Source: a virus. Taken from it: a DNA stretch of 64,000 nucleotides. Location of the stretch: the IMG/VR virus record IMGVR_UViG_3300021961_000025; one strand, 5' to 3'. Position 1 is the first letter of the stretch. Each line of letters starts with the position of its first letter. Positions 1-64,000 of the stretch are shown piece by piece. The translations under genes and the position numbers were made by a program. The notes below the pieces were generated by a model, which saw only the letters and a program-made list of their open reading frames with translations, was not told the origin of the DNA and made no database searches.

Positions 1-2
1 TA

Positions 3-161
3 CGTGCAGTTGATCCTGCTACTTTCCAGCCCAAAATTGGCTTTAAGACCAGATACGGCATGGTTGCGAATCCTTTCACATCTCTTGATGGGTCTGGTAA
101 TGGTTTGGCTGCAGGTCAAAACTACTACTACAGAAAAGTTAAAGTTGCAAACTTAATGTAA
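3..161 (+). CDS. 23: major capsid protein, C-terminal fragment (truncated by window)
   Basis: Manual translation RAVDPATFQPKIGFKTRYGMVANPF...YYRKVKVANLM* matches the T4-type gp23 C-terminus; not in ORF track. Confidence 0.95.
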   Translation, partial: RAVDPATFQPKIGFKTRYGMVANPFTSLDGSGNGLAAGQNYYYRKVKVANLM

Positions 162-188
162 TTTTAACCTCGTAGTAATACGAAGTCT

Positions 189-222
189 AAGAGGGGGGAT
201 GAAAATCTCCCCTCTTTTTTTT
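189..222 (+). terminator. intrinsic terminator after gene 23
   Basis: AAGAGGGGGGAT-GAAA-ATCTCCCCTCTT followed by a T run. Confidence 0.85.
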
Positions 223-225
223 GCC

Positions 226-248
226 CTAAATAATAAGATACCTAAATA
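226..248 (+). promoter_or_regulatory. tandem late promoters (CTAAATA x2)
   Basis: CTAAATA at 226-232 and 242-248 upstream of gp3; resembles T4 late TATAAATA. Confidence 0.65.
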
Positions 249-273
249 ATAATACATCTACGGAGAAACACAA

Positions 274-822
274 ATGACTGCTACAGCTGGTAACTTTCCC
301 TCGAATATAAATCCATTAAATCCTAATGGGTTTAGGTTTGATGTTGCCAAATTGAAAGACATCTCTTTCTACGTTCAAAGTGTTAATCTTCCAGGAATTA
401 CTCTGGGAGAACCTATCTTTGGAAACCCATTCGCACAAACTCCAGTTCCTGGAGATATGTTAACGTATGGTGAGTTGTCATTTGATTTTATTGTAGATGA
501 AGACATGAAAAATTATGAAACAGTATATAAGTGGATCGTTGCTCTAGGATTCCCAACTGGACACGATCAATATCTTAACTTCATTAATTCTGACGAGAGC
601 GCATTGATCGGAGAACTAGCAAAGAACTATTCAGATGCTACTTTGACAGTTCTCAATAATAACAATCAACCGAGCAAATATGTTAGATTTATTGACTGTT
701 TCCCAACTTCTCTCGATGCTCTACAGTTCGATAGCAAAGTACAAGACGTTCAATATCTCGTAGCTAGAACTAGCTTTAGATTTACCTACTACAAATTTGT
801 CTCTAATAGAATAGAATACTAA
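274..822 (+). CDS. 3: tail completion / sheath stabilizer protein (gp3-like)
   Basis: NPNGFRF...VNLPGITLG...PGD.L.Y..L...F.VDE motifs; synteny 23-3-uvsY-uvsW. Confidence 0.85.
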   Translation: MTATAGNFPSNINPLNPNGFRFDVAKLKDISFYVQSVNLPGITLGEPIFGNPFAQTPVPGDMLTYGELSFDFIVDEDMKNYETVYKWIVALGFPTGHDQYLNFINSDESALIGELAKNYSDATLTVLNNNNQPSKYVRFIDCFPTSLDALQFDSKVQDVQYLVARTSFRFTYYKFVSNRIEY

Positions 823-823
823 T

Positions 824-1072
824 ATGAAATGGATACTAATTTGTATCGCATTGGCTGGTAATCCAGTCGATGGATCACGAGAACTGTACATATTCAACGT
901 GAAGTTTCAAGATGTAGACCAATGCAAGACTTACTCAATGGTTCACTCTGATAAAATAACAGAAACTGTTGTTCCAGAGATTGGTCCATTTGCAGCGTTT
1001 TGCGTGACTGAGGAAGTATTTGAAGAACAAATTGCACCCACTTTAGAAAAAGAGAAAAAAGAGTGGATTTAA
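824..1072 (+). CDS. hypothetical protein, possible signal peptide
   Basis: ORF track; hydrophobic N-terminus. Confidence 0.5.
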   Translation: MKWILICIALAGNPVDGSRELYIFNVKFQDVDQCKTYSMVHSDKITETVVPEIGPFAAFCVTEEVFEEQIAPTLEKEKKEWI

Positions 1073-1088
1073 TTGCAAGTGATTTACT

Positions 1089-1111
1089 TGCAAAGTATAT
1101 TGTAGTATAAT
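1089..1111 (+). promoter_or_regulatory. putative middle promoter TGCAA-N12-TATAAT (uvsY)
   Basis: Same geometry recurs at about 10 sites. Confidence 0.6.
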
Positions 1112-1136
1112 ATGACTAAACTATGGAGTTATTGTT

Positions 1137-1574
1137 ATGAATATAGAACAGTTACAGGAAGAATGGGCTAAGGACTGCTCGATCGACGACGACCATCTCG
1201 ATCGTGAATCAGTAAGAACACCCAATCTACACGCCAAATACCTCAATCATCTTATTTCCTTTAAGATGAAACATGCTGCACACACAACCGAGTATAATTC
1301 TTTACGTGTTAAAAAGTTTCGTTACTATCGTGGCGAACTGAGTAAAGCAGAATTAGACATGAATGGTTGGGAACAGTGGCAAGGTATCAAACCACTACGC
1401 AACGAGATGGACGAATTCCTTAATGGAGATAGTGATCTCATTAAAGCTAAATTAAAAGTTGACTATCTAAAAACGTGCATTGAATGTTGCGAAAGTATTA
1501 TGCTTTCAATCAAGGGACGTGATTGGACGATTCGTTCAGCGATTGATTGGAAGAAATTTATCAGTGGCGCATAA
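1137..1574 (+). CDS. uvsY: recombination mediator UvsY
   Basis: D..ID...LD.ES...P.LHAKYL, YY.G, R.W.I..AIDW.KF..G. Confidence 0.92.
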   Translation: MNIEQLQEEWAKDCSIDDDHLDRESVRTPNLHAKYLNHLISFKMKHAAHTTEYNSLRVKKFRYYRGELSKAELDMNGWEQWQGIKPLRNEMDEFLNGDSDLIKAKLKVDYLKTCIECCESIMLSIKGRDWTIRSAIDWKKFISGA

Positions 1575-3060
1575 AATCTACATTGAAAAGATAAACGAAG
1601 TACATCTACGTTTATTCTCTGAAGATAGTGTTGAGCAAGAACTATCAGACTTCTTTACGTTTGAAGTTCCAGGAGCAAGGTTTACACCTCAGTTCCGTCA
1701 ACGACTATGGGATGGGAAGATTCGTATGTACGATCGTCTACGTAAAACACTTTACGTAGGACTCTACGACTATGTCGAAAAATTCTGTTTTGACAGAGAA
1801 TATGAATTAGTATATACTACTCCGAAAGAACAATTCGAAACTGATAATGGAATTAGCTTTGACGAAGTAGAAGAGTTTGCTAATTGGCTCGAGCCTAGTA
1901 CTCGTGGCGTACCTATACAAATTAGAGATTATCAAATCCAAGCAGTACACACTGCATTAAATAAAGAACGATGCTTGTTATTATCGCCTACAGCATCAGG
2001 TAAAAGTTTCATCATCTATACTGCTCTACGTTATCATCTCTTGCAAGATCGTAAGGTTATGATTGTAGTACCTACGACATCATTAGTAGAGCAATTCTAT
2101 AAAGACATTGTAGATTATAGTTCCAAAAACAATTGGGATGCACATAATCATTGTCAAAAACTATACAGTGGCTTTCCTAAAGAATTCGAAAAAGACGTAT
2201 TAATTACTACGTGGCAATCAATCTATAAACAACCTCGTGCATGGTTTAGTCAATTCGATGTTATATTCGGAGACGAGGCACATCAATTTAAAGCTAGAAG
2301 TCTAACCTCTATTATGGAGAAACTTCCTCACATTCGTTATCGTATCGGTACGACAGGAACGTTAGACAATAAAAAGGTTCATAAGTTAGTTCTTGAGGGT
2401 ATCTTTGGTAAGATCCATAAGGTTACTACAACCAAGCAACTAATGGAAACTGACAGATTGGCGAAACTAAATATTACTTGTCTACTCTTAGAGTACGATG
2501 AGATTACAAGACAGGGAAGAAAGAACAATCAATATCAAGATGAGATGGACTTCCTTTGTACTAATGATAAGAGAAATAGTTTTATAACTAACCTTGCTTG
2601 TAAACTCCAAGGCAATACTCTCGTATTATTCCAGTATGTTATGAAACATGGCATACCTTTGTATGAGGCAATAGAGAAAAAAGCTGGTGATGAGAAACAG
2701 GTATTTTTTGTATCGGGAGAAACTATTGTCGCTCACAGGGAACAAATCCGTGAGATTGCGACCGATACTAATAACAATATTATTGTGGCTAGCTTTGGAA
2801 CTTTTTCTACTGGTATTAATATTCCCAGCATAGAAAACATTATTTTTGCTAGTCCATCAAAGAGTAAAATAAGAAACCTCCAATCCATCGGTCGAGGATT
2901 GAGATTAAAAGAGGGCAAGACCGAATGTAGTTTGTATGATCTCGCTGATGATCTTCACTGGAAGTCTTGGAAGAATCATACACTCAATCACTTTAGCGAA
3001 CGTATTCGCCAATACAGTGAAGAGAATTTTAACTACAAAATTATAAAGGTAAAACTATGA
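1564..3060 (+). CDS. uvsW: RNA-DNA/DNA helicase UvsW (likely GTG start at 1564; ORF track start 1480)
   Basis: SPTASGKS Walker A, DEAH, QSIGRGLR, WDGKIR N-terminal motif. Confidence 0.95.
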   Translation: MAHKIYIEKINEVHLRLFSEDSVEQELSDFFTFEVPGARFTPQFRQRLWDGKIRMYDRLRKTLYVGLYDYVEKFCFDREYELVYTTPKEQFETDNGISFDEVEEFANWLEPSTRGVPIQIRDYQIQAVHTALNKERCLLLSPTASGKSFIIYTALRYHLLQDRKVMIVVPTTSLVEQFYKDIVDYSSKNNWDAHNHCQKLYSGFPKEFEKDVLITTWQSIYKQPRAWFSQFDVIFGDEAHQFKARSLTSIMEKLPHIRYRIGTTGTLDNKKVHKLVLEGIFGKIHKVTTTKQLMETDRLAKLNITCLLLEYDEITRQGRKNNQYQDEMDFLCTNDKRNSFITNLACKLQGNTLVLFQYVMKHGIPLYEAIEKKAGDEKQVFFVSGETIVAHREQIREIATDTNNNIIVASFGTFSTGINIPSIENIIFASPSKSKIRNLQSIGRGLRLKEGKTECSLYDLADDLHWKSWKNHTLNHFSERIRQYSEENFNYKIIKVKL

Positions 3061-3575
3061 CAGCACCTACTAAAGACGATAACTTTGTTACCATAAAAAT
3101 GTCTACTGGTGAAGTACTTGTTGGTATTAAAAGGAATGAAACTCCTTCAACAGTTACAGTCGAGTATCCTTTTCACGTAAAGAATTATCCAAGATTTGTA
3201 GAGGGTGGAGTAATTGAAACGATAACTGCTGGTCCATATTGCAGTTTTACTCAAGATCGATTATTCGAATTACCTAAAAAAGATATCGTATTCGTTAAAC
3301 CAATGCATGCATTTGCAGTTCCATTCTATCTTAATTTATGGCAACAACACGAAACACCAATGAGAGTTGGTAAAGATGGTAAGCCATTAAATGAAAGTGT
3401 ACACGACTCTGAAGCGATTACTGCTGAAGAGTTAAAAGATCGTATCGAGAGATTAATTGGGAAAATGACTAAGTTAGACGATGTTAATCGTGATACACAG
3501 TCAGAGGAGTTTTTCGAAGACGAGTATGAGGAAGAAGAATACTTAGAACGTAAAGAGAAGAATACTCTACACTAA
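3057..3575 (+). CDS. conserved T4-like hypothetical protein (Sm-like N-terminus, acidic tail ending TLH)
   Basis: IKMSTGEVLVG motif; usual position between uvsW and 55. Confidence 0.6.
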   Translation: MTAPTKDDNFVTIKMSTGEVLVGIKRNETPSTVTVEYPFHVKNYPRFVEGGVIETITAGPYCSFTQDRLFELPKKDIVFVKPMHAFAVPFYLNLWQQHETPMRVGKDGKPLNESVHDSEAITAEELKDRIERLIGKMTKLDDVNRDTQSEEFFEDEYEEEEYLERKEKNTLH

Positions 3576-3585
3576 CTCTAATTCA

Positions 3586-3634
3586 CTTCAACCCTAACAC
3601 CGACAAGTATACCCCAGTCAAGTTTGCAGAGCAA
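3586..3634 (-). promoter_or_regulatory. antisense TGCAA-box promoter with conserved 19-nt downstream element (copy 1)
   Basis: Minus strand reads TGCAA-acttgactgggg-TATACT-t-GTCGGTGTTAGGGTTGAAG; the 19-mer is identical at 43709-43727 (+). Confidence 0.65.
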
Positions 3635-3664
3635 TTTATTTTCAAAGATTTCTTGAGGTTGTTA

Positions 3665-3687
3665 TGCAATAAAAAACAAAGTAAACT
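3665..3687 (+). promoter_or_regulatory. putative middle promoter TGCAA-N12-TAAACT (gene 55)
   Basis: Motif geometry. Confidence 0.5.
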
Positions 3688-3705
3688 TATGTTATATTAA
3701 ACGAA

Positions 3706-4308
3706 TTGGAGAAACCATTTGTGAGTGAAAAAAAGAAAAAACGTGCCCATTACGTAAACAACGAAGAATTTTTACAGGCACTGATACAATATAAAAAAGA
3801 TTGTTATGATGCGGAGAACTCTGGTGAAGATAAACCACAGATCCCTAACTTCATTGGCGAATGCCTTTTGAAGATCGCTACTCATCTTTCCTATAAACCA
3901 AATTTCATTAACTACAGCTATCGAGATGATATGATTCTTGATGGTGTAGAAAATTGCATTTTATACCTTTCAAACTTTAATCCTGAAAAAAGTAAGAACC
4001 CTTTCTCTTATTTTACACAGATTATTTACTACGCTTTCTTACGAAGAATTATGAAAGAACGTAAACAGTCTTATGTTAAGAATAAGATTATTCAAGAACT
4101 TCCAATGGAAGTCTTTGATCAACTTGAGGGTGATGAGGCATTTTACACTAATCAATATATCGATTTCCGTAGAAGTACTCAAAACTTTGATGATTATATT
4201 GAAAGACGTAAAGCAAAGAAAACGGAAGATCGTCTTAAACGTAGTATGGGTTTAGACGAACTGGCATTAGATAATGGAGAAGATGATGAAAGTAGCGATA
4301 ATAACTGA
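3706..4308 (+). CDS. 55: late sigma factor gp55 (start probably GTG 3721)
   Basis: HYVNNEEF, IATHLSYKPNFINYSYRDDMILDGVENC, NPFSYFTQIIYYAFLRRI. Confidence 0.96.
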   Translation: MEKPFVSEKKKKRAHYVNNEEFLQALIQYKKDCYDAENSGEDKPQIPNFIGECLLKIATHLSYKPNFINYSYRDDMILDGVENCILYLSNFNPEKSKNPFSYFTQIIYYAFLRRIMKERKQSYVKNKIIQELPMEVFDQLEGDEAFYTNQYIDFRRSTQNFDDYIERRKAKKTEDRLKRSMGLDELALDNGEDDESSDNN

Positions 4309-5341
4309 TTTACATTTCGGTGCACGAAACGATAACCAAGCATTCCTAGACTACCAAGAAAAGTTTTATACGAATGTATTCTTTCCAGCACTCAAAGAAA
4401 AGGGTATTACAACAATCCTTAACTTAGGCGATACATGGGATCGTCGTAAGTATATCAATTTCAATACACTAAAACAAGTTAAGAAGTTTTTCTTTGACGA
4501 GATCGCAAAGAACGACATGCAAATGTATATGTTGGCAGGTAATCACGATACCTATTATAAGAACACCAACGACATTAACTCTCCTGATCTTCTTTTAAAC
4601 GAATACAAGAACGTAACTATCATTGATAGTCCACGACTTATTACAATCGATAAAACAGATATCGCTATGATGCCATGGATTTGTGCAGAGAATTATGCTG
4701 AGTCAATGGATCTAATTAATACTACTGCAGCACCTCTATGTATGGGGCACTTTGAGATTGCTGGTTTCACAATGCATCGTGGTATGACAAGTCATGGTGG
4801 TTTAGATCCTGCAGTGTTTAAGCGATTTGATATGGTTTTCACTGGACACTATCACCATCGTAATAACAATGGACATATTTACTATTTGGGTAATCCTTAC
4901 GAACTTACTTGGAATGATTATAACGATCCTCGTGGTTTCCACTTCTTTGATACTACGACAAGAGAACTACAGTTTGTAATGAATCCTTATACGATGTTCT
5001 ATCGTTTGGAATACAATGATCAAGAAAATGATTATGAGAACTTTGATTTCCAGTCTTGCAAAGAAAAATACGTTAAAATAGTCGTAAGTAAAAAATCAGA
5101 CTTTTACAAGTTTGACACTTTTATGAATAAGGTGTATAATAACGATCCTTATGATGTAAAAATCATAGAGGACTTTAGTGAGTTTAAAGATGGAGAACTT
5201 GATGAGTCGATCAATTTAGAAGATACAATGGATGTATTAAGTAACTACATTGACAGTGTCGAAACGACAAGTGTTGATAAAGAGAAACTGAAAGTCTTTA
5301 TGAAGACTCTCTATACAGAGGCGATTAATATTACAGTATGA
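4274..5341 (+). CDS. 47: recombination endonuclease subunit (Mre11/SbcD-like)
   Basis: TDLHFG, LGDTWDRR, GNHD, GHYH phosphoesterase motifs. Confidence 0.95.
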   Translation: MEKMMKVAIITDLHFGARNDNQAFLDYQEKFYTNVFFPALKEKGITTILNLGDTWDRRKYINFNTLKQVKKFFFDEIAKNDMQMYMLAGNHDTYYKNTNDINSPDLLLNEYKNVTIIDSPRLITIDKTDIAMMPWICAENYAESMDLINTTAAPLCMGHFEIAGFTMHRGMTSHGGLDPAVFKRFDMVFTGHYHHRNNNGHIYYLGNPYELTWNDYNDPRGFHFFDTTTRELQFVMNPYTMFYRLEYNDQENDYENFDFQSCKEKYVKIVVSKKSDFYKFDTFMNKVYNNDPYDVKIIEDFSEFKDGELDESINLEDTMDVLSNYIDSVETTSVDKEKLKVFMKTLYTEAINITV

Positions 5342-7059
5342 TAGTATTCAACAAACTTAAATGGAGAAACTTTCTCTCCACAGGTAACGTTTGGAATGAA
5401 GTACAATTAGATAGAAGTAGAACTACACTGGTCGTTGGTAAAAATGGCGAGGGTAAGTCTACTATTCTTGACGCATTGTGCTTTGGTCTATTCGGTAAAC
5501 CTTTCCGTAAAATCAAAATCCCACAGCTTGTCAATAGTATTAATGCCAAGCAAGCAGAAGTCGAAATCGAATTCACAGTCGGTACGCAACACTATCGTAT
5601 TTACCGAATGATTAAGCCACATCGATTTGAATTCTGGCAAAACGGAATTATGATCAATCAGTCTGCTGCAATTTCAGACTATCAAAAGATCATTGAACAA
5701 CAAATTCTAAAAATTAACTACAAAACATTCTGTCAGGTATGTATACTAGGAAGTGCATCTTATGTTCCTTTTATGCAGTTACCTCAGTATGCTCGTCGTG
5801 CAGTTGTTGAGGATATTCTGGATATCAGTATCTTCTCTACAATGAATGATATGCTACGTGTAAGAATGATTGATACAAAAGAATCACTGAAGGATGCTGA
5901 GCGAGCAATCGATGTAGCGAAGAATGCAGTTGAGTCTCAAACTAAAATTATTAAAACTCTTTCAGAATCTAAGAAAGAACAGGTAACTCGTATTCAAGAT
6001 CAAATCAAAGAACACGATGCTGAGATCGACGAACTGAATGGAGTTATTGAAGGACTACAAAACTCAATCAAAGAATCGACTTCATCTATTAATGATTCTG
6101 ATGTAGTTCACGAAGAACTAGACAATCTTAAAAAGAATATCTCTGTTCAAAGTCATACTCTAGAACGAGTAGAAAAACAACTTACTTTCTTTGAACAAAA
6201 CGATAGTTGTCCTTCTTGCCTACAGGGTATTGAACATACTCACAAAGACAAATTAGTTTCTGAATTGCAAGATGAAAAGAGTACTAAGGTAAGTCAAAGC
6301 AAACAGCTAAAAGAAGCATTCGAAAAACTATCAAATCGAATGAAACAAATTTCAGAAACCAGTCAAGAGATTATTCGTTTGAATAATGAATTGGTTTCTA
6401 ACAATCAAGCAATGACGATGTTATTTAAACAAAACGTTAAGTTGCGTAAAGATATCGAAACTCTGAATACGAACACAGAGGATGTCGATAAAGAAAAAGA
6501 AAGACTTAAACAATTAGCAAAAGATGCTCTTACGACTGTTAATCTAAGAACACAACTACAAGAACAAACTAACGTAGAGTCAATCGCACAACAACTCTTG
6601 AGAGACTCTGGTATTAAGACTGCAATTATTCGTGAGTATTTACCTGTGATGAATAAACTCATTAACAAGTATTTACAGGCAATGGATTTCTATGTTCACT
6701 TCGAACTAGATGAAAACTTCAATGAGACAATACGTTCACGTTATCGTGATGAGTTTACTTACGACTCTTTTAGTGAGGGTGAGAAAATGCGTATTGACTT
6801 AGCAGTCTTGTTTACATGGCGACAAATTGCTAAGATGAAGAACAGCATTAATACTTCTCTTCTAATTCTAGATGAGATCTTTGATTCTTCATTGGACTCT
6901 ACTGGTACTGATTACTTTATGTCACTTGTAGACCATTTGGATCAACACGTTAATGTTTTCGTAATCAGCCACAAAGGTGACCAACTATTCGATAAGTTTA
7001 GATCGGTACTTAAATTCGAGAAGAAGAATGACTTCTCGGTAATTGCAAAAGGAGCGTAA
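5338..7059 (+). CDS. 46: recombination ATPase subunit (Rad50/SbcC-like)
   Basis: GKNGEGKST, CPSC zinc hook, FSEGEK signature, LILDE. Confidence 0.96.
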   Translation: MIVFNKLKWRNFLSTGNVWNEVQLDRSRTTLVVGKNGEGKSTILDALCFGLFGKPFRKIKIPQLVNSINAKQAEVEIEFTVGTQHYRIYRMIKPHRFEFWQNGIMINQSAAISDYQKIIEQQILKINYKTFCQVCILGSASYVPFMQLPQYARRAVVEDILDISIFSTMNDMLRVRMIDTKESLKDAERAIDVAKNAVESQTKIIKTLSESKKEQVTRIQDQIKEHDAEIDELNGVIEGLQNSIKESTSSINDSDVVHEELDNLKKNISVQSHTLERVEKQLTFFEQNDSCPSCLQGIEHTHKDKLVSELQDEKSTKVSQSKQLKEAFEKLSNRMKQISETSQEIIRLNNELVSNNQAMTMLFKQNVKLRKDIETLNTNTEDVDKEKERLKQLAKDALTTVNLRTQLQEQTNVESIAQQLLRDSGIKTAIIREYLPVMNKLINKYLQAMDFYVHFELDENFNETIRSRYRDEFTYDSFSEGEKMRIDLAVLFTWRQIAKMKNSINTSLLILDEIFDSSLDSTGTDYFMSLVDHLDQHVNVFVISHKGDQLFDKFRSVLKFEKKNDFSVIAKGA

Positions 7060-7274
7060 TGAAAAAAAGATGGGTAAAGAAAATGACAGAACGTGATTAT
7101 AAATTAGACAAACTCGAGCATCTTAAGTTCAAGCATCGTTTGTTAGATACGTGGATTAGTGAAGACAGTCAGACTAAATTTGAAACACCTGACATGAAAG
7201 CACGTAAGGTTCAAAAATTAAAAATGAAAGAGGAGATGTTTGCTCTTGCTAAAGAATTAGGAGTTAGAATATGA
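7059..7274 (+). CDS. small helical protein, DUF465/YdcH-like
   Basis: LEHLK.KH..LD..I....K..KLKMKEE pattern. Confidence 0.4.
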   Translation: MKKRWVKKMTERDYKLDKLEHLKFKHRLLDTWISEDSQTKFETPDMKARKVQKLKMKEEMFALAKELGVRI

Positions 7275-7861
7275 CAACAGAAGTTATAGCTAATCCTGGA
7301 AAATCAGGATTGCTAGCATTTGACGATCCACATCTACGTAAACCTTGCGTAGCTTGGGACTTTGAAAAGAACACTACAGAAGATGCTGCAAAAATAGGAA
7401 CACTTCTTATTGAAACATCTAATAAGTTAGGTGGTGCTGGTCTATCAGCAAATCAAATCGGATTACCTCATAAGGTATTTGCGATGACTGTAGTTGACAC
7501 AGAACAATATGCTGTGTTCAATCCTGAAATCCTAGAAGTAAGCAGTCAAACAATTCTTGCTGAAGAGGGATGTCTATCTGTTCCAGGACTATGGATTAAA
7601 GTTGCACGTCCAGAGATCGTTAAGGTAAGATACTTCACATTCAAAGGTGAAGAAGTAAAAGCTACACTATCAGGAATCACTAGTCGTGTGTTCCAACACG
7701 AATACGACCATATGCTCGGTATTCAGTTTACACAAAGAGTGTCTAAAATGAAGTTCGAGATGGCTATCAAGAAGTATAAGAAACAGATGATTAAGAAAGC
7801 GAAGATGACTAGGTTCGTAACGATGAATTCCGATGGTGAAATGAAGTTAGAAAATAGTTAA
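7271..7861 (+). CDS. def: peptide deformylase
   Basis: GAGLSANQIG, EGCLS, HEYDH motifs. Confidence 0.95.
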   Translation: MTTEVIANPGKSGLLAFDDPHLRKPCVAWDFEKNTTEDAAKIGTLLIETSNKLGGAGLSANQIGLPHKVFAMTVVDTEQYAVFNPEILEVSSQTILAEEGCLSVPGLWIKVARPEIVKVRYFTFKGEEVKATLSGITSRVFQHEYDHMLGIQFTQRVSKMKFEMAIKKYKKQMIKKAKMTRFVTMNSDGEMKLENS

Positions 7862-7869
7862 AATAAGTG

Positions 7870-7900
7870 TTGACTTTTTAAAACCTTTGCAGTATAATAT
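7870..7900 (+). promoter_or_regulatory. sigma70-type early promoter driving tRNA-Cys
   Basis: TTGACT at 7870-7875 and TATATAAT at 7893-7900. Confidence 0.7.
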
Positions 7901-7905
7901 ACTGT

Positions 7906-7979
7906 AATGGTGTGGCGGAATGGTTACGCAGAGGATTGCAAATCCTCCTATCCGAGTTCGATTCTCGGCACCATTTCCA
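7906..7979 (+). tRNA. tRNA-Cys (GCA)
   Basis: Cloverleaf: acceptor AATGGTG/CACCATT, D arm GCG/CGC, anticodon arm GAGGA-TTGCAAA-TCCTC, T arm CCGAG-TTCGATT-CTCGG, discriminator U, encoded CCA. Confidence 0.95.
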
Positions 7980-7999
7980 AATCCAAAAGGAGATATATT

Positions 8000-8224
8000 A
8001 TGGCTAAATTTGCAAACCACTCGGAAATCGACTCTAGTACCTATAGCTATATGCAAACAGTTACTGGAGAGAGCGATCTATCGTTAGTTCCTATAGATGA
8101 TATAAACAGCTTTTTAGAGGGGCTAGAGAGCGTTCTAGCAAACGAGAGCAAGGGGTTTCCCACTGAGGAGGACTTTACCTCAATGGAGATGTATTATGGC
8201 TCTCTATCTGCATTGCAATCTTAA
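8000..8224 (+). CDS. small acidic hypothetical protein
   Basis: AGGAGA SD before ATG 8000; the ORF-track start (7907) lies inside the tRNA. Confidence 0.55.
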   Translation: MAKFANHSEIDSSTYSYMQTVTGESDLSLVPIDDINSFLEGLESVLANESKGFPTEEDFTSMEMYYGSLSALQS

Positions 8225-8320
8225 AAAACCCTTGATTTTACAGGGTTTTTCAAAAAAACACAAAAAAAGTGCTTTTTTTCACAAATAAGTGTTGACTTTC
8301 TGCAAACTCTGTAGTATAAT
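8223..8320 (+). promoter_or_regulatory. stem-loop plus early promoter cassette
   Basis: AAAAAACCCT...AGGGTTTTT inverted repeat, A-rich UP element, TTGACT(8292)-N17-TATAAT(8315). Confidence 0.8.
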
Positions 8321-8326
8321 TACCCT

Positions 8327-10597
8327 ATGAAAATTGAGAAAGATTATATTATGAATGAACAAAAAGACCTACTAGCTAAACTACTTGCTACTGAGAACAT
8401 CACTGTCGTTCGAGGTAACGCAAGCACTGCATCCTTTAATACTGAAACACGTGTACTTACTCTTCCACTTTGGAAGGACATGACTCTTGAGCAAGAAGAA
8501 ATGCTTATTGGTCACGAAGTAGGGCATGCTCTTTACACTACCAACGATCACATGGAAGATCTTAAAACTTCTCGTGCGTTGATGTCTTATATGAACGTTA
8601 TTGAAGATGTTCGTATCGAAAAATTAATCAAGAAAAAATATCCTGGATTGAAAAAGTCTTTCAGCGTAGCTTACAAACAGTTACAAGAAAAAGACTTTTT
8701 TGGTATTGCTGATAAAAATCTTAACGATCTTCTGTTCATTGATCGTGCTAATCTTTACTTCAAAGCTGGATTTAACTGTGGTGTTAAATTTAATGTTGAA
8801 GAAACACTTTGGTTGAAAAGAATTGATTCTTGTGATACTATTCACGATGTATATAACCTAGCTGTTGAGTTGTTGGGTTGGACTCGTGAAGAGAGACAAA
8901 AACAAAAAGATTTGTTGGCTCAAAAACTTGCTTCAATGCCACAAATTGATACTGAAGAAGATGATTTTAACGATGATTCATCTAATAATATGTTTGATGA
9001 TCTTGATGAAGATGAAGATTTCGAAGAAGAAGATTCAGATGCTGATGGAGATAGCGATGAGCAAGGTGACGAAGATGGTTCAACAGAGAACGATAGCAAT
9101 GACCAATCGGAGGAGGACACAAAATCTTCTGACGACGCAGAATACAAACCAGCAGATGGAAAAGAATCAACTTCTTATCACTCTGAAAAAAACCAAGCAA
9201 CCCCAGTCGAAGAATTAGATGAGTGTGAGTCTATCACTGATAAAAACCTAAGTGAAAATCTTGCTGAGAAAGCAGACACTTCAGTTGTTTACGCTAACAT
9301 TAAATATGACTCTTCAAACGTTGTATACAATCCAGTTGTTGATTACAAGACTGTTCTTAAAGAATTGCATCAGGCATACAATGGTGGATGGAGAGTAAGA
9401 GACTATAAAGAATTCTTTTCTTCAAGAGAAAAAGATGCTGATAAGTTTTTGAACGACTGTAAAAAAGATGTTGCTTATCTTGTAAAAGAATTTGAAATGA
9501 AAAAGCAAGCATCTCGTTTTGCTCGTGCTCAAACTGCTAAGTCAGGTGAGATCGATGTTAGAAAACTTTATGCTTACAAGCTGAAAGAAGATCTATTCAA
9601 AAGAGTTACTACTTTACCTGATGGCAAAAACCATGGTATGGTAATGTTAGTTGATTGGTCTGGTTCTATGAACCCAACGATGTATGATACTCTTAAACAA
9701 ACAGTCGTTCTTGCGATGTTCTGTGCTAAGATTCAAATCCCTTACAAAGTATTTGCTTTTACCAATGGTAGAAACTTTGGTGAAGACATGTACAAAAAAG
9801 TAAGTGATGCAAAACACCCATTGTGGATTAAAGCAAAAACTGAACACACTTTAATTCCTGATGGATTCCACTTGATTGAATTCTTTACTAATGGTATGAG
9901 ATCAAATGAGTTTAATCAAATGGCTAAGTTTATGATTATTGGACCATTTAATTTCTCTGACGACTATGGTTTGCACTCTACTCCATTGAATGAATCACTA
10001 TGGTATATGCAAGACTATATGGGTAAGTTTATCACAGAGAACAATGTTCAAATCCCAACTTTCATTACTTTGACTGATGGTGAAGGACACTCTCTTCAGA
10101 TCGAAGGACCAGTTGAAAGAACTAAAGAGGGAGATCGTAAGAATGTGAAATATACTTTGATCGATCCTGTGACTAAAAGAGAATACAGAAACTTTAAATA
10201 CGGATCTGATCAAACTAAATCATTATTGAGAATGTTGAAAGATCGATACAACTGTAACATTGTTGGTTTCCATATCTTGAAAAACAACAGACGAGAAATC
10301 TACTCTTTCATTAATCACAATATGAATGCTAAAAATTCAGATGGATTCTATGTTACTGAAAAGATCATTGCTGACTTTAGATCTGGTTTCAGAACAGAGG
10401 GTTTTATGAATGTTGAAACAAACTACAGAGATGCGATGTTTGTAATTGCATCTAACAAACTTAAAATGGTTGAAGACGATCTTAAGGTTACTGGCAAAAT
10501 GACTGTCCACCAGATCGCTCGACAATTCACTAAGCATCTTGATACTAGAAAAACAAGCAAGGTGTTATTGAACCAATTTGTGGGGATGGTAGCATGA
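8327..10597 (+). CDS. CobT-like protein: N-terminal HExxH domain, acidic linker, C-terminal VWA domain
   Basis: GHEVGHAL, NVIEDVRIE, D/E-rich linker, DWSGSM MIDAS, TDGE. Confidence 0.8.
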   Translation: MKIEKDYIMNEQKDLLAKLLATENITVVRGNASTASFNTETRVLTLPLWKDMTLEQEEMLIGHEVGHALYTTNDHMEDLKTSRALMSYMNVIEDVRIEKLIKKKYPGLKKSFSVAYKQLQEKDFFGIADKNLNDLLFIDRANLYFKAGFNCGVKFNVEETLWLKRIDSCDTIHDVYNLAVELLGWTREERQKQKDLLAQKLASMPQIDTEEDDFNDDSSNNMFDDLDEDEDFEEEDSDADGDSDEQGDEDGSTENDSNDQSEEDTKSSDDAEYKPADGKESTSYHSEKNQATPVEELDECESITDKNLSENLAEKADTSVVYANIKYDSSNVVYNPVVDYKTVLKELHQAYNGGWRVRDYKEFFSSREKDADKFLNDCKKDVAYLVKEFEMKKQASRFARAQTAKSGEIDVRKLYAYKLKEDLFKRVTTLPDGKNHGMVMLVDWSGSMNPTMYDTLKQTVVLAMFCAKIQIPYKVFAFTNGRNFGEDMYKKVSDAKHPLWIKAKTEHTLIPDGFHLIEFFTNGMRSNEFNQMAKFMIIGPFNFSDDYGLHSTPLNESLWYMQDYMGKFITENNVQIPTFITLTDGEGHSLQIEGPVERTKEGDRKNVKYTLIDPVTKREYRNFKYGSDQTKSLLRMLKDRYNCNIVGFHILKNNRREIYSFINHNMNAKNSDGFYVTEKIIADFRSGFRTEGFMNVETNYRDAMFVIASNKLKMVEDDLKVTGKMTVHQIARQFTKHLDTRKTSKVLLNQFVGMVA

Positions 10598-10932
10598 CAA
10601 CAAATCTAGAAGAACTAACAAGAACTCCAGAAGAACAAAAGATCTTCGAACGTATCAAACAACGAAGATCTCAGATGCTGGTGCACTCTTGTTTATATTA
10701 TCAATTAGATACATCTATCGTTACGGATGGACAATGGCAAGAATGGGCAGACGAACTTACTCAATTACAAAAAGATCATCCTAGACTCTGTGAGGGTATG
10801 GGATGGTATGATGAATACTTTAGGGATTGGAGTGGTGCAACAGGTATGCATCTACCTCATAGGGATCCTTGGGTGCTTAAAACAGCTACTTATTTGAAAG
10901 AAAACCAAGAAAAGACGACTAATACCCTTTAA
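10594..10932 (+). CDS. stand-alone domain resembling the NAD-dependent DNA ligase N-terminal (Ia) domain
   Basis: YYQLDTSIVTDGQWQEWADELTQLQKDHP resembles the LigA YY..D.P.ISD..YD.L..EL..LE..HP pattern. Confidence 0.55.
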   Translation: MTTNLEELTRTPEEQKIFERIKQRRSQMLVHSCLYYQLDTSIVTDGQWQEWADELTQLQKDHPRLCEGMGWYDEYFRDWSGATGMHLPHRDPWVLKTATYLKENQEKTTNTL

Positions 10933-11002
10933 ATTAGTAGGGTTATTGCCTAAAATGTTGATTTTACAAGCAAAAAAAGATGAAAAAAACCTCAAATAAG
11001 TG

Positions 11003-11031
11003 TTGACTTTCTGCAAGATTTATGCTATAAT
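11003..11031 (+). promoter_or_regulatory. early promoter
   Basis: TTGACT-N17-TATAAT; stem-loop upstream at about 10921-10947. Confidence 0.85.
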
Positions 11032-11044
11032 AGTCGTATAAATT

Positions 11045-11452
11045 ATGAAGAAAGGTGAAAACATTATGACAATCGAACCAAAAATGCTTGAACAAATTGA
11101 GAAAACTTTTGATAAAATGAGACACTCTTACAGAACTTGGGGTAAGAGAACTGGCGATCCAGTAAGAGATCAAATTAGAGATGAGATGGCTGAACAGTAC
11201 TGTAACAATCTCTCGTTCGAAGATGGTCGTGCTTATATTAGATTGGTTTCTTTCAATGGTACACAAAGAACTGTGCAAGGATTTATTCTTAAGAAAATGA
11301 CTCCAGCGATTGAAAGACTTAACAAAGGTTTTAAAGTTGGCGATCTTTTAAAAGCAGCAGGATGGAATTCCCCTGCAATGAATTTCCCAAGAGGTAACGT
11401 TTTCGATGAGTCGTTCGAGACTCAAGAAATCAGATGGACAGGGATCCAATAA
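11045..11452 (+). CDS. early hypothetical protein
   Basis: GDLLKAAGWNSPA...RGNVF motif typical of phage early proteins. Confidence 0.6.
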   Translation: MKKGENIMTIEPKMLEQIEKTFDKMRHSYRTWGKRTGDPVRDQIRDEMAEQYCNNLSFEDGRAYIRLVSFNGTQRTVQGFILKKMTPAIERLNKGFKVGDLLKAAGWNSPAMNFPRGNVFDESFETQEIRWTGIQ

Positions 11453-11478
11453 AAATGAAATTTTCTTGCAGAAAAGTG

Positions 11479-11507
11479 TTGACTTTCTGCAAGAACTGTA
11501 GTATAAT
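11479..11507 (+). promoter_or_regulatory. early promoter
   Basis: TTGACT-N17-TATAAT. Confidence 0.85.
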
Positions 11508-11520
11508 ATACGTATAAATT

Positions 11521-12696
11521 ATGAAACAAAAGGTGAAAAATATGATGGCAAAAAAAGATGAAATGTTCTTGAACTCATTGTTTGAGATCTTCCCTGATGT
11601 AAAAACTTCAGGTACTGTTACAAGAAATCAAATTCTTGAAACTATGAAAAAAACTAAGACAACTGGATCTATGAATTGGTTGATGACTAACAAAGTTTCT
11701 CGAGGATTGTACGCAATTCCTGGTGGTAACTTTAACACTGCTCCTGCGATTGAAGCAGATGTAGTTAAGCCAACCATCGTTGATTCGTTGGACTCTTCTT
11801 CTCTTGTTCCAAAGAGAGACACTAACTACGTACCATTTGGTAACTACAAAGATCTTGAGACAATCATTACCTCAAAGATGTTTTACCCAGTCTATGTTTC
11901 TGGACCAACTGGTAATGGTAAATCTACAACTGTAGAACAAATTTGCGCTAAGCACAAGACTCCATTGATTAGGGTGAACTTGAATACAATGACTGACGAA
12001 GATCAGTTGATTGGTTCAAAAACTCTTGTTGATGGTAACGTTCAAATCGTTGAAGGACCAGTCGTCCTTGCGATGAGATTGGGTATTCCTCTATTGCTCG
12101 ATGAGATCGATGCAGGTGGTGCGAATACACTTCTTTGCTTACAACCAATTCTTGAGGGTAAACCATTCTACTTCAAATTGAAGAATGAAATGATTATCCC
12201 TGCAACTGGATTTAATATTTTCGCTACTGCCAACACAAAGGGTAAAGGTAGCGACGATGGAAGATACATTGGTACGAACGTACTCAATGAAGCATTCCTG
12301 GAAAGATTCGCAGTGACTTTCAATCAAGACTATCCTTCTGCTAATATTGAGAAGAAGATCGTCGTGAATTTGATGAATCACTACGGATGTGTGAATCTTG
12401 AATACGCTGATACACTTGTTAAGTGGGCAGATGTTATTCGTAAGACTTTCGATGCTGGTGGTGTTGATGAAACAATTACCACTCGTCGATTGGTACATAT
12501 CGTGAGAGCATTCTCGATCTTCAAGAATGAGAAGAAAGCGATCGAGTTATGTACGAATAGGTTTGACGATGCTACTCGTCTTGCCTTTATCGACCTGTTC
12601 GACAAAGTTTCTAGTGGTGAGGAAGGAACTGAGGTATCTACGGATACTTCAGCACCGACTGCAGAAACCCAAGAACAAGAATCAGTAGCAATCTAA
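11521..12696 (+). CDS. cobS: CobS/MoxR-like AAA+ ATPase
   Basis: GPTGNGKST, LLLDEID, ATANTKGKG, NEAFLERF, TTRRLVH. Confidence 0.9.
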   Translation: MKQKVKNMMAKKDEMFLNSLFEIFPDVKTSGTVTRNQILETMKKTKTTGSMNWLMTNKVSRGLYAIPGGNFNTAPAIEADVVKPTIVDSLDSSSLVPKRDTNYVPFGNYKDLETIITSKMFYPVYVSGPTGNGKSTTVEQICAKHKTPLIRVNLNTMTDEDQLIGSKTLVDGNVQIVEGPVVLAMRLGIPLLLDEIDAGGANTLLCLQPILEGKPFYFKLKNEMIIPATGFNIFATANTKGKGSDDGRYIGTNVLNEAFLERFAVTFNQDYPSANIEKKIVVNLMNHYGCVNLEYADTLVKWADVIRKTFDAGGVDETITTRRLVHIVRAFSIFKNEKKAIELCTNRFDDATRLAFIDLFDKVSSGEEGTEVSTDTSAPTAETQEQESVAI

Positions 12697-12713
12697 ACTT
12701 AGGAGAATATAAA

Positions 12714-13109
12714 ATGTTGACTTATGATAAATTGACCAAGACTCAAAAGAAGTGGGTTGATACTATTGCTACAGTATATCCAAAACTAGCTAATGGTGGA
12801 ACTATTTCTTTAAAAGAATGCTGGTCTGCTGCAATGAAGTTGAAAGCTGAGAGATCAAATGGTGGAGTGAAAGTGGGTTATCCTAACTGGCTCTTCAAGA
12901 CTAATAAGATTTCGTCTGGTGTATACTTCTTTCCTGCTAATGGAGCAAATCCTGAGCAGTACGTGAAGCAAGCACAGGCTACAAAATTGCAATCGAGTTT
13001 GGCTTCAAAACCAACTCAAGCAATCAACTCTAAAGAGGATGAAGAATTCTTTGCAGAGTTGGCAGAAAATGGTATCGATGTTAAAACATCTGCTACTGTT
13101 GCTGCATAA
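12714..13109 (+). CDS. hypothetical early protein
   Basis: AGGAGA SD; YPNWL...K...GVYFFP resembles the N-terminal domain of the preceding AAA+ protein (NWLM.NKVSRGLYAIP). Confidence 0.6.
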   Translation: MLTYDKLTKTQKKWVDTIATVYPKLANGGTISLKECWSAAMKLKAERSNGGVKVGYPNWLFKTNKISSGVYFFPANGANPEQYVKQAQATKLQSSLASKPTQAINSKEDEEFFAELAENGIDVKTSATVAA

Positions 13110-13143
13110 TTCATTTCTGATTCTGACCCAGAGATGAATCCTT

Positions 13144-13181
13144 TCCAGTGGCGAACGCCATCTCGCCACTGGATCTTTTTT
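13144..13181 (+). terminator. intrinsic terminator
   Basis: TCCAGTGGCGA...TCGCCACTGGA followed by a T run. Confidence 0.8.
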
Positions 13182-13198
13182 ATTGGCAAAACTAAATT

Positions 13199-13336
13199 AT
13201 GAAAACTATGAAATATACTAGAAACAAATTAGAACGAAAACTGGATGAGTACAATCATACAATGGAATTGATTAGAACGATCGTTCCTATTGCAGTACTT
13301 GTAATACAAATCTTTATCTTGGTGAAATTAATATGA
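13199..13336 (+). CDS. small membrane protein (45 aa, not in ORF track)
   Basis: MKTMKYTRNKLERKLDEYNHTMELIRTIVPIAVLVIQIFILVKLI*. Confidence 0.5.
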   Translation: MKTMKYTRNKLERKLDEYNHTMELIRTIVPIAVLVIQIFILVKLI

Positions 13337-13713
13337 GCGAACCTATCTTCCAAAAAGATTTATTCTTTGATGACTCATTTGCTTTGCAAGAAGAATCAAA
13401 GTATACTATAGGTATGAGTGATAAAATAACTTATAAATTTGACGAGAAAAATCTAATCAACGAACTACAGAAGTATGTTGATAAAACTTATTCTGGTCAC
13501 TATAGTAAAAACAAGTTTCAATCGACTGAGTTTATCATCGATTGTGGTCATGGCATGGGATTTGCGTTAGGCAATGTGTTGAAATATACTCAGAGGTATG
13601 GCAAGAAAGATGGATTTAATCGAGCCGATCTTATGAAGATTCTACATTATGCATTAATTGCTCTACACGTACATGACACTACTAACAACAGCGAAAACAA
13701 GGAGAACTTATAA
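13333..13713 (+). CDS. DUF3310-like / T7 gp1.7-like nucleotide kinase family (start may be 13414)
   Basis: HY...FQSTEFI...GFALGNVLKY..RYGKK...DLMKILHY; internal TGCAA-N12-TATACT promoter at 13385-13407. Confidence 0.6.
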   Translation: MSEPIFQKDLFFDDSFALQEESKYTIGMSDKITYKFDEKNLINELQKYVDKTYSGHYSKNKFQSTEFIIDCGHGMGFALGNVLKYTQRYGKKDGFNRADLMKILHYALIALHVHDTTNNSENKENL

Positions 13714-14375
13714 TGAAGTTTAGTAAAGAAACCCAAGCCATTCTAAAGAACTTTGCTGGTATCAACAGCAATCTTCTTTTGAAAGAAGGCAATAAACTGA
13801 GCACAATCAGTGCACAGAAAAACGTAATGGCGACTACGACCATTGCAGAAACATTCAATAAAGATTTTGGTATCTATGACTTGAATGAATTTCTAGGAGC
13901 GATGTCTCTATTTGAAGATCCAGATTTGGAATTTTCAGATAAATATGTAGCAATTAAAAATGGTAAATCATCCATTAAATACTTTGCTGCAGATCCATCA
14001 GTATTGGTTGCACCAACTAAGGATAGTCTTCCAGTAGATGCTGAAGTAGAATTCGATTTGTCTGGCGAACAGCTAGGTATGATTCTTAAAACTGCATCTG
14101 TATTGCGTGCGAATGACGTAGCGATTGTTGCTGAAGATGGTAAACAAAAAGTTATCGTAGGCGATAAGAAAAATGCTACTGCGAACTCTTATGAGTTTGA
14201 CATTGGTGAAGACGATCGTAACTACCGAATCAACATTCGTGTTGAGAATCTAAAAATGGTAATTACAGATTACACAGTAAGTGTTTCAAGCAAGAGGATC
14301 TCTAAATTCTCAGCGAAGAAATCTGATCTTACATATTACGTGGCGATTGAAGCAGACACAAAGTTTAGCAGTTAA
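13713..14375 (+). CDS. 45: sliding clamp
   Basis: MKFSKET..ILKNFAGIN, FGIYDLNEFL, YYVAIE; synteny 45-44-62-regA. Confidence 0.95.
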   Translation: MKFSKETQAILKNFAGINSNLLLKEGNKLSTISAQKNVMATTTIAETFNKDFGIYDLNEFLGAMSLFEDPDLEFSDKYVAIKNGKSSIKYFAADPSVLVAPTKDSLPVDAEVEFDLSGEQLGMILKTASVLRANDVAIVAEDGKQKVIVGDKKNATANSYEFDIGEDDRNYRINIRVENLKMVITDYTVSVSSKRISKFSAKKSDLTYYVAIEADTKFSS

Positions 14376-14406
14376 TCCCACTCAACATACATTATGAGGT
14401 AAGCGA

Positions 14407-15345
14407 ATGAGTGATCAATATCTATGGGTTGAGAAGTATCGTCCATCTAAAATAGATGAATGTATACTTCCTCAATCTCTCAAAAATACTTTCCACGAGT
14501 TTATTCAAACTGGACAACTACCGAACTTCTTGTTCTGTGGTGGTGCTGGTGTGGGTAAAACTACTGTGGCAAAGGCATTGTGTAACGAAATCGGTGCGGA
14601 ATATCTTTTTATTAATGGCTCGGAAGAATCAGGTATTGATGTTCTTCGAACTAAGATTAAAAGTTTTGCGTCATCTGTTTCACTAACTGATGCACGAAAG
14701 GTAGTTATTCTCGATGAGGCTGATTACCTAAATGCAAATTCAACCCAACCTGCGTTGCGAGGGTTCATTGAAGAATTCTCTGCGAACTGTCGTTTCATCT
14801 TCACCTGTAACTTTAAAAATCGTATTATTGAACCACTACACAGTCGTTGTTCGGTAGTAGAGTTTAAGATTCCAGGACAAGAGAAACCTGCAGTTGCCAC
14901 TGCTTTCTTTAAACGTGTTGTTGAAATCCTTAAAACTGAGGGTATCGAGCATGATCAAAAAGCAGTAGCGAGTCTTGTGGAGCGATATTTCCCTGACTTC
15001 CGTAGAGTGTTGAATGAACTTCAGCGATATTCGGTAAGTGGTACAATCGACAGTGGCGTCCTAGTAAATACCTCTGACGAATCGTATACTAATCTCTTTA
15101 AACTTCTGAAGGAAAAGAACTTCACAGAAGTCCGTAAATGGATTGCTAAAAATTCAGATCTAGATACAACAGCTTTGTTTAGCGAGTTGTTCAATAAAAG
15201 TAATGATTATCTTGTACCAGAATCGATTCCTCAATTGGTTTTGATTCTTGCAGACTATCAATACAAAGCAGCATTTGTTGCAGACCACGATCTGAATAAG
15301 ACTGCAGCATTTACAGAGATTATGGCTAACTGTAAGTTTAAGTAG
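14407..15345 (+). CDS. 44: clamp loader large subunit
   Basis: LWVEKYRP, GVGKTT, ILDEADYL, PLHSRC. Confidence 0.97.
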   Translation: MSDQYLWVEKYRPSKIDECILPQSLKNTFHEFIQTGQLPNFLFCGGAGVGKTTVAKALCNEIGAEYLFINGSEESGIDVLRTKIKSFASSVSLTDARKVVILDEADYLNANSTQPALRGFIEEFSANCRFIFTCNFKNRIIEPLHSRCSVVEFKIPGQEKPAVATAFFKRVVEILKTEGIEHDQKAVASLVERYFPDFRRVLNELQRYSVSGTIDSGVLVNTSDESYTNLFKLLKEKNFTEVRKWIAKNSDLDTTALFSELFNKSNDYLVPESIPQLVLILADYQYKAAFVADHDLNKTAAFTEIMANCKFK

Positions 15346-15355
15346 GGGAGTTAAT

Positions 15356-15742
15356 ATGGCTAGTCCCTTTGACTTCCTTAATAGTATAAACTCTACCAAG
15401 AAAAACCTATTAGAAGAGGATCCACTTGCAATAAAAAACTATACACCATTTATGGTGAATAGAGGATTATCTTATTTCCCAGATACAGTATTATATGCGA
15501 ACGAAATGAATCGCTTTATCGAGATTCCTCGTGAATGGCAATTTTCATTTTTACTAAATACTATTACCAGAAGAAAACGATATTCGAAATGGTTCAAAGC
15601 TGATGCCAAAACGAAAGAAATTGAACTGGTGATGGAATACTATGGGTATTCCACCGAGAAAGCAAGGAATGTTGTTGATTTGTTAACTGAAGATCAATTG
15701 CTTGCTATTGAAGAAAAACTTAATAAAGGTGGAAAGAAATAA
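15356..15742 (+). CDS. 62: clamp loader small subunit
   Basis: PFDFLNSIN, YTPFMVNRGLS, YYGYS.EKA. Confidence 0.93.
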   Translation: MASPFDFLNSINSTKKNLLEEDPLAIKNYTPFMVNRGLSYFPDTVLYANEMNRFIEIPREWQFSFLLNTITRRKRYSKWFKADAKTKEIELVMEYYGYSTEKARNVVDLLTEDQLLAIEEKLNKGGKK

Positions 15743-15743
15743 A

Positions 15744-16160
15744 ATGTCTAATGAGATGATCTATTACGATTGGACTCCTGAGTCCATGCTTGAAGTGAGT
15801 CTACCTGAACCAGATAATTTTCTAAAGGTCAGAGAAACACTAACAAGAATTGGCATTGCGTCAAGAACCGATAAGAAACTTTATCAATCTTGTCACATTT
15901 TGCATAAACAAGGACGATACTTCATCGTTCATTTTAAAGAACTATTTGCTCTTGATGGTAAAGAGTCAAATATTACTATAAATGATGTTGAACGTCGTAA
16001 CACTATTGCTAATCTTCTGTCAGATTGGAATCTATTAAAAGTTATGGATTCTACTAAGGCAGAACCTAAAGCATCCCTATCACAAATCAAAGTGTTAACG
16101 CACAAAGAAAAAGGTGAGTGGGAACTTGTACCGAAATATAATATCGGTAAAAAGAAGTAA
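15744..16160 (+). CDS. regA: translational repressor RegA
   Basis: DNFLKVRETLTRIGIAS, LYQSCHILHKQGRYFIVHFKELF. Confidence 0.97.
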   Translation: MSNEMIYYDWTPESMLEVSLPEPDNFLKVRETLTRIGIASRTDKKLYQSCHILHKQGRYFIVHFKELFALDGKESNITINDVERRNTIANLLSDWNLLKVMDSTKAEPKASLSQIKVLTHKEKGEWELVPKYNIGKKK

Positions 16161-16163
16161 AAC

Positions 16164-16302
16164 CATTAGGTGAAACTAATGAATTCCCTTAGTTGTTTTT
16201 GAGGGTTGTTGTACTAAGTATTAATGTACTCATTTTGAGTGCGCTCCTCAATCGAGATCTGCTTCGGCTCTCTCGAGATATGTGAGAAACATTTTTAGGA
16301 GA
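16164..16302 (+). ncRNA. candidate structured 5' leader of pqqA
   Basis: Four hairpins, including a TCGAGA/TCTCGA stem capped by GC-TTCG-GC. Confidence 0.4.
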
Positions 16303-16309
16303 TAATACC

Positions 16310-16381
16310 ATGTGGACAAAACCAACAGCAACTGAAATGCGTTTCGGATTTGAAATTACTATGTACGTATGTAACAAGTAA
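16310..16381 (+). CDS. pqqA: pyrroloquinoline quinone precursor peptide PqqA (23 aa, not in ORF track)
   Basis: MWTKPTATEMRFGFEITMYVCNK*: MWxKP start and GFExTMY core with E-x3-Y; AGGAGA SD at 16297-16302. Confidence 0.93.
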   Translation: MWTKPTATEMRFGFEITMYVCNK

Positions 16382-16502
16382 TTACAAGGTATTCCAAAAA
16401 CGAATACCAACCGAGCGAAAAAAGAATACTTTAGGGACTTGACATTTTATGAAGAGTCCCTAAATATACCTGTATAGAATATGATTGTATTCTATGCAAA
16501 CC

Positions 16503-16556
16503 CCAGATGCCCTTGTGGATCTGGTTTTTATAAACAAACCTTGCTTAATAAGGAGG
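16503..16556 (+). promoter_or_regulatory. ROSE-like RNA thermometer
   Basis: CCAGAT/ATCTGG hairpin, then CTTGCTT-AAT-AAGGAG pairing the SD with a bulged G (UYGCU motif); upstream of the hsp20 operon. Confidence 0.55.
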
Positions 16557-16563
16557 CAATACT

Positions 16564-16755
16564 ATGTTGAACTATATCAACAACACTCTGGACAGCATTT
16601 CAACTGCTGCCAAAAAATTTGTCGAAACATTTACTTTCGACAGCAAACTAAAATCAATCGCCCACGATCAGATCGATGCTAATACTGCATATGCGAAAGC
16701 TACTGCACGTGTTACCGATACAGTTGTATCTGAATTTGCGAAAGGAGTAAAATAA
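16564..16755 (+). CDS. small amphipathic helical protein (phasin-like?)
   Basis: Strong SD; cotranscribed with hsp20. Confidence 0.5.
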   Translation: MLNYINNTLDSISTAAKKFVETFTFDSKLKSIAHDQIDANTAYAKATARVTDTVVSEFAKGVK

Positions 16756-16756
16756 T

Positions 16757-17200
16757 ATGACACTCCCTAGCATTTTTGGAAACTTCAAAGACTTTGATCG
16801 AGTATGGGTTGGATTTGATGAGCAATTAGAAAGAATGCACGAGATGCATGATATGATTGCTAAAAACATTCCCAACTATCCACCTTATAATCTTAAGAAA
16901 GTGGATGAAAACAAATACGTCATCGAGATGGCAGTAGCTGGCTTTGCAAAAAGCGACATCGAAGTAACAATCGATGATGGCAAACTGATCATCGAAGGTA
17001 AAGTAAAAGAAGACACTGAGGACAAAAAAGATGAACTATTCCTATTTCAAGGTCTAGCAAATCGTGCGTTCAAACGTGCCTTTACATTATCTGATCACAT
17101 CGAGATCAATAATGCAGAATATCTAAATGGTATTCTAAAAGTAGTCTTGGAAAAAGTAATTCCAGAACACAAAAAACCTAAGAAGATCGACGTTAAGTAA
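16757..17200 (+). CDS. hsp20: small heat shock protein Hsp20 (IbpA-like)
   Basis: NYPPYNL, IEMAVAGF, GLANRAFKRAF, A.YLNGIL, PEHKKPKKI. Confidence 0.95.
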   Translation: MTLPSIFGNFKDFDRVWVGFDEQLERMHEMHDMIAKNIPNYPPYNLKKVDENKYVIEMAVAGFAKSDIEVTIDDGKLIIEGKVKEDTEDKKDELFLFQGLANRAFKRAFTLSDHIEINNAEYLNGILKVVLEKVIPEHKKPKKIDVK

Positions 17201-17210
17201 ATCTTAATTT

Positions 17211-17242
17211 GGAGGTGGGGAGTTCGCTCCCCATCTCTTTTT
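17211..17242 (+). terminator. intrinsic terminator
   Basis: GAGGTGGGGAG-TTCG-CTCCCCATCTC followed by TTTT. Confidence 0.85.
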
Positions 17243-17257
17243 ACATTTAGATTTACC

Positions 17258-17280
17258 TGCAAGAAAAAATAAAGTATAAT
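17258..17280 (+). promoter_or_regulatory. putative middle promoter TGCAA-N12-TATAAT
   Basis: Motif geometry. Confidence 0.6.
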
Positions 17281-17357
17281 GTATATTGTGGATGAATAGT
17301 AGCGAGAGTGAAGTCCATCCACATTTTATTAACACACAAACACACAGGAGAAAAATC

Positions 17358-17600
17358 ATGGCTAAACCTATGACACCTTTTGAAATACGTCTCGACCTAT
17401 TAAAAATGGCTAAAGAGATGTTGGAATCAGATTGTTACGCAAAGCGACAAGCAGCAGATAACAAATGGTTTCAAGATGTTGAAATTGCTCGTACTAAAGG
17501 CGAAGCAATTCCAGCAACACCAGAACTAGTACCATTCCCTACTGAAGAAAAAATAATCGCTAAGGCACAAGCACTTAACGACTTCATCAGTAATGGGTAA
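17358..17600 (+). CDS. conserved T4-like hypothetical protein
   Basis: TPFEIRLDLLKMAKEML...FPT...I..KA..LN.FI; AGGAGA SD. Confidence 0.65.
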   Translation: MAKPMTPFEIRLDLLKMAKEMLESDCYAKRQAADNKWFQDVEIARTKGEAIPATPELVPFPTEEKIIAKAQALNDFISNG

Positions 17601-17639
17601 TTAATAGGAGAGAGGGGAGCAATCCCCTCTCATTGACTT

Positions 17640-17897
17640 ATGGACATAAACTTAATATACGTTATTTTACTGGCAGTAATCTTTCTTGGACTATTTGCTG
17701 CTCCCTACTATACAATCAAAACAATTTTTATAATTTGTATGATTGGATTTCTTATTGGATTCCTTACAGGGTGCCAATCAGAGAATTGGAGTTTCACACC
17801 AAACGCAAAGATAAAAACAGATGAAATATCAAGAGACAAACCAACCAAAGGAATTGAAATCGAAGAAGTCCAAGGACAAATCGAATACAAATTCTAA
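17640..17897 (+). CDS. hypothetical membrane/lipoprotein
   Basis: Two hydrophobic segments followed by LTGC. Confidence 0.4.
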   Translation: MDINLIYVILLAVIFLGLFAAPYYTIKTIFIICMIGFLIGFLTGCQSENWSFTPNAKIKTDEISRDKPTKGIEIEEVQGQIEYKF

Positions 17898-17970
17898 ATA
17901 CTGTATTTACGATACAGCAATGAGATTTTGCTTATTGTTAAAAGATTGTAAATGCAAAAAATATTAATGA

Positions 17971-18276
17971 ATGGAGAAACACGTGATCAAGATTCTACAA
18001 CTAGCTAACGCAATGGAAATTATCTCAGAGATTGATGAACCAATCGCTGGAGAAATTCATGCTTCAAATCCTGCAATCATTATGCGTCAAATGCAGGGAG
18101 AAAAAATGGGATTAGGACTTGCTCCTTTTTGTCCATACTCTGACGATAAGAAACCAGTAGTATTTAATCGTGCACAAGTAATTGCAGAGATTACACCAAG
18201 CACTGGACTTGTAAATGAATACAATCGTATGTTCGGTTCAGGACTGGTAGTTCCAGAGAAAAAACTTATTATTTAA
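17971..18276 (+). CDS. conserved Sm-like hypothetical protein upstream of gene 43
   Basis: EYNRMFGSGLVVP C-terminal motif; synteny. Confidence 0.6.
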   Translation: MEKHVIKILQLANAMEIISEIDEPIAGEIHASNPAIIMRQMQGEKMGLGLAPFCPYSDDKKPVVFNRAQVIAEITPSTGLVNEYNRMFGSGLVVPEKKLII

Positions 18277-18278
18277 AC

Positions 18279-18307
18279 TTGACTTTTTCAAATTTTTGTA
18301 GTATAAT
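18279..18307 (+). promoter_or_regulatory. early promoter (gene 43)
   Basis: TTGACT-N17-TATAAT. Confidence 0.8.
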
Positions 18308-18320
18308 ATATTATTAATTT

Positions 18321-20825
18321 ATGGTTGGAGGAAGTTCTTTGTCGTTTTATACTAATGTTCACCAGTGGGGTAACACTTTGCTGGTTCGATCGATCGTCAA
18401 TGGTCGTCACAAACTTGATAAGATTAACTTCAAACCATCTGTTTGGACTACACAAGGCAAAGGTGATACCGAATACAAAACACTTGATGGTCGTCCTTGT
18501 TATGAGATTGAAATAGACTCTATCAAAGAGGCACGTGACTTTGTTGAACGTTACAAAGACGTAGCTGGATTCGAAATCCATGGTCAATTAAACTGGATGT
18601 ATCAGTGGCTGTGGAAACAGTATCCATCTGACATTCAATGGGATATGGATCAGATCCGTATCTATTCTCTCGATATCGAGACTTCTTCAGAAAATGGCTT
18701 TCCGTCTGTCGAGTTAGCAAATGAAGAAGTCCTTCTTATTTCCATTCAAAACTATAACACCAAAGAAATCCTAACTTGGGGTACTCGTCCATACACTGGC
18801 GATGCCACCAACTTCACATTTAAAGAATTCAAAAAAGAATCAGATATGCTAATCGACTTTGTTGATTGGTGGAAGAAGAACACACCTGACGTTGTTACAG
18901 GTTGGAATATTAACTTCTTCGATATCCCATTCTTGTATCGTCGTATCGCTAGAGTGATTGGCGAAGATTACGCTAAACAATTAAGTCCTTGGAAGATTAC
19001 CAAAGAACGTGAGATCTTTGTTCGTGGTAACAAAGAGTTTGCTTATGATATCGCTGGAGTAAGTCAGCTTGACTTCCTAGATCTTTATAAGAAATATACT
19101 TATACAATGCAAGAGTCTTATCGTCTTGACAATATCGCTAAGGTTGAGTTGGGCGAAGAGAAATTAGATCATACTGAATACGCAACGTTCCAGGAATTCT
19201 ATCAAAACAATTGGAATAAGTTTGTTGAGTATAACGTTCACGACGTTGTGTTGGTTGACAAACTCGAAGATAAAATGCGATTGATTGAACTTCAATTGAC
19301 TATGGCGTATGGTGGTAAGATTAATTATGAAGATGTATTCTCACAAGTTAGAATGTGGGATATGCTTGTTCATAATCACTTACGTGAAGACAATATCATT
19401 ATCCCTCCGAAAAAATCTAATAGCAAATCCTCTCAATATGAGGGTGCTTATGTAAAAGATCCATTGGTTGGTATGCATAAGTGGATTGCTTCATTTGACT
19501 TGAACTCTCTATATCCACATTTGATTATGCAATATAATATCTCACCTGAAACTCTTTTGCCTTATGGTGAAAAGTCTGGTGTTGAACATTACCTACGTAA
19601 CAAAGCAGAACCACAAACTGATGTAGCTGTTGCTGCAAATGGTAGTTGTTATCGAAAAGATAAGATTGGTGTATTCCCTAAGATTATGGAAGATCTTTAT
19701 CGTGAGCGAACAGTAGCGAAAAAAGAAATGCTTGCTGCTGAACAACAGTATCAGAATACAAAAGATCCTGCGTATAAAAAGATTATCTCTCGAAAGAACA
19801 ATCTACAAATGGCGATGAAGATCGCATTGAACTCTGCTTATGGTGCAATGGGTAATGAATGGTTCCGATACTTTGATATTCGTATGGCTGAAGCAATTAC
19901 AGTTTCTGGTCAGTTATCCATTCGTTGGATTCACGATAAGATGAATGAGTATCTTAATAAGATTATCGGAACGACTGGCGTAGATTATATTATTGCTGTT
20001 GATACCGATTCAATTTATGTAACGTTTGAAAAACTAATTGATAAAGTATTTACGGAAGAACAACAAAAAGATACAGCAAAGGTTATTCGTTTTATGGATA
20101 AGATTTGCGAAGAGAAGTTTCAACCATTCATTGATGATTGTTATGTTGATCTCGCAAAACGTATGAATGCGTTTGATCAAAAGATGAATATGAAACGAGA
20201 AGTATTGGCTGACAAAGGTATCTGGACTGCCAAGAAACGATATGTTCTTTCAGTGCATAACTCTGAGGGTGTTCAATACGCTGAACCAAAATTAAAAGTA
20301 ATGGGATTGGAGATGATTAAATCTTCAACTCCTCAAGCAATTCGTGAAGCATTGCGACATGCTTTACCAGTTATTCTCCATAAAACTCAATCAGATCTTT
20401 ACTCCTTTATTAATGAGTTTCGTGAGAAGTATGATACCTTATCGGTCGAGGACATTGCGTTTCCTAGATCGGTAAATGGTATCAAGACGTATGGTGATCC
20501 TTCACACATTTATACTAAAGGAACACCATTCCATTGTCGTGGTGCATTAGTTTATAATTATCATCTTAAAGATAAAAAATTAACTAATCGTTATCCATTG
20601 ATTAAAGAGGGCGAAAAGATTAAGTATGTATTCTTGAAAGTCCCTAACACTGTGCAAGAAAACGTCATTTCTTTCATATCTGAATTACCGAAAGAACTGG
20701 ATCTTCACAAATACATAGACTATGATATGCAATTCGAGAAGTCTTTTCTAGATGCTTTACAAATCGTTGTCCATCCATTAGGTTGGAAGGTAAGGGAAAC
20801 AGCTAGTCTTGAAGACTTCTTCTAA
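18321..20825 (+). CDS. 43: family B DNA polymerase (start probably TTG 18339)
   Basis: DIET exonuclease motif, SFDLNSLYPH, KIALNSAYG, DTDS, KKRY, C-terminal SLEDFF clamp-binding motif. Confidence 0.98.
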   Translation: MVGGSSLSFYTNVHQWGNTLLVRSIVNGRHKLDKINFKPSVWTTQGKGDTEYKTLDGRPCYEIEIDSIKEARDFVERYKDVAGFEIHGQLNWMYQWLWKQYPSDIQWDMDQIRIYSLDIETSSENGFPSVELANEEVLLISIQNYNTKEILTWGTRPYTGDATNFTFKEFKKESDMLIDFVDWWKKNTPDVVTGWNINFFDIPFLYRRIARVIGEDYAKQLSPWKITKEREIFVRGNKEFAYDIAGVSQLDFLDLYKKYTYTMQESYRLDNIAKVELGEEKLDHTEYATFQEFYQNNWNKFVEYNVHDVVLVDKLEDKMRLIELQLTMAYGGKINYEDVFSQVRMWDMLVHNHLREDNIIIPPKKSNSKSSQYEGAYVKDPLVGMHKWIASFDLNSLYPHLIMQYNISPETLLPYGEKSGVEHYLRNKAEPQTDVAVAANGSCYRKDKIGVFPKIMEDLYRERTVAKKEMLAAEQQYQNTKDPAYKKIISRKNNLQMAMKIALNSAYGAMGNEWFRYFDIRMAEAITVSGQLSIRWIHDKMNEYLNKIIGTTGVDYIIAVDTDSIYVTFEKLIDKVFTEEQQKDTAKVIRFMDKICEEKFQPFIDDCYVDLAKRMNAFDQKMNMKREVLADKGIWTAKKRYVLSVHNSEGVQYAEPKLKVMGLEMIKSSTPQAIREALRHALPVILHKTQSDLYSFINEFREKYDTLSVEDIAFPRSVNGIKTYGDPSHIYTKGTPFHCRGALVYNYHLKDKKLTNRYPLIKEGEKIKYVFLKVPNTVQENVISFISELPKELDLHKYIDYDMQFEKSFLDALQIVVHPLGWKVRETASLEDFF

Positions 20826-20854
20826 AATCCTTGTAAAACCTTGTGAAATAGGTG

Positions 20855-20883
20855 TTGACTTTTTACAAGAAATGTAGTATAAT
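20855..20883 (+). promoter_or_regulatory. early promoter
   Basis: TTGACT-N17-TATAAT. Confidence 0.85.
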
Positions 20884-20898
20884 AGTCGTTGAAAATAA

Positions 20899-21414
20899 AT
20901 GAAAGGAACAAATATGTTTAAAAAACTAATCCCTGCTGTAGCACTTATTGCTATGGTGGCAAATCCAGCACTTGCAAATGCAAATAATGGATATTACGCA
21001 GTTGTTGAAAACGTTATCAATAACACAAAAACTATTTCAACTCCACAACAAGTATGTACACAACAGCTTGTAACTGAGAGAGTCGATAATCAAGACTTGA
21101 TTGGTGGTGTTGAGGGTGTTATCGGTGGTATTGCTGGTGGTGTAATCGGTAATCAAATCGGTAAAGGTAATGGTAATCAAATTGCAACTGTACTAGGTGC
21201 AATCATTGGTAACAGAGCAATGGCTAAACCTGGAAAACCAGAATACAAACAAGTTGAGAGAATGGTATGTAATACTGTTTACGAAAGTAAAACTCAAACT
21301 GTTGACTACACTGTTACTTTAAGGTATAATGGTGTTGTTTGGAATACGACTATGCTTTCTGCTCCACCAATTGGATCGAAAGTAAGAGTAAATGGTATTT
21401 CTGTTGGCGAATAA
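20899..21414 (+). CDS. secreted glycine-zipper 2TM protein
   Basis: Signal peptide; GGIAGGVIGNQIGKGNG...ATVLGAIIG. Confidence 0.75.
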   Translation: MKGTNMFKKLIPAVALIAMVANPALANANNGYYAVVENVINNTKTISTPQQVCTQQLVTERVDNQDLIGGVEGVIGGIAGGVIGNQIGKGNGNQIATVLGAIIGNRAMAKPGKPEYKQVERMVCNTVYESKTQTVDYTVTLRYNGVVWNTTMLSAPPIGSKVRVNGISVGE

Positions 21415-21438
21415 TTATATTAATCTAAACTAGGAGTC

Positions 21439-22497
21439 GTGATGAACTATTTAAAAGACATGGTAAAAAGTCTTGACAATGAGTATGCTGGACTTGCCGA
21501 TTCAGGCATTGTTGGTGATACTACACAGTTTATCGATACAGGTTCTTATTCTTTCAATGCATTGTTGAGTGGATCAATTTATGGTGGTCTACCTAACAAC
21601 AAGGTAACTGCATTGGCAGGTGAGTCCAGTACTGGTAAAACTTTCTTTGCTCTAGGAGTTTGTAAAAACTTTCTAGACTCGCATCCAGAGGCAGGTATTT
21701 TATACTTCGAATCTGAGGGTGCATTGACTAAAGATATTTTAGTCGAACGTGGAATCGATCCAAAGCGATTTGTATTAATTCCAGTTACAACTATTCAAGA
21801 ATTTAGAACTTCAGCAATGAAGATTCTTGACAATCATCAAAATGTTCCAAAAGATGCTCGTAAACCTATTATGTTCGTTCTTGACTCATTGGGTATGCTT
21901 TCAACTGAGAAAGAAGTCCAAGACGTTTCAGATGGAAAAGATGTTCGTGATATGACTCGTGCACAACTTGTGCGTGGTGCATTCCGAGTGTTGTCATTGA
22001 AACTTTCTAAACTTGACGTACCTATGATTGTAACAAATCATACATATGATGTAATTGGTTCTTATGTTCCAACTAAAGATATGGGTGGTGGTGGAGGATT
22101 GAAATATGCTGCATCAACTATCGTGTTCTTAAGTAAGTCTAAAGACAAAGACGGAACAGAAGTAATTGGTAATATCATTAAATGTAATCTACAAAAATCT
22201 CGTTTCACTAAAGAGAACTCAAGATGTGAATCTAAACTTAACTTCAAAACAGGTTTAGATCGTTATCACGGATTGACTGATCTTGCAGTTGAAGCAGGTA
22301 TTTGGGAGTCGTCTGGTGGACGTATTACTGTTGATGGTAAAAAAGTTTTTGGTAAAAACATTGCACAAAATCCAGAACAATTCTTTACTGATGAAGTAAT
22401 GAAGAAATTGGATGTTTATGTTGGCACCAAATACAAATATGGTACAGGTGATGTTGTCGAAACAGAAGTGGAAGAGACTCTTGAAACTGAAGAATAA
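21439..22497 (+). CDS. uvsX: RecA-like recombinase UvsX
   Basis: AGESSTGKT, LDSLGML, TNHTY, MGGG.GLKYAAS. Confidence 0.96.
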   Translation: MMNYLKDMVKSLDNEYAGLADSGIVGDTTQFIDTGSYSFNALLSGSIYGGLPNNKVTALAGESSTGKTFFALGVCKNFLDSHPEAGILYFESEGALTKDILVERGIDPKRFVLIPVTTIQEFRTSAMKILDNHQNVPKDARKPIMFVLDSLGMLSTEKEVQDVSDGKDVRDMTRAQLVRGAFRVLSLKLSKLDVPMIVTNHTYDVIGSYVPTKDMGGGGGLKYAASTIVFLSKSKDKDGTEVIGNIIKCNLQKSRFTKENSRCESKLNFKTGLDRYHGLTDLAVEAGIWESSGGRITVDGKKVFGKNIAQNPEQFFTDEVMKKLDVYVGTKYKYGTGDVVETEVEETLETEE

Positions 22498-23020
22498 TAC
22501 ACCTATCAATGCCGAGTTTACTGAGCAGGTTGAGGAAACTCAGCCTGTTCTTCAAACTAATAAAGGGGAGATGCCAGCATTCCCTTTACTTTCTAAAGAT
22601 TCGTTTGAATCCGAAGAGGCATATTTAAAAGCAAAAGATGATTATGAAAAGGGACTCACTCATTTTCCTGGAGTCCCACATGAAGTATTAAAAGAATATG
22701 GCAATACAGGTTTTAATAAAATACGCTTTACTGCAGGATTATTAGAGGGTATAATAGTCTCTTTTGGTAGAGTTAATTTTAACACAGAAGACAATGGTGA
22801 AATTAAGTTATCATTCGACTATGAAACGGATGGTAAGCCAAAGTATCGAATGGTTCACAAGGAAGAAATGGAAAAGCTACTTGGGGACTTTTTAATGTCA
22901 CTGATCGAAGAAGAGATGCGTACTAAAAAAGCAATCTTCCAAGGTGGCAAAGATGAAATGGAGAAATATATTAATGACGAGAATAGAAACAACAATCCTG
23001 AAGAATCTGATTCACGATGA
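22412..23020 (+). CDS. hypothetical protein in the gp40 position (start uncertain)
   Basis: Between uvsX and 41 as in T4; beta-rich core. Confidence 0.45.
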   Translation: MFMLAPNTNMVQVMLSKQKWKRLLKLKNNTPINAEFTEQVEETQPVLQTNKGEMPAFPLLSKDSFESEEAYLKAKDDYEKGLTHFPGVPHEVLKEYGNTGFNKIRFTAGLLEGIIVSFGRVNFNTEDNGEIKLSFDYETDGKPKYRMVHKEEMEKLLGDFLMSLIEEEMRTKKAIFQGGKDEMEKYINDENRNNNPEESDSR

Positions 23021-24368
23021 GGAATATCTACGTAAGGTAGTACCACATTTATCAGACAAATACTTCGGTGATCAAATTGAAAAAGCAATCGCTGAGAACA
23101 TCATCGAATTCTTTGGTAAGTATAACAAAGCACCAACACAAGAAATCCTAGCAATCGAACTAGGTAATCGTAAGGATCTATTCCAAGACGATTTCAAAAA
23201 AGCAACTTCTTATATTGATAAACTTACACCTGAAACAACTAACAAAGATTGGTTGATTGATGAAACTGAAAAGTGGTGTAAGAATCGAGCAGTCTATAAT
23301 TCTATTATGGATTCAATTAAGATTATTGATGGTCGTGATAAGCAACACAATCAAGATGCCATTCCTCATCTATTACAAACAGCACTTGGTGTATCCTTTG
23401 ACAAATCTGTAGGGCATGATTATATTGACGACTATGAAGCACGATACGAATTCTATCATCGTGTTGAAGAAAAGATTCCATTTGATCTAGACATGTTAAA
23501 CACCATTACACGTGGTGGATTATCTAAGAAAACTCTAAACATTATCCTTGCAGGTACTGGCGTTGGTAAGTCACTCTTTATGTGTCACCATGCAGCATCA
23601 GTTCTAATGCAAGGTAAAAACGTATTATACATATCTCTAGAGATGGCTGAAGAACGTATTGCTGAACGTATCGATGCAAATCTATTGAATCTTGGTATGG
23701 ATGAATTGAAAGTAGTTGATAAAACTATCTTCGGTAATCGTGTTAAAAAGATTTCTGATAAAACACAAGGTAAGTTGATCGTTAAAGAATATCCAACTGC
23801 GAGTGCACATTCTGGTCACTTCCGTGCATTACTTGAAGAATTGAAAATGAAAAGAGACTTTACGCCAGATATCGTCTTTATTGATTATTTGAATATTTGT
23901 TCTTCACAAAGATTGCGTGCAGGGGGAAATATTAATTCTTATACATATGTAAAGGCAATTGCTGAAGAATTGCGTGGTTTGGGAGTAGAGTATAACGTAC
24001 CTATCGTTTCTGCAACTCAAACGACAAGATCTGGTTATACCAATACTGATTTGGGATTAGAAGATACTTCTGAATCGTTTGGTTTACCTGCAACTGCTGA
24101 CTTGATGATTGCTCTTATTTCTACTGAAGAACTAGAGGAACTTGGTCAGTTAATGGTTAAACAATTGAAGAATCGATATAACGATCCATCTTATTATAAG
24201 AGATTTGTAATTGGCGTTGATCGTTCGAAGATGAAATTGTTTAATGTAGAATTATCGGCTCAACAGAATATTGCAGATAGTGGGCAAGGTAAACAAAAAG
24301 AAGAGAAGTCTTTATTTGATCAATCCCCAATCGGTAAGAGATTGGCTACTGAAGGATTCAAATTTTGA
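22974..24368 (+). CDS. 41: replicative DNA helicase
   Basis: AGTGVGKS, SLEMAEE, IDYLNI, ATQTTR, SESFGLPATAD, KNRY. Confidence 0.97.
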   Translation: MTRIETTILKNLIHDEEYLRKVVPHLSDKYFGDQIEKAIAENIIEFFGKYNKAPTQEILAIELGNRKDLFQDDFKKATSYIDKLTPETTNKDWLIDETEKWCKNRAVYNSIMDSIKIIDGRDKQHNQDAIPHLLQTALGVSFDKSVGHDYIDDYEARYEFYHRVEEKIPFDLDMLNTITRGGLSKKTLNIILAGTGVGKSLFMCHHAASVLMQGKNVLYISLEMAEERIAERIDANLLNLGMDELKVVDKTIFGNRVKKISDKTQGKLIVKEYPTASAHSGHFRALLEELKMKRDFTPDIVFIDYLNICSSQRLRAGGNINSYTYVKAIAEELRGLGVEYNVPIVSATQTTRSGYTNTDLGLEDTSESFGLPATADLMIALISTEELEELGQLMVKQLKNRYNDPSYYKRFVIGVDRSKMKLFNVELSAQQNIADSGQGKQKEEKSLFDQSPIGKRLATEGFKF

Positions 24369-24369
24369 T

Positions 24370-24392
24370 TGCAACAAATAATAGTGTATAAT
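24370..24392 (+). promoter_or_regulatory. putative middle promoter driving the modification locus
   Basis: TGCAA-N12-TATAAT. Confidence 0.6.
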
Positions 24393-24424
24393 ACTAATAA
24401 ACAAAGAACGAAAGAGAAAAAACA

Positions 24425-25720
24425 ATGGTAAAAACTATCACAGCACCTATCAAATATGATGCTGAACATCTAGTTGGACAGTTTGTTGACGAGTCCCACT
24501 ATGATACTCTGATTGAAGAGGATTGTGATTTTTATGCGCCAACTCCAGTTGGTGAAGAAAATAGCGAAGAAAATATTATTTTCAAGTTTCGTAAAAATTA
24601 CTTCACGAAAGAAGAACAAGATACTGCTTACGCTGGTTTGCGTGAAGCAGCAGTAGAAACTCAAAATCGTGGTATGGCAGCAGGACCAAAAGCTGGTTCT
24701 CTTGGCAATCGTGAATGGGTTACTGAATACCAAATGGAAATTATGGATGCGTTTTGCAAACCTACAGAAAATCTATTTGGTGTAGATCGTATCGACGAGA
24801 TTAAGAATAAGTATGGTGACAATCGTGCATCTGCTCCATCTTCTCGTGGAGTTGTTTGGTCAATTAACCGAACTAAAGATGAAGGATTCGAATTTGATGC
24901 ATGGGTTGAAGACACTCGTAAGATGTCTCAAGATGATGCAAAGACAGAATCTGAGCGAGTATTGAAGCAGTTGGTATGTGCCACTACTTATGCTAACTCA
25001 GTATTCTCAGGTATCGCTGGATTCTTTGATCGTTATCCTCGTATTCCATGGGGACGTCCAACAGCATTTACTGAAAAGAATCAAGCCAAGTATGAAATGG
25101 CATTCCCATTCCTACAACATTTGAGTAAGGGATTCAAAGATCTATTACCTATTCGTTATGGTAAGCAAATTGCTGCATGCGAAAAACTAGATTCAAAATT
25201 TGTTATTCCTGGAACACCATTCACTACTGTCACAGTAAATAAAACTTTTAGAACTGCTGCACACCGAGATGCTGGAGATTTGAACGATGGATTCTCGAAC
25301 CTTACTGTTGTCTCTAATAATGGTAAGTATGTGGGTGGTTATCTCGTCTTTCCTGAGTTTCGTGTTGCAGTAAACATTCGTCCTGGAGATCTACTTCTTG
25401 TGAACAATCACGAGGGTATCCATGGCAATACTGAAATGACAGCTGAAGAGGGAGCAGAGCGTATATCATTCGTTTGTTACTTCCGTGAGAAAATGCTAGA
25501 ACTTGGTTCTTGGGATTACGAAATGACTCGTAAACAGTTTGTTGAAGATCGTAAGAATAACAAAGAGCATCCTCAACAAAAGCATTTGTGGAATGGCGTA
25601 AGCGAAGGTATGTGGGAAAGTCAAGAGTGGTATGATTATCTAACAGAACGATTGGGTGAGAATACTGTAATGACTTATCATCCTAATGCTGTTAAGTCTT
25701 CACTTGAGGCATTCTTTTAA
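24425..25720 (+). CDS. TET/JBP-family 2OG-Fe(II) dioxygenase
   Basis: FTTVTVN..FRTAAHRDAGD (HxD), GGYLVFP, HEGIHGNT (distal H), RISFVCYFRE; C-terminal SLEAFF clamp-binding-like motif. Confidence 0.85.
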   Translation: MVKTITAPIKYDAEHLVGQFVDESHYDTLIEEDCDFYAPTPVGEENSEENIIFKFRKNYFTKEEQDTAYAGLREAAVETQNRGMAAGPKAGSLGNREWVTEYQMEIMDAFCKPTENLFGVDRIDEIKNKYGDNRASAPSSRGVVWSINRTKDEGFEFDAWVEDTRKMSQDDAKTESERVLKQLVCATTYANSVFSGIAGFFDRYPRIPWGRPTAFTEKNQAKYEMAFPFLQHLSKGFKDLLPIRYGKQIAACEKLDSKFVIPGTPFTTVTVNKTFRTAAHRDAGDLNDGFSNLTVVSNNGKYVGGYLVFPEFRVAVNIRPGDLLLVNNHEGIHGNTEMTAEEGAERISFVCYFREKMLELGSWDYEMTRKQFVEDRKNNKEHPQQKHLWNGVSEGMWESQEWYDYLTERLGENTVMTYHPNAVKSSLEAFF

Positions 25721-26415
25721 TGTGCGCAATCGTTGGTATCTCAATCAAAGGTATAACACCTCAACAAGAATTACGTGTAGAACGATTAATTCGTGAAGCA
25801 ATGATTCGTGGTAAACATGCCACTGGAGTTAGTTATATCCAAAAAGGTAAACTACAATCTATAAAAGAACCTATCCCTGCAGATGAATTTATGCAGAAGT
25901 ATCCAATCGACAACTTTGTTGATTTAGATGGATGGAAACGTGATCTCTTTATGATTGTTCATTGCAGATATTCAACGTCAGATATTAAATACAACCAACC
26001 CTTTTTCAATAAGAGTTTTTCACTAGCACACAATGGTGTGATTAGTCAAGAACTACCAGAGAATTGGGAAAAACTGTATGGCTTTAAATGTGAGACCAAG
26101 AACGACAGTGAACTACTCTTTCACACTGTCGTTGCTGGTCAATCACCACTTAAAGTTTGGCAGGAATCCTCAATTGCAGCAGTAGAATTATATGATAATT
26201 ACAATCTTCGTTTTTATCGTAATGGTCGAAGACCACTGCACTTGACTGATATTGGTACTGGGTATATAATTACTTCTACGAAAGATATTGTTAAACGATC
26301 AGGATTTGATATTATAGATGAACAGGGAGTTGTTCCTGGAACTTATTTTAATCTTGAGAAAGACCATACTATGTCGTTTGAAGATTCAGGAGTGAAAATA
26401 GATGACTTACAATAA
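25720..26415 (+). CDS. class II (Ntn) glutamine amidotransferase
   Basis: N-terminal MC, RG.HATG, HCRYST, QP, HNGVI, NDSE. Confidence 0.88.
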   Translation: MCAIVGISIKGITPQQELRVERLIREAMIRGKHATGVSYIQKGKLQSIKEPIPADEFMQKYPIDNFVDLDGWKRDLFMIVHCRYSTSDIKYNQPFFNKSFSLAHNGVISQELPENWEKLYGFKCETKNDSELLFHTVVAGQSPLKVWQESSIAAVELYDNYNLRFYRNGRRPLHLTDIGTGYIITSTKDIVKRSGFDIIDEQGVVPGTYFNLEKDHTMSFEDSGVKIDDLQ

Positions 26416-27283
26416 AGAAAATTTTACATGGGGTTATGAAGTAGAATGGGGCGATATCGATCGTCGTCTAACTATCCCTGCAGATCTCGGTAAGTGGGAA
26501 TATGCAGAAACTGATATTGTTAATCTACACGAACCTTTCCAATATATTGCTTGCGATCCACTAGGTGAAGAACCATATATGGGTGGCGAAGTAAATATGA
26601 TGCCGACTAAAACTTGGCAAGAACAAGTAGATCGTATTATCGACCTACGAGAGTTTTTCAAATACCACGGAAACCAACCTACTGCGTCTTGTGTTAATCA
26701 CGGACATCTACACGTTTATGTTCCTGGATTGAAAGATGACATCGGTGCTCTTAAGAAACTGATTGCTTATATCAAAGCAAATCAAAATGCAGTAATTGAA
26801 CATTGTTATGGGTTTTACGATCATCCAGAAATGAAGAACAGTAAAGGTGCAAAGATGTATCTTAAGTTTGATGGTGGTCGTCCAATGCCAGATTATATGT
26901 GTGACAATATTATTAATCTTGCTACCGACTTTGATCATTTTATTAAACTCCATGCTGCAGGTAAAGATGGTGTGTCAATGGGTAGACCATTTAGATTCGC
27001 TATTAATACCTATTGTATGAAACATACTGGAACAATTGAGTTTCGTTGTTTCCGATCTACAACTGATACACAACAGATTAAAGATCAGTTTAAATTTGCT
27101 GAGAAGTTTGTTGATGCAGCATTGAACGATGGACCAAGTGTAGAAAACATTTTATTCGAACAAGGTTATAATTATAACTTTCCTCCATTTGTATGGGACT
27201 GGAAAGAATATAATGGTTGGGTAAATACCAAATACGAAAAAGAGCGTGGTAATAAAGTAAGAGAATACCATGAAGTTGCATAA
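26402..27283 (+). CDS. amidoligase (COOH-NH2 ligase / GCS-GS fold)
   Basis: GYEVEW, GGEVN..PT, HLHV, TIEFRCF. Confidence 0.75.
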   Translation: MTYNKENFTWGYEVEWGDIDRRLTIPADLGKWEYAETDIVNLHEPFQYIACDPLGEEPYMGGEVNMMPTKTWQEQVDRIIDLREFFKYHGNQPTASCVNHGHLHVYVPGLKDDIGALKKLIAYIKANQNAVIEHCYGFYDHPEMKNSKGAKMYLKFDGGRPMPDYMCDNIINLATDFDHFIKLHAAGKDGVSMGRPFRFAINTYCMKHTGTIEFRCFRSTTDTQQIKDQFKFAEKFVDAALNDGPSVENILFEQGYNYNFPPFVWDWKEYNGWVNTKYEKERGNKVREYHEVA

Positions 27284-27821
27284 AGTAACAAGAGAGCAAT
27301 TCGTTTCAGCAATCACTGATGATCCTGCTGATAAGTTTGCGAAAACTTTTGTTGCGAAAGCCAATATGCAAGAGCAGTGGGAGTGTGGCTCTCATCATCT
27401 TTGTATGGGTTTATGGGATGAAGATAAACTAATGGGTGCTATTATTACTTCTATCTCTAAACGAGATCCAAAGGTAGCCAATCTACAATTACTACATACA
27501 TTTGCTGCATATCGTGGTAAAGGTGTAGGTAAAACTCTTTCATTAGACAGTTTACGTTATGCGATACACGAGAAAGCACAATACTTCCGTGTCAGTGCAG
27601 AGATACCAGCAATAGAATTTTATAAGAAAATTGGCTTTGAAATGCTAGGAGAACAGAAGTCTGGATGTCAACTAAGTATGTTCAAAGTTAATCCAGAAAT
27701 GAAATCCTTTGAAGAGGGTGATTACGATATTAATGATGCAACAATCTTCAACGCAGTATATAAAAAAGGTAAAGGTGGTTGTGTTAAAGTTTTCAAAGAA
27801 ACAGAATCACTTTTTGGGTAG
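27270..27821 (+). CDS. GNAT acetyltransferase
   Basis: YRGKGVGK acetyl-CoA motif A; AIEFYKKIGF. Confidence 0.88.
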   Translation: MKLHKVTREQFVSAITDDPADKFAKTFVAKANMQEQWECGSHHLCMGLWDEDKLMGAIITSISKRDPKVANLQLLHTFAAYRGKGVGKTLSLDSLRYAIHEKAQYFRVSAEIPAIEFYKKIGFEMLGEQKSGCQLSMFKVNPEMKSFEEGDYDINDATIFNAVYKKGKGGCVKVFKETESLFG

Positions 27822-27824
27822 GCA

Positions 27825-28415
27825 ATGAACCAGTATTACTTTCATCTTTCAATACCAGAAATAAAACATCCTTTAAATGAAGTAGGACAGAAATGGTTTG
27901 ATGCTCTTAAAGGTGGGCATTGGAACATTCCTCGTGAATATATCTCTAACGATTTAATTAAATTTGCACCAAAGGTTGGATTGCAATTCTTTGATGCAGA
28001 AGTCTTCAGTCTTCCTGCAAACTATCAATTACAAATTCACGTAGATGCTACGAATATGTCACGTAAGTGTAAACTTAATTGGGCATATAGCGAGGGTGAG
28101 CATTACAATGTTTGGTATACTCCCAAGAAAACTTGGAGTAGAATAGCTACTGCAGAAGAACAGAGTGATGGTGCATTAGACGATTACTCTTTTGTATTTG
28201 AATTAGATGAAGTGGATGAAGTAGCAAGGACTGTACTAAAGAATCCTACTGCTGTAGTAAGTGGTCAACCACATAGTGTGATTACTACGACACATCCAAG
28301 AAAGTCTATCTCTGTTACTCTTATGCCAAAGGGAACAATTCCATTTGAAAAAGATTGGGGTATTCCTATTGACGAAATGAGAAACTATTTGAAAGACTAC
28401 ATTATTAATGACTGA
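27825..28415 (+). CDS. cupin / 2OG-Fe(II)-like enzyme
   Basis: IHVD, KLNW, PHSV, R.SIS. Confidence 0.55.
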   Translation: MNQYYFHLSIPEIKHPLNEVGQKWFDALKGGHWNIPREYISNDLIKFAPKVGLQFFDAEVFSLPANYQLQIHVDATNMSRKCKLNWAYSEGEHYNVWYTPKKTWSRIATAEEQSDGALDDYSFVFELDEVDEVARTVLKNPTAVVSGQPHSVITTTHPRKSISVTLMPKGTIPFEKDWGIPIDEMRNYLKDYIIND

Positions 28416-29439
28416 TTTCCGTGAACAAAAAAATCGACGTGAAGCATTTATCAGATGGTATGCTTGGTCGATAAAATATAAAGATTGTGATCCATCAGTT
28501 TGGATGACAAACTATCTAAACGATAGATACGAACATAATACTGAAGAAAGGTTTTGGTTGTGTTGGCTATACGGAAATACATATTATCTGCCAACCTCAT
28601 GGGTACTAAAAAATGAATTTCCTGACTACGAACTTGCAACAATTGACAGACTCAATTGGTGGAATAGTGAAAACTATAAACGACTACGTTATCAAACAGA
28701 TACAAAATATAACAAAGGACATCTCCCACAGATGTTCGAATCTTACCAAAGAGAAATTGGTAAATCTCTTCAATCCAAGTACTTTGAAAACTTATTGGGA
28801 GACAATGAAACAGATTCCTTCCACAGAGTATGGGAAACTGTCAAAAAGAACTTTCATAAATTTGGTAGATACACTACTTGGTTTTACATGCAACATTTGT
28901 ATTCTACTTGTAATCTCCCTGTGGTTCCTAACACTCTTTGGTTTTCTGATCATTCTGGGAGTAGGAGTCATCGTAATGGTTTTCTTTTTGCACTTGGAAG
29001 AGAAGATCTTATCGACGAGAAACTGGATACAAAACAAACAGAGTGGCTCGAATCTGAAGGGAAGTCTTTCCTCGAAGAAATGAACAGACGTTATCCAGAG
29101 TATAAAAAAGATATTAACTTTTATACAATGGAAACTTGTCTATGTTCGTTTAAGAAAATCTTCCGTGAACACCATGGACGTTATCTTGGTTATTACCTAG
29201 ATCGTCAAGCAGAAGAAATCTCTCAAGTCCAAAGTGATGGATGGTATGGTATTGAGTGGGACGTATTATGGCAAGCACGAAGTGAAATGCTAGATCCTCG
29301 TCTTATCGATAAACGAGGTATCAATAAAGAAAAGTTTGCAAATTTTATTAATACTGGATCAATGGATCGTTTGGAATGGATGTATGATGATGTATCCTCA
29401 AATCAATTCTTTTCTCTAGAAAATGCCTTGCAATATTAA
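28408..29439 (+). CDS. aGPT-PPlase clade 2 / amino acid:DNA transferase-like protein
   Basis: DCDP, RFWLCWLYGNTY, FGRY..WFY, SRSHRNG, ET.LC.FKK, RYLGYY.DR. Confidence 0.75.
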   Translation: MTDFREQKNRREAFIRWYAWSIKYKDCDPSVWMTNYLNDRYEHNTEERFWLCWLYGNTYYLPTSWVLKNEFPDYELATIDRLNWWNSENYKRLRYQTDTKYNKGHLPQMFESYQREIGKSLQSKYFENLLGDNETDSFHRVWETVKKNFHKFGRYTTWFYMQHLYSTCNLPVVPNTLWFSDHSGSRSHRNGFLFALGREDLIDEKLDTKQTEWLESEGKSFLEEMNRRYPEYKKDINFYTMETCLCSFKKIFREHHGRYLGYYLDRQAEEISQVQSDGWYGIEWDVLWQARSEMLDPRLIDKRGINKEKFANFINTGSMDRLEWMYDDVSSNQFFSLENALQY

Positions 29440-29451
29440 TTGTAGTATAAT
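29429..29451 (+). promoter_or_regulatory. putative middle promoter
   Basis: TGCAA-N12-TATAAT. Confidence 0.6.
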
Positions 29452-29454
29452 TAT

Positions 29455-29691
29455 ATGAAGAAAACGAAAACTTACATACATGTCAACCAACACGTTATAC
29501 GAGCAAATAAAAAGAATGGGACGTCAGATCCTGTTATTACTGTCAAGCAAGGACGAAAGAACACTTATTGTTCAGAGGTTAAAGTCCTTGGTCCATGCAC
29601 CATTGTTTATGGGGGTAATGATAAACCTATTCTTTCTTGTGGTGCTAGGGTTGTTATATTAACTGAATCGGAAGTGGAGATAATTAAATGA
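29455..29691 (+). CDS. conserved phage hypothetical protein
   Basis: IHVNQHVIRANKK...P.LSCGARV. Confidence 0.65.
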   Translation: MKKTKTYIHVNQHVIRANKKNGTSDPVITVKQGRKNTYCSEVKVLGPCTIVYGGNDKPILSCGARVVILTESEVEIIK

Positions 29692-30239
29692 GTTTAAAAC
29701 TAATTGGAATAGTCGGCATGCCAGGAACTGGTAAAACTACGTTGATGAAAGAGTGGATGGCAAAACGAGAGTGGACAAAAGACACTCCAGTTAAATTGCT
29801 TGATAGTCTAATTAGTGGCGACATTCGCTTATTTGGTAAGTATGAAGAGGGTGATACCTTTGCTGGTACAGATAAACTCTCTATGGCTGTCCAACCTGCA
29901 GCACTAGAATACATACGTATGCCTACTCACGATGTTAATATATTCGAGGGAGATCGTCTAACTTCCTTTGCTTTCTTTAATGAAGCAGTTAAAGAGGGTT
30001 ATGATGTTTCTATTATCGTTCTAAAAGTATCTGATGCAATTCGAGAGCAACGTTATAAAGAGCGTGGATCCGACCAATCAGAAACCTTTATTCAAGGACG
30101 TAGAACTAAGATCGAGAATATCATTAATAGGTTTAGTGGCTCTCCATTGACTGGAGATCCCTCTCTTGTCACAGAGTTCGAACACTCTACACCTGAAGAC
30201 ACACAAAAAATCATTGCCCATATTGAATCTTTGCTCTAG
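29688..30239 (+). CDS. P-loop nucleotide kinase of the type associated with DNA hypermodification
   Basis: GMPGTGKTT, GKY...FAGTDKLSMAVQP, FEGDRL, RY..RGS.Q. Confidence 0.75.
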   Translation: MSLKLIGIVGMPGTGKTTLMKEWMAKREWTKDTPVKLLDSLISGDIRLFGKYEEGDTFAGTDKLSMAVQPAALEYIRMPTHDVNIFEGDRLTSFAFFNEAVKEGYDVSIIVLKVSDAIREQRYKERGSDQSETFIQGRRTKIENIINRFSGSPLTGDPSLVTEFEHSTPEDTQKIIAHIESLL

Positions 30240-30310
30240 TTTGCAAGGATTGCCTTTTCCTAAATAACTTTGGGACGTCTAATTCTAGTTTCTATTAAAA
30301 GGAGTCGACG

Positions 30311-30799
30311 ATGGCAAAGGTTTATACCAGAGGTGGAAGTACCTCTCAGAAAAAATACTTGCAATCTTTAACAGAGTACGCATTACCACTACTGATGTCG
30401 AAAAGACTAGCAAACACGCTAGAGATTACCTACAGAATAGTTCCAAATCTATACACTAAATATGATATAATGGGTGACGCATGGTCGCAAGACGATGGAC
30501 GTTATCCAAAAGAATTTATAGTTCGACTAGACGCATCACTACCTTTACGTGATTTTCTAGAGACTGCATCTCATGAGTTAGTCCACGTTAAACAATGGGC
30601 AACTAATCAAATGAGAGATTACGAAAAGAGTGAAGAGATCACTCGTTATAATAGCAAAAAGATTAACACTAACAAAGTAGACTACTGGGATCTTCCATGG
30701 GAAATTGAGGCACATGGTCGTGAAGTGGGCATTTTTATTAGATGGGTTCAGCATGCTAAATTAGAAAACCGACAATGGGCTAAATGGAAGAGTAAATGA
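30311..30799 (+). CDS. HExxH zincin-like metallopeptidase
   Basis: HELVHVKQW...PWEIEA; CTAAATA at 30260-30266. Confidence 0.65.
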   Translation: MAKVYTRGGSTSQKKYLQSLTEYALPLLMSKRLANTLEITYRIVPNLYTKYDIMGDAWSQDDGRYPKEFIVRLDASLPLRDFLETASHELVHVKQWATNQMRDYEKSEEITRYNSKKINTNKVDYWDLPWEIEAHGREVGIFIRWVQHAKLENRQWAKWKSK

Positions 30800-32073
30800 T
30801 AAAATCCTCGCCGACTGCACAACGTGCGATTATTAACTATTTTAAAACAAAATTAAAAACTGAAGCTGGAGTCAAGTTAGTTGAATCTAGTAGAGGTGGT
30901 GCTCATTTACGATTTAATTATGCAGGCGACGTTTCTAAACTACTTAAAAAACATCACAATGTAGAGATTCGTAATAGTGATCAATCGATTTCTGGAACAT
31001 TTACTACACAAGAAATTATTCTTAAAGAAAAGATCGGTGGTGCTGCAGTAAACGATGGTGCTTATCTTGTTGTTACTACGTCAAGCAAGGGTGTTCTCTC
31101 TACTAAAAATTTAACTCCAGACGAATTAAAACTTCCTGGAGTCCATAAGAAAAATACATTTAAGAAAGATGTTATTGCTGGACTTAAAGCAAGTTCTTCT
31201 CCAGTTAACATTAGAGAATTTTGTAAAGATCTACTCGATGCCTCAGAAAGATCTGATGGTAAAATCGAAAGTGAGTTTATGGATAGTATTAGCAACAGTG
31301 ATATTACTACTATTGCTAAAAACTTTGGTGAGATCTCTGGTGCATTATGGTATATGACTCACTATAATAAAAAAGCCACTGCTGTAGAATATCCAAACGA
31401 AAGTAACTTTCCTCTTGTAGATTATTTTATTCACGAAGACAAAAAGAAAATCGCAGTATCAGCAAAAGCCAATGATGGTGCTCCACCAAGTATTAATGCA
31501 ATTGCTGATGTATTAAGAAAAAAGAAATATACTGATAGTAAAAAGGAAGACGCAAGGAAAGCAATTATTGCTATTAGCGATTCTTCTACTGTAGATGGTA
31601 TTATTAATGCCTCTAAAGAATTGAGTACTGATGGGTATAAATGGGTAAGTAAAGAATTTAAAAAGGGACAAGTGTTTACTGCTGCAGATTGCGAAACGTT
31701 TCTGTCCTCGTATAAGTCTGGTAAATCAGTATTTGCAGAATTAGAACCATTGTATAAATTAATTGGTCGTGCTGCATCATTAGACATTATTGAACGAACA
31801 ATGAAAGCCAATGGTAAGCGATGGGGATTTATCATCTCTCCAATGGGCTATGCTTTGGTCGATCAGCTAAATAAGACAGAGAAGTATATAGAAGTCTTAA
31901 ACGATGCTGCAAAAGAGATCCAACTAGAACAGCTATACATTAAGATCAAGTTAAGTCAGAAAGCAGTGTCTTACGAAGTCAAGTTATTTGGTACTTCGAA
32001 GTTCAAATTCGAGTACAATGCGAACGCTGGGCAACCCTCTTTGAAGAAAATTTCCTTCAAAATGGAGAAATAA
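30796..32073 (+). CDS. putative PD-(D/E)xK restriction-like endonuclease
   Basis: NFGE...YP...NFPLVDY...AVSAK pattern. Confidence 0.45.
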   Translation: MIKSSPTAQRAIINYFKTKLKTEAGVKLVESSRGGAHLRFNYAGDVSKLLKKHHNVEIRNSDQSISGTFTTQEIILKEKIGGAAVNDGAYLVVTTSSKGVLSTKNLTPDELKLPGVHKKNTFKKDVIAGLKASSSPVNIREFCKDLLDASERSDGKIESEFMDSISNSDITTIAKNFGEISGALWYMTHYNKKATAVEYPNESNFPLVDYFIHEDKKKIAVSAKANDGAPPSINAIADVLRKKKYTDSKKEDARKAIIAISDSSTVDGIINASKELSTDGYKWVSKEFKKGQVFTAADCETFLSSYKSGKSVFAELEPLYKLIGRAASLDIIERTMKANGKRWGFIISPMGYALVDQLNKTEKYIEVLNDAAKEIQLEQLYIKIKLSQKAVSYEVKLFGTSKFKFEYNANAGQPSLKKISFKMEK

Positions 32074-32160
32074 CCCTACTTTTTTGAGGGTTTTTTCATA
32101 AGTTGTTGTATTTGCAACAAAAAAAGATTGAAAAAAAGAGCAAAAAAAGCAAAATAGTTG

Positions 32161-32189
32161 TTGACTTTCTTGCAACTTTATGGTATAAT
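32161..32189 (+). promoter_or_regulatory. early promoter with upstream stem-loop
   Basis: TTGACT-N17-TATAAT; AACCCT...AGGGTT at about 32072-32092. Confidence 0.85.
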
Positions 32190-32222
32190 AGCAGTATGAA
32201 AATTGAAAAGGAAACTGAAATT

Positions 32223-32561
32223 ATGACTACTGCGACTCTTATCCATGCTGCTTTTTCTGATTTACCTACTGTTGTTGCTGAGATCTACGTTGGCGACTGG
32301 ACTGGTGAAAAAGCATTGAACTACGTTTATCGTGCGACTCAAAATATCGAAGGATCTTGGTCGAAAGGTAAAAGTTTTGAATTCAATGGTCAGACTTATG
32401 AGAATGAGGACTACGATGACAACATCACTGTTCTTGTTCCTCTGAAAACTGGCAAAGATGGTAACGTTTATGGTTTGCGTTCTACTTCGATGGGTGATCG
32501 AATCATCCTTGGTGGTAAGATTTATGAAGTTGCTGCTGTTGGATTTAAGGAGGTGGCATAA
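32223..32561 (+). CDS. early hypothetical protein
   Basis: TQNIEGSWS...RSTSMGD...VAAVGF; ORF-track start overlaps the promoter. Confidence 0.6.
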   Translation: MTTATLIHAAFSDLPTVVAEIYVGDWTGEKALNYVYRATQNIEGSWSKGKSFEFNGQTYENEDYDDNITVLVPLKTGKDGNVYGLRSTSMGDRIILGGKIYEVAAVGFKEVA

Positions 32562-32782
32562 TGGTTGACACTACCTTTGACAATAGGCACGGAGGTGCTT
32601 TTGATCGTGGGTGTGCTGACAGTTATTACAGACGTCCTCGAAACCCTCATTACTTTGAAGGTAAATCTTTTCAAAGTAATATCGTTTGGAAAGATAAACT
32701 GACTGATGAAGAGATTCAGGCATACCATGCAGGTTATGATTATAATGATGAAATGAACAATCACAAAGACTGGGGAATTTAA
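32561..32782 (+). CDS. conserved early hypothetical protein
   Basis: RHGGAFDRG.ADSYY.RP..PHY...AY.AGY. Confidence 0.65.
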   Translation: MVDTTFDNRHGGAFDRGCADSYYRRPRNPHYFEGKSFQSNIVWKDKLTDEEIQAYHAGYDYNDEMNNHKDWGI

Positions 32783-32785
32783 TAA

Positions 32786-34024
32786 GTGGCATTCGGATTT
32801 AAAGATTATTTAAAAGAACAGAAAAATACTCACATGGAGCATCTAGAGGATCTAGTGTTCAATGAGGGTATGGTTGGTACAAACAAAGCCATTAAATTCC
32901 TAGAGGATCTCTTGGGAATGCTTTCTGGTAATGCGACGACTAAAGTATCTGCCACTGTAAAGTGGGATGGTGCTCCTGCTATCTTTGCTGGTATTGATCC
33001 ACGAGATGGCAAATTCTTCGTAGCGAAGAAAGGTGTCTTCAATAAAGATCCTAAAGTTTACAAGACTGCTGCAGATATTAATGCTGACGTCTCTGGCGAT
33101 CTTGCTGCAAAATTAAAAGTAGCATTAGTTGAATTAAAGAAACTTGGTATTACCAAAGGTGTATTCCAAGGCGATCTAATGTTTACAAAATCAGATTTAA
33201 AAACAGAAAAAATTAATGGTGAGTCTTATTTGACTTTCCACCCTAACACTATTGTATACGCTGTTCCTCTTAAGAGTAATCTAGCGACACAAATTAAAAA
33301 AGCAAATATGGGTATCGTTTGGCATACCTCCTACGAAGGATCTTCATTTGAAACAATGAAAGCATCTTTCGGTAAAACTATTATGAATAAGTTAAAATCG
33401 TCTCCAAGTGTTTGGATGGACGATGCTAACTATAAAGATTATAGTGGTACAGCTACCTTTACCAAAGCTGAAACCACAGCAGTAACAAACGAAATTAAGA
33501 AAGCAAAGGCTCTTTCTTCTAGTTTGAATACTAAAATGGTAGATGACATTCATAAAGATGAAGCACTACTGACACATATTAAGACTTATAATAATACCAA
33601 AGTAAGAGAGGGTGAAGAAATTACAAACATTGCAGCACACGTTGCTGGGTTGTTTCATTATATTCACGATAAATATCAAAAAGAAATTGACTCCAAAAAG
33701 ACTGACAAATCGAAGTCTTCTTGGGAAGAAAAACGTAAGAATGTATTAAAGTATTTCTCGGCACACGATCAAAATGAGATCGTTAAAATCTTCGAACTAA
33801 CTAATCTTTTGACTTCCATCAAAAGTGCAGTTATTACCAAGATGAATCAAGCTGGTCATATCAATACATTCTTGAAAACTACAGACGGATTTAAGGTTAC
33901 TGGAGTTGAGGGATTTGTAGCTATTGACCACCTCTCTGGTAATGCTGTAAAGATTGTAGATAGGCTCGAATTTAGCAAATCTAACTTCTCTCCTGACATA
34001 ATTAAAGGGTGGCAGAAGAATTAA
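32786..34024 (+). CDS. DUF6267-like protein with ligase-type nucleotidyltransferase motifs
   Basis: KNTHMEHLED, TVKWDG (motif I), QGDL, EGFV, VKIVDR. Confidence 0.65.
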   Translation: MAFGFKDYLKEQKNTHMEHLEDLVFNEGMVGTNKAIKFLEDLLGMLSGNATTKVSATVKWDGAPAIFAGIDPRDGKFFVAKKGVFNKDPKVYKTAADINADVSGDLAAKLKVALVELKKLGITKGVFQGDLMFTKSDLKTEKINGESYLTFHPNTIVYAVPLKSNLATQIKKANMGIVWHTSYEGSSFETMKASFGKTIMNKLKSSPSVWMDDANYKDYSGTATFTKAETTAVTNEIKKAKALSSSLNTKMVDDIHKDEALLTHIKTYNNTKVREGEEITNIAAHVAGLFHYIHDKYQKEIDSKKTDKSKSSWEEKRKNVLKYFSAHDQNEIVKIFELTNLLTSIKSAVITKMNQAGHINTFLKTTDGFKVTGVEGFVAIDHLSGNAVKIVDRLEFSKSNFSPDIIKGWQKN

Positions 34025-34070
34025 GATTACTAAATAAGAGTGTATTAAACTAAATCGATGGACAAAAGAA

Positions 34071-36761
34071 ATGAAGAACTTTAAAAACTTATTACAAGAA
34101 CTACCTGCAAAAAAGATAGTTATCGCCTTTGGACGATTTAATCCTCCAACTACAGGGCATGAACTACTCGTCAACAAGACGACTCAATTTGCATCACGCA
34201 ACAACATCCCCCATCGTATCTACGTTACGCACACTGAGGACAAGAAGAAAAACCCTCTTCCTCAAAAGCGTAAGATATACTTCATGCAACGAATGTTCGG
34301 TAAAGGTGCTAATCTAGTTGGCACTGGAAACGATGTTCGTACTATCATCGAAGTTGCAAAACATTTAGAAAAAGAAAAATTCACAGATTTAGTCCTCGTC
34401 GCTGGTAGCGATCGAGTCCCTCAGTATCGTAAACTACTTGAACAATACAATGGTAAAGAATACAAATTTAACTCAATCGAAGTTGTGTCTTCTGGTAAAA
34501 GGGATCCAGACTCGGAACAAGCAGACGGAATGTCAGCAACAAAAATGCGTGAAGCAGCAAAAGCTGGCAAGTTTGTTGATTTCAAGAGAGGCATCCCAGC
34601 GAAAATGACAGTCGCTGATGCTAAGCGTATGTTCAATGAAGTAAGATTGGGTATGGGTTTAGATCCTATCAAAGAAGAAATTAATTTCGAAACTTCAGAT
34701 ATTAGAGAGAAATACATCAACGAAGAAATCTTCGCTATTGGTTCTGTTGTAGAAGACAGCAATGGCGTATATGAAGTAGTTGATCGTGGTGCTAATTATG
34801 TCACTGTCGTTAATGAGAGTGGTGCAATGAGTAAGAAATGGTTACACCAAGTTGTAGAAGTTGCTACTGCAAAAGAAGCACAACCTATTCTACAAGAAGA
34901 CTCTACTGAAGTTGAGTATAAAGGATACAAAACGAATAACTTCCATATGTGTCCTATTGCGAAAACCGAATTTTTAAATCTTTTTAAAAAAGAAAAAGAT
35001 CCTGTTGCAGTACTGAATGCTCTTAAACTAACTGAAGAGTATTTAAGTATAGAGTCTGCAGCAGAAGAACGTGGGTATGCTACACAATCTGATATCGACA
35101 GATTCCAAGTGATTCAATTAAAAGCATCAGAATCTCTTAAGAAAATCGATGAGTTAGACAATCACGATTACATGAAGATCCATAGCGATGCTATGTCGAA
35201 TCTTCTAGAACAAAATAAAGGCAAGGACGAAATGATAGAAGAACAAATGAAATTTAGTTCGGCTGATCGGATCAAGGTTGCACGAATCATCGGTGGTGCT
35301 CTTGGTGTCAGCGAACCAGAAAAACAGGGTAATCCTACACAGCTAGTTAATATGGGATTACGTAAAATTAGAACAAAAAGAATTACTCCAGAATTTGCTG
35401 CGATTGTAGACAAGATGTTAAACACTGCACGTATTGCTGGAATCGATTATGACGACAGTTTAATGCCAGCTACAATGAAACAAATGAAAGCACGACAAGA
35501 TAAAGATATGAAAGAGGGAGTAGTTTCTGATCGTACTAAAGATCAAATTGCTCGAGAAAAAGAACAAGACAAATTGAAGCATAAAAATATGATGGATCGT
35601 GCTAAGGAGCAAGATAAGAAAATGAAAAAAGAAGAAAAACGATACACAGTTATCGCAATGACTGAAGACAAACAACGAGTGGTGAAAAATATCCTTGCCT
35701 CATCACAAGAAGAAGCTAAGTCTATTGTTGAAGCTGAAGGTATCTACAAATCAGTTATCGTAAGTCAACAAGGTAAGATTGAAGAAGTTAAGAAACCATC
35801 TGTTGAGAAAACAGACACTTCATCTACCTTTAACATTGCTAAGTCTATTATGTCTTATGATGACTTTAAGAAAATGTTAAAGATCCAAGGTGGAATTAAA
35901 AAAGACGAATCAACTTTTGAAGGTAAAAATGAGTTTGGTGTAATCGTTAAGAAACGAGGACATCATCCTGACGGAACAGAGATCGAAGACGATCCACATC
36001 CAGATCATAACCCTGCAAATATTCACGAGCCAAACCCACGTAAACGTCGTGCTGATCAGTACGATATGATGGACTCAGTAGAGTTAGATGGTGAAGTGCT
36101 TGAAGAAGGACGTATGAAAGAAATTTCAATAGATATGAAAGATCTATCTGCTGCAGAGTTCTTACAAAAGTATAAAAAAACAAAAGCTGAACTGCAAAAA
36201 GCATTAAGTGGTGGAATTAAACAAGAGGCACGTCCAACTGATGGAGATCCAGAAAAGGATTACCTATCAGATAGAGAAATGGAAGATATCATTTCTAGAT
36301 ACGACGATGATCTTGATCCACTAGATGACGAAGATTTACTTGATCTTTACGATGACGATGAATTAGAAATCGTTGACGAAGAAGATGAAGTAGTATCAGA
36401 GTCAGTATTGTTTGAGGGCGAAGAAGTACAAATGAATGAAGTGCTTTCTCGTACTGAACGTATTAAGGCACGTGTTCGTTTAATGAAGACTCGTGCAAAA
36501 CGTCAACGTAATTTAAAGATTGCTCTTAAGAAACACTCTTCAACTCAAGTTATTAACAGACGTGCAAGACGACTAGCAATCAAAGCTATCAAACAACGTC
36601 TATTCAAGAAACCTGCTAATAAAATGTCAGTGGGTGAAAAAGAAAGAGCAGAAGCAAGAATTAAAAAATTGTCACACATTGTTAATCGTGTTGCAATGAA
36701 ACTTGCTCCTAAAGTTAGAAGGATGGAAAAGAAACGTCTTTCAAGCCGAAGGACTAAATAA
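34071..36761 (+). CDS. cytidyltransferase-family (HxGH) domain fused to a long charged region; probable internal head protein
   Basis: FGRFNPPTTGH, KNPL, VAGSDRV, MSATKMR; CTAAATA at 34030. Confidence 0.75.
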   Translation: MKNFKNLLQELPAKKIVIAFGRFNPPTTGHELLVNKTTQFASRNNIPHRIYVTHTEDKKKNPLPQKRKIYFMQRMFGKGANLVGTGNDVRTIIEVAKHLEKEKFTDLVLVAGSDRVPQYRKLLEQYNGKEYKFNSIEVVSSGKRDPDSEQADGMSATKMREAAKAGKFVDFKRGIPAKMTVADAKRMFNEVRLGMGLDPIKEEINFETSDIREKYINEEIFAIGSVVEDSNGVYEVVDRGANYVTVVNESGAMSKKWLHQVVEVATAKEAQPILQEDSTEVEYKGYKTNNFHMCPIAKTEFLNLFKKEKDPVAVLNALKLTEEYLSIESAAEERGYATQSDIDRFQVIQLKASESLKKIDELDNHDYMKIHSDAMSNLLEQNKGKDEMIEEQMKFSSADRIKVARIIGGALGVSEPEKQGNPTQLVNMGLRKIRTKRITPEFAAIVDKMLNTARIAGIDYDDSLMPATMKQMKARQDKDMKEGVVSDRTKDQIAREKEQDKLKHKNMMDRAKEQDKKMKKEEKRYTVIAMTEDKQRVVKNILASSQEEAKSIVEAEGIYKSVIVSQQGKIEEVKKPSVEKTDTSSTFNIAKSIMSYDDFKKMLKIQGGIKKDESTFEGKNEFGVIVKKRGHHPDGTEIEDDPHPDHNPANIHEPNPRKRRADQYDMMDSVELDGEVLEEGRMKEISIDMKDLSAAEFLQKYKKTKAELQKALSGGIKQEARPTDGDPEKDYLSDREMEDIISRYDDDLDPLDDEDLLDLYDDDELEIVDEEDEVVSESVLFEGEEVQMNEVLSRTERIKARVRLMKTRAKRQRNLKIALKKHSSTQVINRRARRLAIKAIKQRLFKKPANKMSVGEKERAEARIKKLSHIVNRVAMKLAPKVRRMEKKRLSSRRTK

Positions 36762-36765
36762 TAAC

Positions 36766-37191
36766 ATGGCTGTTAAATCGTTTAAAGACTTTTTAGATGA
36801 AGTTGCTAATCAATTTCCTCACTCACAGCAGTTCGAACATTTAGATTGTGGAACTGGTAAGTGTTGTGGGGATTGCCAAGAAGAGACAGATTCTATTCTC
36901 TGGGAAGAAGTCCTAGAAGAATCTGAGTATCAAGGTAAGAAAGTAACTTTAAATAAACCATTTCGTGCTAGTGGTGGCAAGAAGAAATTCTATGTCTACG
37001 TTAGAAACGATAAAGGGAATATTATTAAGTTAGGGTTTGGTGATCCAAATATGGAAATCAAACGAGACGATCCAGCAAGACGTAAAGCATATCGATCAAG
37101 ACATGGTTGTGACAATCCTGGACCAAAATGGAAAGCCAACTATTGGTCTTGTAAGATGTGGAGCGCAAAACCAGTAAGTAAAATAACCTAA
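36766..37191 (+). CDS. conserved late hypothetical protein
   Basis: KKFYVYV...FGDPNM...RRKAYRSRHGC...YWSC; CTAAATA at 36754. Confidence 0.65.
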   Translation: MAVKSFKDFLDEVANQFPHSQQFEHLDCGTGKCCGDCQEETDSILWEEVLEESEYQGKKVTLNKPFRASGGKKKFYVYVRNDKGNIIKLGFGDPNMEIKRDDPARRKAYRSRHGCDNPGPKWKANYWSCKMWSAKPVSKIT

Positions 37192-37205
37192 GGAGTGATT
37201 ATAAA

Positions 37206-37469
37206 ATGACACGTGAAGAAATATCTTTAGCAATTGTGGAAGCAATTAAGAAGATTACTATGAAAAGCGATATCGAGATTCATGGTGATACGGATCTAAG
37301 GAATGATGTTGGTATTGACAGTTTAGATACTGTTGAGTTGCTAATGGACTTAGAAGATAATTACGGAGTGATTATTTCTAATGAAGAGGCAGAAACATTT
37401 AAAACTTTAGATGATGTGGTTACAATGGTTGAAGAAAAGTTAAACGACCCAAGTAAGAACAAGGAATAA
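37206..37469 (+). CDS. acpP: acyl carrier protein
   Basis: DVGIDSLDTVELLMDLED phosphopantetheine Ser motif. Confidence 0.9.
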   Translation: MTREEISLAIVEAIKKITMKSDIEIHGDTDLRNDVGIDSLDTVELLMDLEDNYGVIISNEEAETFKTLDDVVTMVEEKLNDPSKNKE

Positions 37470-37476
37470 AAATTAA

Positions 37477-37965
37477 ATGGCTGGATTACATATACTTAAA
37501 AACTCGCATCAAGAGGCAATAGTCAAAGTTTATACGACGAGTCCTTCAGGAGAAACTATTGATATTTCTCTACAGAACACTCTAACTTTGCCTACTGAAG
37601 TATATGTTACAGGAACAGCACTCACTGATGAAAGTGTAGATGGTGGTTATTCTACCTATACTGGTTCACATGTTATTATAACTGGTATTTGGTGGGGTGC
37701 TAAGGATGGTAAACAAGTAGACATTCTGCGTAAGATTGATGCTGTACCTACTTATCACAATCACTATTATCTAATTGGTGCGAACTTTTACGACTTTAAA
37801 GCATCAGGATTTGCTGATCGTGTTTACGCAAATAAAGATATTACAGTTAGTTTTGTTGGTGGAGAAGGACATTGTATTCTTCGCCTAAGTAAAATGGGTT
37901 GGAATCAAAAGATAGAATTACCACAATTTTCGGTTTATGATAATCCGAACGTTGTTGGTTCATAA
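37477..37965 (+). CDS. hypothetical (possibly virion) protein
   Basis: ORF track; late cluster. Confidence 0.5.
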   Translation: MAGLHILKNSHQEAIVKVYTTSPSGETIDISLQNTLTLPTEVYVTGTALTDESVDGGYSTYTGSHVIITGIWWGAKDGKQVDILRKIDAVPTYHNHYYLIGANFYDFKASGFADRVYANKDITVSFVGGEGHCILRLSKMGWNQKIELPQFSVYDNPNVVGS

Positions 37966-37977
37966 TAGAGGTTACGA

Positions 37978-38415
37978 ATGGATGAATTGAAAACAGCTTT
38001 AAAGATTGCAATCGCAAATAGTTTTGCAATGTATTATAAAGCACAGGCTATGCATTGGAATGTTGAGGGAATGTTCTTTGGACAGTTCCACGAATTCTTT
38101 GGTAATGTATACGAAGATATTTACGAGTCTATCGATAAGTCGGCAGAACAATTACGTGCACTAGGAGAGTATGCTCCTGCAAGTATTGACGATCTATATC
38201 GATATAAAACAGTAAATGAAAGTCAGCTAAATAGAGATGTAACGTCACAGTTAGAAGATCTATTAGTGACTAACACGATGCTTTTGGAGTCTTGGATGAA
38301 AGTACTTCATGAAGCAGAAAGCGAAATGCAACATGGTTTAGAAAACTATGCTGCTGAACGAATCGATGCTCATAAAAAACATGAGTGGATGATCAAATCA
38401 TATTTAAGGAAATAA
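37978..38415 (+). CDS. dps: Dps / mini-ferritin
   Basis: HWNVEG..F...H..F...YE...D..AE.LRALG; HKKHEWM. Confidence 0.92.
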   Translation: MDELKTALKIAIANSFAMYYKAQAMHWNVEGMFFGQFHEFFGNVYEDIYESIDKSAEQLRALGEYAPASIDDLYRYKTVNESQLNRDVTSQLEDLLVTNTMLLESWMKVLHEAESEMQHGLENYAAERIDAHKKHEWMIKSYLRK

Positions 38416-38416
38416 A

Positions 38417-38611
38417 ATGGAAAATAATGAAGTAAAAAATACAGAAGTAAAAGTAGAGGAAACTCCTGCTACTGCTCCTGCTGAACAAGTTGCTAGTGAA
38501 ACTAAAGTAGAAACACCTGCTGCTGCACCTGCAGTAGAAGCACCTAAGAACCCACTAATTGATGCAACAGTAAAAGAACTAAGTGACAAAATGGGATTCC
38601 GAGGTAATTAA
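38417..38611 (+). CDS. Ala/Pro/Glu-rich small protein
   Basis: ORF track. Confidence 0.45.
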   Translation: MENNEVKNTEVKVEETPATAPAEQVASETKVETPAAAPAVEAPKNPLIDATVKELSDKMGFRGN

Positions 38612-38627
38612 TTAAATCGAGGAAGAA

Positions 38628-39635
38628 ATGAAAAGTTACGGACAATTTATAGATGGACTATCTGAAGGAAAACTTACCGAGTTATCCAGATCCACTCTAT
38701 CATCATACTCGTCAAAGGCATCTGATGCATCAAAGCACAAAGGATTACCTACTAAAAAAGTAGATAATCGTTATGCTGGTGTAAAGAAAGCCAGTGACCA
38801 ATTAGCAAAGAAAAAATTAGGTGAAGAACAATGCACCTGCGATTGTGGTAAAAATCCATGCATTGAATGTGGCAAATCTCATCATAAAATGAACGAAGCA
38901 AAAGATCCTAACGAATACGATCGTGAAGGAGATATGGCTAAAACTCAATTAATGACTATCTGTCGTAATGCAGAAGATTTAATTGAAATGATGGATGACG
39001 ATGCTAACCTACCAGAATGGGTACAGGCTAAGATCGTTAAAGCAGAAGATTACATCACTACTGTTCGTGACTATTTGCAATCAGAAAAAGAACGTATGAA
39101 TGAGGCTGTAAAAGTACCATCTAAGTTCTCTGATATGCAGATTAAACAAGCATATGGTATTCTAAATGACAAACGATGGAAAGGTGGCAATATGACATCT
39201 ATCGTTAGTCGTATTGAAGCTATCGCTAAAGGTTTATCTAAACATCCTAACGTTTATCAAGCAATTAAACGTACCAACGAAGAATTATCACCAAAGCAAA
39301 AGAAAATCGATAAGAACAAAAATGGTAAAATCGATGGTTCTGATCTACAAGCAATACGTAAAGAGGCAGTTGAAAAAGCGACTGGCGATTTAAAAGATGC
39401 TTGCTGGAAAGGTTTCACTGCTGTAGGAACTAAAATGAAAAATGGTAAAAAAGTACCTAATTGTGTTCCTGTAAAAGAAGAAGAACTATCTGATGCTGAG
39501 GCAAAGAAAAAAGAAGAAATTGTGAAAGGCATGAAGAAGTCTTTCAAAGATTTTGTGAAGAAATACGGTAGCGAGAAAAAGGCAAAAGAAGTTATGTATG
39601 CCACTGCTGCGAAATTGGCACAAAAAAAGAAATAA
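38628..39635 (+). CDS. probable internal head protein (modular, K/E-rich)
   Basis: MKSYGQFI N-terminus; EYDREGDMAK, DKNKNGKID, CWKG...VPNCVP, VMYATA modules. Confidence 0.55.
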   Translation: MKSYGQFIDGLSEGKLTELSRSTLSSYSSKASDASKHKGLPTKKVDNRYAGVKKASDQLAKKKLGEEQCTCDCGKNPCIECGKSHHKMNEAKDPNEYDREGDMAKTQLMTICRNAEDLIEMMDDDANLPEWVQAKIVKAEDYITTVRDYLQSEKERMNEAVKVPSKFSDMQIKQAYGILNDKRWKGGNMTSIVSRIEAIAKGLSKHPNVYQAIKRTNEELSPKQKKIDKNKNGKIDGSDLQAIRKEAVEKATGDLKDACWKGFTAVGTKMKNGKKVPNCVPVKEEELSDAEAKKKEEIVKGMKKSFKDFVKKYGSEKKAKEVMYATAAKLAQKKK

Positions 39636-39650
39636 GTTTGAATTCTATAT

Positions 39651-39769
39651 CGAGTCATTCGACTCGCCCATAGCTAAATTAAATTGGTGGAATCGAAAGA
39701 AAGTAGCCAAACGTGATATAACTAGCCATAGGGATGATCTTTATAATCAAAGAGTAATTTAATAAGGAG
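39651..39769 (+). ncRNA. candidate structured intergenic RNA
   Basis: Nested stems, GAAA tetraloop, GAA/AGUA internal loop. Confidence 0.35.
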
Positions 39770-39777
39770 AAATCAAA

Positions 39778-40587
39778 ATGGCTCTATGGGGTAAAACAGA
39801 CGCACCAGTATCTCGTCCTAATTGGATCGATGTTGGTCAAATCAAAAAAATCGTAGTCACCGATGGTGGCTCAGGATATACATCTGCAACTGTAGCAATT
39901 ACTGCTCCTGCATCAGGAACACAAGCTACTGCAACTGCAGTAATTTCCAATGGAGCAATTGCTTCAATCACTATTACAAATCCAGGAGATGGATACGTAG
40001 CTGGTGATGCAGCAACTGTTACTATTTCTGGTGACGGAGCAGACGCTACTGCTGAAGCACGTAAAGCACCTAACACTTACGCTGCAACAGACTTAGTATT
40101 TGTTGACGAAACTGAAGCAGGAATCGCATCAAACAAAGCACGTGGTATCACTGGTGCTGGTTGGTGGTTAGTAAAAACTTATACAGACTCAGACGGAAAC
40201 ACTCGTCATAAAAATGAATGCATCGTAACAATGGCTGTAACTGCTGTTGCTGCTGGTGATCAAGCTGACGATACTGTTGCTGCTGATGTATTAGAAACTA
40301 TCACTATCACTGCACAACCTACTGATGAAACAACTGTCGCAGGTGAAGCAACATTCACTGTTACAGCTACAGTCGATCAAAGTGGTACAATCGCTTACCA
40401 ATGGCAACGTAAACTTGCTGCTGCAGGTTCTCGTTGGGCTAACGTTGCTGGCGAAACAGCAAACTCAATCGATCTTACTGGACAGACTGCTGCCAATGAG
40501 GGCGATGAGTATCGTGTAAAAATTACTACAAGCAAGGGTGCTAAAGAAGTTACTTCTGACGCAGCATCTGTTGTTTGGGGTGACTAA
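39778..40587 (+). CDS. virion structural protein with Ig-like domain
   Basis: MALWG start, GGSGYTSA..ITITNPG.GY repeats, C-terminal YQWQ...YRV Ig fold. Confidence 0.65.
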   Translation: MALWGKTDAPVSRPNWIDVGQIKKIVVTDGGSGYTSATVAITAPASGTQATATAVISNGAIASITITNPGDGYVAGDAATVTISGDGADATAEARKAPNTYAATDLVFVDETEAGIASNKARGITGAGWWLVKTYTDSDGNTRHKNECIVTMAVTAVAAGDQADDTVAADVLETITITAQPTDETTVAGEATFTVTATVDQSGTIAYQWQRKLAAAGSRWANVAGETANSIDLTGQTAANEGDEYRVKITTSKGAKEVTSDAASVVWGD

Positions 40588-40603
40588 ATAATAGTATAAA
40601 CCT

Positions 40604-40644
40604 AGAGTTGGGGTAGGGTTGTAACAAACCCTACCTACTCTTTA
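40604..40644 (+). terminator. stem-loop (terminator or 5' stabilizer)
   Basis: GAGT-GGGTAGGGTT...AACCCTACCT-ACTC followed by TTT; directly after CTAAATA 40584. Confidence 0.5.
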
Positions 40645-40666
40645 TTATCGAATAGGAGATATAAAA

Positions 40667-41269
40667 ATGGCTGATCAAAAGATCTCGGAACTAAATGCTG
40701 CAACGTCTGCTGCTGGTGCCGATTTATTTACCATCGTACAGGGTGGTTCTAACAAGAAATTAACTGTACAAAATTTTTTGGCGAATCTAAACTCGCCTGT
40801 TATTATTAACGAAAATGGTGCTGACCAAGACACTCGTGTTGAAGGATCTTCAGACGACAATCTATTGTTTGCTGATGCTTCAGCTGACAAAGTAGGTGTT
40901 GGTACTAATGCACCACAAGAAAAATTAGACGTAGACGGAAATCTTGCAATTTCTGGTGGGTTCTTACGTTTAAGTCAAACTCCACAATCTGCTAGTGGTA
41001 CTGCTACTGGCTCCCTTACAACTGCAATCACTTCGTTCACTCTTACGACAGGTGCTGACACTTTATCGTTAGCAAATGGCGTAGCTGGACAAATGAAGCA
41101 TGTCGTTGTTATCGGTGGTACTGGCTCATGCACAGTTACACCTGCAACTCGTTTGGGCTATTCATCTGTAACGATGAATGGTGCTGGAGACACTTTAACG
41201 CTAATGTATATTGATGATACATCTGGTTGGGCAATTTGCGCACAACACGGATGCACAGTTAACATCTAA
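40667..41269 (+). CDS. fiber-like virion protein
   Basis: MADQKISEL start, VGVGTNAPQEKLDVDGN fiber repeat. Confidence 0.65.
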   Translation: MADQKISELNAATSAAGADLFTIVQGGSNKKLTVQNFLANLNSPVIINENGADQDTRVEGSSDDNLLFADASADKVGVGTNAPQEKLDVDGNLAISGGFLRLSQTPQSASGTATGSLTTAITSFTLTTGADTLSLANGVAGQMKHVVVIGGTGSCTVTPATRLGYSSVTMNGAGDTLTLMYIDDTSGWAICAQHGCTVNI

Positions 41270-41293
41270 ATATAATTAACACTTGAGGATATT

Positions 41294-41491
41294 ATGGCTG
41301 ATAAAATCAAAGCTAAAGTTGATGAGTATCGTGGTTTGTTAAATCAGAAGAATAGTTATATGATTACTCTTCGTAACACCATTGCTCAAACACAAAAAGA
41401 AATTGACATGTTAACTGGTGCTGTACAAGCACTCGAACAAGTTATGGAACCTACAGAAGAAAAAGATGAGTCTAAAGCTGGACGAAAATAA
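41294..41491 (+). CDS. small coiled-coil protein
   Basis: GAGG SD; heptad pattern. Confidence 0.55.
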   Translation: MADKIKAKVDEYRGLLNQKNSYMITLRNTIAQTQKEIDMLTGAVQALEQVMEPTEEKDESKAGRK

Positions 41492-41843
41492 CTTTTTAAA
41501 GGTTGCTACATCTCACTATGACAACCCTGCTTGTGTAAGCACGGAAGAAATTGAAGATGATTTAAAGCGATTTTTATATGTACGTAAACTGATTAATCGT
41601 TATAAAAAAGATAACGCACTCAGAGAACGACTCATATTAAATCACGTTATTATTATCTACAATTTATGGGAGAAGTTAGCAACTGATATGTTGTTCTTCA
41701 AGATTGATGAACAGGACTGGGACGTACTCGCTTCAGTCCTGATTTATCTTGGTAGATTACCTGATTTTATTCCAGGAACTACTACAAGAGCAACAGAACT
41801 AAAATACGATGAATACGTATTAAGAACGCTAAGGGAAATCTAA
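41466..41843 (+). CDS. conserved T4-like hypothetical protein
   Basis: YDNP.C...E..DDLKRF.Y...RERLILNH. Confidence 0.7.
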   Translation: MSLKLDENNFLKVATSHYDNPACVSTEEIEDDLKRFLYVRKLINRYKKDNALRERLILNHVIIIYNLWEKLATDMLFFKIDEQDWDVLASVLIYLGRLPDFIPGTTTRATELKYDEYVLRTLREI

Positions 41844-42583
41844 TGTCGAGAACAGTAGACAATTTAATATCATACCGAATACTTTATATGCTAGTCACAC
41901 CCTTTAATAAGACTAAGGCATATGAGTTGGGTATTATTGACGAGAAAGGTAAGATCTTACGTAAGGTATCAGAGTTAACAACTGGTGCTGAGAAAGATGC
42001 TTATTCCTATCTCCATCGTCTAGTGTTTTCATTAAAAAGATTATTGGGCAAACTTCCTGGAGGAAACTCTAGGATTGCCTCTCTTGCAGCAGCATATTAC
42101 TTAATTAAAGAATACTACGAAACTAACAAATCTCTAGTTGATCTTGAAGAAAGATTTGAATCTTTATCAGAACAACAAGTAACTTTAGTCGAAGAAGAAT
42201 TATTAATCAACGACTTTCTTATACACGAGTTTATTCAAGAGGATGCACCTGCTAATGTAACAGGTGCTGGGGTATCTACTGACCAACCTGTCATCCATGT
42301 TAAAAAGGGACGCAAATATGCAACCTTTAAAGTAAGTGATGATATCTTCCGAAGATTTACTCAAGGAAAGAAAAAGTTTAAGCGTTGGTCGGAGTACCTC
42401 AATATTGAGGATGAATACGAGTCTCAAATCTATAACTATGCGAAACGTAATCCAAAAGGTGTTTTAATTTTAAAAACCGATGAGGATAAAATTAAAGCCA
42501 TTCGTTTCAATCGTAATGGAGGTGGTGCTTGGAGCAAGATTCAAAGAAAGAGTAATATAGTTTCTACTGAAGTAGTGAGGTAG
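41843..42583 (+). CDS. conserved T4-like hypothetical protein
   Basis: LVTPF..T.AYELGIIDEKG...HRLVF..KR. Confidence 0.7.
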   Translation: MSRTVDNLISYRILYMLVTPFNKTKAYELGIIDEKGKILRKVSELTTGAEKDAYSYLHRLVFSLKRLLGKLPGGNSRIASLAAAYYLIKEYYETNKSLVDLEERFESLSEQQVTLVEEELLINDFLIHEFIQEDAPANVTGAGVSTDQPVIHVKKGRKYATFKVSDDIFRRFTQGKKKFKRWSEYLNIEDEYESQIYNYAKRNPKGVLILKTDEDKIKAIRFNRNGGGAWSKIQRKSNIVSTEVVR

Positions 42584-42585
42584 AA

Positions 42586-43212
42586 ATGTTCGAATTCGTT
42601 TTTAGTTGGTTTAGCATAACAACATTATTGAGTCTGATTCCTGCGTTTTTAATTCAGGGATTAGTCATCGGTGGGCTGATTGCCTATTTTGTTTTAGGCA
42701 TTCCGTTTCCACTACCTTACAAATCATTATATCGTTTTGTTGCAGTCGTATCTATGTTGGTCGGTATTTGGCTAATGGGTGCAACTTGGAGCAATCGTGA
42801 AATGGTTGTTGAGATAAATAAACTGAAAGCAGAAATTGAGATGCTTGAAAAAGAAGCATCGATGGTAACTTCTGAAGTGAGAAAAGACTATGAACAAAAC
42901 AGAAAACAAATCGAAGACAATGGTAATGAAATCGCCAAACAAGTACCTAAGCTACTTAATGACGATGGTGTTGTTCAGTGCGATCTTGATCCTAACGTCA
43001 GGTTGCTCCACGACAGTGCCATTAAAAATGCGGTTCCCAACACCACCAGACGTGCTGATGGAGACACCGAAAAAACTGGAACAGTTACCCAACAAGAGTT
43101 AATGGGTACTGTTGTTAATAACTATACATCTTGTAATGAAGTGCGTGCTCAATTAGAAGCACTGCAAAAGTGGGTAAAAGAGATGGAGAGGATTTACACA
43201 GATGGCAAATGA
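42586..43212 (+). CDS. inner-membrane spanin (Rz-like)
   Basis: N-terminal TM segments, periplasmic coiled coil, NY..C....QL..LQ.W; contains an embedded lipoprotein gene. Confidence 0.7.
   Translation: MFEFVFSWFSITTLLSLIPAFLIQGLVIGGLIAYFVLGIPFPLPYKSLYRFVAVVSMLVGIWLMGATWSNREMVVEINKLKAEIEMLEKEASMVTSEVRKDYEQNRKQIEDNGNEIAKQVPKLLNDDGVVQCDLDPNVRLLHDSAIKNAVPNTTRRADGDTEKTGTVTQQELMGTVVNNYTSCNEVRAQLEALQKWVKEMERIYTDGK
42959..43102 (+). CDS. outer-membrane spanin lipoprotein (Rz1-like), embedded in +1 frame
   Basis: Lipobox LTSG-C, Pro-rich mature peptide CSTTVPLKMRFPTPPDVLM; the ORF extends up to 42890. Confidence 0.7.
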   Translation: MTMVLFSAILILTSGCSTTVPLKMRFPTPPDVLMETPKKLEQLPNKS

Positions 43213-43627
43213 GAAAGTAGAAGCAGAAGTAACTTTTCTGAAGAAGGTAGTCGATAAACTTGACACTTCTATAGAAAAGATTACTGATACGTCTGCGCAA
43301 ATTTCTAAATTACTTGCTGTTCACGATACAAGATTAGATAGTCAAGATAAACGTGACGAACGCATTGAAGACGAAATTAAAATTTTGCATGGTCGTATCA
43401 CAGAAAATAGTAAAGAAGTTATTAGTGCATTGCACGAAGTAGAACATCGTTTAGCAGATGCTGCACTAGATCAGCATCAAGATCTACATAAAGATATACA
43501 TATGGTCGGAGATCGTGTAAACGATTTAGAAAAATGGAAGTGGTATATTATGGGTGGTATTGCAGTATTCATCGCATTCATTTCTTCCACTGACATTGCA
43601 AGTTTTATCGCAAATTTATTCAAATAA
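43202..43627 (+). CDS. coiled-coil protein with C-terminal TM, upstream of primase
   Basis: LAVHD.RL...RV..LEKWKWYIMGG. Confidence 0.6.
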   Translation: MANEKVEAEVTFLKKVVDKLDTSIEKITDTSAQISKLLAVHDTRLDSQDKRDERIEDEIKILHGRITENSKEVISALHEVEHRLADAALDQHQDLHKDIHMVGDRVNDLEKWKWYIMGGIAVFIAFISSTDIASFIANLFK

Positions 43628-43648
43628 CATAACCTACAATATTCTAAA

Positions 43649-43677
43649 GAAGGGATCTTTAACGGATCCCTTTTTTA
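43649..43677 (+). terminator. intrinsic terminator
   Basis: AAGGGATC...GATCCCTT followed by a T run. Confidence 0.8.
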
Positions 43678-43678
43678 T

Positions 43679-43727
43679 TTGTCCTGCAAGTTTGACTGCA
43701 GTAGAATAGTCGGTGTTAGGGTTGAAG
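43679..43727 (+). promoter_or_regulatory. TGCAA-box promoter with conserved 19-nt downstream element (copy 2)
   Basis: TGCAA-gtttgactgcag-TAGAAT-a-GTCGGTGTTAGGGTTGAAG. Confidence 0.65.
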
Positions 43728-43757
43728 CTGATATTAATACTATGTTACAGATTTATG

Positions 43758-43786
43758 TTGACTTTTGTTGAAAGATGTAGTATAAT
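43758..43786 (+). promoter_or_regulatory. early promoter (primase)
   Basis: TTGACT-N17-TATAAT. Confidence 0.8.
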
Positions 43787-43814
43787 AATCGTAAATTATT
43801 GAGAGATCTATTGA

Positions 43815-44846
43815 ATGCTTTATATTGATGCGAAATACGCTAGTATGTTACAACCTCGTGTTCGTAACTTCAAACAGCTAAAAGATTACCTATGGAACTT
43901 CTCTTGTCCAGTTTGTGGTGATAGTAAAAAGAACAAACTAAAAGCAAGAGCATACATCTATCGTAAGAAGAACGATCTATTTGTTAAATGCCATAACTGT
44001 GCTTATGGTTCGAACATTGGTAACTTTATTAAGTTTATTGATGTATCGTTATATGATGCCTATGCACTAGAGCGATTTTCACAAGGCACACATCGTTCGA
44101 ACGATCATAAGGTTCCAGACTTCTTTGAACAATTTAAAGAGGAGCCTATGTTAGAAGAAAAGATTGAGGACGAGTTACTCTCTACTCTACGTTGTATTGA
44201 CGATCTAAAAGAAGATCATCCTATACGTCAATACTGTATTAATCGTAAGATACCTCTTGCGAGTTTAAAAAATTTATACTACACATCAAAGTTTTTTGAT
44301 TGGGTAAACAATAACATCGTCTGGAAGTTTCCAGAAATCGGTGGCGACCATCCACGTCTTGTCATACCTTTTATTGATGAGCATGGTCGAGTTATTGCAA
44401 TTACTGGTAGAGCATTCGGTGAAGAGAAACCTAAGTATTATACCATTAAGGTAAAAGAAAACGCACCAAAAATTTTTGGGCTAGAACGTATTAATTATGC
44501 AAAGACTGTGCATGTGGTTGAAGGACCAATCGATAGTTTGTTCTTGCCTAATTGTATTGCTGTTGCTGGTAGTGACTTTGATACTATAGAAGTCCAAGCC
44601 ATTAAGAGCAATGTAATATTGATACCTGATAACGAGCCACGAAATAAAGAGATCGTTAAGATGGTAAACAAATATATAGAAAACGACTATCGTGTTGTGA
44701 TGTTTCCTGACACAGTCGTTGAAAAAGATATTAATGAGATGATACTTGCAGGAAAGACTTCCGAAGATATTATGTCACTAATTAACACTAACGTGTATTC
44801 TGGTATGGAAGCACAAATGAGGTTTAGTCAATGGAAGAAATGTTAA
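43815..44846 (+). CDS. 61: DNA primase
   Basis: CPVCGDS, KCHNC zinc finger, VEGPIDSLF, DNEPRN, KDINEM. Confidence 0.96.
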   Translation: MLYIDAKYASMLQPRVRNFKQLKDYLWNFSCPVCGDSKKNKLKARAYIYRKKNDLFVKCHNCAYGSNIGNFIKFIDVSLYDAYALERFSQGTHRSNDHKVPDFFEQFKEEPMLEEKIEDELLSTLRCIDDLKEDHPIRQYCINRKIPLASLKNLYYTSKFFDWVNNNIVWKFPEIGGDHPRLVIPFIDEHGRVIAITGRAFGEEKPKYYTIKVKENAPKIFGLERINYAKTVHVVEGPIDSLFLPNCIAVAGSDFDTIEVQAIKSNVILIPDNEPRNKEIVKMVNKYIENDYRVVMFPDTVVEKDINEMILAGKTSEDIMSLINTNVYSGMEAQMRFSQWKKC

Positions 44847-45214
44847 ATTACGACTTTGATTTTAAAGTCGATGGGTCGATGGTAAGAAATTATAGTGTTG
44901 CGTGTAGCGACAAAAACCCAATACATTTTTCTCCACACAATGTAGTTCCTGGAGGATTGATTACTGGACTACTACTAAGTAATCCTGTGGACAATTATTA
45001 CATTCGTAAAATAGAAATTAAGTTTTTGAATGTAACATACTATCCTGCTACAATAAACGTTAAACGAAAAGTAACTTCCTACAAAATAGGAAAATCTGGA
45101 ATACGTGCACAGATGGTAATGAGTGCATTCGTTAATGGCGAATGTGTTTGTGAAGCATCTGGTGAAGTATTCAAACCCAACGAGGAGTTCTATGACAGAA
45201 TCAAAGGTAATTGA
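44831..45214 (+). CDS. MaoC-like hotdog-fold dehydratase
   Basis: SDKNPIH catalytic motif, VPGGL, KFLN..Y. Confidence 0.65.
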   Translation: MEEMLNYDFDFKVDGSMVRNYSVACSDKNPIHFSPHNVVPGGLITGLLLSNPVDNYYIRKIEIKFLNVTYYPATINVKRKVTSYKIGKSGIRAQMVMSAFVNGECVCEASGEVFKPNEEFYDRIKGN

Positions 45215-45551
45215 TATGACAAAAATACGTGAACAAAAAGATTTCGAAGCAAAACAAAAAGAAGCGATTGAAGAACAAAATACAATTATGCAACCAATCT
45301 ATCAATCGTTAATGAGAATTAAGAATCCTAAAATGGCAATCAATGCTGCACAAGCATTAATTACTGTAGGTAAGGATTTACTTTTACTTGAAACTGGAGA
45401 AGCAAACACAAGAGCATTTATTTCAAATATGAAAATGGATACTCCAGAGATGGTAAAGGCACAAAGACAAGCTGAAGCAAAACAGGCTGTCGAGGATCTA
45501 AAAGAAAAAGTATCCAAGTTAGAAGTCGAAGACCCACAAAACCTACATTAA
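45192..45551 (+). CDS. hypothetical protein
   Basis: GAGGAG SD before ATG 45192. Confidence 0.55.
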   Translation: MTESKVIDMTKIREQKDFEAKQKEAIEEQNTIMQPIYQSLMRIKNPKMAINAAQALITVGKDLLLLETGEANTRAFISNMKMDTPEMVKAQRQAEAKQAVEDLKEKVSKLEVEDPQNLH

Positions 45552-45570
45552 TTTAAGAAGGAATTTTATA

Positions 45571-46254
45571 ATGAACGTGAGATTGATCTCTTATTCTATG
45601 CCACCTAAAGATGCATTTATTGGCTTAGATAATCTTATGGATATTATTGCCTATTGTGCACGAGTATCTAATCCCAGCAATCAAATGAATAATGAAACTG
45701 CTGAGAAGTTAATTAAATACTTGATTAAGCATCAGCATTGGTCTCCTCTTGAGATGGTCAGTGCTTGTTTAGAGATTAATACGACTAGAGATATCGCACA
45801 TCAGATTGTGCGTCATCGTTCGTTTAGTTTCCAAGAGTTTTCACAGCGTTATGCTGATCCTGCAGACATGGGTAATCAATTTGTTATTCGTGATGCACGA
45901 CTACAAGATTTAAAGAATCGTCAAAACAGCATTGAAACAGAAAATGTTGAACTTCACCATCAATGGATTGAACGTCAACAAGCTGTTATTGAATTGGCTA
46001 AAGCCACATACGAATGGGCAATCTCTGAAGGGATTGCGAAAGAACAGGCTCGAGTAATTTTACCTGAGGGTAATACCAAATCTCGACTGTATATGAACGG
46101 AACTTTGCGTTCTTGGATTCACTACATTCAGTTACGTAGTGCACACGGAACACAAAAGGAACATATGGAAATTGCGAAGGAATGTGCGTGTGTTATTGCC
46201 AGCATATTTCCTCTTATTAAGGACTTGTTAAATGACGAAACACAAAGTAGTTGA
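45571..46254 (+). CDS. thyX: flavin-dependent thymidylate synthase ThyX
   Basis: ARVSN, HWSPLE, RHRSFSFQEFSQRY, KEQAR, TQKEH. Confidence 0.96.
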   Translation: MNVRLISYSMPPKDAFIGLDNLMDIIAYCARVSNPSNQMNNETAEKLIKYLIKHQHWSPLEMVSACLEINTTRDIAHQIVRHRSFSFQEFSQRYADPADMGNQFVIRDARLQDLKNRQNSIETENVELHHQWIERQQAVIELAKATYEWAISEGIAKEQARVILPEGNTKSRLYMNGTLRSWIHYIQLRSAHGTQKEHMEIAKECACVIASIFPLIKDLLNDETQSS

Positions 46255-46462
46255 AGCAGGAAGTTTAGCTAGATATTTTGCAACCATGCTATTAACATTC
46301 GTAGCTGGTGTAATTTGTGGTGGGTTATTGTTAGTAGATGATCATCCGTACGATCGTTGTATGCTAACTTATACTGTACCAGAAGATATTATTGAATGTG
46401 TATGGCTTTTACAAAGTAACACTACTCCAGAAGTTACTGTTGGAAATGCACACAGATGGTAA
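46232..46462 (+). CDS. hypothetical membrane protein
   Basis: Single TM. Confidence 0.45.
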   Translation: MTKHKVVEAGSLARYFATMLLTFVAGVICGGLLLVDDHPYDRCMLTYTVPEDIIECVWLLQSNTTPEVTVGNAHRW

Positions 46463-46470
46463 TGTATACT

Positions 46471-46493
46471 TGCATCAATTTGTAGAGTATACT
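46471..46493 (+). promoter_or_regulatory. putative middle promoter (TGCAT variant) ahead of the nrdA region
   Basis: TGCAT-N12-TATACT. Confidence 0.5.
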
Positions 46494-46514
46494 AACAGAA
46501 ATAAATGAGGAAAC

Positions 46515-46715
46515 ATGCTTAAAAAATTTAGAGATGGCTTAGTCAAATTTTCGGCGAAGATTGCTAGCTATCACGAAAGGTTTTTTACTTACCTTGCTAA
46601 AAGAAGCAAAACAAGTATATGGTTTACATTTTTATTAGTGTTCATGGCATTCTATGAACTTGTAGAGCATTTTATTATACCACTAGCACTATTATGGTTT
46701 GGATTAACTAGATGA
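46515..46715 (+). CDS. hypothetical membrane protein
   Basis: GAGG SD; hydrophobic C-terminus. Confidence 0.5.
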   Translation: MLKKFRDGLVKFSAKIASYHERFFTYLAKRSKTSIWFTFLLVFMAFYELVEHFIIPLALLWFGLTR

Positions 46716-47275
46716 ACGAATGGAAAGATTATACGTATAAAGAGGTTGACGGAAAACCTATTCACATTTTCGACAATCTTTTTACAATGGTTGAGAGAGA
46801 AAAACTATATCAGTTTTGTAAATCTCAATACTTCACTACTCTAGGTAGTGACACAGATCGTCTAGAGTACAAAGGCGATTATAATCTTTACTCAGATATC
46901 TTAACAAATTTAGAAAATAGTGGCTTTCTTTCACTAGAAAATGCTAAATACTTTTTACCACTCTTAAAGGACTATTCAATTATTCAGGCTCGTGTCAATC
47001 TATCAACGATGCACGATAGAAACAGATTTCATTGTGATGCTGCTGGGAGCAATGATGTAAGGACGATATTATATTATCCCAATATGGAATGGAATAAAGA
47101 TTGGGGTGGTTATACTCTTTTTACAAATCAACAGAGTAATGCTTTAGAGTATTGCTCATTTTATATTCCTGGAAGGACGATTATATTCGATGGAACAATC
47201 CCACACTGCATTAGCGCACCAAGTATCACAGCCCCAACGTACAGATTCAGTTTCGTTGTACAATATTACAGATAG
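46712..47275 (+). CDS. 2OG-Fe(II) oxygenase
   Basis: FHCD, LYYPN.EW..DWGG.T.F, FDGTIPH, RFS. Confidence 0.85.
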   Translation: MNEWKDYTYKEVDGKPIHIFDNLFTMVEREKLYQFCKSQYFTTLGSDTDRLEYKGDYNLYSDILTNLENSGFLSLENAKYFLPLLKDYSIIQARVNLSTMHDRNRFHCDAAGSNDVRTILYYPNMEWNKDWGGYTLFTNQQSNALEYCSFYIPGRTIIFDGTIPHCISAPSITAPTYRFSFVVQYYR

Positions 47276-47279
47276 CAAT

Positions 47280-49082
47280 ATGACACAATTAAATTCAATT
47301 CATGGTATTACCATAAACTACAATCGTGATCAGCTTTTTGACCAAGCTGGTTTAACACGTATGAAAGAGTCATATATGCGAGAAGATGAGCAATCTCCGC
47401 AACAACGATTCGCATTCGTTTCTAAAACGTTTTCATCAAATCAAGAACATGCTCAACGTCTTTATGACTACAGTTCTAAACACTGGTTGTCTTACGCAAC
47501 ACCGATCCTATCTTACGGTAGATCTAAACGTGGACTACCTATTTCTTGTTTCCTTAATTACATTGAGGATACTGCTGAGGGATTAGTTGAGAATCTATCA
47601 GAAACTAACTGGTTATCAATGATGGGAGGTGGAGTTGGAATTGGCTTTGGTATTCGTTCTGCCGATGATAAATCTACTGGTGTTATGCCTCATCTTAAAA
47701 TTTACGACGCATCATCACTGGCTTATCGTCAGGGTAGGACTCGTCGTGGTAGTTATGCTGCATATCTTAACATTAGCCATCCTGATATTGTTCCATTCTT
47801 AGAAATGCGTAAACCAACTGGAGATCAAAATCTTCGTTGTTTGAATATGCATCACGGAATTAATATCACGAATGACTTTATGGAAATCATCGAAGAATGT
47901 ATGATTGATCCAACAGCTGATGATAAGTGGGCACTTAAAGATCCACATAGTGGCGTAATTAGAGATTACGTTTCTGCAAAAGAACTATGGCAAAAGATTA
48001 TTGAATTGCGTATGCAAACTGGCGAGCCATATATTCATTACATCGATCATTCAAACGATGCAATGCCAGAACATCTTAAAAAATTAGGATTAAAAGTACA
48101 TCAATCAAATTTATGTTCAGAAATTATTTTACCGACTAACGAAAAGAGAACAGCAGTTTGTTGTTTATCTTCTCTTAATCTAGAATACTTTGACGAATGG
48201 TCACAAGATCCTCAGTTCCTACAAGACGTAGCTGAGATGTTAGATAACGTTCTTCAGTTCTTTATTGACAATGCACCTGATGCTATTTCTCGTGCACGTT
48301 ATTCTGCTGAACGTGAAAGATCTATTGGTATTGGTGCTTTAGGTTTCCATGCTTATTTACAAAAGAATAATGTTCCATGGGAGTCTGCTCCAGCTACTGG
48401 TATTAATCATAAAGTATTTGGACATATTAAAACAGGATTAGATGCAGCAAACTTTGCACTAGGTAAAGCAAGAGGTGAGGCTCCAGATGCAGTAGGCACT
48501 GGTCGTCGTTTTAGTCATATGATGGCTATTGCTCCGAACGCATCCTCTTCTATTCTAATGGGTAATACTTCACCAAGTATTGAGCCATTCCGTGCAAACG
48601 CATATCGTCAAGATACGTTAAGTGGCGCATCAACAAATAAAAACAAATACCTTTCTGAGATTATCAGACAGGAATGTGCAAAGAATCCAAAACTAGACGA
48701 ACAAGAAATCTGGTCTAGCATTATTGCTAACGATGGAAGTGTTCAACATCTAGAATGGATGGATGAGTGGAATAAAGAAGTATTTAAAACAGCGATGGAA
48801 ATCGATCAACGTTGGGTTATTCAACACGCATCAGATCGTCAGAAGTATGTTGACCAAGCACAATCGGTTAATCTATTCTTCCGTCCAGATGCTCATCTTA
48901 CTTATCTTCATGCTTGTCATTTCCAAGCATGGAAACAAAAACTTAAAACTCTTTACTACTGTCGTAGTGAAAAGATTGGTAGAGCCGATCGAGTTAGTAA
49001 ACGTATTGAAAGAGAAATTATCGAAGAGATTGATTTACGTGCACTAGCAGAGGGTGAAGCCTGTATTGCTTGCGAAGGATAA
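47280..49082 (+). CDS. nrdA: ribonucleotide reductase class Ia alpha subunit
   Basis: PISCF, SNLCSEI, AVCCL, IAPNASSS, TLYY, C-terminal CIACEG. Confidence 0.96.
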   Translation: MTQLNSIHGITINYNRDQLFDQAGLTRMKESYMREDEQSPQQRFAFVSKTFSSNQEHAQRLYDYSSKHWLSYATPILSYGRSKRGLPISCFLNYIEDTAEGLVENLSETNWLSMMGGGVGIGFGIRSADDKSTGVMPHLKIYDASSLAYRQGRTRRGSYAAYLNISHPDIVPFLEMRKPTGDQNLRCLNMHHGINITNDFMEIIEECMIDPTADDKWALKDPHSGVIRDYVSAKELWQKIIELRMQTGEPYIHYIDHSNDAMPEHLKKLGLKVHQSNLCSEIILPTNEKRTAVCCLSSLNLEYFDEWSQDPQFLQDVAEMLDNVLQFFIDNAPDAISRARYSAERERSIGIGALGFHAYLQKNNVPWESAPATGINHKVFGHIKTGLDAANFALGKARGEAPDAVGTGRRFSHMMAIAPNASSSILMGNTSPSIEPFRANAYRQDTLSGASTNKNKYLSEIIRQECAKNPKLDEQEIWSSIIANDGSVQHLEWMDEWNKEVFKTAMEIDQRWVIQHASDRQKYVDQAQSVNLFFRPDAHLTYLHACHFQAWKQKLKTLYYCRSEKIGRADRVSKRIEREIIEEIDLRALAEGEACIACEG

Positions 49083-49084
49083 TT

Positions 49085-49288
49085 ATGATTGAATTTATAG
49101 TATGGGTGTGGCTAGGTACTGCGTATGATACACCTCCAGTTAAGGTAGGAATATTTGATAATTGCAAAGAGGGATCAAGAGTAGCACGAGAAATGTATCC
49201 TAATCACGTAGCAATGCATTGTATTCTACCGATATATAATCCTCCAGGAGTGTCTAATCCTGAGGGAGTTGTAGGAGTTAGTCTATGA
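49085..49288 (+). CDS. hypothetical protein
   Basis: ORF track; AGGA SD. Confidence 0.45.
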   Translation: MIEFIVWVWLGTAYDTPPVKVGIFDNCKEGSRVAREMYPNHVAMHCILPIYNPPGVSNPEGVVGVSL

Positions 49289-49677
49289 TTAAAAAAATAG
49301 TATTGCTATGTAGTATTGTATTAATTACAGGGTGTAGCACTCTGAATAGTCTTTTGCCATCTCCATGGGATGACAATGAGATGATGTATATTGCTACGTT
49401 ACAATATGAAGTTCGAAAGATTCAATGTGAGGGTGATAAATCTCACGAGACTATCGAACAAGTATGGGCAACCAAAGAAAAGTTATGGTGGTACGCACAA
49501 GCAGCAAGACATGCTGATGTTGTGAACTTAATTGAGCCATATCACCAATCAATGGTAGGACTTTATGAACAGTCAAAAGCAGGGAAACTTCGTAAACCTT
49601 ATTGTGTGAATAAAGTTACTATATTAACAACACAAACTGATATGATCGCTGAGGCTCTTGCGTCAAGAAATAGATAA
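49285..49677 (+). CDS. hypothetical lipoprotein
   Basis: Signal with ITGC lipobox. Confidence 0.6.
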   Translation: MIKKIVLLCSIVLITGCSTLNSLLPSPWDDNEMMYIATLQYEVRKIQCEGDKSHETIEQVWATKEKLWWYAQAARHADVVNLIEPYHQSMVGLYEQSKAGKLRKPYCVNKVTILTTQTDMIAEALASRNR

Positions 49678-49720
49678 TATGTTAGACGGAGAATATGGAA
49701 GTTATTATGGAGAAAAGAAA

Positions 49721-49969
49721 ATGAACAAAGTAAAAGTATACAGTACACAACATTGCAGTTATTGCGTACAAGCAAAGAACTACTTGCAATCTAATGGCAT
49801 TGACTATGAATCAGTAATGATTGATGAGAATATTGATGCTGCAAAATTAATGATGTCTAAAGGACTACGTACTGTTCCACAAATCTTTATTGGAGAGGAA
49901 CATATCGGTGGTTATGATAAACTAAGACTCCTAAGTAAAGATGACTTACAAGCTAAAATAGGAGTATAA
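49721..49969 (+). CDS. nrdC: glutaredoxin
   Basis: CSYC, RTVPQIF, IGGY. Confidence 0.92.
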   Translation: MNKVKVYSTQHCSYCVQAKNYLQSNGIDYESVMIDENIDAAKLMMSKGLRTVPQIFIGEEHIGGYDKLRLLSKDDLQAKIGV

Positions 49970-49970
49970 T

Positions 49971-50219
49971 ATGTCCATGTTTATAACAAAAGAACTTGGT
50001 AAAATGGCAGATACGTCTGAAGATGCTTGGATTGCAGAACGAGCAAAACTGGCATTAAAGTTTAAAGAAGAACTTGATAATGGTATTTTAAACGAGTGGG
50101 AATTTAAAGACTTAATGGAAGATCTTATTCGTACCGACCAAATCAAAGACTCTGCTGATAAAATGAAGTTAAAAGCAAATATAGAAAAATTAATTACGTT
50201 GGCGATGAATGCTATTTAA
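49971..50219 (+). CDS. hypothetical protein
   Basis: GGAG SD. Confidence 0.5.
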   Translation: MSMFITKELGKMADTSEDAWIAERAKLALKFKEELDNGILNEWEFKDLMEDLIRTDQIKDSADKMKLKANIEKLITLAMNAI

Positions 50220-50907
50220 TGTTAGATCAGTACCATCATTTTTAAGTGATGAAGAAGTTATAGAAGTTAGAAAAAAGGTTCATTACTTAAAACCTTTTTG
50301 GCGACACATTAAAGATTTTCCTATTGCGAAGTCTGCGATGTTATTAGCCAAACAAGATCCGAATTTATATAAGAGTGCAGAGAATCAACACTTTCTTGGT
50401 GATTCTTTGTATGTGATTGAGAAACTCGAAGAAATCAACTGGGAGATACAACAGAGTATCAACTACCATTTCTCGCCATTGTATGATAAACTACAAACTA
50501 CTATCGGCGAGATTACAGGTATACCAGCTGAATATATTTCGAGTATGGCTGTTCCAGGATTCCATGTGTTTCATGGACAGCAAAGACCACATCCTTTTGA
50601 ATGGCATATTGATACAACGATATGCAGATTTGATAGGAAGTATAAACCAGAAAATGTCTACTCGTTTTTGTGTTTGATTGAATCCCCAGAAGATCCAGCT
50701 GGACTTGAGTACAAGGACACTACGGATTGGGACAGTCATGAAGATCTAGAAACGAAGATATTTACCTATGACTTAGGAACACTCTTTATGTGGAAAGGAG
50801 ATCGTATTCATCGTATGAAACGATTTGCCATGAAAGAGGGCGAAAGCAGAATAACACTACAAGGACATTTTGTAGTGCACGATGGGAAGGCATTGATACA
50901 CTGGTAG
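50209..50907 (+). CDS. 2OG-Fe(II)-like oxygenase (paralog A)
   Basis: PGFHVF, WHID, IHRM, RITLQGH. Confidence 0.65.
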   Translation: MLFNVRSVPSFLSDEEVIEVRKKVHYLKPFWRHIKDFPIAKSAMLLAKQDPNLYKSAENQHFLGDSLYVIEKLEEINWEIQQSINYHFSPLYDKLQTTIGEITGIPAEYISSMAVPGFHVFHGQQRPHPFEWHIDTTICRFDRKYKPENVYSFLCLIESPEDPAGLEYKDTTDWDSHEDLETKIFTYDLGTLFMWKGDRIHRMKRFAMKEGESRITLQGHFVVHDGKALIHW

Positions 50908-50917
50908 AAAGGAACGC

Positions 50918-51079
50918 ATGTCTGCGCAAGCAGGATGGGGACTATTCTTTTTAGGTATTATGTTATATCCTTTAATAATGTATGGGATATTTGTTTTTGA
51001 ACGACATGTTGAAGAAGATAAAAAAAGAAAAGAAGAATGGAAGAAAAACCCACTCTACGACTTTTATAATCGAGATTAA
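50918..51079 (+). CDS. small membrane protein (not in ORF track)
   Basis: MSAQAGWGLFFLGIMLYPLIMYGIFVFERH...; AAGGA SD. Confidence 0.5.
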   Translation: MSAQAGWGLFFLGIMLYPLIMYGIFVFERHVEEDKKRKEEWKKNPLYDFYNRD

Positions 51080-51082
51080 ATT

Positions 51083-51271
51083 ATGATAAGATGGTTGTTA
51101 TGGCAAATACCAAGATACAGAGGTTTACATTACGTAATCTATTTGTATCTTGGTATAATTGTTATCCCTGCAGTTTTTGGTGTACAATATACACCAGCTA
51201 GTTTATTAACACAGTTTTTAATGTTAGATTTTTTCTACTATATAATGGCAAGAAAACAGATCGGTAAATAG
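51083..51271 (+). CDS. small membrane protein
   Basis: Two hydrophobic segments. Confidence 0.45.
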   Translation: MIRWLLWQIPRYRGLHYVIYLYLGIIVIPAVFGVQYTPASLLTQFLMLDFFYYIMARKQIGK

Positions 51272-51272
51272 A

Positions 51273-51953
51273 ATGAAGAAGTTTGCTTTTGACGAAATAT
51301 ATAATTTCTTTACTAAAGAACAAAGACAAGAAATTTTAAGTAAAGTAATTGGTCTTAATCAACATTGGAGAAAGTTGCACGATTATCCAGTGTATAATGA
51401 TCCAAGTGAAGATCCAGATCCATGTTCTAAGAATCAGTATTTATTGGGTGATAGTATTTACCCTATTAAAAGTGTTGAAGAAATCAATCAAGACACTCAA
51501 AGAATTTTAAAATCAGAGTTTGGTGATTTAATATATAATCGCTTACTCAACGAAATACCGAAGCACTTTGGTTTAGATATCAAAGGTGCTTCATTTTATG
51601 ATGACTTGCCAATTCCTGGATTCCATATATTTTCTGGAGTTCAAGATGAAAGCGATCCATTTCCATATCATACAGATGTAAGTCTTGCGTTATGGAAAAA
51701 GGATATCTACCAAAATAGAATCTACTCATTTTTAAGTCCAATCATTTTGCCACCACAAGGTGGTCATTTAGAATGGAAACAACCCTCTGGTAAAGAGAGT
51801 AAGATAATCTATCATTATGGTTCTCTGCACTTTTGGGCAGGATTGGTGCCACATAGAATAGGTAGTCACGCATTGAAACAGGGAGAGATGCGTATCACAC
51901 TACAAGGACATTTGTATATCGACCCTGATAAAAACATAAAAATTTATTTTTAA
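51273..51953 (+). CDS. 2OG-Fe(II)-like oxygenase (paralog B)
   Basis: PGFHIF, YHTD, PHRI, RITLQGH; aligns by eye with 50209..50907. Confidence 0.65.
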   Translation: MKKFAFDEIYNFFTKEQRQEILSKVIGLNQHWRKLHDYPVYNDPSEDPDPCSKNQYLLGDSIYPIKSVEEINQDTQRILKSEFGDLIYNRLLNEIPKHFGLDIKGASFYDDLPIPGFHIFSGVQDESDPFPYHTDVSLALWKKDIYQNRIYSFLSPIILPPQGGHLEWKQPSGKESKIIYHYGSLHFWAGLVPHRIGSHALKQGEMRITLQGHLYIDPDKNIKIYF

Positions 51954-51966
51954 CGAAGGAAAAAAG

Positions 51967-52992
51967 ATGGTAAAGGGCAAGCAACACTTAAATTTACAAG
52001 AAGAACGTAGTTATTTTAAACCATTTAACTACCCATGGGCATACGAAGCATGGTTAAAGCATGAACAAAGTCATTGGTTACACACTGAAGTGCCTATGCT
52101 TGAAGATGTAAAAGATTGGAAGACTAAACTAAATCCATCTCAAAAACATTTTTTAACAAACATCTTTCGTTTCTTTACACAAGGCGACATTGATGTCGCT
52201 GGTGGTTATGTAATGAATTATCTTCCTTACTTTCCACAACCAGAAATTCGTATGATGCTTTGTGGTTTTGCTGCACGTGAAGCATTACACATTGCTGCAT
52301 ATTCACATCTAATTGAAACACTAGGTATGCCAGAGTCAACTTACTCTGAGTTCCTAGAATACAAAGAGATGGCAGACAAGCATAGTTATTTTATGGACTT
52401 GTCTATGAAGAATGGAACAAAGCAATCTATTGCTACTAACATTGCTGCATTCTCTGCATTTACAGAGGGTATGCAATTGTTTAGTTCGTTCATTATGCTA
52501 TTAAATTTCCCACGCCATGGACTTATGAAAGGTATGGGACAAATCGTCACTTGGTCTATTGTTGATGAAACTCAACATGCTGAGAATATGATTAAACTAT
52601 TCAGAACTTATGTTGAAGAAAACAAAGAGATCTGGAATGACGAGACTAAAGAAAAAATCTATTCTATCGCTGAAAAGATGGTAGAACTAGAAGATAAGTT
52701 TATCGACTTATCATTCTCAATGGGTGAGATGGTTAATCTTACCTCAGAAGACGTTAAGAAATATATTCGTTATATTGCTGATCGTCGTCTAATCTCTCTT
52801 GGACTAAAAGGTATCTTTAAAGTTAAGAAGAATCCACTTCCATGGGTAGAAGAAATGATCAATGCTCCAACGCATGGTAACTTCTTTGAGAACCGAGTAA
52901 CTGATTATGCCAAAGGTGCATTAAAAGGATCTTGGGGTGATATTTGGGCAGTGGATCTTTCTGAGAAAGAACCAGCTGTCGTAAATGGCTGA
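51967..52992 (+). CDS. nrdB: ribonucleotide reductase class Ia beta subunit
   Basis: FFTQGDIDV, REALH..AY, EGMQLFSSF, DETQH, NFFE. Confidence 0.96.
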   Translation: MVKGKQHLNLQEERSYFKPFNYPWAYEAWLKHEQSHWLHTEVPMLEDVKDWKTKLNPSQKHFLTNIFRFFTQGDIDVAGGYVMNYLPYFPQPEIRMMLCGFAAREALHIAAYSHLIETLGMPESTYSEFLEYKEMADKHSYFMDLSMKNGTKQSIATNIAAFSAFTEGMQLFSSFIMLLNFPRHGLMKGMGQIVTWSIVDETQHAENMIKLFRTYVEENKEIWNDETKEKIYSIAEKMVELEDKFIDLSFSMGEMVNLTSEDVKKYIRYIADRRLISLGLKGIFKVKKNPLPWVEEMINAPTHGNFFENRVTDYAKGALKGSWGDIWAVDLSEKEPAVVNG

Positions 52993-53278
52993 GTATAGAG
53001 AAGTAAAGGCAGTTAGTGATTTTGCCGAGTTGATTGAGGAGAAAAACCCAATCGACTTCGGTATGTTACGAATACCTGAAAAAGATGTATTCGACTTTTG
53101 TGCTAACTGCGTTATCGATCACTTTGTGAATGTTCATCAACGATATATACACGAGCACGAGATGCAAATGCTTGCACAAGTAACTTATAATATGGTAGAG
53201 GCATTTGTGTTAAACTTACAGCAAAATGCTAAAATTATTGCTGTTATAAAAGGAAAGAATAAAGGGAATGAAGAGTAA
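52985..53278 (+). CDS. hypothetical protein
   Basis: ORF track. Confidence 0.5.
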   Translation: MAEYREVKAVSDFAELIEEKNPIDFGMLRIPEKDVFDFCANCVIDHFVNVHQRYIHEHEMQMLAQVTYNMVEAFVLNLQQNAKIIAVIKGKNKGNEE

Positions 53279-53432
53279 AGACTTCGAATGTAATAACTGT
53301 GGGGCAGAAGGATTAATTAAGTTCGTAGATGATGGTGAGCACTTAGCATCGGATATAGCTTATTGTCCATTCTGCGGACACGACATTCATAAATCTGACG
53401 ACGACGATCTCGACTGGTCAAAAGAGGACTAA
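53268..53432 (+). CDS. small zinc-ribbon protein (not in ORF track)
   Basis: MKSKDFECNNCGAE...YCPFCGHD...acidic tail. Confidence 0.7.
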   Translation: MKSKDFECNNCGAEGLIKFVDDGEHLASDIAYCPFCGHDIHKSDDDDLDWSKED

Positions 53433-53442
53433 ATAGTAGACT

Positions 53443-53856
53443 ATGTGGATATACGGAGACAAAGTCTTCGAGGATCCTTCTGGTTATTATGGATTTGTTT
53501 ATGAGATAACGTGCACTGAAACCAATAAAAGGTATATTGGTAGGAAATATTTCTCCAAAGCTAAAACTTTGGCTCCATTAAAAGGCAAAAAGAATAAACG
53601 TCGGAGTCGTGTTGATAGTGACTGGATCGAATATTACGGATCATCGAAATCATTATTAGAGGATGTAGAAAAATACGGAAAAGACAAGTTCGTCCGTAGG
53701 ATTCTGCGTCTTTGCAAAACACGTGGAGAAACTAATTACTGGGAAGCAAAACTCCAGTTCTACCACGATGTATTAAATGCAAAAAACGAATTAGGTGAAA
53801 CTCTCTATTACAACGAGAACATAATGATGAAATTTACAAGGAAGAATATCGGATGA
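53443..53856 (+). CDS. GIY-YIG (Seg-like) endonuclease
   Basis: GFVYEIT...RYIGRK, YYGSS, F.R.IL, E, YYNENI. Confidence 0.8.
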   Translation: MWIYGDKVFEDPSGYYGFVYEITCTETNKRYIGRKYFSKAKTLAPLKGKKNKRRSRVDSDWIEYYGSSKSLLEDVEKYGKDKFVRRILRLCKTRGETNYWEAKLQFYHDVLNAKNELGETLYYNENIMMKFTRKNIG

Positions 53857-54863
53857 CATTACTACTATTAACAATTGCTATATTTTTATCAGCGATTGCT
53901 GCATTTTATGCAGTGTCAGGTTTAGTTGCTATTTTTAGTGCAGCAGCAATCCCTATCGCAATTATGGGTGGTGGTCTTGAAGTCGCAAAATTGGTTGTTG
54001 CGTCTTGGCTTTATAGAAGATGGAAAGACGTTAATTTTTTAATGAAGACATACTTCGCAGTAGCACTGATTGTGCTAATGCTATTAACAAGTATGGGTAT
54101 CTTTGGTTTCTTATCAAAGGCACATATCGAGCAAAGAGGTGTCAGTGGTACTACTGATTTGCAAGTTGTTCAAATTGATAATAACATTGCAAGAGAACAA
54201 AAGAAAATTAAAGATGCTGAGTTAGTTATATCTCAGTTAGACAAAACAGTACAAATTCTATTAGATAACGATCGTGTTCGTGGAAACAGTGGTGCTGTCG
54301 CTACTCGTCAGAATCAAAAAGAAGAACGTGATAGTCTACAGGCTATTATCGATTCAGCTACCAATAAGATCGTAGAATTAGAAAACACAAAGCAACCTCT
54401 ATTACAATCACAATTAGCACAGGAACTAGAGATCGGTCCACTTAAATACGTGGCTGAATTAATCTATGGTGATGATGCTAAATCACACTTCGACGAGGCA
54501 GTTCGTTGGGTAATTATTGCAATTATTTTTGTATTTGACCCACTAGCTGTTATGCTTTTAATCGCATGGAATAAGGAAATGGGAATGCGTGTAACACCTA
54601 TCGCTCCAGTAACACCTACACATAATCCACCGAAAAGAAGAGAGCCAGAGGTTAAAAAACCTGAGCCCAAAAAGGAAGAAGTCCTAAATACTAGTGAACC
54701 TGTAAAGGAAACATGGGATTCGTTCTTTACTGAGTCAGTTGAAAACATGCCTTGGCATGATAAGGAATCCGAAGAAGCAAAGAAAAGACGAGAGTCGGAC
54801 ATCTATAATAAGATTTCAAGACCGACAGATTCTCGTCCAAATAAATTTCAAGACAGAGAGTGA
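53853..54863 (+). CDS. multi-TM membrane protein with periplasmic coiled coil
   Basis: LEVAKLV, TSMGIFGFLSKAH, EIGPLKYVAE, FDPLAV. Confidence 0.7.
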   Translation: MTLLLLTIAIFLSAIAAFYAVSGLVAIFSAAAIPIAIMGGGLEVAKLVVASWLYRRWKDVNFLMKTYFAVALIVLMLLTSMGIFGFLSKAHIEQRGVSGTTDLQVVQIDNNIAREQKKIKDAELVISQLDKTVQILLDNDRVRGNSGAVATRQNQKEERDSLQAIIDSATNKIVELENTKQPLLQSQLAQELEIGPLKYVAELIYGDDAKSHFDEAVRWVIIAIIFVFDPLAVMLLIAWNKEMGMRVTPIAPVTPTHNPPKRREPEVKKPEPKKEEVLNTSEPVKETWDSFFTESVENMPWHDKESEEAKKRRESDIYNKISRPTDSRPNKFQDRE

Positions 54864-54926
54864 TTTGAACGTCACCCAATATAATTAGAACTTAGTTCTC
54901 TGCCATGGTCAGACAAGAGGCAGAAA

Positions 54927-55247
54927 ATGAACGCAAAAAAACTACAAATAGACTCTGAATACGCAGAGTACGACATTGATGGCGATGGGACTGTAACCGA
55001 TTCCGAATTAGCACGGATTAAGGAAATCAAGTCTCAAGAGATGGCAGAACGTAAGCAAGCATCTCAAAGAAAAATGGCATGGACTTCTTTATGGTCTATG
55101 GCAATCTTTACTGTTATTTTATTTTCCCCTTTAGTTTCTGACACTCGAGTATCAGCACTTGCTGATTTACTCGGACTATTCTACATTGCGCAAGCAGGTG
55201 TGGTTGGTGCATATATGGGCATGACAGCTTATATGTCAAGAAAATAA
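54927..55247 (+). CDS. EF-hand-like plus 2 TM protein (holin-like?)
   Basis: DIDGDGTVTDSE loop; two TM helices. Confidence 0.5.
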   Translation: MNAKKLQIDSEYAEYDIDGDGTVTDSELARIKEIKSQEMAERKQASQRKMAWTSLWSMAIFTVILFSPLVSDTRVSALADLLGLFYIAQAGVVGAYMGMTAYMSRK

Positions 55248-55266
55248 TTAAATAAAGGGAAGTAAA

Positions 55267-55833
55267 ATGTCGTTTAAAGAATTAGTTATCGTCATGCTTG
55301 TCTGTACAGGATTAATGTATGGAATCTCTGCAAACAAAGCACATGCAGAAACTAATACAGTTACGTCTACGGTAACAGGTACAACGACAGTAGATAAAAC
55401 TCCCTCCACTGCTAACGCTCCAAGTGTTATAATCAATAATCAAGATGTCTGCTCGACTGGTGTCGGTGCAGCAGTACAAACTCAAATCTTGGGTATTGCT
55501 GGTGGAACAACAATAAGAGATTTAAACTGCGAACGATTAAAACTATCTCGTGCTCTATACGGTATGGGAATGAAAGTCGGTGCAGTTGCTTTATTATGCC
55601 AAGACGCAAGAGTCTTCCAAGCAATGGAAATGGCTGGCACTCCTTGTCCATATATGGGTAAAATTGGTATTGAAGCAGCAAAAGCATGGGCTGAAAATCC
55701 AGAGAAACGTCCTGACTACGATAAGTGGTTAAAGGAAAACGATTTAGTGGATAAAGAAAAGGAATTGAACAATGAGATTAAAACCATTGGTGTTGGCTTG
55801 GGTGCTCTTTCTCTCTTGCTTTTCTTACTCTAG
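55267..55833 (+). CDS. conserved secreted Cys-containing phage protein with C-terminal TM
   Basis: Signal peptide; D.C..G...AVQTQ..G...D.NCERLKL...LLCQD.RV..AM..AGTPCP. Confidence 0.65.
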   Translation: MSFKELVIVMLVCTGLMYGISANKAHAETNTVTSTVTGTTTVDKTPSTANAPSVIINNQDVCSTGVGAAVQTQILGIAGGTTIRDLNCERLKLSRALYGMGMKVGAVALLCQDARVFQAMEMAGTPCPYMGKIGIEAAKAWAENPEKRPDYDKWLKENDLVDKEKELNNEIKTIGVGLGALSLLLFLL

Positions 55834-57298
55834 TCTAGCATTCGAAACCAAATATGTAATTGGACAGGTTGGTCCAAACGGAGGAACAATTACTTCCGTA
55901 GATATTACACAAACGTTAATCGACACACAGGTAAAGCAAGTAGGTGATTTTGAAGAAACCACTTACACCTATAAGATTATCGAAGACATTAAAGAAGATG
56001 TCATAAGCACACAGCAAATTACAACTACGACTATCGAATCCGTAGTTACCTCAAAAAACAATCTACAATTAGACTCATCAGTAAGCACTTCAGGTGGCAT
56101 TACTGATTTGTCACACTATAATACGTATAACGATTTTCATACAGATTATCAGGGTGGATCAGTTACGTTCACTAATAAACTTGATGATAATATGACACAA
56201 AGCGAGATGCGTACTGGCTTTGACGTTACTGCTGGTGCAACTGTAGGTGCTTGTGAAAATACTTATGGTGGTGGATGTAGTTCTGGTGTATTAGATACCT
56301 TTACAATTACAATAAGAGTTTATGATTCAGTAAGTGGATTTGATCAACAAAAAGTAAGAACGTGGTCAGTAGGTAATACTTGGAACACTTATGAAACTAC
56401 TTTAAACATTGGTCCAAATATGTTAAATGGTAGTAGTTCTATGTTAAGTACTAACTTCTATGGATATGATACAGGTTATTGGGCAGGATACTATGGTCCA
56501 ACTATTGCAGATCCATATATCAATTTACAATATAATTCATTACAAGAAGTATTAACGACTATTGAACAAACGATTACTAACTCTATTTCTTCTTCTCTAG
56601 AAACAATTGAATCGCAACTCACAAAGAAGTATAGTCCTATTGTTCAACCTGGAACTGAAAACTTTATTACTGCTACTGAAATTAAAATAGAAGAACCAAA
56701 GATCGAACTTAAAATAGATACACCGAATGGTCAATCTATACAGTTTGAAGTTAAAGTAGAAACTAACGATTCAGGTAATGTAGAAGTTTCAATGACAAGC
56801 AGTGCATCAGGCGAAACTAAAATCGCAGAGATTAAACCTATTGCTGCAACTGCAACAACTGAAGCAAAAGTAGAGATTAAATTACCTGCTACAAAAACAG
56901 AATCAAAAGAAGAATCAAAATCAGAGTCAAAGTCTGATAGTAAGAGCGACAATAAAAAAGAAGATAACAAAGGCGAAAGTAAAACAACTACAACTACTGT
57001 AGCTGAAGCCAAACAGAAAGTCGCAGAAAGAATTCTCCAACAAGTGTTGGCACAAACAGATGCATTATTAATTAACGATACTAAAATTGGATTAATGATT
57101 GCCTTAGCAGATACCGAAAACTTTAACAAATACCTAGCAAAGAAACAAGACGATCTTGGACTATGGTATGTTGATGATGGTATCTACCAAAATCAGAAAC
57201 AACTCGCTGATCCTTATGCTGTTATATTTAATTTGGCACAAGACCGATTATTTGAACAGATGGAGAATGAACAATACAAGCCTGATTTTGGGAAATAA
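55772..57298 (+). CDS. large secreted protein
   Basis: Signal peptide; Thr-rich; D.GYWAGYYGP beta domain; K/E/S linker. Confidence 0.6.
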   Translation: MRLKPLVLAWVLFLSCFSYSSLAFETKYVIGQVGPNGGTITSVDITQTLIDTQVKQVGDFEETTYTYKIIEDIKEDVISTQQITTTTIESVVTSKNNLQLDSSVSTSGGITDLSHYNTYNDFHTDYQGGSVTFTNKLDDNMTQSEMRTGFDVTAGATVGACENTYGGGCSSGVLDTFTITIRVYDSVSGFDQQKVRTWSVGNTWNTYETTLNIGPNMLNGSSSMLSTNFYGYDTGYWAGYYGPTIADPYINLQYNSLQEVLTTIEQTITNSISSSLETIESQLTKKYSPIVQPGTENFITATEIKIEEPKIELKIDTPNGQSIQFEVKVETNDSGNVEVSMTSSASGETKIAEIKPIAATATTEAKVEIKLPATKTESKEESKSESKSDSKSDNKKEDNKGESKTTTTTVAEAKQKVAERILQQVLAQTDALLINDTKIGLMIALADTENFNKYLAKKQDDLGLWYVDDGIYQNQKQLADPYAVIFNLAQDRLFEQMENEQYKPDFGK

Positions 57299-57317
57299 AT
57301 AGAGAGGTAGAAATACA

Positions 57318-57521
57318 ATGTCAAAAATGAGAACATTCACTTTCTACGATGGCGAAGATGTAACAACTAAGGAAGCAGTTAGCTACAAAAAAGCAGTAAA
57401 ATCGTATCAAGGAAGTGCAAAAAACAAAGTAGTACGTGTAGAGTGGACAGCTAAAAAGGGTGGACTCTACGAAATTTTACAATCACTACCTATGGGTAGA
57501 TCTAAGAAAATAGGAAGATAG
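57318..57521 (+). CDS. small basic hypothetical protein
   Basis: GAGG SD. Confidence 0.55.
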   Translation: MSKMRTFTFYDGEDVTTKEAVSYKKAVKSYQGSAKNKVVRVEWTAKKGGLYEILQSLPMGRSKKIGR

Positions 57522-57523
57522 TT

Positions 57524-57667
57524 ATGGCTAAAACTGTATCACAACACATCCATGAACCTACTAAAAAGAAGTCTTCTTCTAGTGGTAAAATGAGTATGGT
57601 TAAATGGGCATCTATGAACAAAAATAAAAAGCGATCGTTTAAAGCGTATCGTGGACAAGGAAGATAA
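57524..57667 (+). CDS. small basic protein ending YRGQGR (not in ORF track)
   Basis: MAKTVSQH...SMNKNKKRSFKAYRGQGR*. Confidence 0.6.
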   Translation: MAKTVSQHIHEPTKKKSSSSGKMSMVKWASMNKNKKRSFKAYRGQGR

Positions 57668-57668
57668 A

Positions 57669-58373
57669 ATGGCTAAAAATGAAGCAAGTGCAGGAACGGA
57701 AGTTGATCACGGATCTGTTACGAAAGACAAGAATTCTGTATCAGCTGGCGTTGGCGCAGAGGCAGGTGCTGAGGCATCCTCAAAAAGAGGATTAGGTAAT
57801 GGAACGACAGGTGAAGCATCAGCAGGTGCTGGTGTATCTGCTACTGCAAATGCAGGTGCTCAAGCCAAAGATGGTAATGCGTCTTTTGAAGCAGTAACTA
57901 AAGTTGAAGCAGGTGCTACAGCATCAGCAGGAACTTCTACTAAACTTATAGGTGATACAACAGCAGATGTGGAAGTACACGCATCAGCAAAAACTTATTC
58001 CGAAGTAGGTGTCTCAGGACAAATTGGTAAAGATGGCGTTGCAGGTTCTGCAGGTGCTATCGCTGGTTCAAAGGTAGGTGTTGGTACATCTGCTACAGTA
58101 GGTAATGACAGAAACAATGCTAAGATGGGTGCTGAAGTTTCAGTCGGTCCACAAGTTGGTGCTGCTGTCGGTGGTGGTGCAACTTTGGATGATGGTAAAC
58201 TAACAGTAGGTGCTGATGTTAAATTAGCATTGGGTGTTGGTGTTACTTTACAACCAAGCGTAACTGTTGATTTAAAACCAGTACAAACACACGTTGTTGC
58301 TCCAGTAGCAAATGCTGCAAAGGCAACTGGTAATGCAGTTAAGAACACTGCTAAGAAATTAAAATTTTGGTAA
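57669..58373 (+). CDS. Gly/Ala/Val-rich repetitive beta protein
   Basis: Alternating AxAGAxA / VGVG repeats. Confidence 0.6.
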   Translation: MAKNEASAGTEVDHGSVTKDKNSVSAGVGAEAGAEASSKRGLGNGTTGEASAGAGVSATANAGAQAKDGNASFEAVTKVEAGATASAGTSTKLIGDTTADVEVHASAKTYSEVGVSGQIGKDGVAGSAGAIAGSKVGVGTSATVGNDRNNAKMGAEVSVGPQVGAAVGGGATLDDGKLTVGADVKLALGVGVTLQPSVTVDLKPVQTHVVAPVANAAKATGNAVKNTAKKLKFW

Positions 58374-58376
58374 GAT

Positions 58377-58652
58377 ATGGCACACAAGATTGACGAAACT
58401 ACTGAAGTAAGAGTTTCACTGAAGACGTTGGTAGTGGTAATCATTGCCATTGTTTCAGGTGCTGCATTTATGTTTCATATAGAAGAACGACTTGATATGT
58501 TAGATCATGCAGTTATGATGAATAAATCTAACTTTGAAAACTATAAAGAAATGCCAAGTCGTGGATATACAGATATCGAAGTTATGAAAAAAGAAATAGA
58601 ATATCTACAAAAAGAAGTAGATAAACTGGAGGAAAAATGGAACTCGAAGTAG
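58377..58652 (+). CDS. TM plus coiled-coil protein
   Basis: ORF track. Confidence 0.55.
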   Translation: MAHKIDETTEVRVSLKTLVVVIIAIVSGAAFMFHIEERLDMLDHAVMMNKSNFENYKEMPSRGYTDIEVMKKEIEYLQKEVDKLEEKWNSK

Positions 58653-59050
58653 GGGGAATCAAATTTACTGGGGGTAGAGTATTTGCTGTATTAACAGCAT
58701 TGTCAACTGCTGCTGGTATTGTTTGGGGTGCTGCATTATTCTGGCAGGACTATACTGCTATGAAGAATCAAATACAATCATACGTTGCACCAGATTTAAG
58801 TATGATTGAAAAGCGTCTTGCTGTTACAGAAGAAAACTCTGCAAAAGCAGTAGACTATACACGTGATATCAAGAACGATCTTAAAGCTGATATTCGTAAA
58901 GTTGAAAAAGTTGTAGAAACTGTTGAGCGTGATACGAAAGATCGTCAGCGTGAAATGGACAAAGACATTAGAGAACTACGTACAGATATTGATTTAAAAA
59001 TTAAAAAAGCGTTAGAAAATCCACTTGCTAATATGGGAACTTCCAATTAG
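58637..59050 (+). CDS. TM plus coiled-coil protein
   Basis: E.GGIKFTGG...ALENPLA. Confidence 0.6.
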   Translation: MELEVGGIKFTGGRVFAVLTALSTAAGIVWGAALFWQDYTAMKNQIQSYVAPDLSMIEKRLAVTEENSAKAVDYTRDIKNDLKADIRKVEKVVETVERDTKDRQREMDKDIRELRTDIDLKIKKALENPLANMGTSN

Positions 59051-59059
59051 TAATTGTTT

Positions 59060-59082
59060 TGCAACATTATTTACAGTAGAAT
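59060..59082 (+). promoter_or_regulatory. putative middle promoter (possibly leaderless transcript)
   Basis: TGCAA-N12-TAGAAT; ATG 6 nt downstream with no SD. Confidence 0.55.
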
Positions 59083-59088
59083 TACAGT

Positions 59089-59640
59089 ATGAACAAAATT
59101 ATTATCACAGGCGATGGTGAAGGTATTGGTCTTGGACTGCGTAATGCTCTAAGTCCAATTGCTAATGTAGTAGGTTACGATCTTAAACAAGGTAAGAACG
59201 TAGCACTTGAGCCAACCTATTCAGAAGTTATTAAAAATTGCGAGGATGCGAATGTCGTAATCCTCAACGCACACACAGGTGAGCAACATTCGATGCTTGC
59301 CGAACTCTACGTCCTCTACAAAGATAAACCTATTCATTGTATCGTACTCGGTTCAATGGTCACTCAGTATTACAGTGATAGTGACTCAGTACCCAAAGAA
59401 TTTAACTTTGTAAAATATTATAATGATAAAGCGAAACTAGATCATAAAGTCAAAGTAATACACACCAATGGACAAAAACCTTTTCGTGTCACGATCGTTC
59501 GTCCATCTTGGGTAGAAACTCCACTAGCAAAAGAATATAATGGTAAGAAATTACCAGTAACTGCAGTTGTTAACTCAATTGTAGATATAATCAACGCACC
59601 TTATCACGTGACAACATTAAATTTAGAAGAGATTGAATAA
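59089..59640 (+). CDS. short-chain dehydrogenase/reductase
   Basis: ITGDGEGIG, LNAH, GS, YYNDK (YxxxK), RPSWVETPL. Confidence 0.75.
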   Translation: MNKIIITGDGEGIGLGLRNALSPIANVVGYDLKQGKNVALEPTYSEVIKNCEDANVVILNAHTGEQHSMLAELYVLYKDKPIHCIVLGSMVTQYYSDSDSVPKEFNFVKYYNDKAKLDHKVKVIHTNGQKPFRVTIVRPSWVETPLAKEYNGKKLPVTAVVNSIVDIINAPYHVTTLNLEEIE

Positions 59641-60850
59641 TATGGGATTTGAATTAAGAGCATGGACTCCTGGAGAACTGGAGAAAATTGTAGTTAAAAC
59701 TGACAAGTACTGGGTACACTACAAAGACGGAAAAAAGATTTTAGATATGCAGTCAGGTAACTCTGCATATATTCTTGGTTATGGCAACGAAGAAGTTATT
59801 GAAGCAATGAACGAACAAATTCGTAGTGTTGCTTTCGTTCGTGGTAATCGAGGAGAAACTGCTGAGATCTGTCAAGAGATGGCAGAGTTAATTTGTACGA
59901 CTGGTGGCTTTGATGTTATGTCTTGGGCAGTAACTGGATCGTCTGCTGTTGAAGCAGCAATTGCAATGAACGATACGTATTGGAAAAGACAAAAGATTGA
60001 GCGACCATACATTATTAGTTTCACTCCAGGATATCACGGAACAACTCATCTCACAAAAGCAATGGGACTACCTCATCTACAAGAGTTTGGTCTTGAGCGA
60101 GTATTAACTTGCACTGCTCCACGATGGATGGAAGAACATCAACGTTCAGTTGAAGAAGAAAAATCACTTAAACATTTAAAGAGTATGGTAGAACGATACA
60201 AAGGTAAAGTCGGATGTATCGTTATGGAATCTTGTCCATGGTATCAAGGTATTCTTCCATGGTCTGAAAATTGGTGGAAACAAATTCGTTCTATTTGTGA
60301 TGCATACGATATTCTAATGATTACCGATGACGTAGCTGTATGTTGGGGTAAAGCACTTCACTATCATGGCTATCAAGTCCATGGTGTTCAACCAGATATT
60401 TCTGCACTCGGTAAATCGCTTTCTGCAGGTTATACACCTTTGGGTGCTGCAGTGGGTAATAAAAAGGTAGGTGCTGTTCTACGTAAAAACGAATGGGAGT
60501 TTGGTCATACTTGGCAACCTAATATGATGGGTATTGCTGCAATGAAAGCAGTTAATAACATTATCGTTCGTGATAAACTATTTGAAAAAGCAGTATCTCA
60601 CTCTGACAAATTTAAAGCCATTGCTGAAAATCTTAAAGCACAAGGTTATATTAAGTCTTACCGACATCAAGGACTATTCCTTGCTATTGATACAGACAGC
60701 TATACAACCATTAATAAGTTAGTCGATGCAGGACTAGGTGCTACAACAGCACAACAAGGAACCATTAAAATCATTGGAAACCTTATAGCTGACGACGAAT
60801 ACTTTGCAGAGATGGAAAAAAGACTTACAATTTTCTTTGAAAGACAGTAA
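59633..60850 (+). CDS. class III PLP aminotransferase
   Basis: LDMQSG...LGYG, TGSSAVEAA, GYHGTT, ITDDV, PDI..LGKSLSAGY, GHT. Confidence 0.88.
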   Translation: MNNMGFELRAWTPGELEKIVVKTDKYWVHYKDGKKILDMQSGNSAYILGYGNEEVIEAMNEQIRSVAFVRGNRGETAEICQEMAELICTTGGFDVMSWAVTGSSAVEAAIAMNDTYWKRQKIERPYIISFTPGYHGTTHLTKAMGLPHLQEFGLERVLTCTAPRWMEEHQRSVEEEKSLKHLKSMVERYKGKVGCIVMESCPWYQGILPWSENWWKQIRSICDAYDILMITDDVAVCWGKALHYHGYQVHGVQPDISALGKSLSAGYTPLGAAVGNKKVGAVLRKNEWEFGHTWQPNMMGIAAMKAVNNIIVRDKLFEKAVSHSDKFKAIAENLKAQGYIKSYRHQGLFLAIDTDSYTTINKLVDAGLGATTAQQGTIKIIGNLIADDEYFAEMEKRLTIFFERQ

Positions 60851-60858
60851 AATACCTG

Positions 60859-60887
60859 TTGACTTTTTGTAAATAATATGGTATAAT
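60859..60887 (+). promoter_or_regulatory. early promoter
   Basis: TTGACT-N17-TATAAT. Confidence 0.85.
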
Positions 60888-60922
60888 AGTCGTTGAAAGT
60901 AGAAATTTAGGAAATTTTTATT

Positions 60923-61549
60923 ATGAGAAAAAGTTATATACCTGTTGTTGCAAGATATATGTTTAGCAACAAGAAAGTTGAAGACTTTACTGAATGTGAA
61001 AGAATGGTAATTGATTATCATATCGATTGTATTACCTCTCATGGTATGGGTGGTAAAGCAATGGAGAGGTTTAACGATTATAAATTCGGATTTACTGCAT
61101 GGAACGATAAGATTCATGACTTTGATAGTCGCCATCAAGATTCACGTCCAATAGAACAGAAACTCGAAACTGTAAATGATAGTAAAAAATTACAGTTTTG
61201 TGGATCTTTCTTTCCCACACCTAATAGAGTTACTAAATTTCAAGACCAGCAACCTTATATGCTTAATACTGCAGTTTGTGATAAAACTGGTAAAGTATTA
61301 TGGGTTGCACTTACAGATACTAATCTCATACCTGAGGATAGTGAGTTCTGGAAAAATATGTCAGCGAATGCACCACGTATTAGTTTTGCATGCTACAGTC
61401 AATATCCAGAAGCAGTAAACTTTTTGTATGTGAATAAACAGTTGTGTAAGGAATATAAAATGCCTACTCCAGATCGTAAGACAAGAAACTCTTGTATTGC
61501 AACTGACGTCTGGAATCTATTACTTGAAAGGAAGTATGTAAATGCCTAA
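60923..61549 (+). CDS. early hypothetical protein
   Basis: AGGA SD behind an early promoter. Confidence 0.6.
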   Translation: MRKSYIPVVARYMFSNKKVEDFTECERMVIDYHIDCITSHGMGGKAMERFNDYKFGFTAWNDKIHDFDSRHQDSRPIEQKLETVNDSKKLQFCGSFFPTPNRVTKFQDQQPYMLNTAVCDKTGKVLWVALTDTNLIPEDSEFWKNMSANAPRISFACYSQYPEAVNFLYVNKQLCKEYKMPTPDRKTRNSCIATDVWNLLLERKYVNA

Positions 61550-62042
61550 TTGGTGCCAAAATACTTTAAATCTATATCATGAAGATAAAGCAAAGATAGA
61601 CGATTTAGAGAGATTACTTAAAACTGAAAAAGAACCCAAGTTGTTCGAATACCTATATCCAATGCCAAAAGCTGAAGAAGATTGGTACTCTTGGAACGTA
61701 GAAAATTGGGGAACTAAATGGGATGCTTCAATTATTGATAGCGAACGACTAGATGAGAATACAATCAGTATTCAAATGGATACTGCATGGGCACCACCGA
61801 TTGCTTTGTATGATTATCTAGAAGAAAAGGGATGGGGAGTTGATGCTCACTATCTAGAAGAAGGAATGGGATTTGTTGGAAGATACTTTAATGGGGATGA
61901 TGAAGAATTCGAAATCGATTATTCAAAACCCAAAAAAGAATTTCTAAAAGATATCCCACAAGAATGTATCGACCATTGGGGACTTGATACACAATATGAT
62001 GACATGAAGGAGAATGAAGATGACGAACCCAGTATACACTAA
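61542..62042 (+). CDS. DUF1281/YubB-like ferredoxin-fold protein
   Basis: MPNWC.N, WY.W...NWGTKWD, TAWAPP, E.GMGF.G. Confidence 0.7.
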   Translation: MPNWCQNTLNLYHEDKAKIDDLERLLKTEKEPKLFEYLYPMPKAEEDWYSWNVENWGTKWDASIIDSERLDENTISIQMDTAWAPPIALYDYLEEKGWGVDAHYLEEGMGFVGRYFNGDDEEFEIDYSKPKKEFLKDIPQECIDHWGLDTQYDDMKENEDDEPSIH

Positions 62043-62283
62043 AGAATATATTAATGGTCTTCTTAACGAAAGTGAGATTACTGTTAAGTTTACAAAGAAG
62101 AGTGGTGAAGAACGTGTAATGCGTTGCACTAAAGTCTTTGATAAAATTCCTGAAGATATGCGACCAAAGGAAGATTCTAAACGTAAGGTATCAGAAGAGT
62201 CAGATGCTATTGCAGTATTTGATTTGGATATTAGTCAGTGGCGATCTTTTAATGTAGGGAATATTTTGGAGGTAACACACTAA
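62020..62283 (+). CDS. SH3-fold / WYL_2-like protein
   Basis: V.FTKK.GEER.M.CT...VFD.D...WRSF. Confidence 0.7.
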   Translation: MTNPVYTKEYINGLLNESEITVKFTKKSGEERVMRCTKVFDKIPEDMRPKEDSKRKVSEESDAIAVFDLDISQWRSFNVGNILEVTH

Positions 62284-62501
62284 TGGATATTCATCCTAAA
62301 CTAAGGAAGTCTTACAAAGACACTTCTGCATATTTAATCATTTTCTTAATGGTAGTATGTTTTGTTCTATTATTTCCGTATGCAGTGGTATGGTCTTTAA
62401 ATACCCTATTCGGATTAATGATTCCATACACATGGCAAACTTGGCTTGCAGCATTTGTTCTTACATCTGTCGTAAGTGGTTCTATCCACAGGGTAAAATA
62501 A
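62283..62501 (+). CDS. small membrane protein
   Basis: P...VWSLNTLF...IPYTWQTWLA. Confidence 0.55.
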   Translation: MDIHPKLRKSYKDTSAYLIIFLMVVCFVLLFPYAVVWSLNTLFGLMIPYTWQTWLAAFVLTSVVSGSIHRVK

Positions 62502-62504
62502 GTG

Positions 62505-62533
62505 TTGACTTTTTGCATAAACTGTAGTATAAT
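62505..62533 (+). promoter_or_regulatory. early promoter
   Basis: TTGACT-N17-TATAAT. Confidence 0.85.
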
Positions 62534-62562
62534 AGTCTTGAATTTGAAATTGGAGAACTAAC

Positions 62563-63699
62563 ATGAGTATCGTACAAGATCATGCTGCAATTCGTGCAAA
62601 ACGTAGAGCAAAGAATGCTAAGGTTTTAGCTAAACTGAATAAGACCTCAGCAGAGCCGATTGTTCCAGAAAACGACAAGTCGGCTCTTGGTAATGCACTT
62701 AGTATCTACTCTCGTGATACAAACAGTGCTAAGCAAAAAGAATTTGCTATTGAGTATTTTAAAACTGTTGATCCTACGATCGCTGAAAAACTAGAGACAC
62801 TTGAGGACTGGAACTTTGGAACCTTTGGCTCAGTGTGTCGTTTGAAGCATCGTGGTCAGTGGGTAGATCCTACTAGCGATTTCTTTCCTAGACGTTTGAA
62901 AGAACTTATTGAGCGTGCAGATAAAAAGGCAACTGAGGTTGAAGCCAAACCTGTTGTCGAACAAAAAGTTAAAAAGGTAATAACTGCTGAAGAACGTTAC
63001 AAAGCTGAAGCAAATAAGATCCTCGGAGATTTGGAAGAGGAAGAAGAACTCATTATGGGTTATGGTTATCCTAAGCATGCGTGTAGTAAGGTAAACACCA
63101 AAGGACTAAAAACTGCTCGTCCTCAGGTGGCTAAACTTATTCGTGACTGGATTGAACCACGTCTTAACGAAATGAAAGAGGCAGTAGCTGGTCTAGATGA
63201 GCAACTTGTTGAGGGTTATGCTCATATGGATGCTCGTCAAAAGGGTAATTATATTAACTGGCTAGAACTAGCATTGGGTATGGTCAAGACTGCTGAGAAG
63301 TCAGAATTCCGTATTCGTGCTCGTAAACCTCAGAAACCAGAGAAGATCGTTAAGCGATTTAAATACCTCAAAGAACATACAGAACTTAAACTTACTTCTG
63401 AGAACGCAACATCAATTGTTGAAGCAACTCAAGTGGTACTGTATAATACTAAAAATCGAAGAGTGGATCTTTACATTGCTGCAGAGGGTAAGTCACTTTC
63501 TGTTAAGGGATCCTCTATTATTAACTACGATGCAACTAAATCACTACGTAAGGTAGTGCGTAAACCAGAACTCTTGGTCTCAATACCAAAGGGTAAGGTA
63601 TCAATAAGACAATGGTTTGATGCTTTGACCACTAAACCAATTGAGTGTAATGGACGATCCTCTGCGGATACCATTATCCTCTCAACAACTAGGATGTAA
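62563..63699 (+). CDS. conserved early hypothetical protein
   Basis: DEQLVEGY, YNTKNR, VKGSSI..YD..KS..K..RKPE, NGR. Confidence 0.65.
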   Translation: MSIVQDHAAIRAKRRAKNAKVLAKLNKTSAEPIVPENDKSALGNALSIYSRDTNSAKQKEFAIEYFKTVDPTIAEKLETLEDWNFGTFGSVCRLKHRGQWVDPTSDFFPRRLKELIERADKKATEVEAKPVVEQKVKKVITAEERYKAEANKILGDLEEEEELIMGYGYPKHACSKVNTKGLKTARPQVAKLIRDWIEPRLNEMKEAVAGLDEQLVEGYAHMDARQKGNYINWLELALGMVKTAEKSEFRIRARKPQKPEKIVKRFKYLKEHTELKLTSENATSIVEATQVVLYNTKNRRVDLYIAAEGKSLSVKGSSIINYDATKSLRKVVRKPELLVSIPKGKVSIRQWFDALTTKPIECNGRSSADTIILSTTRM

Positions 63700-63702
63700 A
63701 TT

Positions 63703-64000
63703 ATGATATTGATTGATTATTCACAAGTGGCATTAGCGAACATTTTGTCATTCAAACACGAACTGAAAGGCGATGAGACTACTCTTAAGAATCTTATTCG
63801 TCATACTGTTTTGTCAACACTCAAGTACTACAAGAAACGATATGGTGCTGAGTATGGCGAAATGGTAATTTGTGCAGATGGTCGTCACTACTGGCGACGA
63901 GATGAGTTTAAATTCTATAAAGCACATCGTAAGAAAGTACGAGAAGATTCTGATCTTAACTGGAATCTAATCTTTGATACATTGTCTGAGATTCGAGACG
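63703..64000 (+). CDS. rnh: RNase H / 5'-3' exonuclease, N-terminal fragment (truncated)
   Basis: MILIDYSQVALANI...LIRH.VL...YGEMVICADG..YWRR....YKA.RKK.R. Confidence 0.9.
   Translation, partial: MILIDYSQVALANILSFKHELKGDETTLKNLIRHTVLSTLKYYKKRYGAEYGEMVICADGRHYWRRDEFKFYKAHRKKVREDSDLNWNLIFDTLSEIRD

Follow-up and report, generated by a model that had tools for sequence, protein, structure and literature searches.

A stand-alone pqqA gene in the replication module of an uncultured T4-like phage and its probable role as a source of PQQ precursor for a methylotrophic host

The pqqA gene and its phage context

The window, by which we mean the whole 64-kb stretch of viral DNA that was analysed, carries on its plus strand an open reading frame at 16310-16381 that consists of 23 codons and a stop and is translated as MWTKPTATEMRFGFEITMYVCNK. 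The first-pass annotation, which was made from the sequence alone, had taken this small frame for pqqA, the gene of the peptide precursor of PQQ, and had asked for a search with profile models. In fact both of the available models recognise the peptide, PF08042 (Pfam PqqA) with 40.4 bits against a cut-off of 21.1 (E 2.7e-10) and TIGR02107 (NCBIfam) with 43.9 bits against a cut-off of 20 (E 1.4e-11); as sequence matches, these scores are about twice the curated cut-offs and far above chance for small ORFs in 64 kb, and with the ExxxY motif retained the identification holds. The phage peptide keeps Glu15-x3-Tyr19 (E15-I-T-M-Y19), the pair of residues that becomes PQQ, as well as W2 and P5 of the N-terminal W-x-x-P, which align with cellular PqqA (one of the cellular peptides being a fragment), and each of its residues is found in some cellular PqqA. 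Its length of 23 residues falls inside the PqqA range of about 20-30 residues, and a search of all six reading frames showed no second PqqA-like ORF in the window.

The carrier is an uncultured T4-like myophage, and pqqA sits within its replication module, where the order is clamp, clamp loader, regA, pqqA, hsp20 and DNA polymerase. Upstream lies the gp45 sliding clamp gene (13713-14375), and the clamp loader genes gp44 and gp62 also belong to the module that flanks pqqA; the direct upstream neighbour is the translational repressor gene regA (15744-16160, plus strand; PF01818 151 bits, phrog_242), whose likely start, the ATG at 15744, agrees with where the alignments of its relatives begin. 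Downstream are hsp20 (16757-17200, plus strand; PF00011 68 bits, phrog_432) and the gp43 DNA polymerase gene (18321-20825), so that pqqA is surrounded by gp45, gp44, gp62, regA, hsp20 and gp43 and is located inside a bona fide phage genome, as is expected of an auxiliary gene. The placement between regA and hsp20 that had been described is right as to the two flanking genes but overlooked an unnamed ORF of 63 codons (16564-16755, plus strand), which stands between pqqA and hsp20 and has no match in Pfam or PHROG. The start of the gene that follows the gap downstream of regA is conserved across relatives (CTCGCTTAATAGGAG; in the window, at 16538-16566, CCTTGCTTAATAAGGAGG); in many relatives this is a gene similar to the unnamed ORF of 63 codons, in others it is hsp20. 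No cultured phage has a gp43 protein with more than 53% identity to that of the window, the nearest ones being cyanophages (cyanomyophages), and thus the phage is without a close cultured relative. The sole tRNA gene of the window is a tRNA-Cys (GCA) at 7906-7979.

A further claim, that pqqB-E are lacking from the window, stands as well. When PqqB, PqqC, PqqD and PqqE of Ca. Methylopumilus universalis and XoxF of a Methylophilaceae-like MAG from Tara Oceans were used as tblastn queries, no match to pqqB-E or xoxF was obtained in the 64-kb window (best E 0.09), and therefore the phage region carries the precursor only. Nor were these genes found in 120 viral pqqA loci (of at least 120) or in the related T4-like loci, and they may sit in the phage genome beyond the 64-kb window. 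Adjacency to pqqBCDE is a usual mark of pqqA that the phage gene does not show; this does not exclude it from the family, because the orphan copies of Methylophilaceae are without such neighbours too.

Putative expression signals and predicted RNA structure around pqqA

Moving from regA towards pqqA, two plus-strand hairpins come first (16164-16181 and 16186-16205; terminator scan and MFE helices), the second of which is terminator-like with a weak T-rich tail; a CTAATG/CATTAG hairpin after regA is also present in relatives. They are followed by the box TAAGTATTAATGT (16215-16227, plus strand), a candidate -10-like element that is possibly a promoter element of the pqqA cassette. Among the 22 distinct related T4-like pqqA cassettes, about 15 have a TAAGTA or TATAAT box with a hairpin immediately behind it, and the hairpin in this first position has at least six different stem sequences in the relatives. 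By comparison, the TAAGTA box lies upstream of just 4 of 123 cellular pqqA copies. We also considered TAAGTATTAATGT as a general promoter of the phage and rejected it, since 6 sites agree with it when as many as 2 mismatches are allowed, where 5.4 would be expected, and the box is not enriched elsewhere in the window. As for the TATAAATA late promoter, it is absent upstream of the window pqqA, and some relatives have one 88 nt upstream.

In the leader the MFE helices on the plus strand are predicted at 16226-16242, 16252-16276 (with GCUUCGGC at the tip) and 16280-16292. The layout shared by the leaders was judged by inspection only, and RNAalifold on a MAFFT alignment of six leaders returned no consensus structure. 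The Shine-Dalgarno sequence that had been claimed is indeed there, as AGGAG at 16297-16301, 8 nt before the ATG. Its GGAG core is predicted to be paired with a probability of 0.86-0.99 in four transcript models, a purely thermodynamic prediction, and with the ribosome binding site sequestered as modelled, translation of pqqA may be weak or conditional. Possible anti-SD stretches are seen in the leader, namely CUCCU at 16244-16248 and a CU-rich run near 16269-16274, and the sequestering is not obviously conserved among relatives.

Behind the gene, three more plus-strand hairpins are given by the MFE helices (16388-16408, 16430-16464 and 16471-16498), and an intrinsic-terminator-like hairpin (CCAGAU/AUCUGG) followed by TTTTT, recognised from sequence and helices at 16503-16530 on the same strand, probably marks where the pqqA transcript ends. 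Compared with shuffles, the fold of 16230-16540 reaches a z of -5.4, and Rfam gave no match for the window pqqA leader or tail. Together, the box and the leader hairpins can be read as a phage-specific expression unit in which the box presumably acts as promoter.

Most of the T4-like relatives differ in the region that follows, for their pqqA is followed by a conserved structured RNA-like element; the window is without it and has three unrelated hairpins in its place. Pieces of this element are seen in the gap after regA in 63 of 80 contigs anchored on RegA, whether these carry pqqA or not; they include TCCCnnnCGGGATGGGAAC, CTTCACCTTAGGACC and GCTGGAnnTCGTAACCAGC, and then a terminator (for example L300:5100-5290, L319:5690-5860 and L323:5800-5950). 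No Rfam family was found for the element at gathering or E-value thresholds. In the ten related loci that were scanned with Rfam at its gathering threshold, a group I intron was not found either.

Variation and distribution of pqqA in phages and hosts

For a comparison that does not depend on pqqA itself, 80 related T4-like contigs were picked via RegA. Just 3' of regA, 24 of the 80 have pqqA; the gene was scored as absent from a contig when a stretch of about 5 kb around regA lacked it, and it may then lie at another site, as in Melnitz. The uncultured T4-like cassettes (for example L247, L248, L300 and L307) share with the window the position after regA and the peptide family, and in many of them also the box-plus-hairpin leader. 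On the tree of gp44 and RegA the window groups with its nearest relatives, the pqqA-bearing L247 and L248, beside a clade free of pqqA. To account for the presence of the gene, parsimony requires 13 changes on this tree, of which well-supported branches force at least 7, and its presence is more clustered than under shuffled labels. In one pair of contigs, L306 and L300, the flanks are near-identical and the difference is a cassette of about 190 nt. In the sister clade free of pqqA (L289:5418-6839; also L275, L292 and L299) the gap between regA and hsp20 measures about 1.4 kb and is almost all one repeat-rich ORF, rich in Thr, Ser and Asn.

The 22 distinct coding versions from the contigs anchored on RegA have pS 0.675 and pN 0.119, a ratio of 0.18; the codons of R11, F12, G13, F14, E15, T17 and Y19 show synonymous changes only, and Glu15 and Tyr19 are invariant across all 22. 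The pqqA of the related cassettes is thus under purifying selection, and the peptide is the thing that is conserved. A second flavour of PqqA (..DMRFGFEITMYIANR) was seen in the T4-like contigs L250, L259, L262, L266, L323 and L325; it is closer to Rhodoferax/Burkholderiales peptides than to those of Methylophilaceae, and by its sequence suggests that related phages live on other PQQ-making betaproteobacteria.

Outside this group, tblastn of the peptide against 50,697 phage records returned 13. Ten of these records are cultured phages of Methylophilales/Methylophilaceae, among which Venkman, MEP301, MEP401, MEP402, P19250A and four Melnitz isolates are named; the other matches are one uncultured spring virus and two weak Acinetobacter matches, one match being due to chance, and no pqqA of a cyanophage or a Pelagibacter phage was found by this search of the 50,697 records. 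The PqqA of Venkman, MEP301, MEP401, MEP402, P19250A and Melnitz is likewise stand-alone, has 23-24 codons and is 68-87% identical to the window peptide, and these cultured methylophages have proven OM43 or LD28 hosts. They differ from the window in the position of pqqA; for instance the Melnitz copy lies beside a tRNA-Leu and far from regA, and Melnitz is not a close relative of the window phage. In five of the ten cultured methylophage records there is no annotation under the pqqA match, and in nearly all of the cultured methylophage records found pqqA itself lacks an annotation, a case of the gene being missed by gene callers. In Melnitz-1, the pqqA directly before tRNA-Leu (L001:3995-4066; MZ577095.1 74882-74953) is unannotated, its true ORF being MKWTKPVAQEMRFGFEVTMYIMTR, and a 'hypothetical protein' CDS has been called over the same bases on the opposite strand. 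Neither the Melnitz paper nor the pelagimyophage paper mentions pqqA.

Cellular genomes and IMG/VR were scanned with a degenerate DNA pattern that fixes the MRFGFExTMY core and is blind to more divergent PqqA. With it at least 120 IMG/VR contigs were found, all those listed having a complete ORF, together with at least 120 cellular loci, and among the matches listed the commonest viral PqqA is identical to the commonest host PqqA. An exact 40-mer taken from the window cassette does not occur in IMG/VR. The likeness to Methylophilaceae PqqA, which had been put forward beforehand, is borne out by these matches, for among those listed the peptides with at least 19 of 23 residues identical to the window PqqA come almost only from Methylophilaceae/Nitrosomonadales records, the best of them (21/23) being from one Tara Oceans MAG and one Methylotenera MAG, while the PqqA of Methylophaga, Burkholderiaceae, Comamonadaceae and Methylococcaceae is identical at 18 of 23 or fewer. 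The GC content of the window is 36.4%, compared with 35.8-38.4% in host loci.

The arrangement of the gene in these bacteria is of interest in its own right. Scattered orphan copies of pqqA, 1 to 9 per genome, are present in all 41 of the 41 sampled Methylophilaceae genomes; three Methylophilaceae-type genomes have 3-4 dispersed copies, and PqqE scores above the curated cut-off in three genomes of this type. In Methylopumilus the pqqBCDE genes are without pqqA in front. A stand-alone, multi-copy pqqA is hence the native state of Methylophilaceae, even in genomes of 1.2-1.3 Mb, and it fits a high demand for a consumable peptide. These chromosomal orphans (PF08042 / TIGR02107) resemble the phage gene in having the same peptide type and in being unlinked from pqqBCDE with several copies per genome; they differ in their upstream regions, as described above for the TAAGTA box, and in that the phage copy lies in a replication module. 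XoxF and pqqBCDE are present in the candidate host genomes, and the host of the phage is most likely a streamlined member of Methylophilaceae (OM43 or Methylopumilus-like), judging from the 23-residue peptide, the GC content and analogy. A comparison of the tRNA-Cys with five Methylophilaceae genomes gave no useful match (best 81% over 29 nt) and so says nothing on the host.

Proposed role, alternative readings and meaning

Taken as a whole, the analysis confirms the observation of the first-pass annotation and supports its reading: the gene is probably a functional stand-alone pqqA, acting as an auxiliary metabolic gene of a lytic T4-like phage that feeds the PqqBCDE pathway of its host in a methylotroph. 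What we observed here, namely the gene identity, the phage context, the lack of the enzymes in the window, the peptide type, the selection and the distribution, provides the ground for this reading. As for the pathway, references cited in PMC7678222 and PMC9851590 have it that PqqA is handed by PqqD to PqqE, a radical SAM enzyme which needs PqqD and makes the Glu-Tyr link, that PqqB and PqqC finish PQQ, and that one PqqA is consumed per PQQ. Moreover, as given in PMC9851590 or papers cited there, the orphan pqqA copies of Hyphomicrobium are expressed and track PQQ output, and according to a study cited in PMC9851590 a cell extract turns added PqqA peptide into PQQ.

On this basis we infer the expression of the gene, the conversion of its product to PQQ and the benefit to the phage, as well as the identity of the host, in the following way. 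After infection pqqA would be transcribed with its hairpin-rich leader and tail, and the 23-residue peptide would enter the PQQ machinery of the host, where PqqD would bind it and PqqE would cross-link Glu15 to Tyr19; host proteases, PqqB and PqqC would then complete PQQ, which would load the periplasmic methanol dehydrogenase XoxF. Infection likely cuts off the host pqqA mRNA, in which case the phage copy would replace host pqqA expression and the stable host enzymes would keep producing PQQ for XoxF. Since one peptide is destroyed per PQQ and the host pqqA mRNA would be lost, the phage would replace only the consumable part of the pathway, and as a result methanol oxidation and the energy supply would continue in the infected cell. 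PQQ is a recycled cofactor, which counts against a need for new synthesis within one infection cycle.

The same mechanism could also operate in another PQQ producer, for instance a different betaproteobacterium or a methylotroph among the marine gammaproteobacteria, instead of Methylophilaceae. The MRFGFExTMY core occurs in Burkholderiaceae, Comamonadaceae, Methylophaga and Methylococcaceae as well, related T4-like contigs carry the ..DMRFGFEITMYIANR flavour near Rhodoferax/Burkholderiales, to which Ile16 of the window belongs, and neither gp43 (at most 53%) nor the tRNA-Cys gave a phylogenetic or tRNA link to Methylophilaceae. Such a host is nevertheless unlikely, as the window peptide agrees at 19-21 of 23 residues with the Methylophilaceae type and at no more than 18 with other taxa among the matches listed, its ends (TATEM...YVCNK) have the Methylophilaceae form, and the cultured carriers all infect Methylophilales. 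A more distant departure would be a peptide that serves as decoy or regulator, for example by occupying PqqD/PqqE or by being turned into a product other than PQQ by phage oxygenases. We regard this as highly improbable: the structured leader does hint at regulated and not bulk expression, but the commonest viral and host peptides are identical among the matches listed, purifying selection maintains the whole core together with the Glu and Tyr that become cross-linked, as expected of a true substrate, and no maturase-like gene is nearby.

The patchy presence of pqqA on the gp44 and RegA tree (13 changes, at least 7 forced), at a site where relatives hold varied inserts, would also suit a neutral passenger, that is a host-derived fragment in a hypervariable region without a role in infection. 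Against this speak the pN/pS of 0.18 with saturated synonymous sites, the intact ORF and SD in every copy among those listed, leader elements that are phage-specific and unlike host upstream regions, and the recurrence of the gene in several cultured methylophages of separate names, genome sizes and hosts, and we give this reading the smallest probability of all. For these T4-like phages we tentatively consider another possibility, which we think somewhat more doubtful than probable, that the pqqA unit is a self-contained mobile expression cassette with at least 7 gains or losses at a hotspot between regA and hsp20 and with a peptide flavour that tracks the host. The proposed cassette would span about 190-370 nt and comprise the promoter-like box, a 5' hairpin, the SD and the 23 codons, in the window also the 3' hairpins and the terminator, and its flavours would be the Methylophilaceae type and the Rhodoferax/Burkholderiales type.

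Returning to the supply of precursor by a functional phage pqqA as the favoured reading, the doubt about novelty that had been expressed beforehand was justified, for pqqA genes of viruses have been published before. In Lake Baikal, viruses that infect Methylophilaceae (VP_266) encode PqqA, and a PQQ boost for methanol dehydrogenase has been proposed for them (Coutinho et al. 2020, Microbiome 8:163, PMC7678222); in addition, pqqA, pqqD and pqqE are listed as virus-encoded in a study of 2026 (PMC13188868). By its published description the VP_266 case is alike in that a virus encodes pqqA but not the biosynthetic enzymes, the host is predicted to be a methylotroph, and the role proposed for the gene is the same. 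It differs in that the Baikal viruses also encode methanol dehydrogenase, of which none was found in the 64-kb window, and in that the present carrier is a T4-like myophage whose pqqA occupies the regA-hsp20 position. What is new here is therefore a further T4-like lineage and a defined locus, the principle being already published.

The OM43 and LD28 Methylophilaceae are major methanol oxidisers of seas and lakes. When a phage carries no more than the consumable precursor for the cofactor of methanol dehydrogenase, it reveals the step that the virus needs protected. The PqqA peptide type, moreover, looks as if it could serve as an inexpensive marker for the hosts of uncultured phages. If the reading as a mobile cassette is true, the cassette would be a marker of shifts to hosts that make PQQ, and in infected methylotrophs PQQ would be limited by the supply of precursor and not by the level of the enzymes.

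Follow-up and report, generated by a model that had tools for sequence, protein, structure and literature searches.

A TET/JBP operon for putative post-replicative thymidine hypermodification in an uncultured T4-like phage

An operon of eight genes in the replication module

The window analyzed here is a stretch of 64,000 nucleotides of viral DNA (IMG/VR record IMGVR_UViG_3300021961_000025), the source of which is an uncultured T4-like phage. Eight overlapping or abutting ORFs on the + strand, between positions 24425 and 30239, form one operon within the T4-like replication module. The junctions between them are overlaps of 1-14 nt or spacings of 3-15 nt. Directly 5' of this cassette is the gene for a DnaB/gp41-type helicase (22944-24368; phrog_19, 5e-127). 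These results bear out the first-pass annotation, which had placed an overlapping or abutting run of eight genes directly behind helicase 41. The window also encodes polB (18321-20825), a gp45-type sliding clamp (13713..14375, + strand; phrog_223, 3.6e-72) and ThyX, a flavin-dependent thymidylate synthase (45571..46254, + strand; Thy1, 3.5e-43), which was also found in three of four related virus records.

A gap of 56 nt separates the helicase gene from the operon, and a promoter-like site, TTGATT-16-TATAAT, is located here (24365..24392, + strand; 10/12 matches). Since the region matches the promoter consensus no more often than expected by chance (20 matches observed versus 24.9 expected), only the position of this site is suggestive. 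The gene order of the cassette was found again in many independent metagenomic phage contigs; this recurrence indicates that the cassette is not a chance arrangement.

Enzyme families of the operon

The first gene (24425..25720, + strand) encodes a TET/JBP-family 5-methylpyrimidine dioxygenase of 431 aa (Tet_JBP PF12851, 1.8e-22, above cut-off). Of 47 homologues, at least 95% retain each of its residues H280-x-D282, H333 and R346, and a C-terminal extension of about 80 aa terminates in SSLEAFF. The second gene (25720..26415, + strand; GATase_6, 1.3e-8) codes for a stand-alone class-II (Ntn) glutamine amidotransferase (GAT) of 231 aa. This protein begins with MC, and 21 homologues share its Cys2, R83, H104-N105-G106 and D129; the N-terminal Cys nucleophile and the Arg, Asn-Gly and Asp residues of the glutamine site are shared with the class-II enzymes GlmS, PurF and AsnB.

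The third gene (26402..27283, + strand) encodes a glutamine-synthetase-like COOH-NH2 ligase of the Amidoligase_2 family with 293 aa. The match of the window protein to Amidoligase_2 is itself below cut-off (1.2e-3). The call is upheld by 9/10 of its homologues, which match this family (best 1.4e-8), and by an AF2 model (pLDDT 82), for which the Foldseek matches listed are weak but of the GS/gamma-glutamyl-ligase type (GS, GmaS, YbdK, gamma-GCS). Residues E13/E15, E63, H102/H104 and E213-F-R215 are invariant. The next gene (27270..27821, + strand; Acetyltransf_10, 2.9e-14) encodes a GNAT N-acyltransferase of 183 aa with the CoA-binding-type motif R-G-K-G-V-G-K.

The protein of 196 aa encoded at 27825..28415 (+ strand) had no Pfam match. 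Its motif and its AF2 model (pLDDT 90.7) suggest a small 2OG/Fe(II)-type oxygenase with a DSBH fold. Residues H72-x-D74, H150 and R159-x-S161 (HxD...H...RxS) are invariant across 23 sequences. The best structural matches of the model are 2OG/Fe(II) oxygenases (Z 9.6-8.1); the top ones in VIA-align were 1e5r (Z 9.6), 7v4p (Z 9.0), 6n1f (Z 8.6) and AspH (Z 8.4). The invariant motif together with these matches upholds the original call of a cupin/2OG enzyme. Orthologues are found next to TETs of this lineage in two distinct cassettes. The oxygenase fills the slot between GNAT and transferase which in relatives (L008, L028, L037, L042) is held by a ParB-like gene; no ParB-like activator was found in the window.

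The sixth gene (28408..29439, + strand; ADDT PF18724, 1.6e-14) encodes an amino-acid:DNA transferase (AADT; formerly aGPT-Pplase2) of the GAT-associated subtype with 343 aa. Its conserved E242-T-C-L-C246 corresponds to E243/T244/C247 of PaMx11 gp46 (PMC11472151). Identities of the window AADT are 42% with the corresponding domain of the fusion protein P0024 (GAT-AADT), 26% with a homologue of the ViI type and 20% with one of the PaMx11 type.

The cassette is completed by a 78-aa ORF (29455..29691, + strand; phrog_8676, 1.5e-21) and a P-loop nucleotide kinase of clade 3 with 183 aa (29688..30239, + strand; Ploopntkinase3 PF18751, 2.9e-17). The small ORF overlaps the kinase gene by 4 nt and is thus translationally coupled to it. 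It has homologues in many phages without the cassette, e.g. Methylophilales phage Melnitz (72%), and is probably not pathway-specific. The kinase has the Walker A motif G10-x-P-G-x-G-K-T and is present in 21/21 AADT loci whose contig extends far enough. Its family, PF18751, is outside those which Pfam names after 5-hmdU DNA kinases; we infer that it phosphorylates 5hmU in DNA. A hairpin (30226-30251) overlaps the kinase stop. All of the family assignments made from the sequence, including the TET/JBP and aGPT-PPlase2 homologues, were confirmed, and all cassette enzymes have their family identity and catalytic residues intact.

Gene linkages and the proposed source of the amine

A GAT occurs in 25/26 AADT-bearing loci of the same TET clade. 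Some of the loci with GAT and AADT are cassettes without an amidoligase, in the order TET-GAT-GNAT-like-AADT-KIN. Three diverged proteins are GAT-AADT fusions, in which an N-terminal MC... GAT domain is followed by a C-terminal AADT domain with an intact E(T/S)xxC. Class-II amidotransferases, among them GlmS, PurF and AsnB, are built in this way, with the GAT domain N-terminal and the acceptor domain C-terminal; the presumed acceptor domain would here be the AADT. Two of these fusions (contigs L069 and L070) are followed by a 5-hmdU kinase gene and, a few genes on, a ThyA-like gene; no amidoligase or GNAT homologue was found in these two loci. Further fusions join GAT to amidoligase (P0027), GAT to GNAT, and amidoligase and GNAT to a 5-hmdU kinase in two domain orders (P0028, P0029). 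In locus L072 an amidoligase-GNAT-kinase fusion follows a module that consists of an AADT of the PaMx11 type and a gene related to the PaMx11 flavin lyase gp47 (best PDB match 8Z2O, 4.5e-9, covering only the N-terminal 70 residues); the 14.8 kb examined here contained no GAT. For each fusion one to three sequences are known, and fusions of neighboring, overlapping genes can be trivial or assembly errors.

Pseudomonas phage PaMx11 makes 5-acetylaminomethyl-dU with the glycine:DNA transferase gp46, the FAD lyase gp47, the acetyltransferase gp48 and the kinase gp49, and gp46 and gp47 provide the established route to 5-aminomethyl-dU (PMC8989533, PMC11472151). The linkage and fusion of GAT and AADT, the fusions of amidoligase and GNAT with kinase, and locus L072 together suggest that in the window glutamine-derived ammonia would give 5-aminomethyl-dU, which the amidoligase would then acylate and the GNAT cap. 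This specific chemistry, derived from enzyme families and gene linkages, is a tentative proposal with a little less than an even chance of being right. The window GAT, in contrast to GlmS, PurF and AsnB, is stand-alone, and its proposed acceptor is a DNA base intermediate, for which we know of no precedent among class-II GATs. Nor do we know of an AADT that uses ammonia.

AADTs are known to install free amino acids, namely serine in ViI and glutamate in SP10. The AADT of the window could do the same, after which amidoligase and GAT would amidate the carboxylate and the GNAT would acetylate the amine, resulting in a fully capped side chain. Amidation of this kind would follow the logic of asparagine synthetase or MurT/GatD. 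The fusion P0027, together with the adjacency of GAT and amidoligase and their 14-nt overlap, indicates that the GAT might feed the ligase instead. A homologue of the amidoligase (27%, 3e-16) also occurs with an Ntn aminohydrolase in a Vibrio phage 7-deazaguanine cluster, and by sequence the nearest characterized AADT is of the ViI serine transferase type (26%). However, GAT and AADT cassettes or fusions without an amidoligase would leave the GAT without a partner, and L072 has the amidoligase with no GAT in the segment examined. The window AADT also shows far higher identity to its counterparts in the GAT fusions (37-42%) than to the amino-acid-using types (20-28%). Together, these results make an amino acid as the first substituent unlikely.

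The ending SLExFF occurs in two of the 132 + strand ORFs of the window, polB (ASLEDFF) and TET; gp55, whose ending was checked, does not have it. Among distinct tails in relatives it is present in TET (30/32) and AADT (14/20), but not in amidoligase (0/14) or helicase (0/16). Clamp-type tails are found on few GNATs (4/14) and, by a loose pattern, on 3/21 GATs. In the window the tails of AADT and GNAT are degenerate and the kinase has none. The C-terminal gp45-binding peptides of T4/RB69 gp43 are established; the short hydrophobic tails of polB and TET in this phage, and of polB, TET and most AADTs in relatives, resemble these. In contrast to gp43, the motif is SLE(D/A)FF, a candidate clamp peptide, and the gp45-type clamp of the window is its presumed partner. 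No mention of a clamp-type tail on TET was found in the cluster descriptions of Lee et al. 2021 and O'Toole et al. 2026.

This distribution of tails would fit a scheme in which GAT and amidoligase work off DNA and make an unusual free amine or amide, which the AADT transfers to 5-phosphomethyl-uracil; DNA would be touched only by TET, kinase, AADT and GNAT. The AADT of PhiW-14 does take a free amine, putrescine (PMC8989533). However, the fusion of amidoligase to DNA kinase in P0028 and P0029 suggests that the amidoligase works at the DNA site, and the absence of a tail on the kinase, which must act on DNA, makes the tail an unreliable marker. We consider such an off-DNA donor improbable, and retain amination on DNA with ammonia from the GAT as the preferred reading.

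Thymine as the probable substrate and the proposed pathway

Clusters of this type have been published before (Lee et al. 2021, PMC8989533; O'Toole et al. 2026, PMC13229309). Metavirome clusters of TET_JBP, 5-hmdU kinase and AADT are sequences 22-25 in Fig. 2 of PMC8989533 and clade C1 in PMC13229309, and the roles of their GATase and amidoligase are stated as unknown in both. This agrees with the first-pass annotation, according to which similar neighborhoods had been predicted and their product was uncharacterized. Related phage TET/JBP enzymes of clade C1, whose neighborhoods contain GATases, P-loop kinases and AADTs, are proven post-replicative T-dioxygenases, some of which require ParB (O'Toole et al., PMC13229309). 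Like the metavirome clusters, the window has these enzyme families in one operon, lacks both a dUMP hydroxymethylase and an adjacent C5-MTase, and has a predicted oxidation of T to 5hmU on DNA before the kinase and AADT chemistry. It differs in the small 2OG oxygenase, which replaces the ParB-like activator, in the T4-like replication module and in the clamp-type tail of TET.

Neither a C5-methyltransferase (PF00145) nor a ThyA-type hydroxymethylase was found among the window + strand ORFs of at least 300 aa or in the four related virus records, which are 41-79% complete. ThyX indicates that the phage makes dTMP, and this fits thymine as the starting base; the TET is thus a probable DNA thymine hydroxylase. 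A cassette that hypermodifies cytosine via 5-methylcytosine is very improbable: phage clade A/B TETs oxidize 5mC (PMC8256090), kinase-mediated activation of 5hmC was thought possible by Burke et al. and phage T-dioxygenases are reported by O'Toole et al. to be able to oxidize 5mC in vitro too, but the failure to find a C5-MTase in these ORFs and records, the presence of ThyX and the fact that 5hmU is the only characterized substrate of AADT and kinases all argue against it.

Among characterized systems, PaMx11 shares the logic of kinase, AADT and GNAT and, as proposed here, the 5-aminomethyl-dU intermediate; L072 joins its gp46/gp47-type module to the amidoligase-GNAT-kinase fusion. In contrast, PaMx11 makes 5hmU before replication with a dUMP hydroxymethylase, obtains its amine from glycine by oxidative cleavage rather than from glutamine via a GAT, and lacks an amidoligase, a TET and a 2OG oxygenase; the AADT identity is only about 20%. 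In Salmonella phage ViI, 5-(2-aminoethoxy)methyl-dU is made by the serine:DNA transferase gp247, kinases and a PLP decarboxylase. The kinase also precedes the transferase there, and the AADT family is the same (26% identity over 92% to the ViI-type homologue, Glu/Cys motif conserved), whereas the decarboxylase has no equivalent here, the origin of the hydroxymethyl group differs, and ViI has no GAT, amidoligase, GNAT or TET. The operon would resemble the trypanosome JBP1/2 system in that synthesis of a bulky base begins with the hydroxylation of thymine in DNA by a TET/JBP-family enzyme. Base J arises by direct glucosylation, in contrast to the kinase/AADT route; in sister phages L061 and L065, however, the same TET lineage is paired with a glycosyltransferase-like gene.

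ThyX, the failure to find a C5-methyltransferase or ThyA-type enzyme and the related T-dioxygenases (PMC13229309) make the TET-kinase-AADT logic the best-supported reading. The first-pass annotation had proposed that TET/JBP makes the hydroxymethyl handle on DNA and that kinase, transferase and tailoring enzymes then act on it, and this order still appears the most plausible one. The general scheme, from T to 5hmU on DNA, phosphorylation and AADT substitution, is quite likely; the explanation as a whole, a post-replicative thymidine hypermodification operon with the chemistry proposed, is somewhat better than even. The phage would make normal dTTP via ThyX and replicate first. The TET, probably kept on new DNA by its polymerase-type gp45 clamp tail, would hydroxylate thymine to 5hmU, and the kinase would phosphorylate the hydroxymethyl group. 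The conserved Cys of the AADT would then attack C6, the phosphate would leave, and ammonia, freed from glutamine by the GAT, would add to the exocyclic methylene to give 5-aminomethyl-dU. With ATP, the amidoligase would join a free carboxylate, possibly that of an amino acid, to this amine, the GNAT would cap the remaining amine, and the small oxygenase would contribute an oxidation somewhere in the pathway. Most likely, judged from its genes, the operon oxidizes thymine in finished DNA and then builds an amide-type side chain. Such a pathway would end in an N-acylated aminomethyl-uracil, which is not among the characterized bases.

The phage backbone and the operon

The window comes from a T4-like phage with about 36% G+C, and every gene lies on the + strand. 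The backbone includes the genes for the gp45 clamp (13713-14375), the family-B polymerase polB (18321-20825), UvsX (21439-22497) and, directly before the cassette, the gp41-type helicase (22944-24368), as well as a clamp loader and a late sigma factor. No polymerase from a cultured phage is more than 53% identical to polB, with those of cyanomyoviruses coming closest, and a megablast search with the cassette DNA resulted in no match in 50,697 phage records. A phage-encoded peptide deformylase (7271-7861; 2.1e-37) and a CbbQ/NirQ-type AAA+ ATPase (11521-12696; 4.7e-14) are also found among the replication genes.

The first-pass annotation had described a run of eight genes after the helicase, encoding a TET/JBP dioxygenase, a class-II (Ntn) glutamine amidotransferase (GAT), an amidoligase, a GNAT, a cupin/2OG enzyme, an amino-acid:DNA transferase (AADT, formerly aGPT-Pplase2), a small ORF and a P-loop kinase. 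All + strand ORFs of at least 300 aa in the window were scanned against Pfam or PHROGs, and part of the small ORFs against Pfam; coordinates, Pfam matches, motifs and structure models confirmed the run in every item. The eight ORFs extend from 24425 to 30239 and are joined by overlaps of 1-14 nt or spacers of 3-15 nt, which is the layout of one translationally coupled operon. The gap of 56 nt between helicase and cassette holds a promoter-like TTGATT-16-TATAAT; in a promoter scan of the region the consensus matches were not above chance.

The small ORF (78 aa, 29455-29691, + strand) comes from a small family found widely in phages without the cassette, and for this reason it is not counted as a pathway enzyme. 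Two further proteins are encoded downstream. The first (g162, 162 aa, 30311-30799) has an HELVH (HExxH) motif, and its homolog in the related locus L061 shows a weak match to the putative metallopeptidase family DUF6782 (2.9e-4); it is retained on the downstream side in L059, L061, L062 and L065, whichever cassette the locus has, and is probably outside the pathway. The second (g425, 425 aa, 30796-32073) has neither a Pfam nor a PHROG match, and its homologs come after the kinase in L010, L011 and L059. Both were left out of the system because they are kept in relatives irrespective of the cassette. Farther on (32786-36761) are a DUF6267 protein (3.4e-107) and an 896-aa protein with a cytidylyltransferase-like N-terminal domain, a pair which is conserved downstream in many relatives.

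Thymine oxidation, g196 and the ParB slot

The first enzyme of the operon (24425-25720, + strand) matches the TET/JBP family PF12851 (E 1.8e-22) with 79.8 bits against a gathering cut-off of 34.9. At least 95% of 47 homologs share its iron triad, H280-x-D282 and H333, and the 2OG-binding R346, so that the TET/JBP assignment stands. O'Toole 2026 (PMC13229309) described a clade C1 of thymine dioxygenases without a neighboring C5-methyltransferase, linked to genes for GATases, P-loop kinases and AADTs; the window TET has all three alongside and fits this clade in gene content.

The gene content points to thymine as the substrate. Neither a C5-methyltransferase nor a ThyA-type enzyme was found among the + strand ORFs of at least 300 aa in the 64 kb, and four related virus records (41-79% complete) contained no match to the C5-methyltransferase family PF00145 or to the ThyA-type family PF00303. 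ThyX is encoded in the window (45571-46254, + strand; 3.5e-43) and in three of the four records; the window also encodes a ribonucleotide reductase. The same inference was drawn for metavirome contigs with TET_JBP, kinase and AADT genes but no dUMP hydroxymethylase (Lee 2021, PMC8989533), and phage enzymes of this branch oxidise DNA thymine post-replicatively in vivo and in vitro (O'Toole 2026, PMC13229309). Given the ThyX gene, the missing C5-methyltransferase and ThyA-type enzymes and these published results, a post-replicative conversion of T to 5hmU on DNA is the best-supported candidate for the first step.

Between the GNAT and the AADT gene lies a 196-aa ORF (g196, 27825-28415, + strand) with no Pfam match; searches of the PDB with its sequence and profile also found nothing. 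The residues H72-x-D74, H150 and R159-x-S161 are invariant and shared with 22 metagenomic homologs. Foldseek alone gave only weak cupin matches to the structure model (pLDDT 90.7). The wider VIA-align search decided the matter: the best matches were all 2OG oxygenases with Z scores from 9.6 to 8.1, among them proline 3-hydroxylase (9.6), a nucleoside-antibiotic hydroxylase (9.0) and AspH (8.4). The earlier cupin/2OG call is thus upheld by the HxD...H...RxS motif and the structural matches, and g196 is, by its model, a 2OG/Fe(II) oxygenase with a DSBH fold.

In some relatives the gap between GNAT and AADT is the slot of a ParB-like protein, and in the window this slot holds g196. The idea that g196 is a degraded ParB was rejected (BLASTP against the ParB-like protein of locus L008, E 0.66). 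All six frames of the window were searched, at E up to 10, with a profile of four cassette ParB-like proteins, and there was no match; within these 64 kb the cassette is a ParB-free form. A ParB-dependent subclass of thymine dioxygenases, with neighborhoods that contain GATases, P-loop kinases and AADTs, has been defined, and some members of clade C1 are without ParB (O'Toole 2026, PMC13229309). Since it has no ParB, the window does not belong to the subclass as defined. An extended C-terminus after the last conserved Cys is a trait of this subclass (O'Toole 2026, PMC13229309); the window TET, by a count from its own sequence, has about 80 residues beyond C351. On the TET tree ParB-bearing cassettes occur at four separate places, the TETs of L031 (without ParB) and L042 (with ParB) are nearly identical, and ParB_N has no match in the 79%-complete relative. 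This pattern indicates that ParB is readily gained and lost in the lineage.

The same tree places the TETs of the window, L059 and L004 as sister to those of L061, L062 and L065 (support 100/99). In the latter three loci the genes after the TET are glycosyltransferase-like, HAD-like and a g196 ortholog, and no GAT, AADT or kinase was found in them; L061 and L062 also have a distant g196 paralog. In L061 (4257-8296) the TET is 66% identical to that of the window and has the same SSLEAFF tail; the glycosyltransferase-like gene (334 aa) has only a Pfam match at E 0.1, and the product of the HAD-like gene (149 aa) has a DxDGVL start. This cassette could be a base-J-like glycosylation route.

In the g196 tree the copies next to a TET group in a single clade (98/93), and members of tandem arrays adjacent to a FabF-like ketosynthase fall outside of it. 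Such arrays, with four or five small g196-like oxygenases directly upstream of the ketosynthase, occur in related phages, in L064 (4804-8847) and on the contig of protein P0005. They imply that the g196 family has expanded and has uses outside DNA modification. The trees are consistent with the view that g196 was recruited from a phage oxygenase family that has expanded, and that it stayed by the TET while the downstream chemistry was exchanged; the g196 step is then probably tied to the TET or to 5hmU, not to an amino-derived side chain.

The TET ends in SSLEAFF and polB in ASLEDFF; these are the only two such tails among the 132 + strand ORFs of at least 50 aa in the window, and the window gp55 does not carry one. 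Among the distinct tails of relatives the motif is present in polB (13/13), TET (30/32), AADT (14/20), GNAT (4/14), GAT (3/21) and kinase (1/15), and in none of the amidoligases (0/14) or helicases (0/16). The window AADT and GNAT have degenerate tails (FFSLENALQY and ETESLFG, respectively). The TET tail thus resembles the C-terminal peptide of the phage's own polymerase and is a putative gp45 clamp-binding peptide. In the literature consulted we found no link between clamp tails and hypermodification enzymes.

The transferase, the kinase and their distribution

The AADT (28408-29439, + strand) matches PF18724 (E 1.6e-14) with 54.7 bits against a gathering score of 26.2. Its motif E242-T-C-L-C246 is intact, with E242 and C246 invariant in 15 sequences, and the proposed membership in the aGPT-PPlase2 family is borne out. 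The pair corresponds to an essential Glu/Cys pair in M6 gp51, ViI gp247 and PaMx11 gp46 (gp46: PMC11472151), and the E-T-x-x-C spacing is that of E243/T244/C247 in PaMx11 gp46 (PMC11472151). Because sequence and profile searches of the PDB from the AADT did not reach gp46, the correspondence of the active sites is based on this spacing and on a pairwise BLAST alignment with a ViI-type homolog, in which the motif region is in register to within 2 residues. The kinase (29688-30239, + strand) belongs to clade 3 (PF18751, Ploopntkinase3; 2.9e-17), and its Walker A motif is intact. Apart from PF18751, only generic P-loop families of Pfam match it at E up to 0.1; it does not match the 5-hmdU DNA kinase families PF18748, PF18747 and PF18723.

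A scan of IMG/VR and look-ups of exact proteins resulted in 63 loci with a relative of the window TET. An AADT is present in 26 of them. A GAT accompanies it in 25 of these 26, all but the cultured Caulobacter phage Cr30, in which the AADT is only 28% identical. In five loci with a GAT no AADT was detected, and all five contigs end within 1.9 kb. A kinase is found in all of the 21 AADT loci whose contig reaches far enough, and from this position beside the AADT we infer that it is the kinase of 5hmU in DNA.

The cassette occurs in several versions. One has the order TET-GAT-amidoligase-GNAT-AADT-kinase. L059 (a Logan contig) has the exact gene order of the window with a TET that is 94% identical. 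In L008, L028, L037 and L042 the genes of the first version are accompanied by a ParB_N protein of 420-450 aa between GNAT and AADT; all cassettes with ParB come from metagenomic contigs. A short version consists of TET-GAT-GNAT-like-AADT-kinase, with a radical-SAM gene in some loci; in L012 (13725-15155) and L054 this gene encodes a 476-aa protein (7e-13) between AADT and kinase. It recalls the M6 gp53 isomerase and suggests another end product. A further version has a glycosyltransferase, a divergent amidoligase and an LMW phosphatase; in L025 (2975-5452), L033 and L058 a GT1 glycosyltransferase (5e-6) and the phosphatase (3e-14) surround the amidoligase.

Two cultured phages contain homologs of cassette genes. 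Cr30 (L002, KF301602.1; 9001-17894) encodes a TET (45% identical, annotated as 'SNF2 DNA repair protein'), an AADT (28%), a kinase (37%) and, within the same 9 kb, an inositol-1-phosphate synthase; it has no GAT. Vibrio phage 2.275.O (L067, MG592671.1; 5866-6978) has an amidoligase homolog (27% identical, E 3e-16) adjoining the genes of a 7-deazaguanine set, namely QueF-like, QueC-like, an Ntn 'nucleophile aminohydrolase' and GTP cyclohydrolase I. In this phage the amidoligase family may work in a second type of DNA base modification.

Natural fusions and the proposed pathway

The GATase and amidoligase genes of such clusters have been listed as unexplained (Lee 2021, PMC8989533). In the window the GAT (25720-26415, + strand) is a stand-alone protein that starts with MC; M1-C2, R83, H-N-G 104-106 and D129 are conserved in 21 homologs. 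By comparison with GlmS and PurF we take the Cys to be the nucleophile and the Arg, Asn-Gly and Asp to form the glutamine site. The amidoligase gene (26402-27283, + strand) overlaps that of the GAT. Its product scores 19.2 bits against Amidoligase_2 (PF12224), below the cut-off of 22, and the assignment is based on homologs and fold: 9 of 10 homologs match the family (best 1.4e-8), and the motifs GxExE, GGE, HxH and EFR are invariant. The Foldseek matches listed for its AF2 model (pLDDT 82) are GS, GmaS, YbdK and gamma-GCS-type proteins, albeit with only weak scores (E 1e-3 to 2e-2, TM 0.3-0.44). A profile search of the PDB gave nothing useful. Model and motifs together point to a GS-like fold in which acidic, His and Arg residues are conserved. 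The GNAT (27270-27821, + strand; 2.9e-14, 53.6 bits against a cut-off of 23.6) carries the CoA-binding motif RGKGVGK.

A search for longer relatives of the cassette enzymes resulted in several natural fusions; the GAT is fused to an AADT in three proteins, to an amidoligase in one and to a GNAT in one. In P0024, P0025 and P0026 an N-terminal GAT with the MC start and H-N-G is followed by an AADT domain with intact E(T/S)xxC, 42%, 37% and 37% identical, respectively, to the window AADT. On the P0024 and P0025 contigs the next gene encodes a 5-hmdU DNA kinase, and a few genes farther on comes one that is ThyA-like; homologs of the amidoligase and the GNAT were not detected in these two loci. Class-II amidotransferases are as a rule built from an N-terminal Cys-GAT domain and, after it, the acceptor domain. 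The fusions have the same build, which argues that the AADT is the acceptor of ammonia from the GAT; the comparison suggests that the donor of the reaction would be this ammonia, not a free amino acid.

Two other fusions, P0028 (amidoligase-GNAT-kinase) and P0029 (GNAT-amidoligase-kinase, with another domain order), tie the predicted amidoligase and GNAT to a DNA kinase. In L072 the P0028 fusion occurs alongside a short PaMx11-type AADT and a 284-aa flavoprotein, and no GAT was found in the 14.8 kb examined. The best PDB match of the flavoprotein, over its N-terminal 70 residues only, is PaMx11 gp47 (8Z2O/8Z79; 4.5e-9), a flavin lyase that converts N-alpha-glycinylthymidine to 5-aminomethyl-dU (PMC8989533, PMC11472151). 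The amidoligase and GNAT therefore follow either GAT plus AADT or a glycine-AADT plus lyase. As the latter pair is known to give 5-aminomethyl-dU, the GAT plus AADT route probably yields it too, and with this base from either route the amidoligase would acylate its amine.

An alternative is that GAT and ligase together amidate the carboxylate of an amino acid which has already been installed. The overlap of the two genes in the window and the GAT-amidoligase fusion P0027, a single example found in L073, are consistent with such a pairing. However, in the many cassettes that have no amidoligase it leaves the GAT without a partner, and for this reason we rate it lower than ammonia transfer through the AADT.

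In the ammonia-transfer pathway, the TET would act first and would be tethered to the replication clamp instead of being activated by ParB. GAT-associated AADTs, including that of the window, would be glutamine-dependent 'ammonia:DNA transferases' which form 5-aminomethyl-uracil directly on DNA. A peptide-like amide side chain would next be assembled on the base by the GS-like ligase, capped by the GNAT and oxidised by the dedicated 2OG oxygenase. That all of these steps combine to give an undescribed class of thymine derivative is a tentative proposal, which we consider possible but somewhat doubtful as a whole.

That similar neighborhoods had been predicted before, as the first-pass annotation stated, is correct: the cluster type has been published as a gene neighborhood (Burke 2021, PMC8256090; Lee 2021, PMC8989533; O'Toole 2026, PMC13229309). 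The activities of TET thymine dioxygenase, 5-hmdU kinase, AADT and acetyltransferase have each been demonstrated in other phages. Three elements are new: a ParB-free cassette in which a 2OG oxygenase is linked to the TET, a TET with a polymerase-type tail, and the ordering of the predicted GAT, AADT, amidoligase and GNAT steps on the basis of fusions.

Hypermodifications of phage DNA defeat restriction and CRISPR nucleases, and they provide enzymes with which DNA can be labelled or sequenced chemically. The locus bears on published questions, namely the role of the GATase and amidoligase, the base that is made and why some thymine dioxygenases need ParB. Together with the fusions it gives a testable reaction order, from glutamine-derived ammonia to 5-aminomethyl-dU and then acylation, and it offers a natural ParB-free variant with a possible clamp-tethering mechanism. 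If the product is 5-acetylaminomethyl-dU or similar, the pathway would have arrived at a known base by convergence. If the full proposal is true, the known repertoire would gain amide-bond formation on a DNA base and a DNA-acting amidotransferase.

Follow-up and report, generated by a model that had tools for sequence, protein, structure and literature searches.

The sliding clamp gp45 of phage T4 is bound by gp43, gp55 and gp33 through interchangeable C-terminal epitopes that follow divergent linkers (PMC2988020). In the polymerase gp43, the binding peptide is the tail EKASLDFLFG (PMC6212786, PMC2988020), and T4 DNA ligase presents an internal loop, GLDFLFD, to the same clamp (PMC6212786). 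An enzyme of DNA modification has been placed at the clamp as well: T4 alpha-glucosyltransferase co-purifies with gp45, an observation for which a 2026 study cites Sommer et al. 2004 and adds confirmation by pull-down, and the same study reports that clamp binding is not the main determinant of the share of modification (PMC13216743).

Phage thymine dioxygenases have been proven experimentally only recently. They comprise ParB-dependent and ParB-independent subclasses, the former in need of a ParB-like helper, and some of these enzymes oxidize 5-methylcytosine (5mC) in addition to thymine (PMC13229309). For TET_JBP contigs without a hydroxymethylase, Lee et al. 2021 proposed a route from thymine via 5-hydroxymethyluracil (5hmU) and 5-PmdU to an amino-acid adduct (PMC8989533); that phage T-dioxygenases carry out such thymine oxidation was demonstrated by O'Toole et al. 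2026 (PMC13229309). Some of the ParB-less enzymes, belonging to clade C1, are inactive when expressed alone in Escherichia coli (PMC13229309, PMC8256090).

Here, we describe a predicted thymine dioxygenase whose C-terminus almost repeats the one found on the DNA polymerase encoded a few genes upstream, and from our analysis of the locus and its relatives we put the probability that this tail docks on the gp45 sliding clamp at roughly 0.65. Because the tail corresponds to the peptide with which gp43 holds the clamp, masking of the phage DNA would probably take place at the clamp, in the wake of the fork. The thymine chemistry has already been published for gene clusters of this kind, and the novelty is confined to the clamp tail on a thymine dioxygenase; within the limited set of papers on phage TET/5mYOX enzymes that was consulted, we found no mention of a gp45-type tail.

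The analyzed DNA, hereafter the window, is a stretch of 64,000 nt from the IMG/VR record IMGVR_UViG_3300021961_000025. It comes from an uncultured T4-like myophage and spans its replication region, in which all genes are carried by the + strand and a predicted post-replicative cassette for thymine hypermodification lies directly behind gp43-UvsX-gp41 (Table 1). The gp45 homologue matches the clamps of T4 (1CZD) and RB69 (1B77/1B8H) over the full length, with profile E-values of 4.9e-37 and 8e-35, respectively, and gp43 shares 51-53% identity with cyanophage gp43. The cassette produced no DNA-level match in phage records when searched with megablast.

Table 1. Features of the replication region and the modification cassette, with coordinates counted from the first nucleotide of the window.
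Feature	Position	Strand	Evidence and remarks
gp55 late sigma factor	3706-4308	+	phrog_234 1.3e-60; ends ...GLDELALDNGEDDESSDNN
gp47 and gp46			T4-type replication module
gp45 sliding clamp	13713-14375	+	PF09116 1.5e-13; proposed receptor of the tails
gp44 clamp loader	14407-15345	+	clamp-loader Pfam set: PF21328 Gp44_lid, PF00004, PF16790 Phage_clamp_A
gp62 clamp loader	15356-15742	+	gp44/gp62 pair spans 14407-15742
RegA			T4-type replication module
gp43 family-B DNA polymerase	18321-20825	+	834 aa; PF00136, PF03104; tail at 20802-20822
UvsX	21439-22497	+	
gp41 helicase	22944-24368	+	
TET/JBP-family (5mYOX) dioxygenase, predicted thymine dioxygenase	24425-25720	+	431 aa; PF12851; directly after gp41; SSLEAFF encoded at 25697-25717
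Glutamine amidotransferase (Ntn type)	25720-26415	+	PF13522 1.3e-8; without tail
Amidoligase_2-like enzyme	26402-27283	+	PF12224 E 0.0012, below cut-off; without tail
GNAT acetyltransferase	27270-27821	+	PF13673 2.9e-14; ends ...KETESLFG
196-aa protein, function unknown	27825-28415	+	no Pfam match; weak phrog_2269 match
ADDT (amino acid:DNA transferase / aGPT-Pplase)	28408-29439	+	PF18724, 54.7 bits vs cut-off 26.2
78-aa protein, function unknown	29455-29691	+	phrog_8676 1.5e-21
P-loop nucleotide kinase 3 (5-hmdU DNA kinase family)	29688-30239	+	PF18751, 63.3 bits vs cut-off 27
ThyX flavin-dependent thymidylate synthase	45571-46254	+	PF02511 3.5e-43; RHRxxS motif

The window dioxygenase is a member of the TET/JBP family by profile, catalytic residues and fold. 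It matches PF12851 over residues 205-355 with 79.8 bits (cut-off 34.9), and the H-x-D...H iron triad and the 2OG-binding arginine (H280, D282, H333 and R346) are invariant in alignments of 5 and of 49 homologues. An AF2 model with a pLDDT of 87.9 displays the double-stranded beta-helix fold, and its Foldseek matches include CcTet, TET2 and NgTET1, with E-values from 9e-12 to 4e-10 and a probability of 1.00. None of the ORFs of the cassette matched ParB_N, which was absent also from five related phage records, four of them complete; with no adjacent ParB-like gene, the enzyme falls outside the ParB-dependent 5mYOX subclass.

The dioxygenase ends in ...YHPNAVKSSLEAFF, that is, in KSSLEAFF, and gp43 ends in ...RETASLEDFF. 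The near identity of SSLEAFF and ASLEDFF, from which the original prediction started, is therefore real, and it exceeds chance: the motif [ST]L[ED]xFF occurs twice among the 19,988 residues of the proteins predicted in the window, on TET and on gp43, both times at the extreme C-terminus, and the residue frequencies of the window lead one to expect about 5e-4 further C-termini with this motif. Likewise, in the complete related genome G001, only gp43 and TET carry it. The two tails of the window are encoded by different codons and thus do not represent a recent copy at the DNA level. In the AF2 model, the confident fold of the dioxygenase stops at about residue 420, after which the pLDDT falls to 63 and then to 47, and SSLEAFF is accordingly modeled as an extension outside the fold.

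In its architecture, the tail resembles the closest known clamp epitopes, namely those of T4/RB69 gp43, gp55 and gp33 and the loop of T4 ligase (PDB 1B8H, 6DRT). As in the T4/RB69 epitopes, a short hydrophobic-acidic motif is located at the very C-terminus and preceded by a variable, flexible linker; as in the T4/RB69 clients, the tail nearly coincides with that of the cognate polymerase, and a gp45 homologue and its loader are encoded nearby. The motif itself differs (SLExFF(G) here, with putative binding, versus SLDFLFG in T4). So does the carrier: the T4 clients are a polymerase, a sigma factor, a co-activator and a ligase, whereas here the tail is borne by a base-modifying dioxygenase and, in relatives, by an ADDT, a GNAT and a glycosyltransferase. 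Judged by sequence, the dioxygenase has all the features predicted for a gp45 client, that is, the motif, the linker and a cognate clamp with its loader. A eukaryotic counterpart is DNMT1, a base modifier that is tethered to PCNA via a PIP box; the logic of coupling to replication through a short clamp peptide is the same, but the enzymes are unrelated and both clamp and motif differ, so that this is an analogy only. T4 alpha-glucosyltransferase is comparable as a phage DNA-modification enzyme that is found at the clamp and proposed to act with replication, but it represents a different enzyme class and glucosylates a different base, pre-made 5hmC, and the consulted passages of the study mention no C-terminal tail of the gp43 type on it (PMC13216743).

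A search at E ≤ 1e-10 retrieved 2,787 homologues of the dioxygenase, and the best 120 of these, with 60-94% identity, were inspected. All 120 end in [ST][LI][ED]xFF, in some cases followed by a single small residue (G/A/S/T). In 80 IMG/VR loci, where the gene order gp43-UvsX-gp41-TET is fixed, the tail [ST][LI][ED]xFF(G/A) is present on every TET (80/80), and the gp43 proteins present in the same loci all share the SLEDFF(G)-like end [ST][LI]E[DSE]FF(G/A/S) (40/40). In the alignment of 49 homologues, which extends down to 38% identity, L427, F430 and F431 are among the best conserved columns, with 3.7-4.2 bits of information, compared with a mean of 2.8 for the protein; the linker (residues 421-425) is of variable sequence and length and contains 0.8-2.4 bits. 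Despite this drift of the linker, essentially all orthologues with at least about 40% identity retain the tail. It is present in all close and in most distant orthologues that are located in T4-type replication modules.

The tail pattern was also sought in 150 listed representatives of clusters formed at 50% identity, of which 42 fall below 280 aa, many of these being probably truncated proteins. It was detected in 24, of which 22 are within the 50 best matches to the window enzyme; about half of the 24 are full-length proteins of 430-480 aa, and about half are shorter and probably cut pieces. Apart from these 24, the representatives of the clade of ~300-aa enzymes lack the tail, and this short clade frequently has a C-terminal end of its own, [RK]xGDPLY. 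In one locus (L110), a TET gene of the short clade adjoins ParB_N and ADDT, and the clade corresponds to the subclass that O'Toole et al. describe as ParB-dependent (PMC13229309). The window enzyme, in contrast, has ~130 more residues, is extended at the N-terminus, and has the polymerase-type tail rather than [RK]xGDPLY; no ParB was found in the scanned ORFs of the window or in the complete relatives, and the replication clamp would replace the ParB-like partner.

The homologue from Synechococcus phage S-CBWM1, which encodes neither gp43 nor gp45 and serves as a negative control, has no tail. Another tail-less member (P0141) is encoded next to terminase and tail genes, outside any gp43-gp41 module. 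In the lineage of L123, L124 and L139, TET ends in KKKVSLWS, overlapping the start of the next gene, although gp43 there keeps a tail, SLSAFFK; this lineage speaks against docking on the clamp.

Where the polymerase departs from the common end, the dioxygenase does likewise. In L105, gp43 ends in SMDDLFG and TET in TLEEMFG, and the corresponding ends are DLSSLFD and GATLF in Caulobacter phage Cr30, TLDSFFA and TLGDFFV in Stenotrophomonas phage DLP6 (both cultured), and TLEDFFG and SLEEFFV in C48C1. Hence, the TET tail tracks the variant of the cognate gp43 lineage, including [LM]F in L105 and Cr30, within a comparison of only about five lineages, a small number that itself weighs against the clamp interpretation. 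Three contigs (P0138, P0136 and P0231) were left out of this comparison, being too short or without gp43, and a second IMG/VR scan for non-FF lineages returned mostly FF lineages. In the close clade, the residue after FF (FF or FFG) shows no co-variation between gp43 and TET, and it was dropped as evidence of co-variation. P0231 is of interest for another reason: it encodes a fusion in which TET is followed by the kinase domain (PF18751), and ADLSEMFG forms the end of the whole protein, after the kinase domain. Given this position, the tail acts like a portable module for protein ends.

The tail might be functional but have a partner other than gp45, either another protein of the replisome or the pathway that is common to gp43 and the dioxygenase, or no partner at all if it is a C-terminal element required for activity. 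We regard this as unlikely, while taking it seriously: the short ParB-linked clade with its own conserved end, [RK]xGDPLY, and the occurrence of the tail motif on structural proteins (see below) are compatible with such a role, but the tail copies the end of gp43 that binds gp45 in T4 and RB69 (PMC2988020, PMC6212786; 1B8H), follows a variable, low-confidence linker instead of packing on the fold, relocates to the end of the fused kinase domain, and is absent where gp45 is absent, in S-CBWM1.

Docking on gp45 could involve further enzymes of the cassette. Among ADDT orthologues, 29 of 30 end in GLExF[ALVFG], with L337 and E338 invariant. The ADDT of the window ends in ...SSNQFFSLENALQY, NQFFSLENALQY, with FFSLENALQY; it keeps the invariant L-E and has an alanine at the position of the conserved phenylalanine, which makes its tail degenerate. 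In the AF2 model of this protein, the tail region is disordered: residues 320-343 have pLDDT values below 50, with a short helix (337-340) on the motif. GNAT orthologues of one family end in [SV]DLNxF[LI], and a second GNAT family in relatives ends in PSLE[ED]FLK; the window GNAT retains only L and F of the family motif. Furthermore, a TAGT-like protein of L105 ends in SLDEFL, and gp55 of relatives contains [ST]LDxF[IL]G followed by an acidic extension, in the same place as the end of the window gp55 and in the position of the T4 gp55 clamp epitope (PMC2988020). The ending SLFG of the GNAT and the string FFSLE near the end of the transferase, which had been cited in support of the original prediction, are thus present as strings but degenerate as tails in this window; because the ADDT lacks the conserved phenylalanine and the GNAT has only L and F, the two cases are weak here and gain support from their families. 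The reduced state of both window tails is a point against the clamp. The related tails on the ADDT, GNAT and TAGT-like partners of relatives suggest, at the level of sequence motifs, that the clamp is a tool-belt common to several enzymes of the pathway.

For the other enzymes of the cassette, no such tail emerged. Orthologues of the glutamine amidotransferase in related loci have no conserved tail, the motif is absent from orthologues of the amidoligase-like enzyme (72-76% identity), and orthologues of the P-loop kinase in related loci have no gp43-like tail; the conserved end of the kinase, FLEKHL, does not resemble that of gp43 and was left out of the count. That the DNA kinase acts on DNA and yet has no tail also speaks against a clamp platform.

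The composition of the cassette and its surroundings is consistent with thymine as the substrate. The kinase and the ADDT are the pair found in the 5-PmdU-based thymidine hypermodification pathway (Lee 2018/2021), and both score above the Pfam cut-offs. ThyX, already noted in the original prediction, is identified in the window and is encoded in all four complete related genomes (4/4). Pfam scans yielded no match to PF00145 (C5-methyltransferase) or PF00303 (ThyA-type) among window ORFs of at least 220 aa and none in five related phage records (0/5), of which four are complete IMG/VR genomes with terminal repeats, in agreement with the original prediction, in which neither a C5-methyltransferase nor a dUMP hydroxymethylase was seen; the same ORFs and records show no sign of a pre-replicative supply of 5-hmdU by a dUMP hydroxymethylase. 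Taken together, the kinase and ADDT, ThyX and the lack of C5-methyltransferase and hydroxymethylase genes fit a path from T to 5hmU, 5-PmdU and an amino-acid adduct, as the original prediction of a thymine substrate would have it, and the window dioxygenase most likely oxidizes thymine in finished DNA. This assignment is sound but already published (PMC8989533, PMC13229309). Like the enzymes of PMC13229309 and the TET_JBP + 5-HMUDK + aGPT-Pplase clusters of PMC8989533, the TET/JBP gene is accompanied by genes for a P-loop kinase, ADDT, GATase, amidoligase and GNAT and not by a C5-methyltransferase or dUMP hydroxymethylase, and in situ conversion of T to 5hmU, followed by hypermodification, is predicted for all of them.

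It is quite improbable that the enzyme instead targets 5mC produced by a methyltransferase encoded outside the window, as in the pathway of clade A/B-type phage TETs. The 64 kb seen are only a part of the genome, and a C5-methyltransferase could lie elsewhere; moreover, 5mC is the substrate of the characterized clade A and clade B phage TETs (PMC8256090), and some T-dioxygenases oxidize it as well (PMC13229309). Against this stand the absence of PF00145 from the window ORFs and the four complete related genomes, the presence of ThyX with no hydroxymethylase found, the existence of a TET-kinase fusion (P0231), and the identity of the neighbors, a P-loop kinase of the 5-hmdU kinase type and an ADDT, both acting on 5hmU-derived bases (PMC8989533).

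Endings similar to the tail are also found on proteins without obvious clamp business, which is a further observation against the clamp. In G001, the baseplate hub ends in GLESFF and the head-tail adaptor in LDFFLG. A family of 87-aa thioredoxins ending in LLEFLKG was rejected as a clamp client, this end being an ordinary last helix. Given the similar endings on the baseplate hub and thioredoxin of relatives, the motif alone is no proof. A loose version of it, [LIMV][DE]x[FWY] near the end, is expected about twice per 231 proteins and was seen seven times in G001. Still, it is most improbable that the resemblance of these amphipathic C-terminal ends arose by chance or from composition and reflects no common function, as the loose matches, some of them on structural proteins, and the mimicry by the thioredoxin helix might suggest, because the strict motif, with its minute expectation, is found only on gp43 and TET, in two proteomes, the codons of the two tails differ, and conservation of the tail in essentially all orthologues, with a drifting linker in front of it, disfavors this explanation.

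The analysis establishes which genes are present, the motif with its conservation, its occurrence alongside gp43 and gp45, and its location outside the fold. From these data, we infer gp45 binding, thymine as the substrate, the sequence of the reactions and the nature of the product, as follows. The TET/JBP (5mYOX) enzyme would convert thymine in polymerized DNA to 5hmU, the P-loop kinase would phosphorylate 5hmU, ADDT would swap the phosphate for an amino acid, and the side chain would be tailored by the GATase, the amidoligase-like enzyme and the GNAT. The gp44/62 loader would place gp45 on phage DNA, and the SLExFF epitope, behind its flexible linker, would most likely dock in the hydrophobic pocket of trimeric gp45, with the dioxygenase working beside or just behind the fork. 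Clamp docking would direct the modification to freshly synthesized phage DNA and offer a sliding platform to a non-processive enzyme. The predicted coupling of modification to replication through the clamp is thus supported, as far as sequence goes, by a tail that is conserved, matched to gp43, outside the predicted fold and absent without gp43/gp45, in a genome that encodes both clamp and loader.

A stronger version of clamp docking is possible but doubtful. Under this version, gp45 would be the obligatory activator and platform for this ParB-less class of thymine dioxygenases, in the role that the ParB-like protein has for the ParB-dependent class; its three pockets would hold the dioxygenase, the ADDT and one of the tailoring enzymes as an assembly line, and hypermodification would occur only where the phage loader has put clamps, amounting to a self-marking rule. 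Obligatory activation by gp45 could be the reason why some ParB-less enzymes of clade C1 are inactive when expressed alone in E. coli.

The clamp tail bears on how thymine dioxygenases, acting after replication, reach the genome and cover its full length. The tailed clade is very large and environmental, with thousands of homologues, and in the related loci that were examined its genes follow gp41. If the tail binds gp45, base-modifying enzymes would join the list of gp45 clients, the masking of DNA as a counter-defense would be tied to the replication fork, and a route would open to active enzymes in vitro, which are relevant as thymine-oxidizing tools.

A scan of positions 18000-32200 for sigma70-like promoters yielded 43 sites, fewer than in shuffled sequences (52.9). 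One sigma70-like site with a 10/12 match is located in the gap between the gp41 and TET genes (24365-24392) and is noted as a lead only.

Between close relatives, the set of genes lying 3' of the TET/JBP dioxygenase (TET) is exchanged, as in the phages represented by loci L106 and L107, whose dioxygenases are 87% and 78% identical to that of the window. In many other loci, the amino acid:DNA transferase (ADDT) and the kinase are not found near TET, and the TET cassette looks modular and quickly changing. In a metagenomic phage (L105) and in Caulobacter phage Cr30 (L002), the TET/ADDT cassette includes a gene for inositol-1-phosphate synthase, and this placement hints at a different product in that lineage, one bearing a sugar-alcohol. 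The TET domain also occurs naturally fused to other domains in metagenome proteins P0231, P0161, P0238, and P0270, the partners being P-loop kinase3 (in a fusion that ends ADLSEMFG), TET-associated glycosyltransferases, and FkbM methyltransferase.

Some TET proteins depart from the SLExFF ending. The short (~300 aa) TET clade commonly ends in [RK]xGDPLY, and one of its members is flanked by a ParB_N gene and an ADDT. O'Toole et al. (PMC13229309) discuss a ParB-contacting extension, to which this conserved terminus may correspond. In one lineage, detected in three samples (L123, L124, and L139), SLExFF is replaced by KKKVSLWS, the C-terminal end of TET extends into the beginning of the following gene, and the DNA polymerase, gp43, retains SLSAFFK.

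Conserved or polymerase-like endings were also identified on other proteins. The gp41 helicase orthologues of the window and 77 related loci share a C-terminal F-x-G-F-K-F, which is a second conserved terminal peptide of the replisome. The late sigma factor, gp55, ends in the window with GLDELAL followed by an acidic run, and its relatives have [ST]LDxF[IL]G at this position; the aromatic anchor is missing from this end of the window's gp55 and likewise from the end of its ADDT (SLENAL). The T4 late-promoter core TATAAATA does not occur on either strand of the whole window (1-64000), where shuffles predict 6.2 occurrences. In G001, a complete related genome, structural proteins carry polymerase-like endings, namely, GLESFF in the baseplate hub protein and LDFFLG in the head-tail adaptor. 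Among the auxiliary genes, the class-III aminotransferase could act as a supplier to the modification pathway.

Locations of the cassette variants, protein ends, and auxiliary genes
Feature	Location	Remark
Gene set 3' of TET	window 25720-30239	includes GATase, amidoligase, GNAT
306-aa unknown, different GNAT, 373-aa unknown, ADDT, kinase	L106:2981-7992; L107:11312-16628	replace the window's GATase, amidoligase, GNAT
Inositol-1-phosphate synthase	L105:13734-14969; L002:14293-15474	
Short-clade TET with ParB_N gene and ADDT	L110:2401-6427	
gp41 C-terminal end EGFKF	window 24345-24365	window's form of F-x-G-F-K-F
gp55 C-terminus	window 4230-4305	
G001 baseplate hub protein and head-tail adaptor	L092:7960-8691; L098:15553-16290	
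Large peptidase-family protein (phrog_459), then CbbQ/NorQ-type AAA ATPase	window 8327-12696	auxiliary genes
Class-III aminotransferase	window 59633-60850	auxiliary gene
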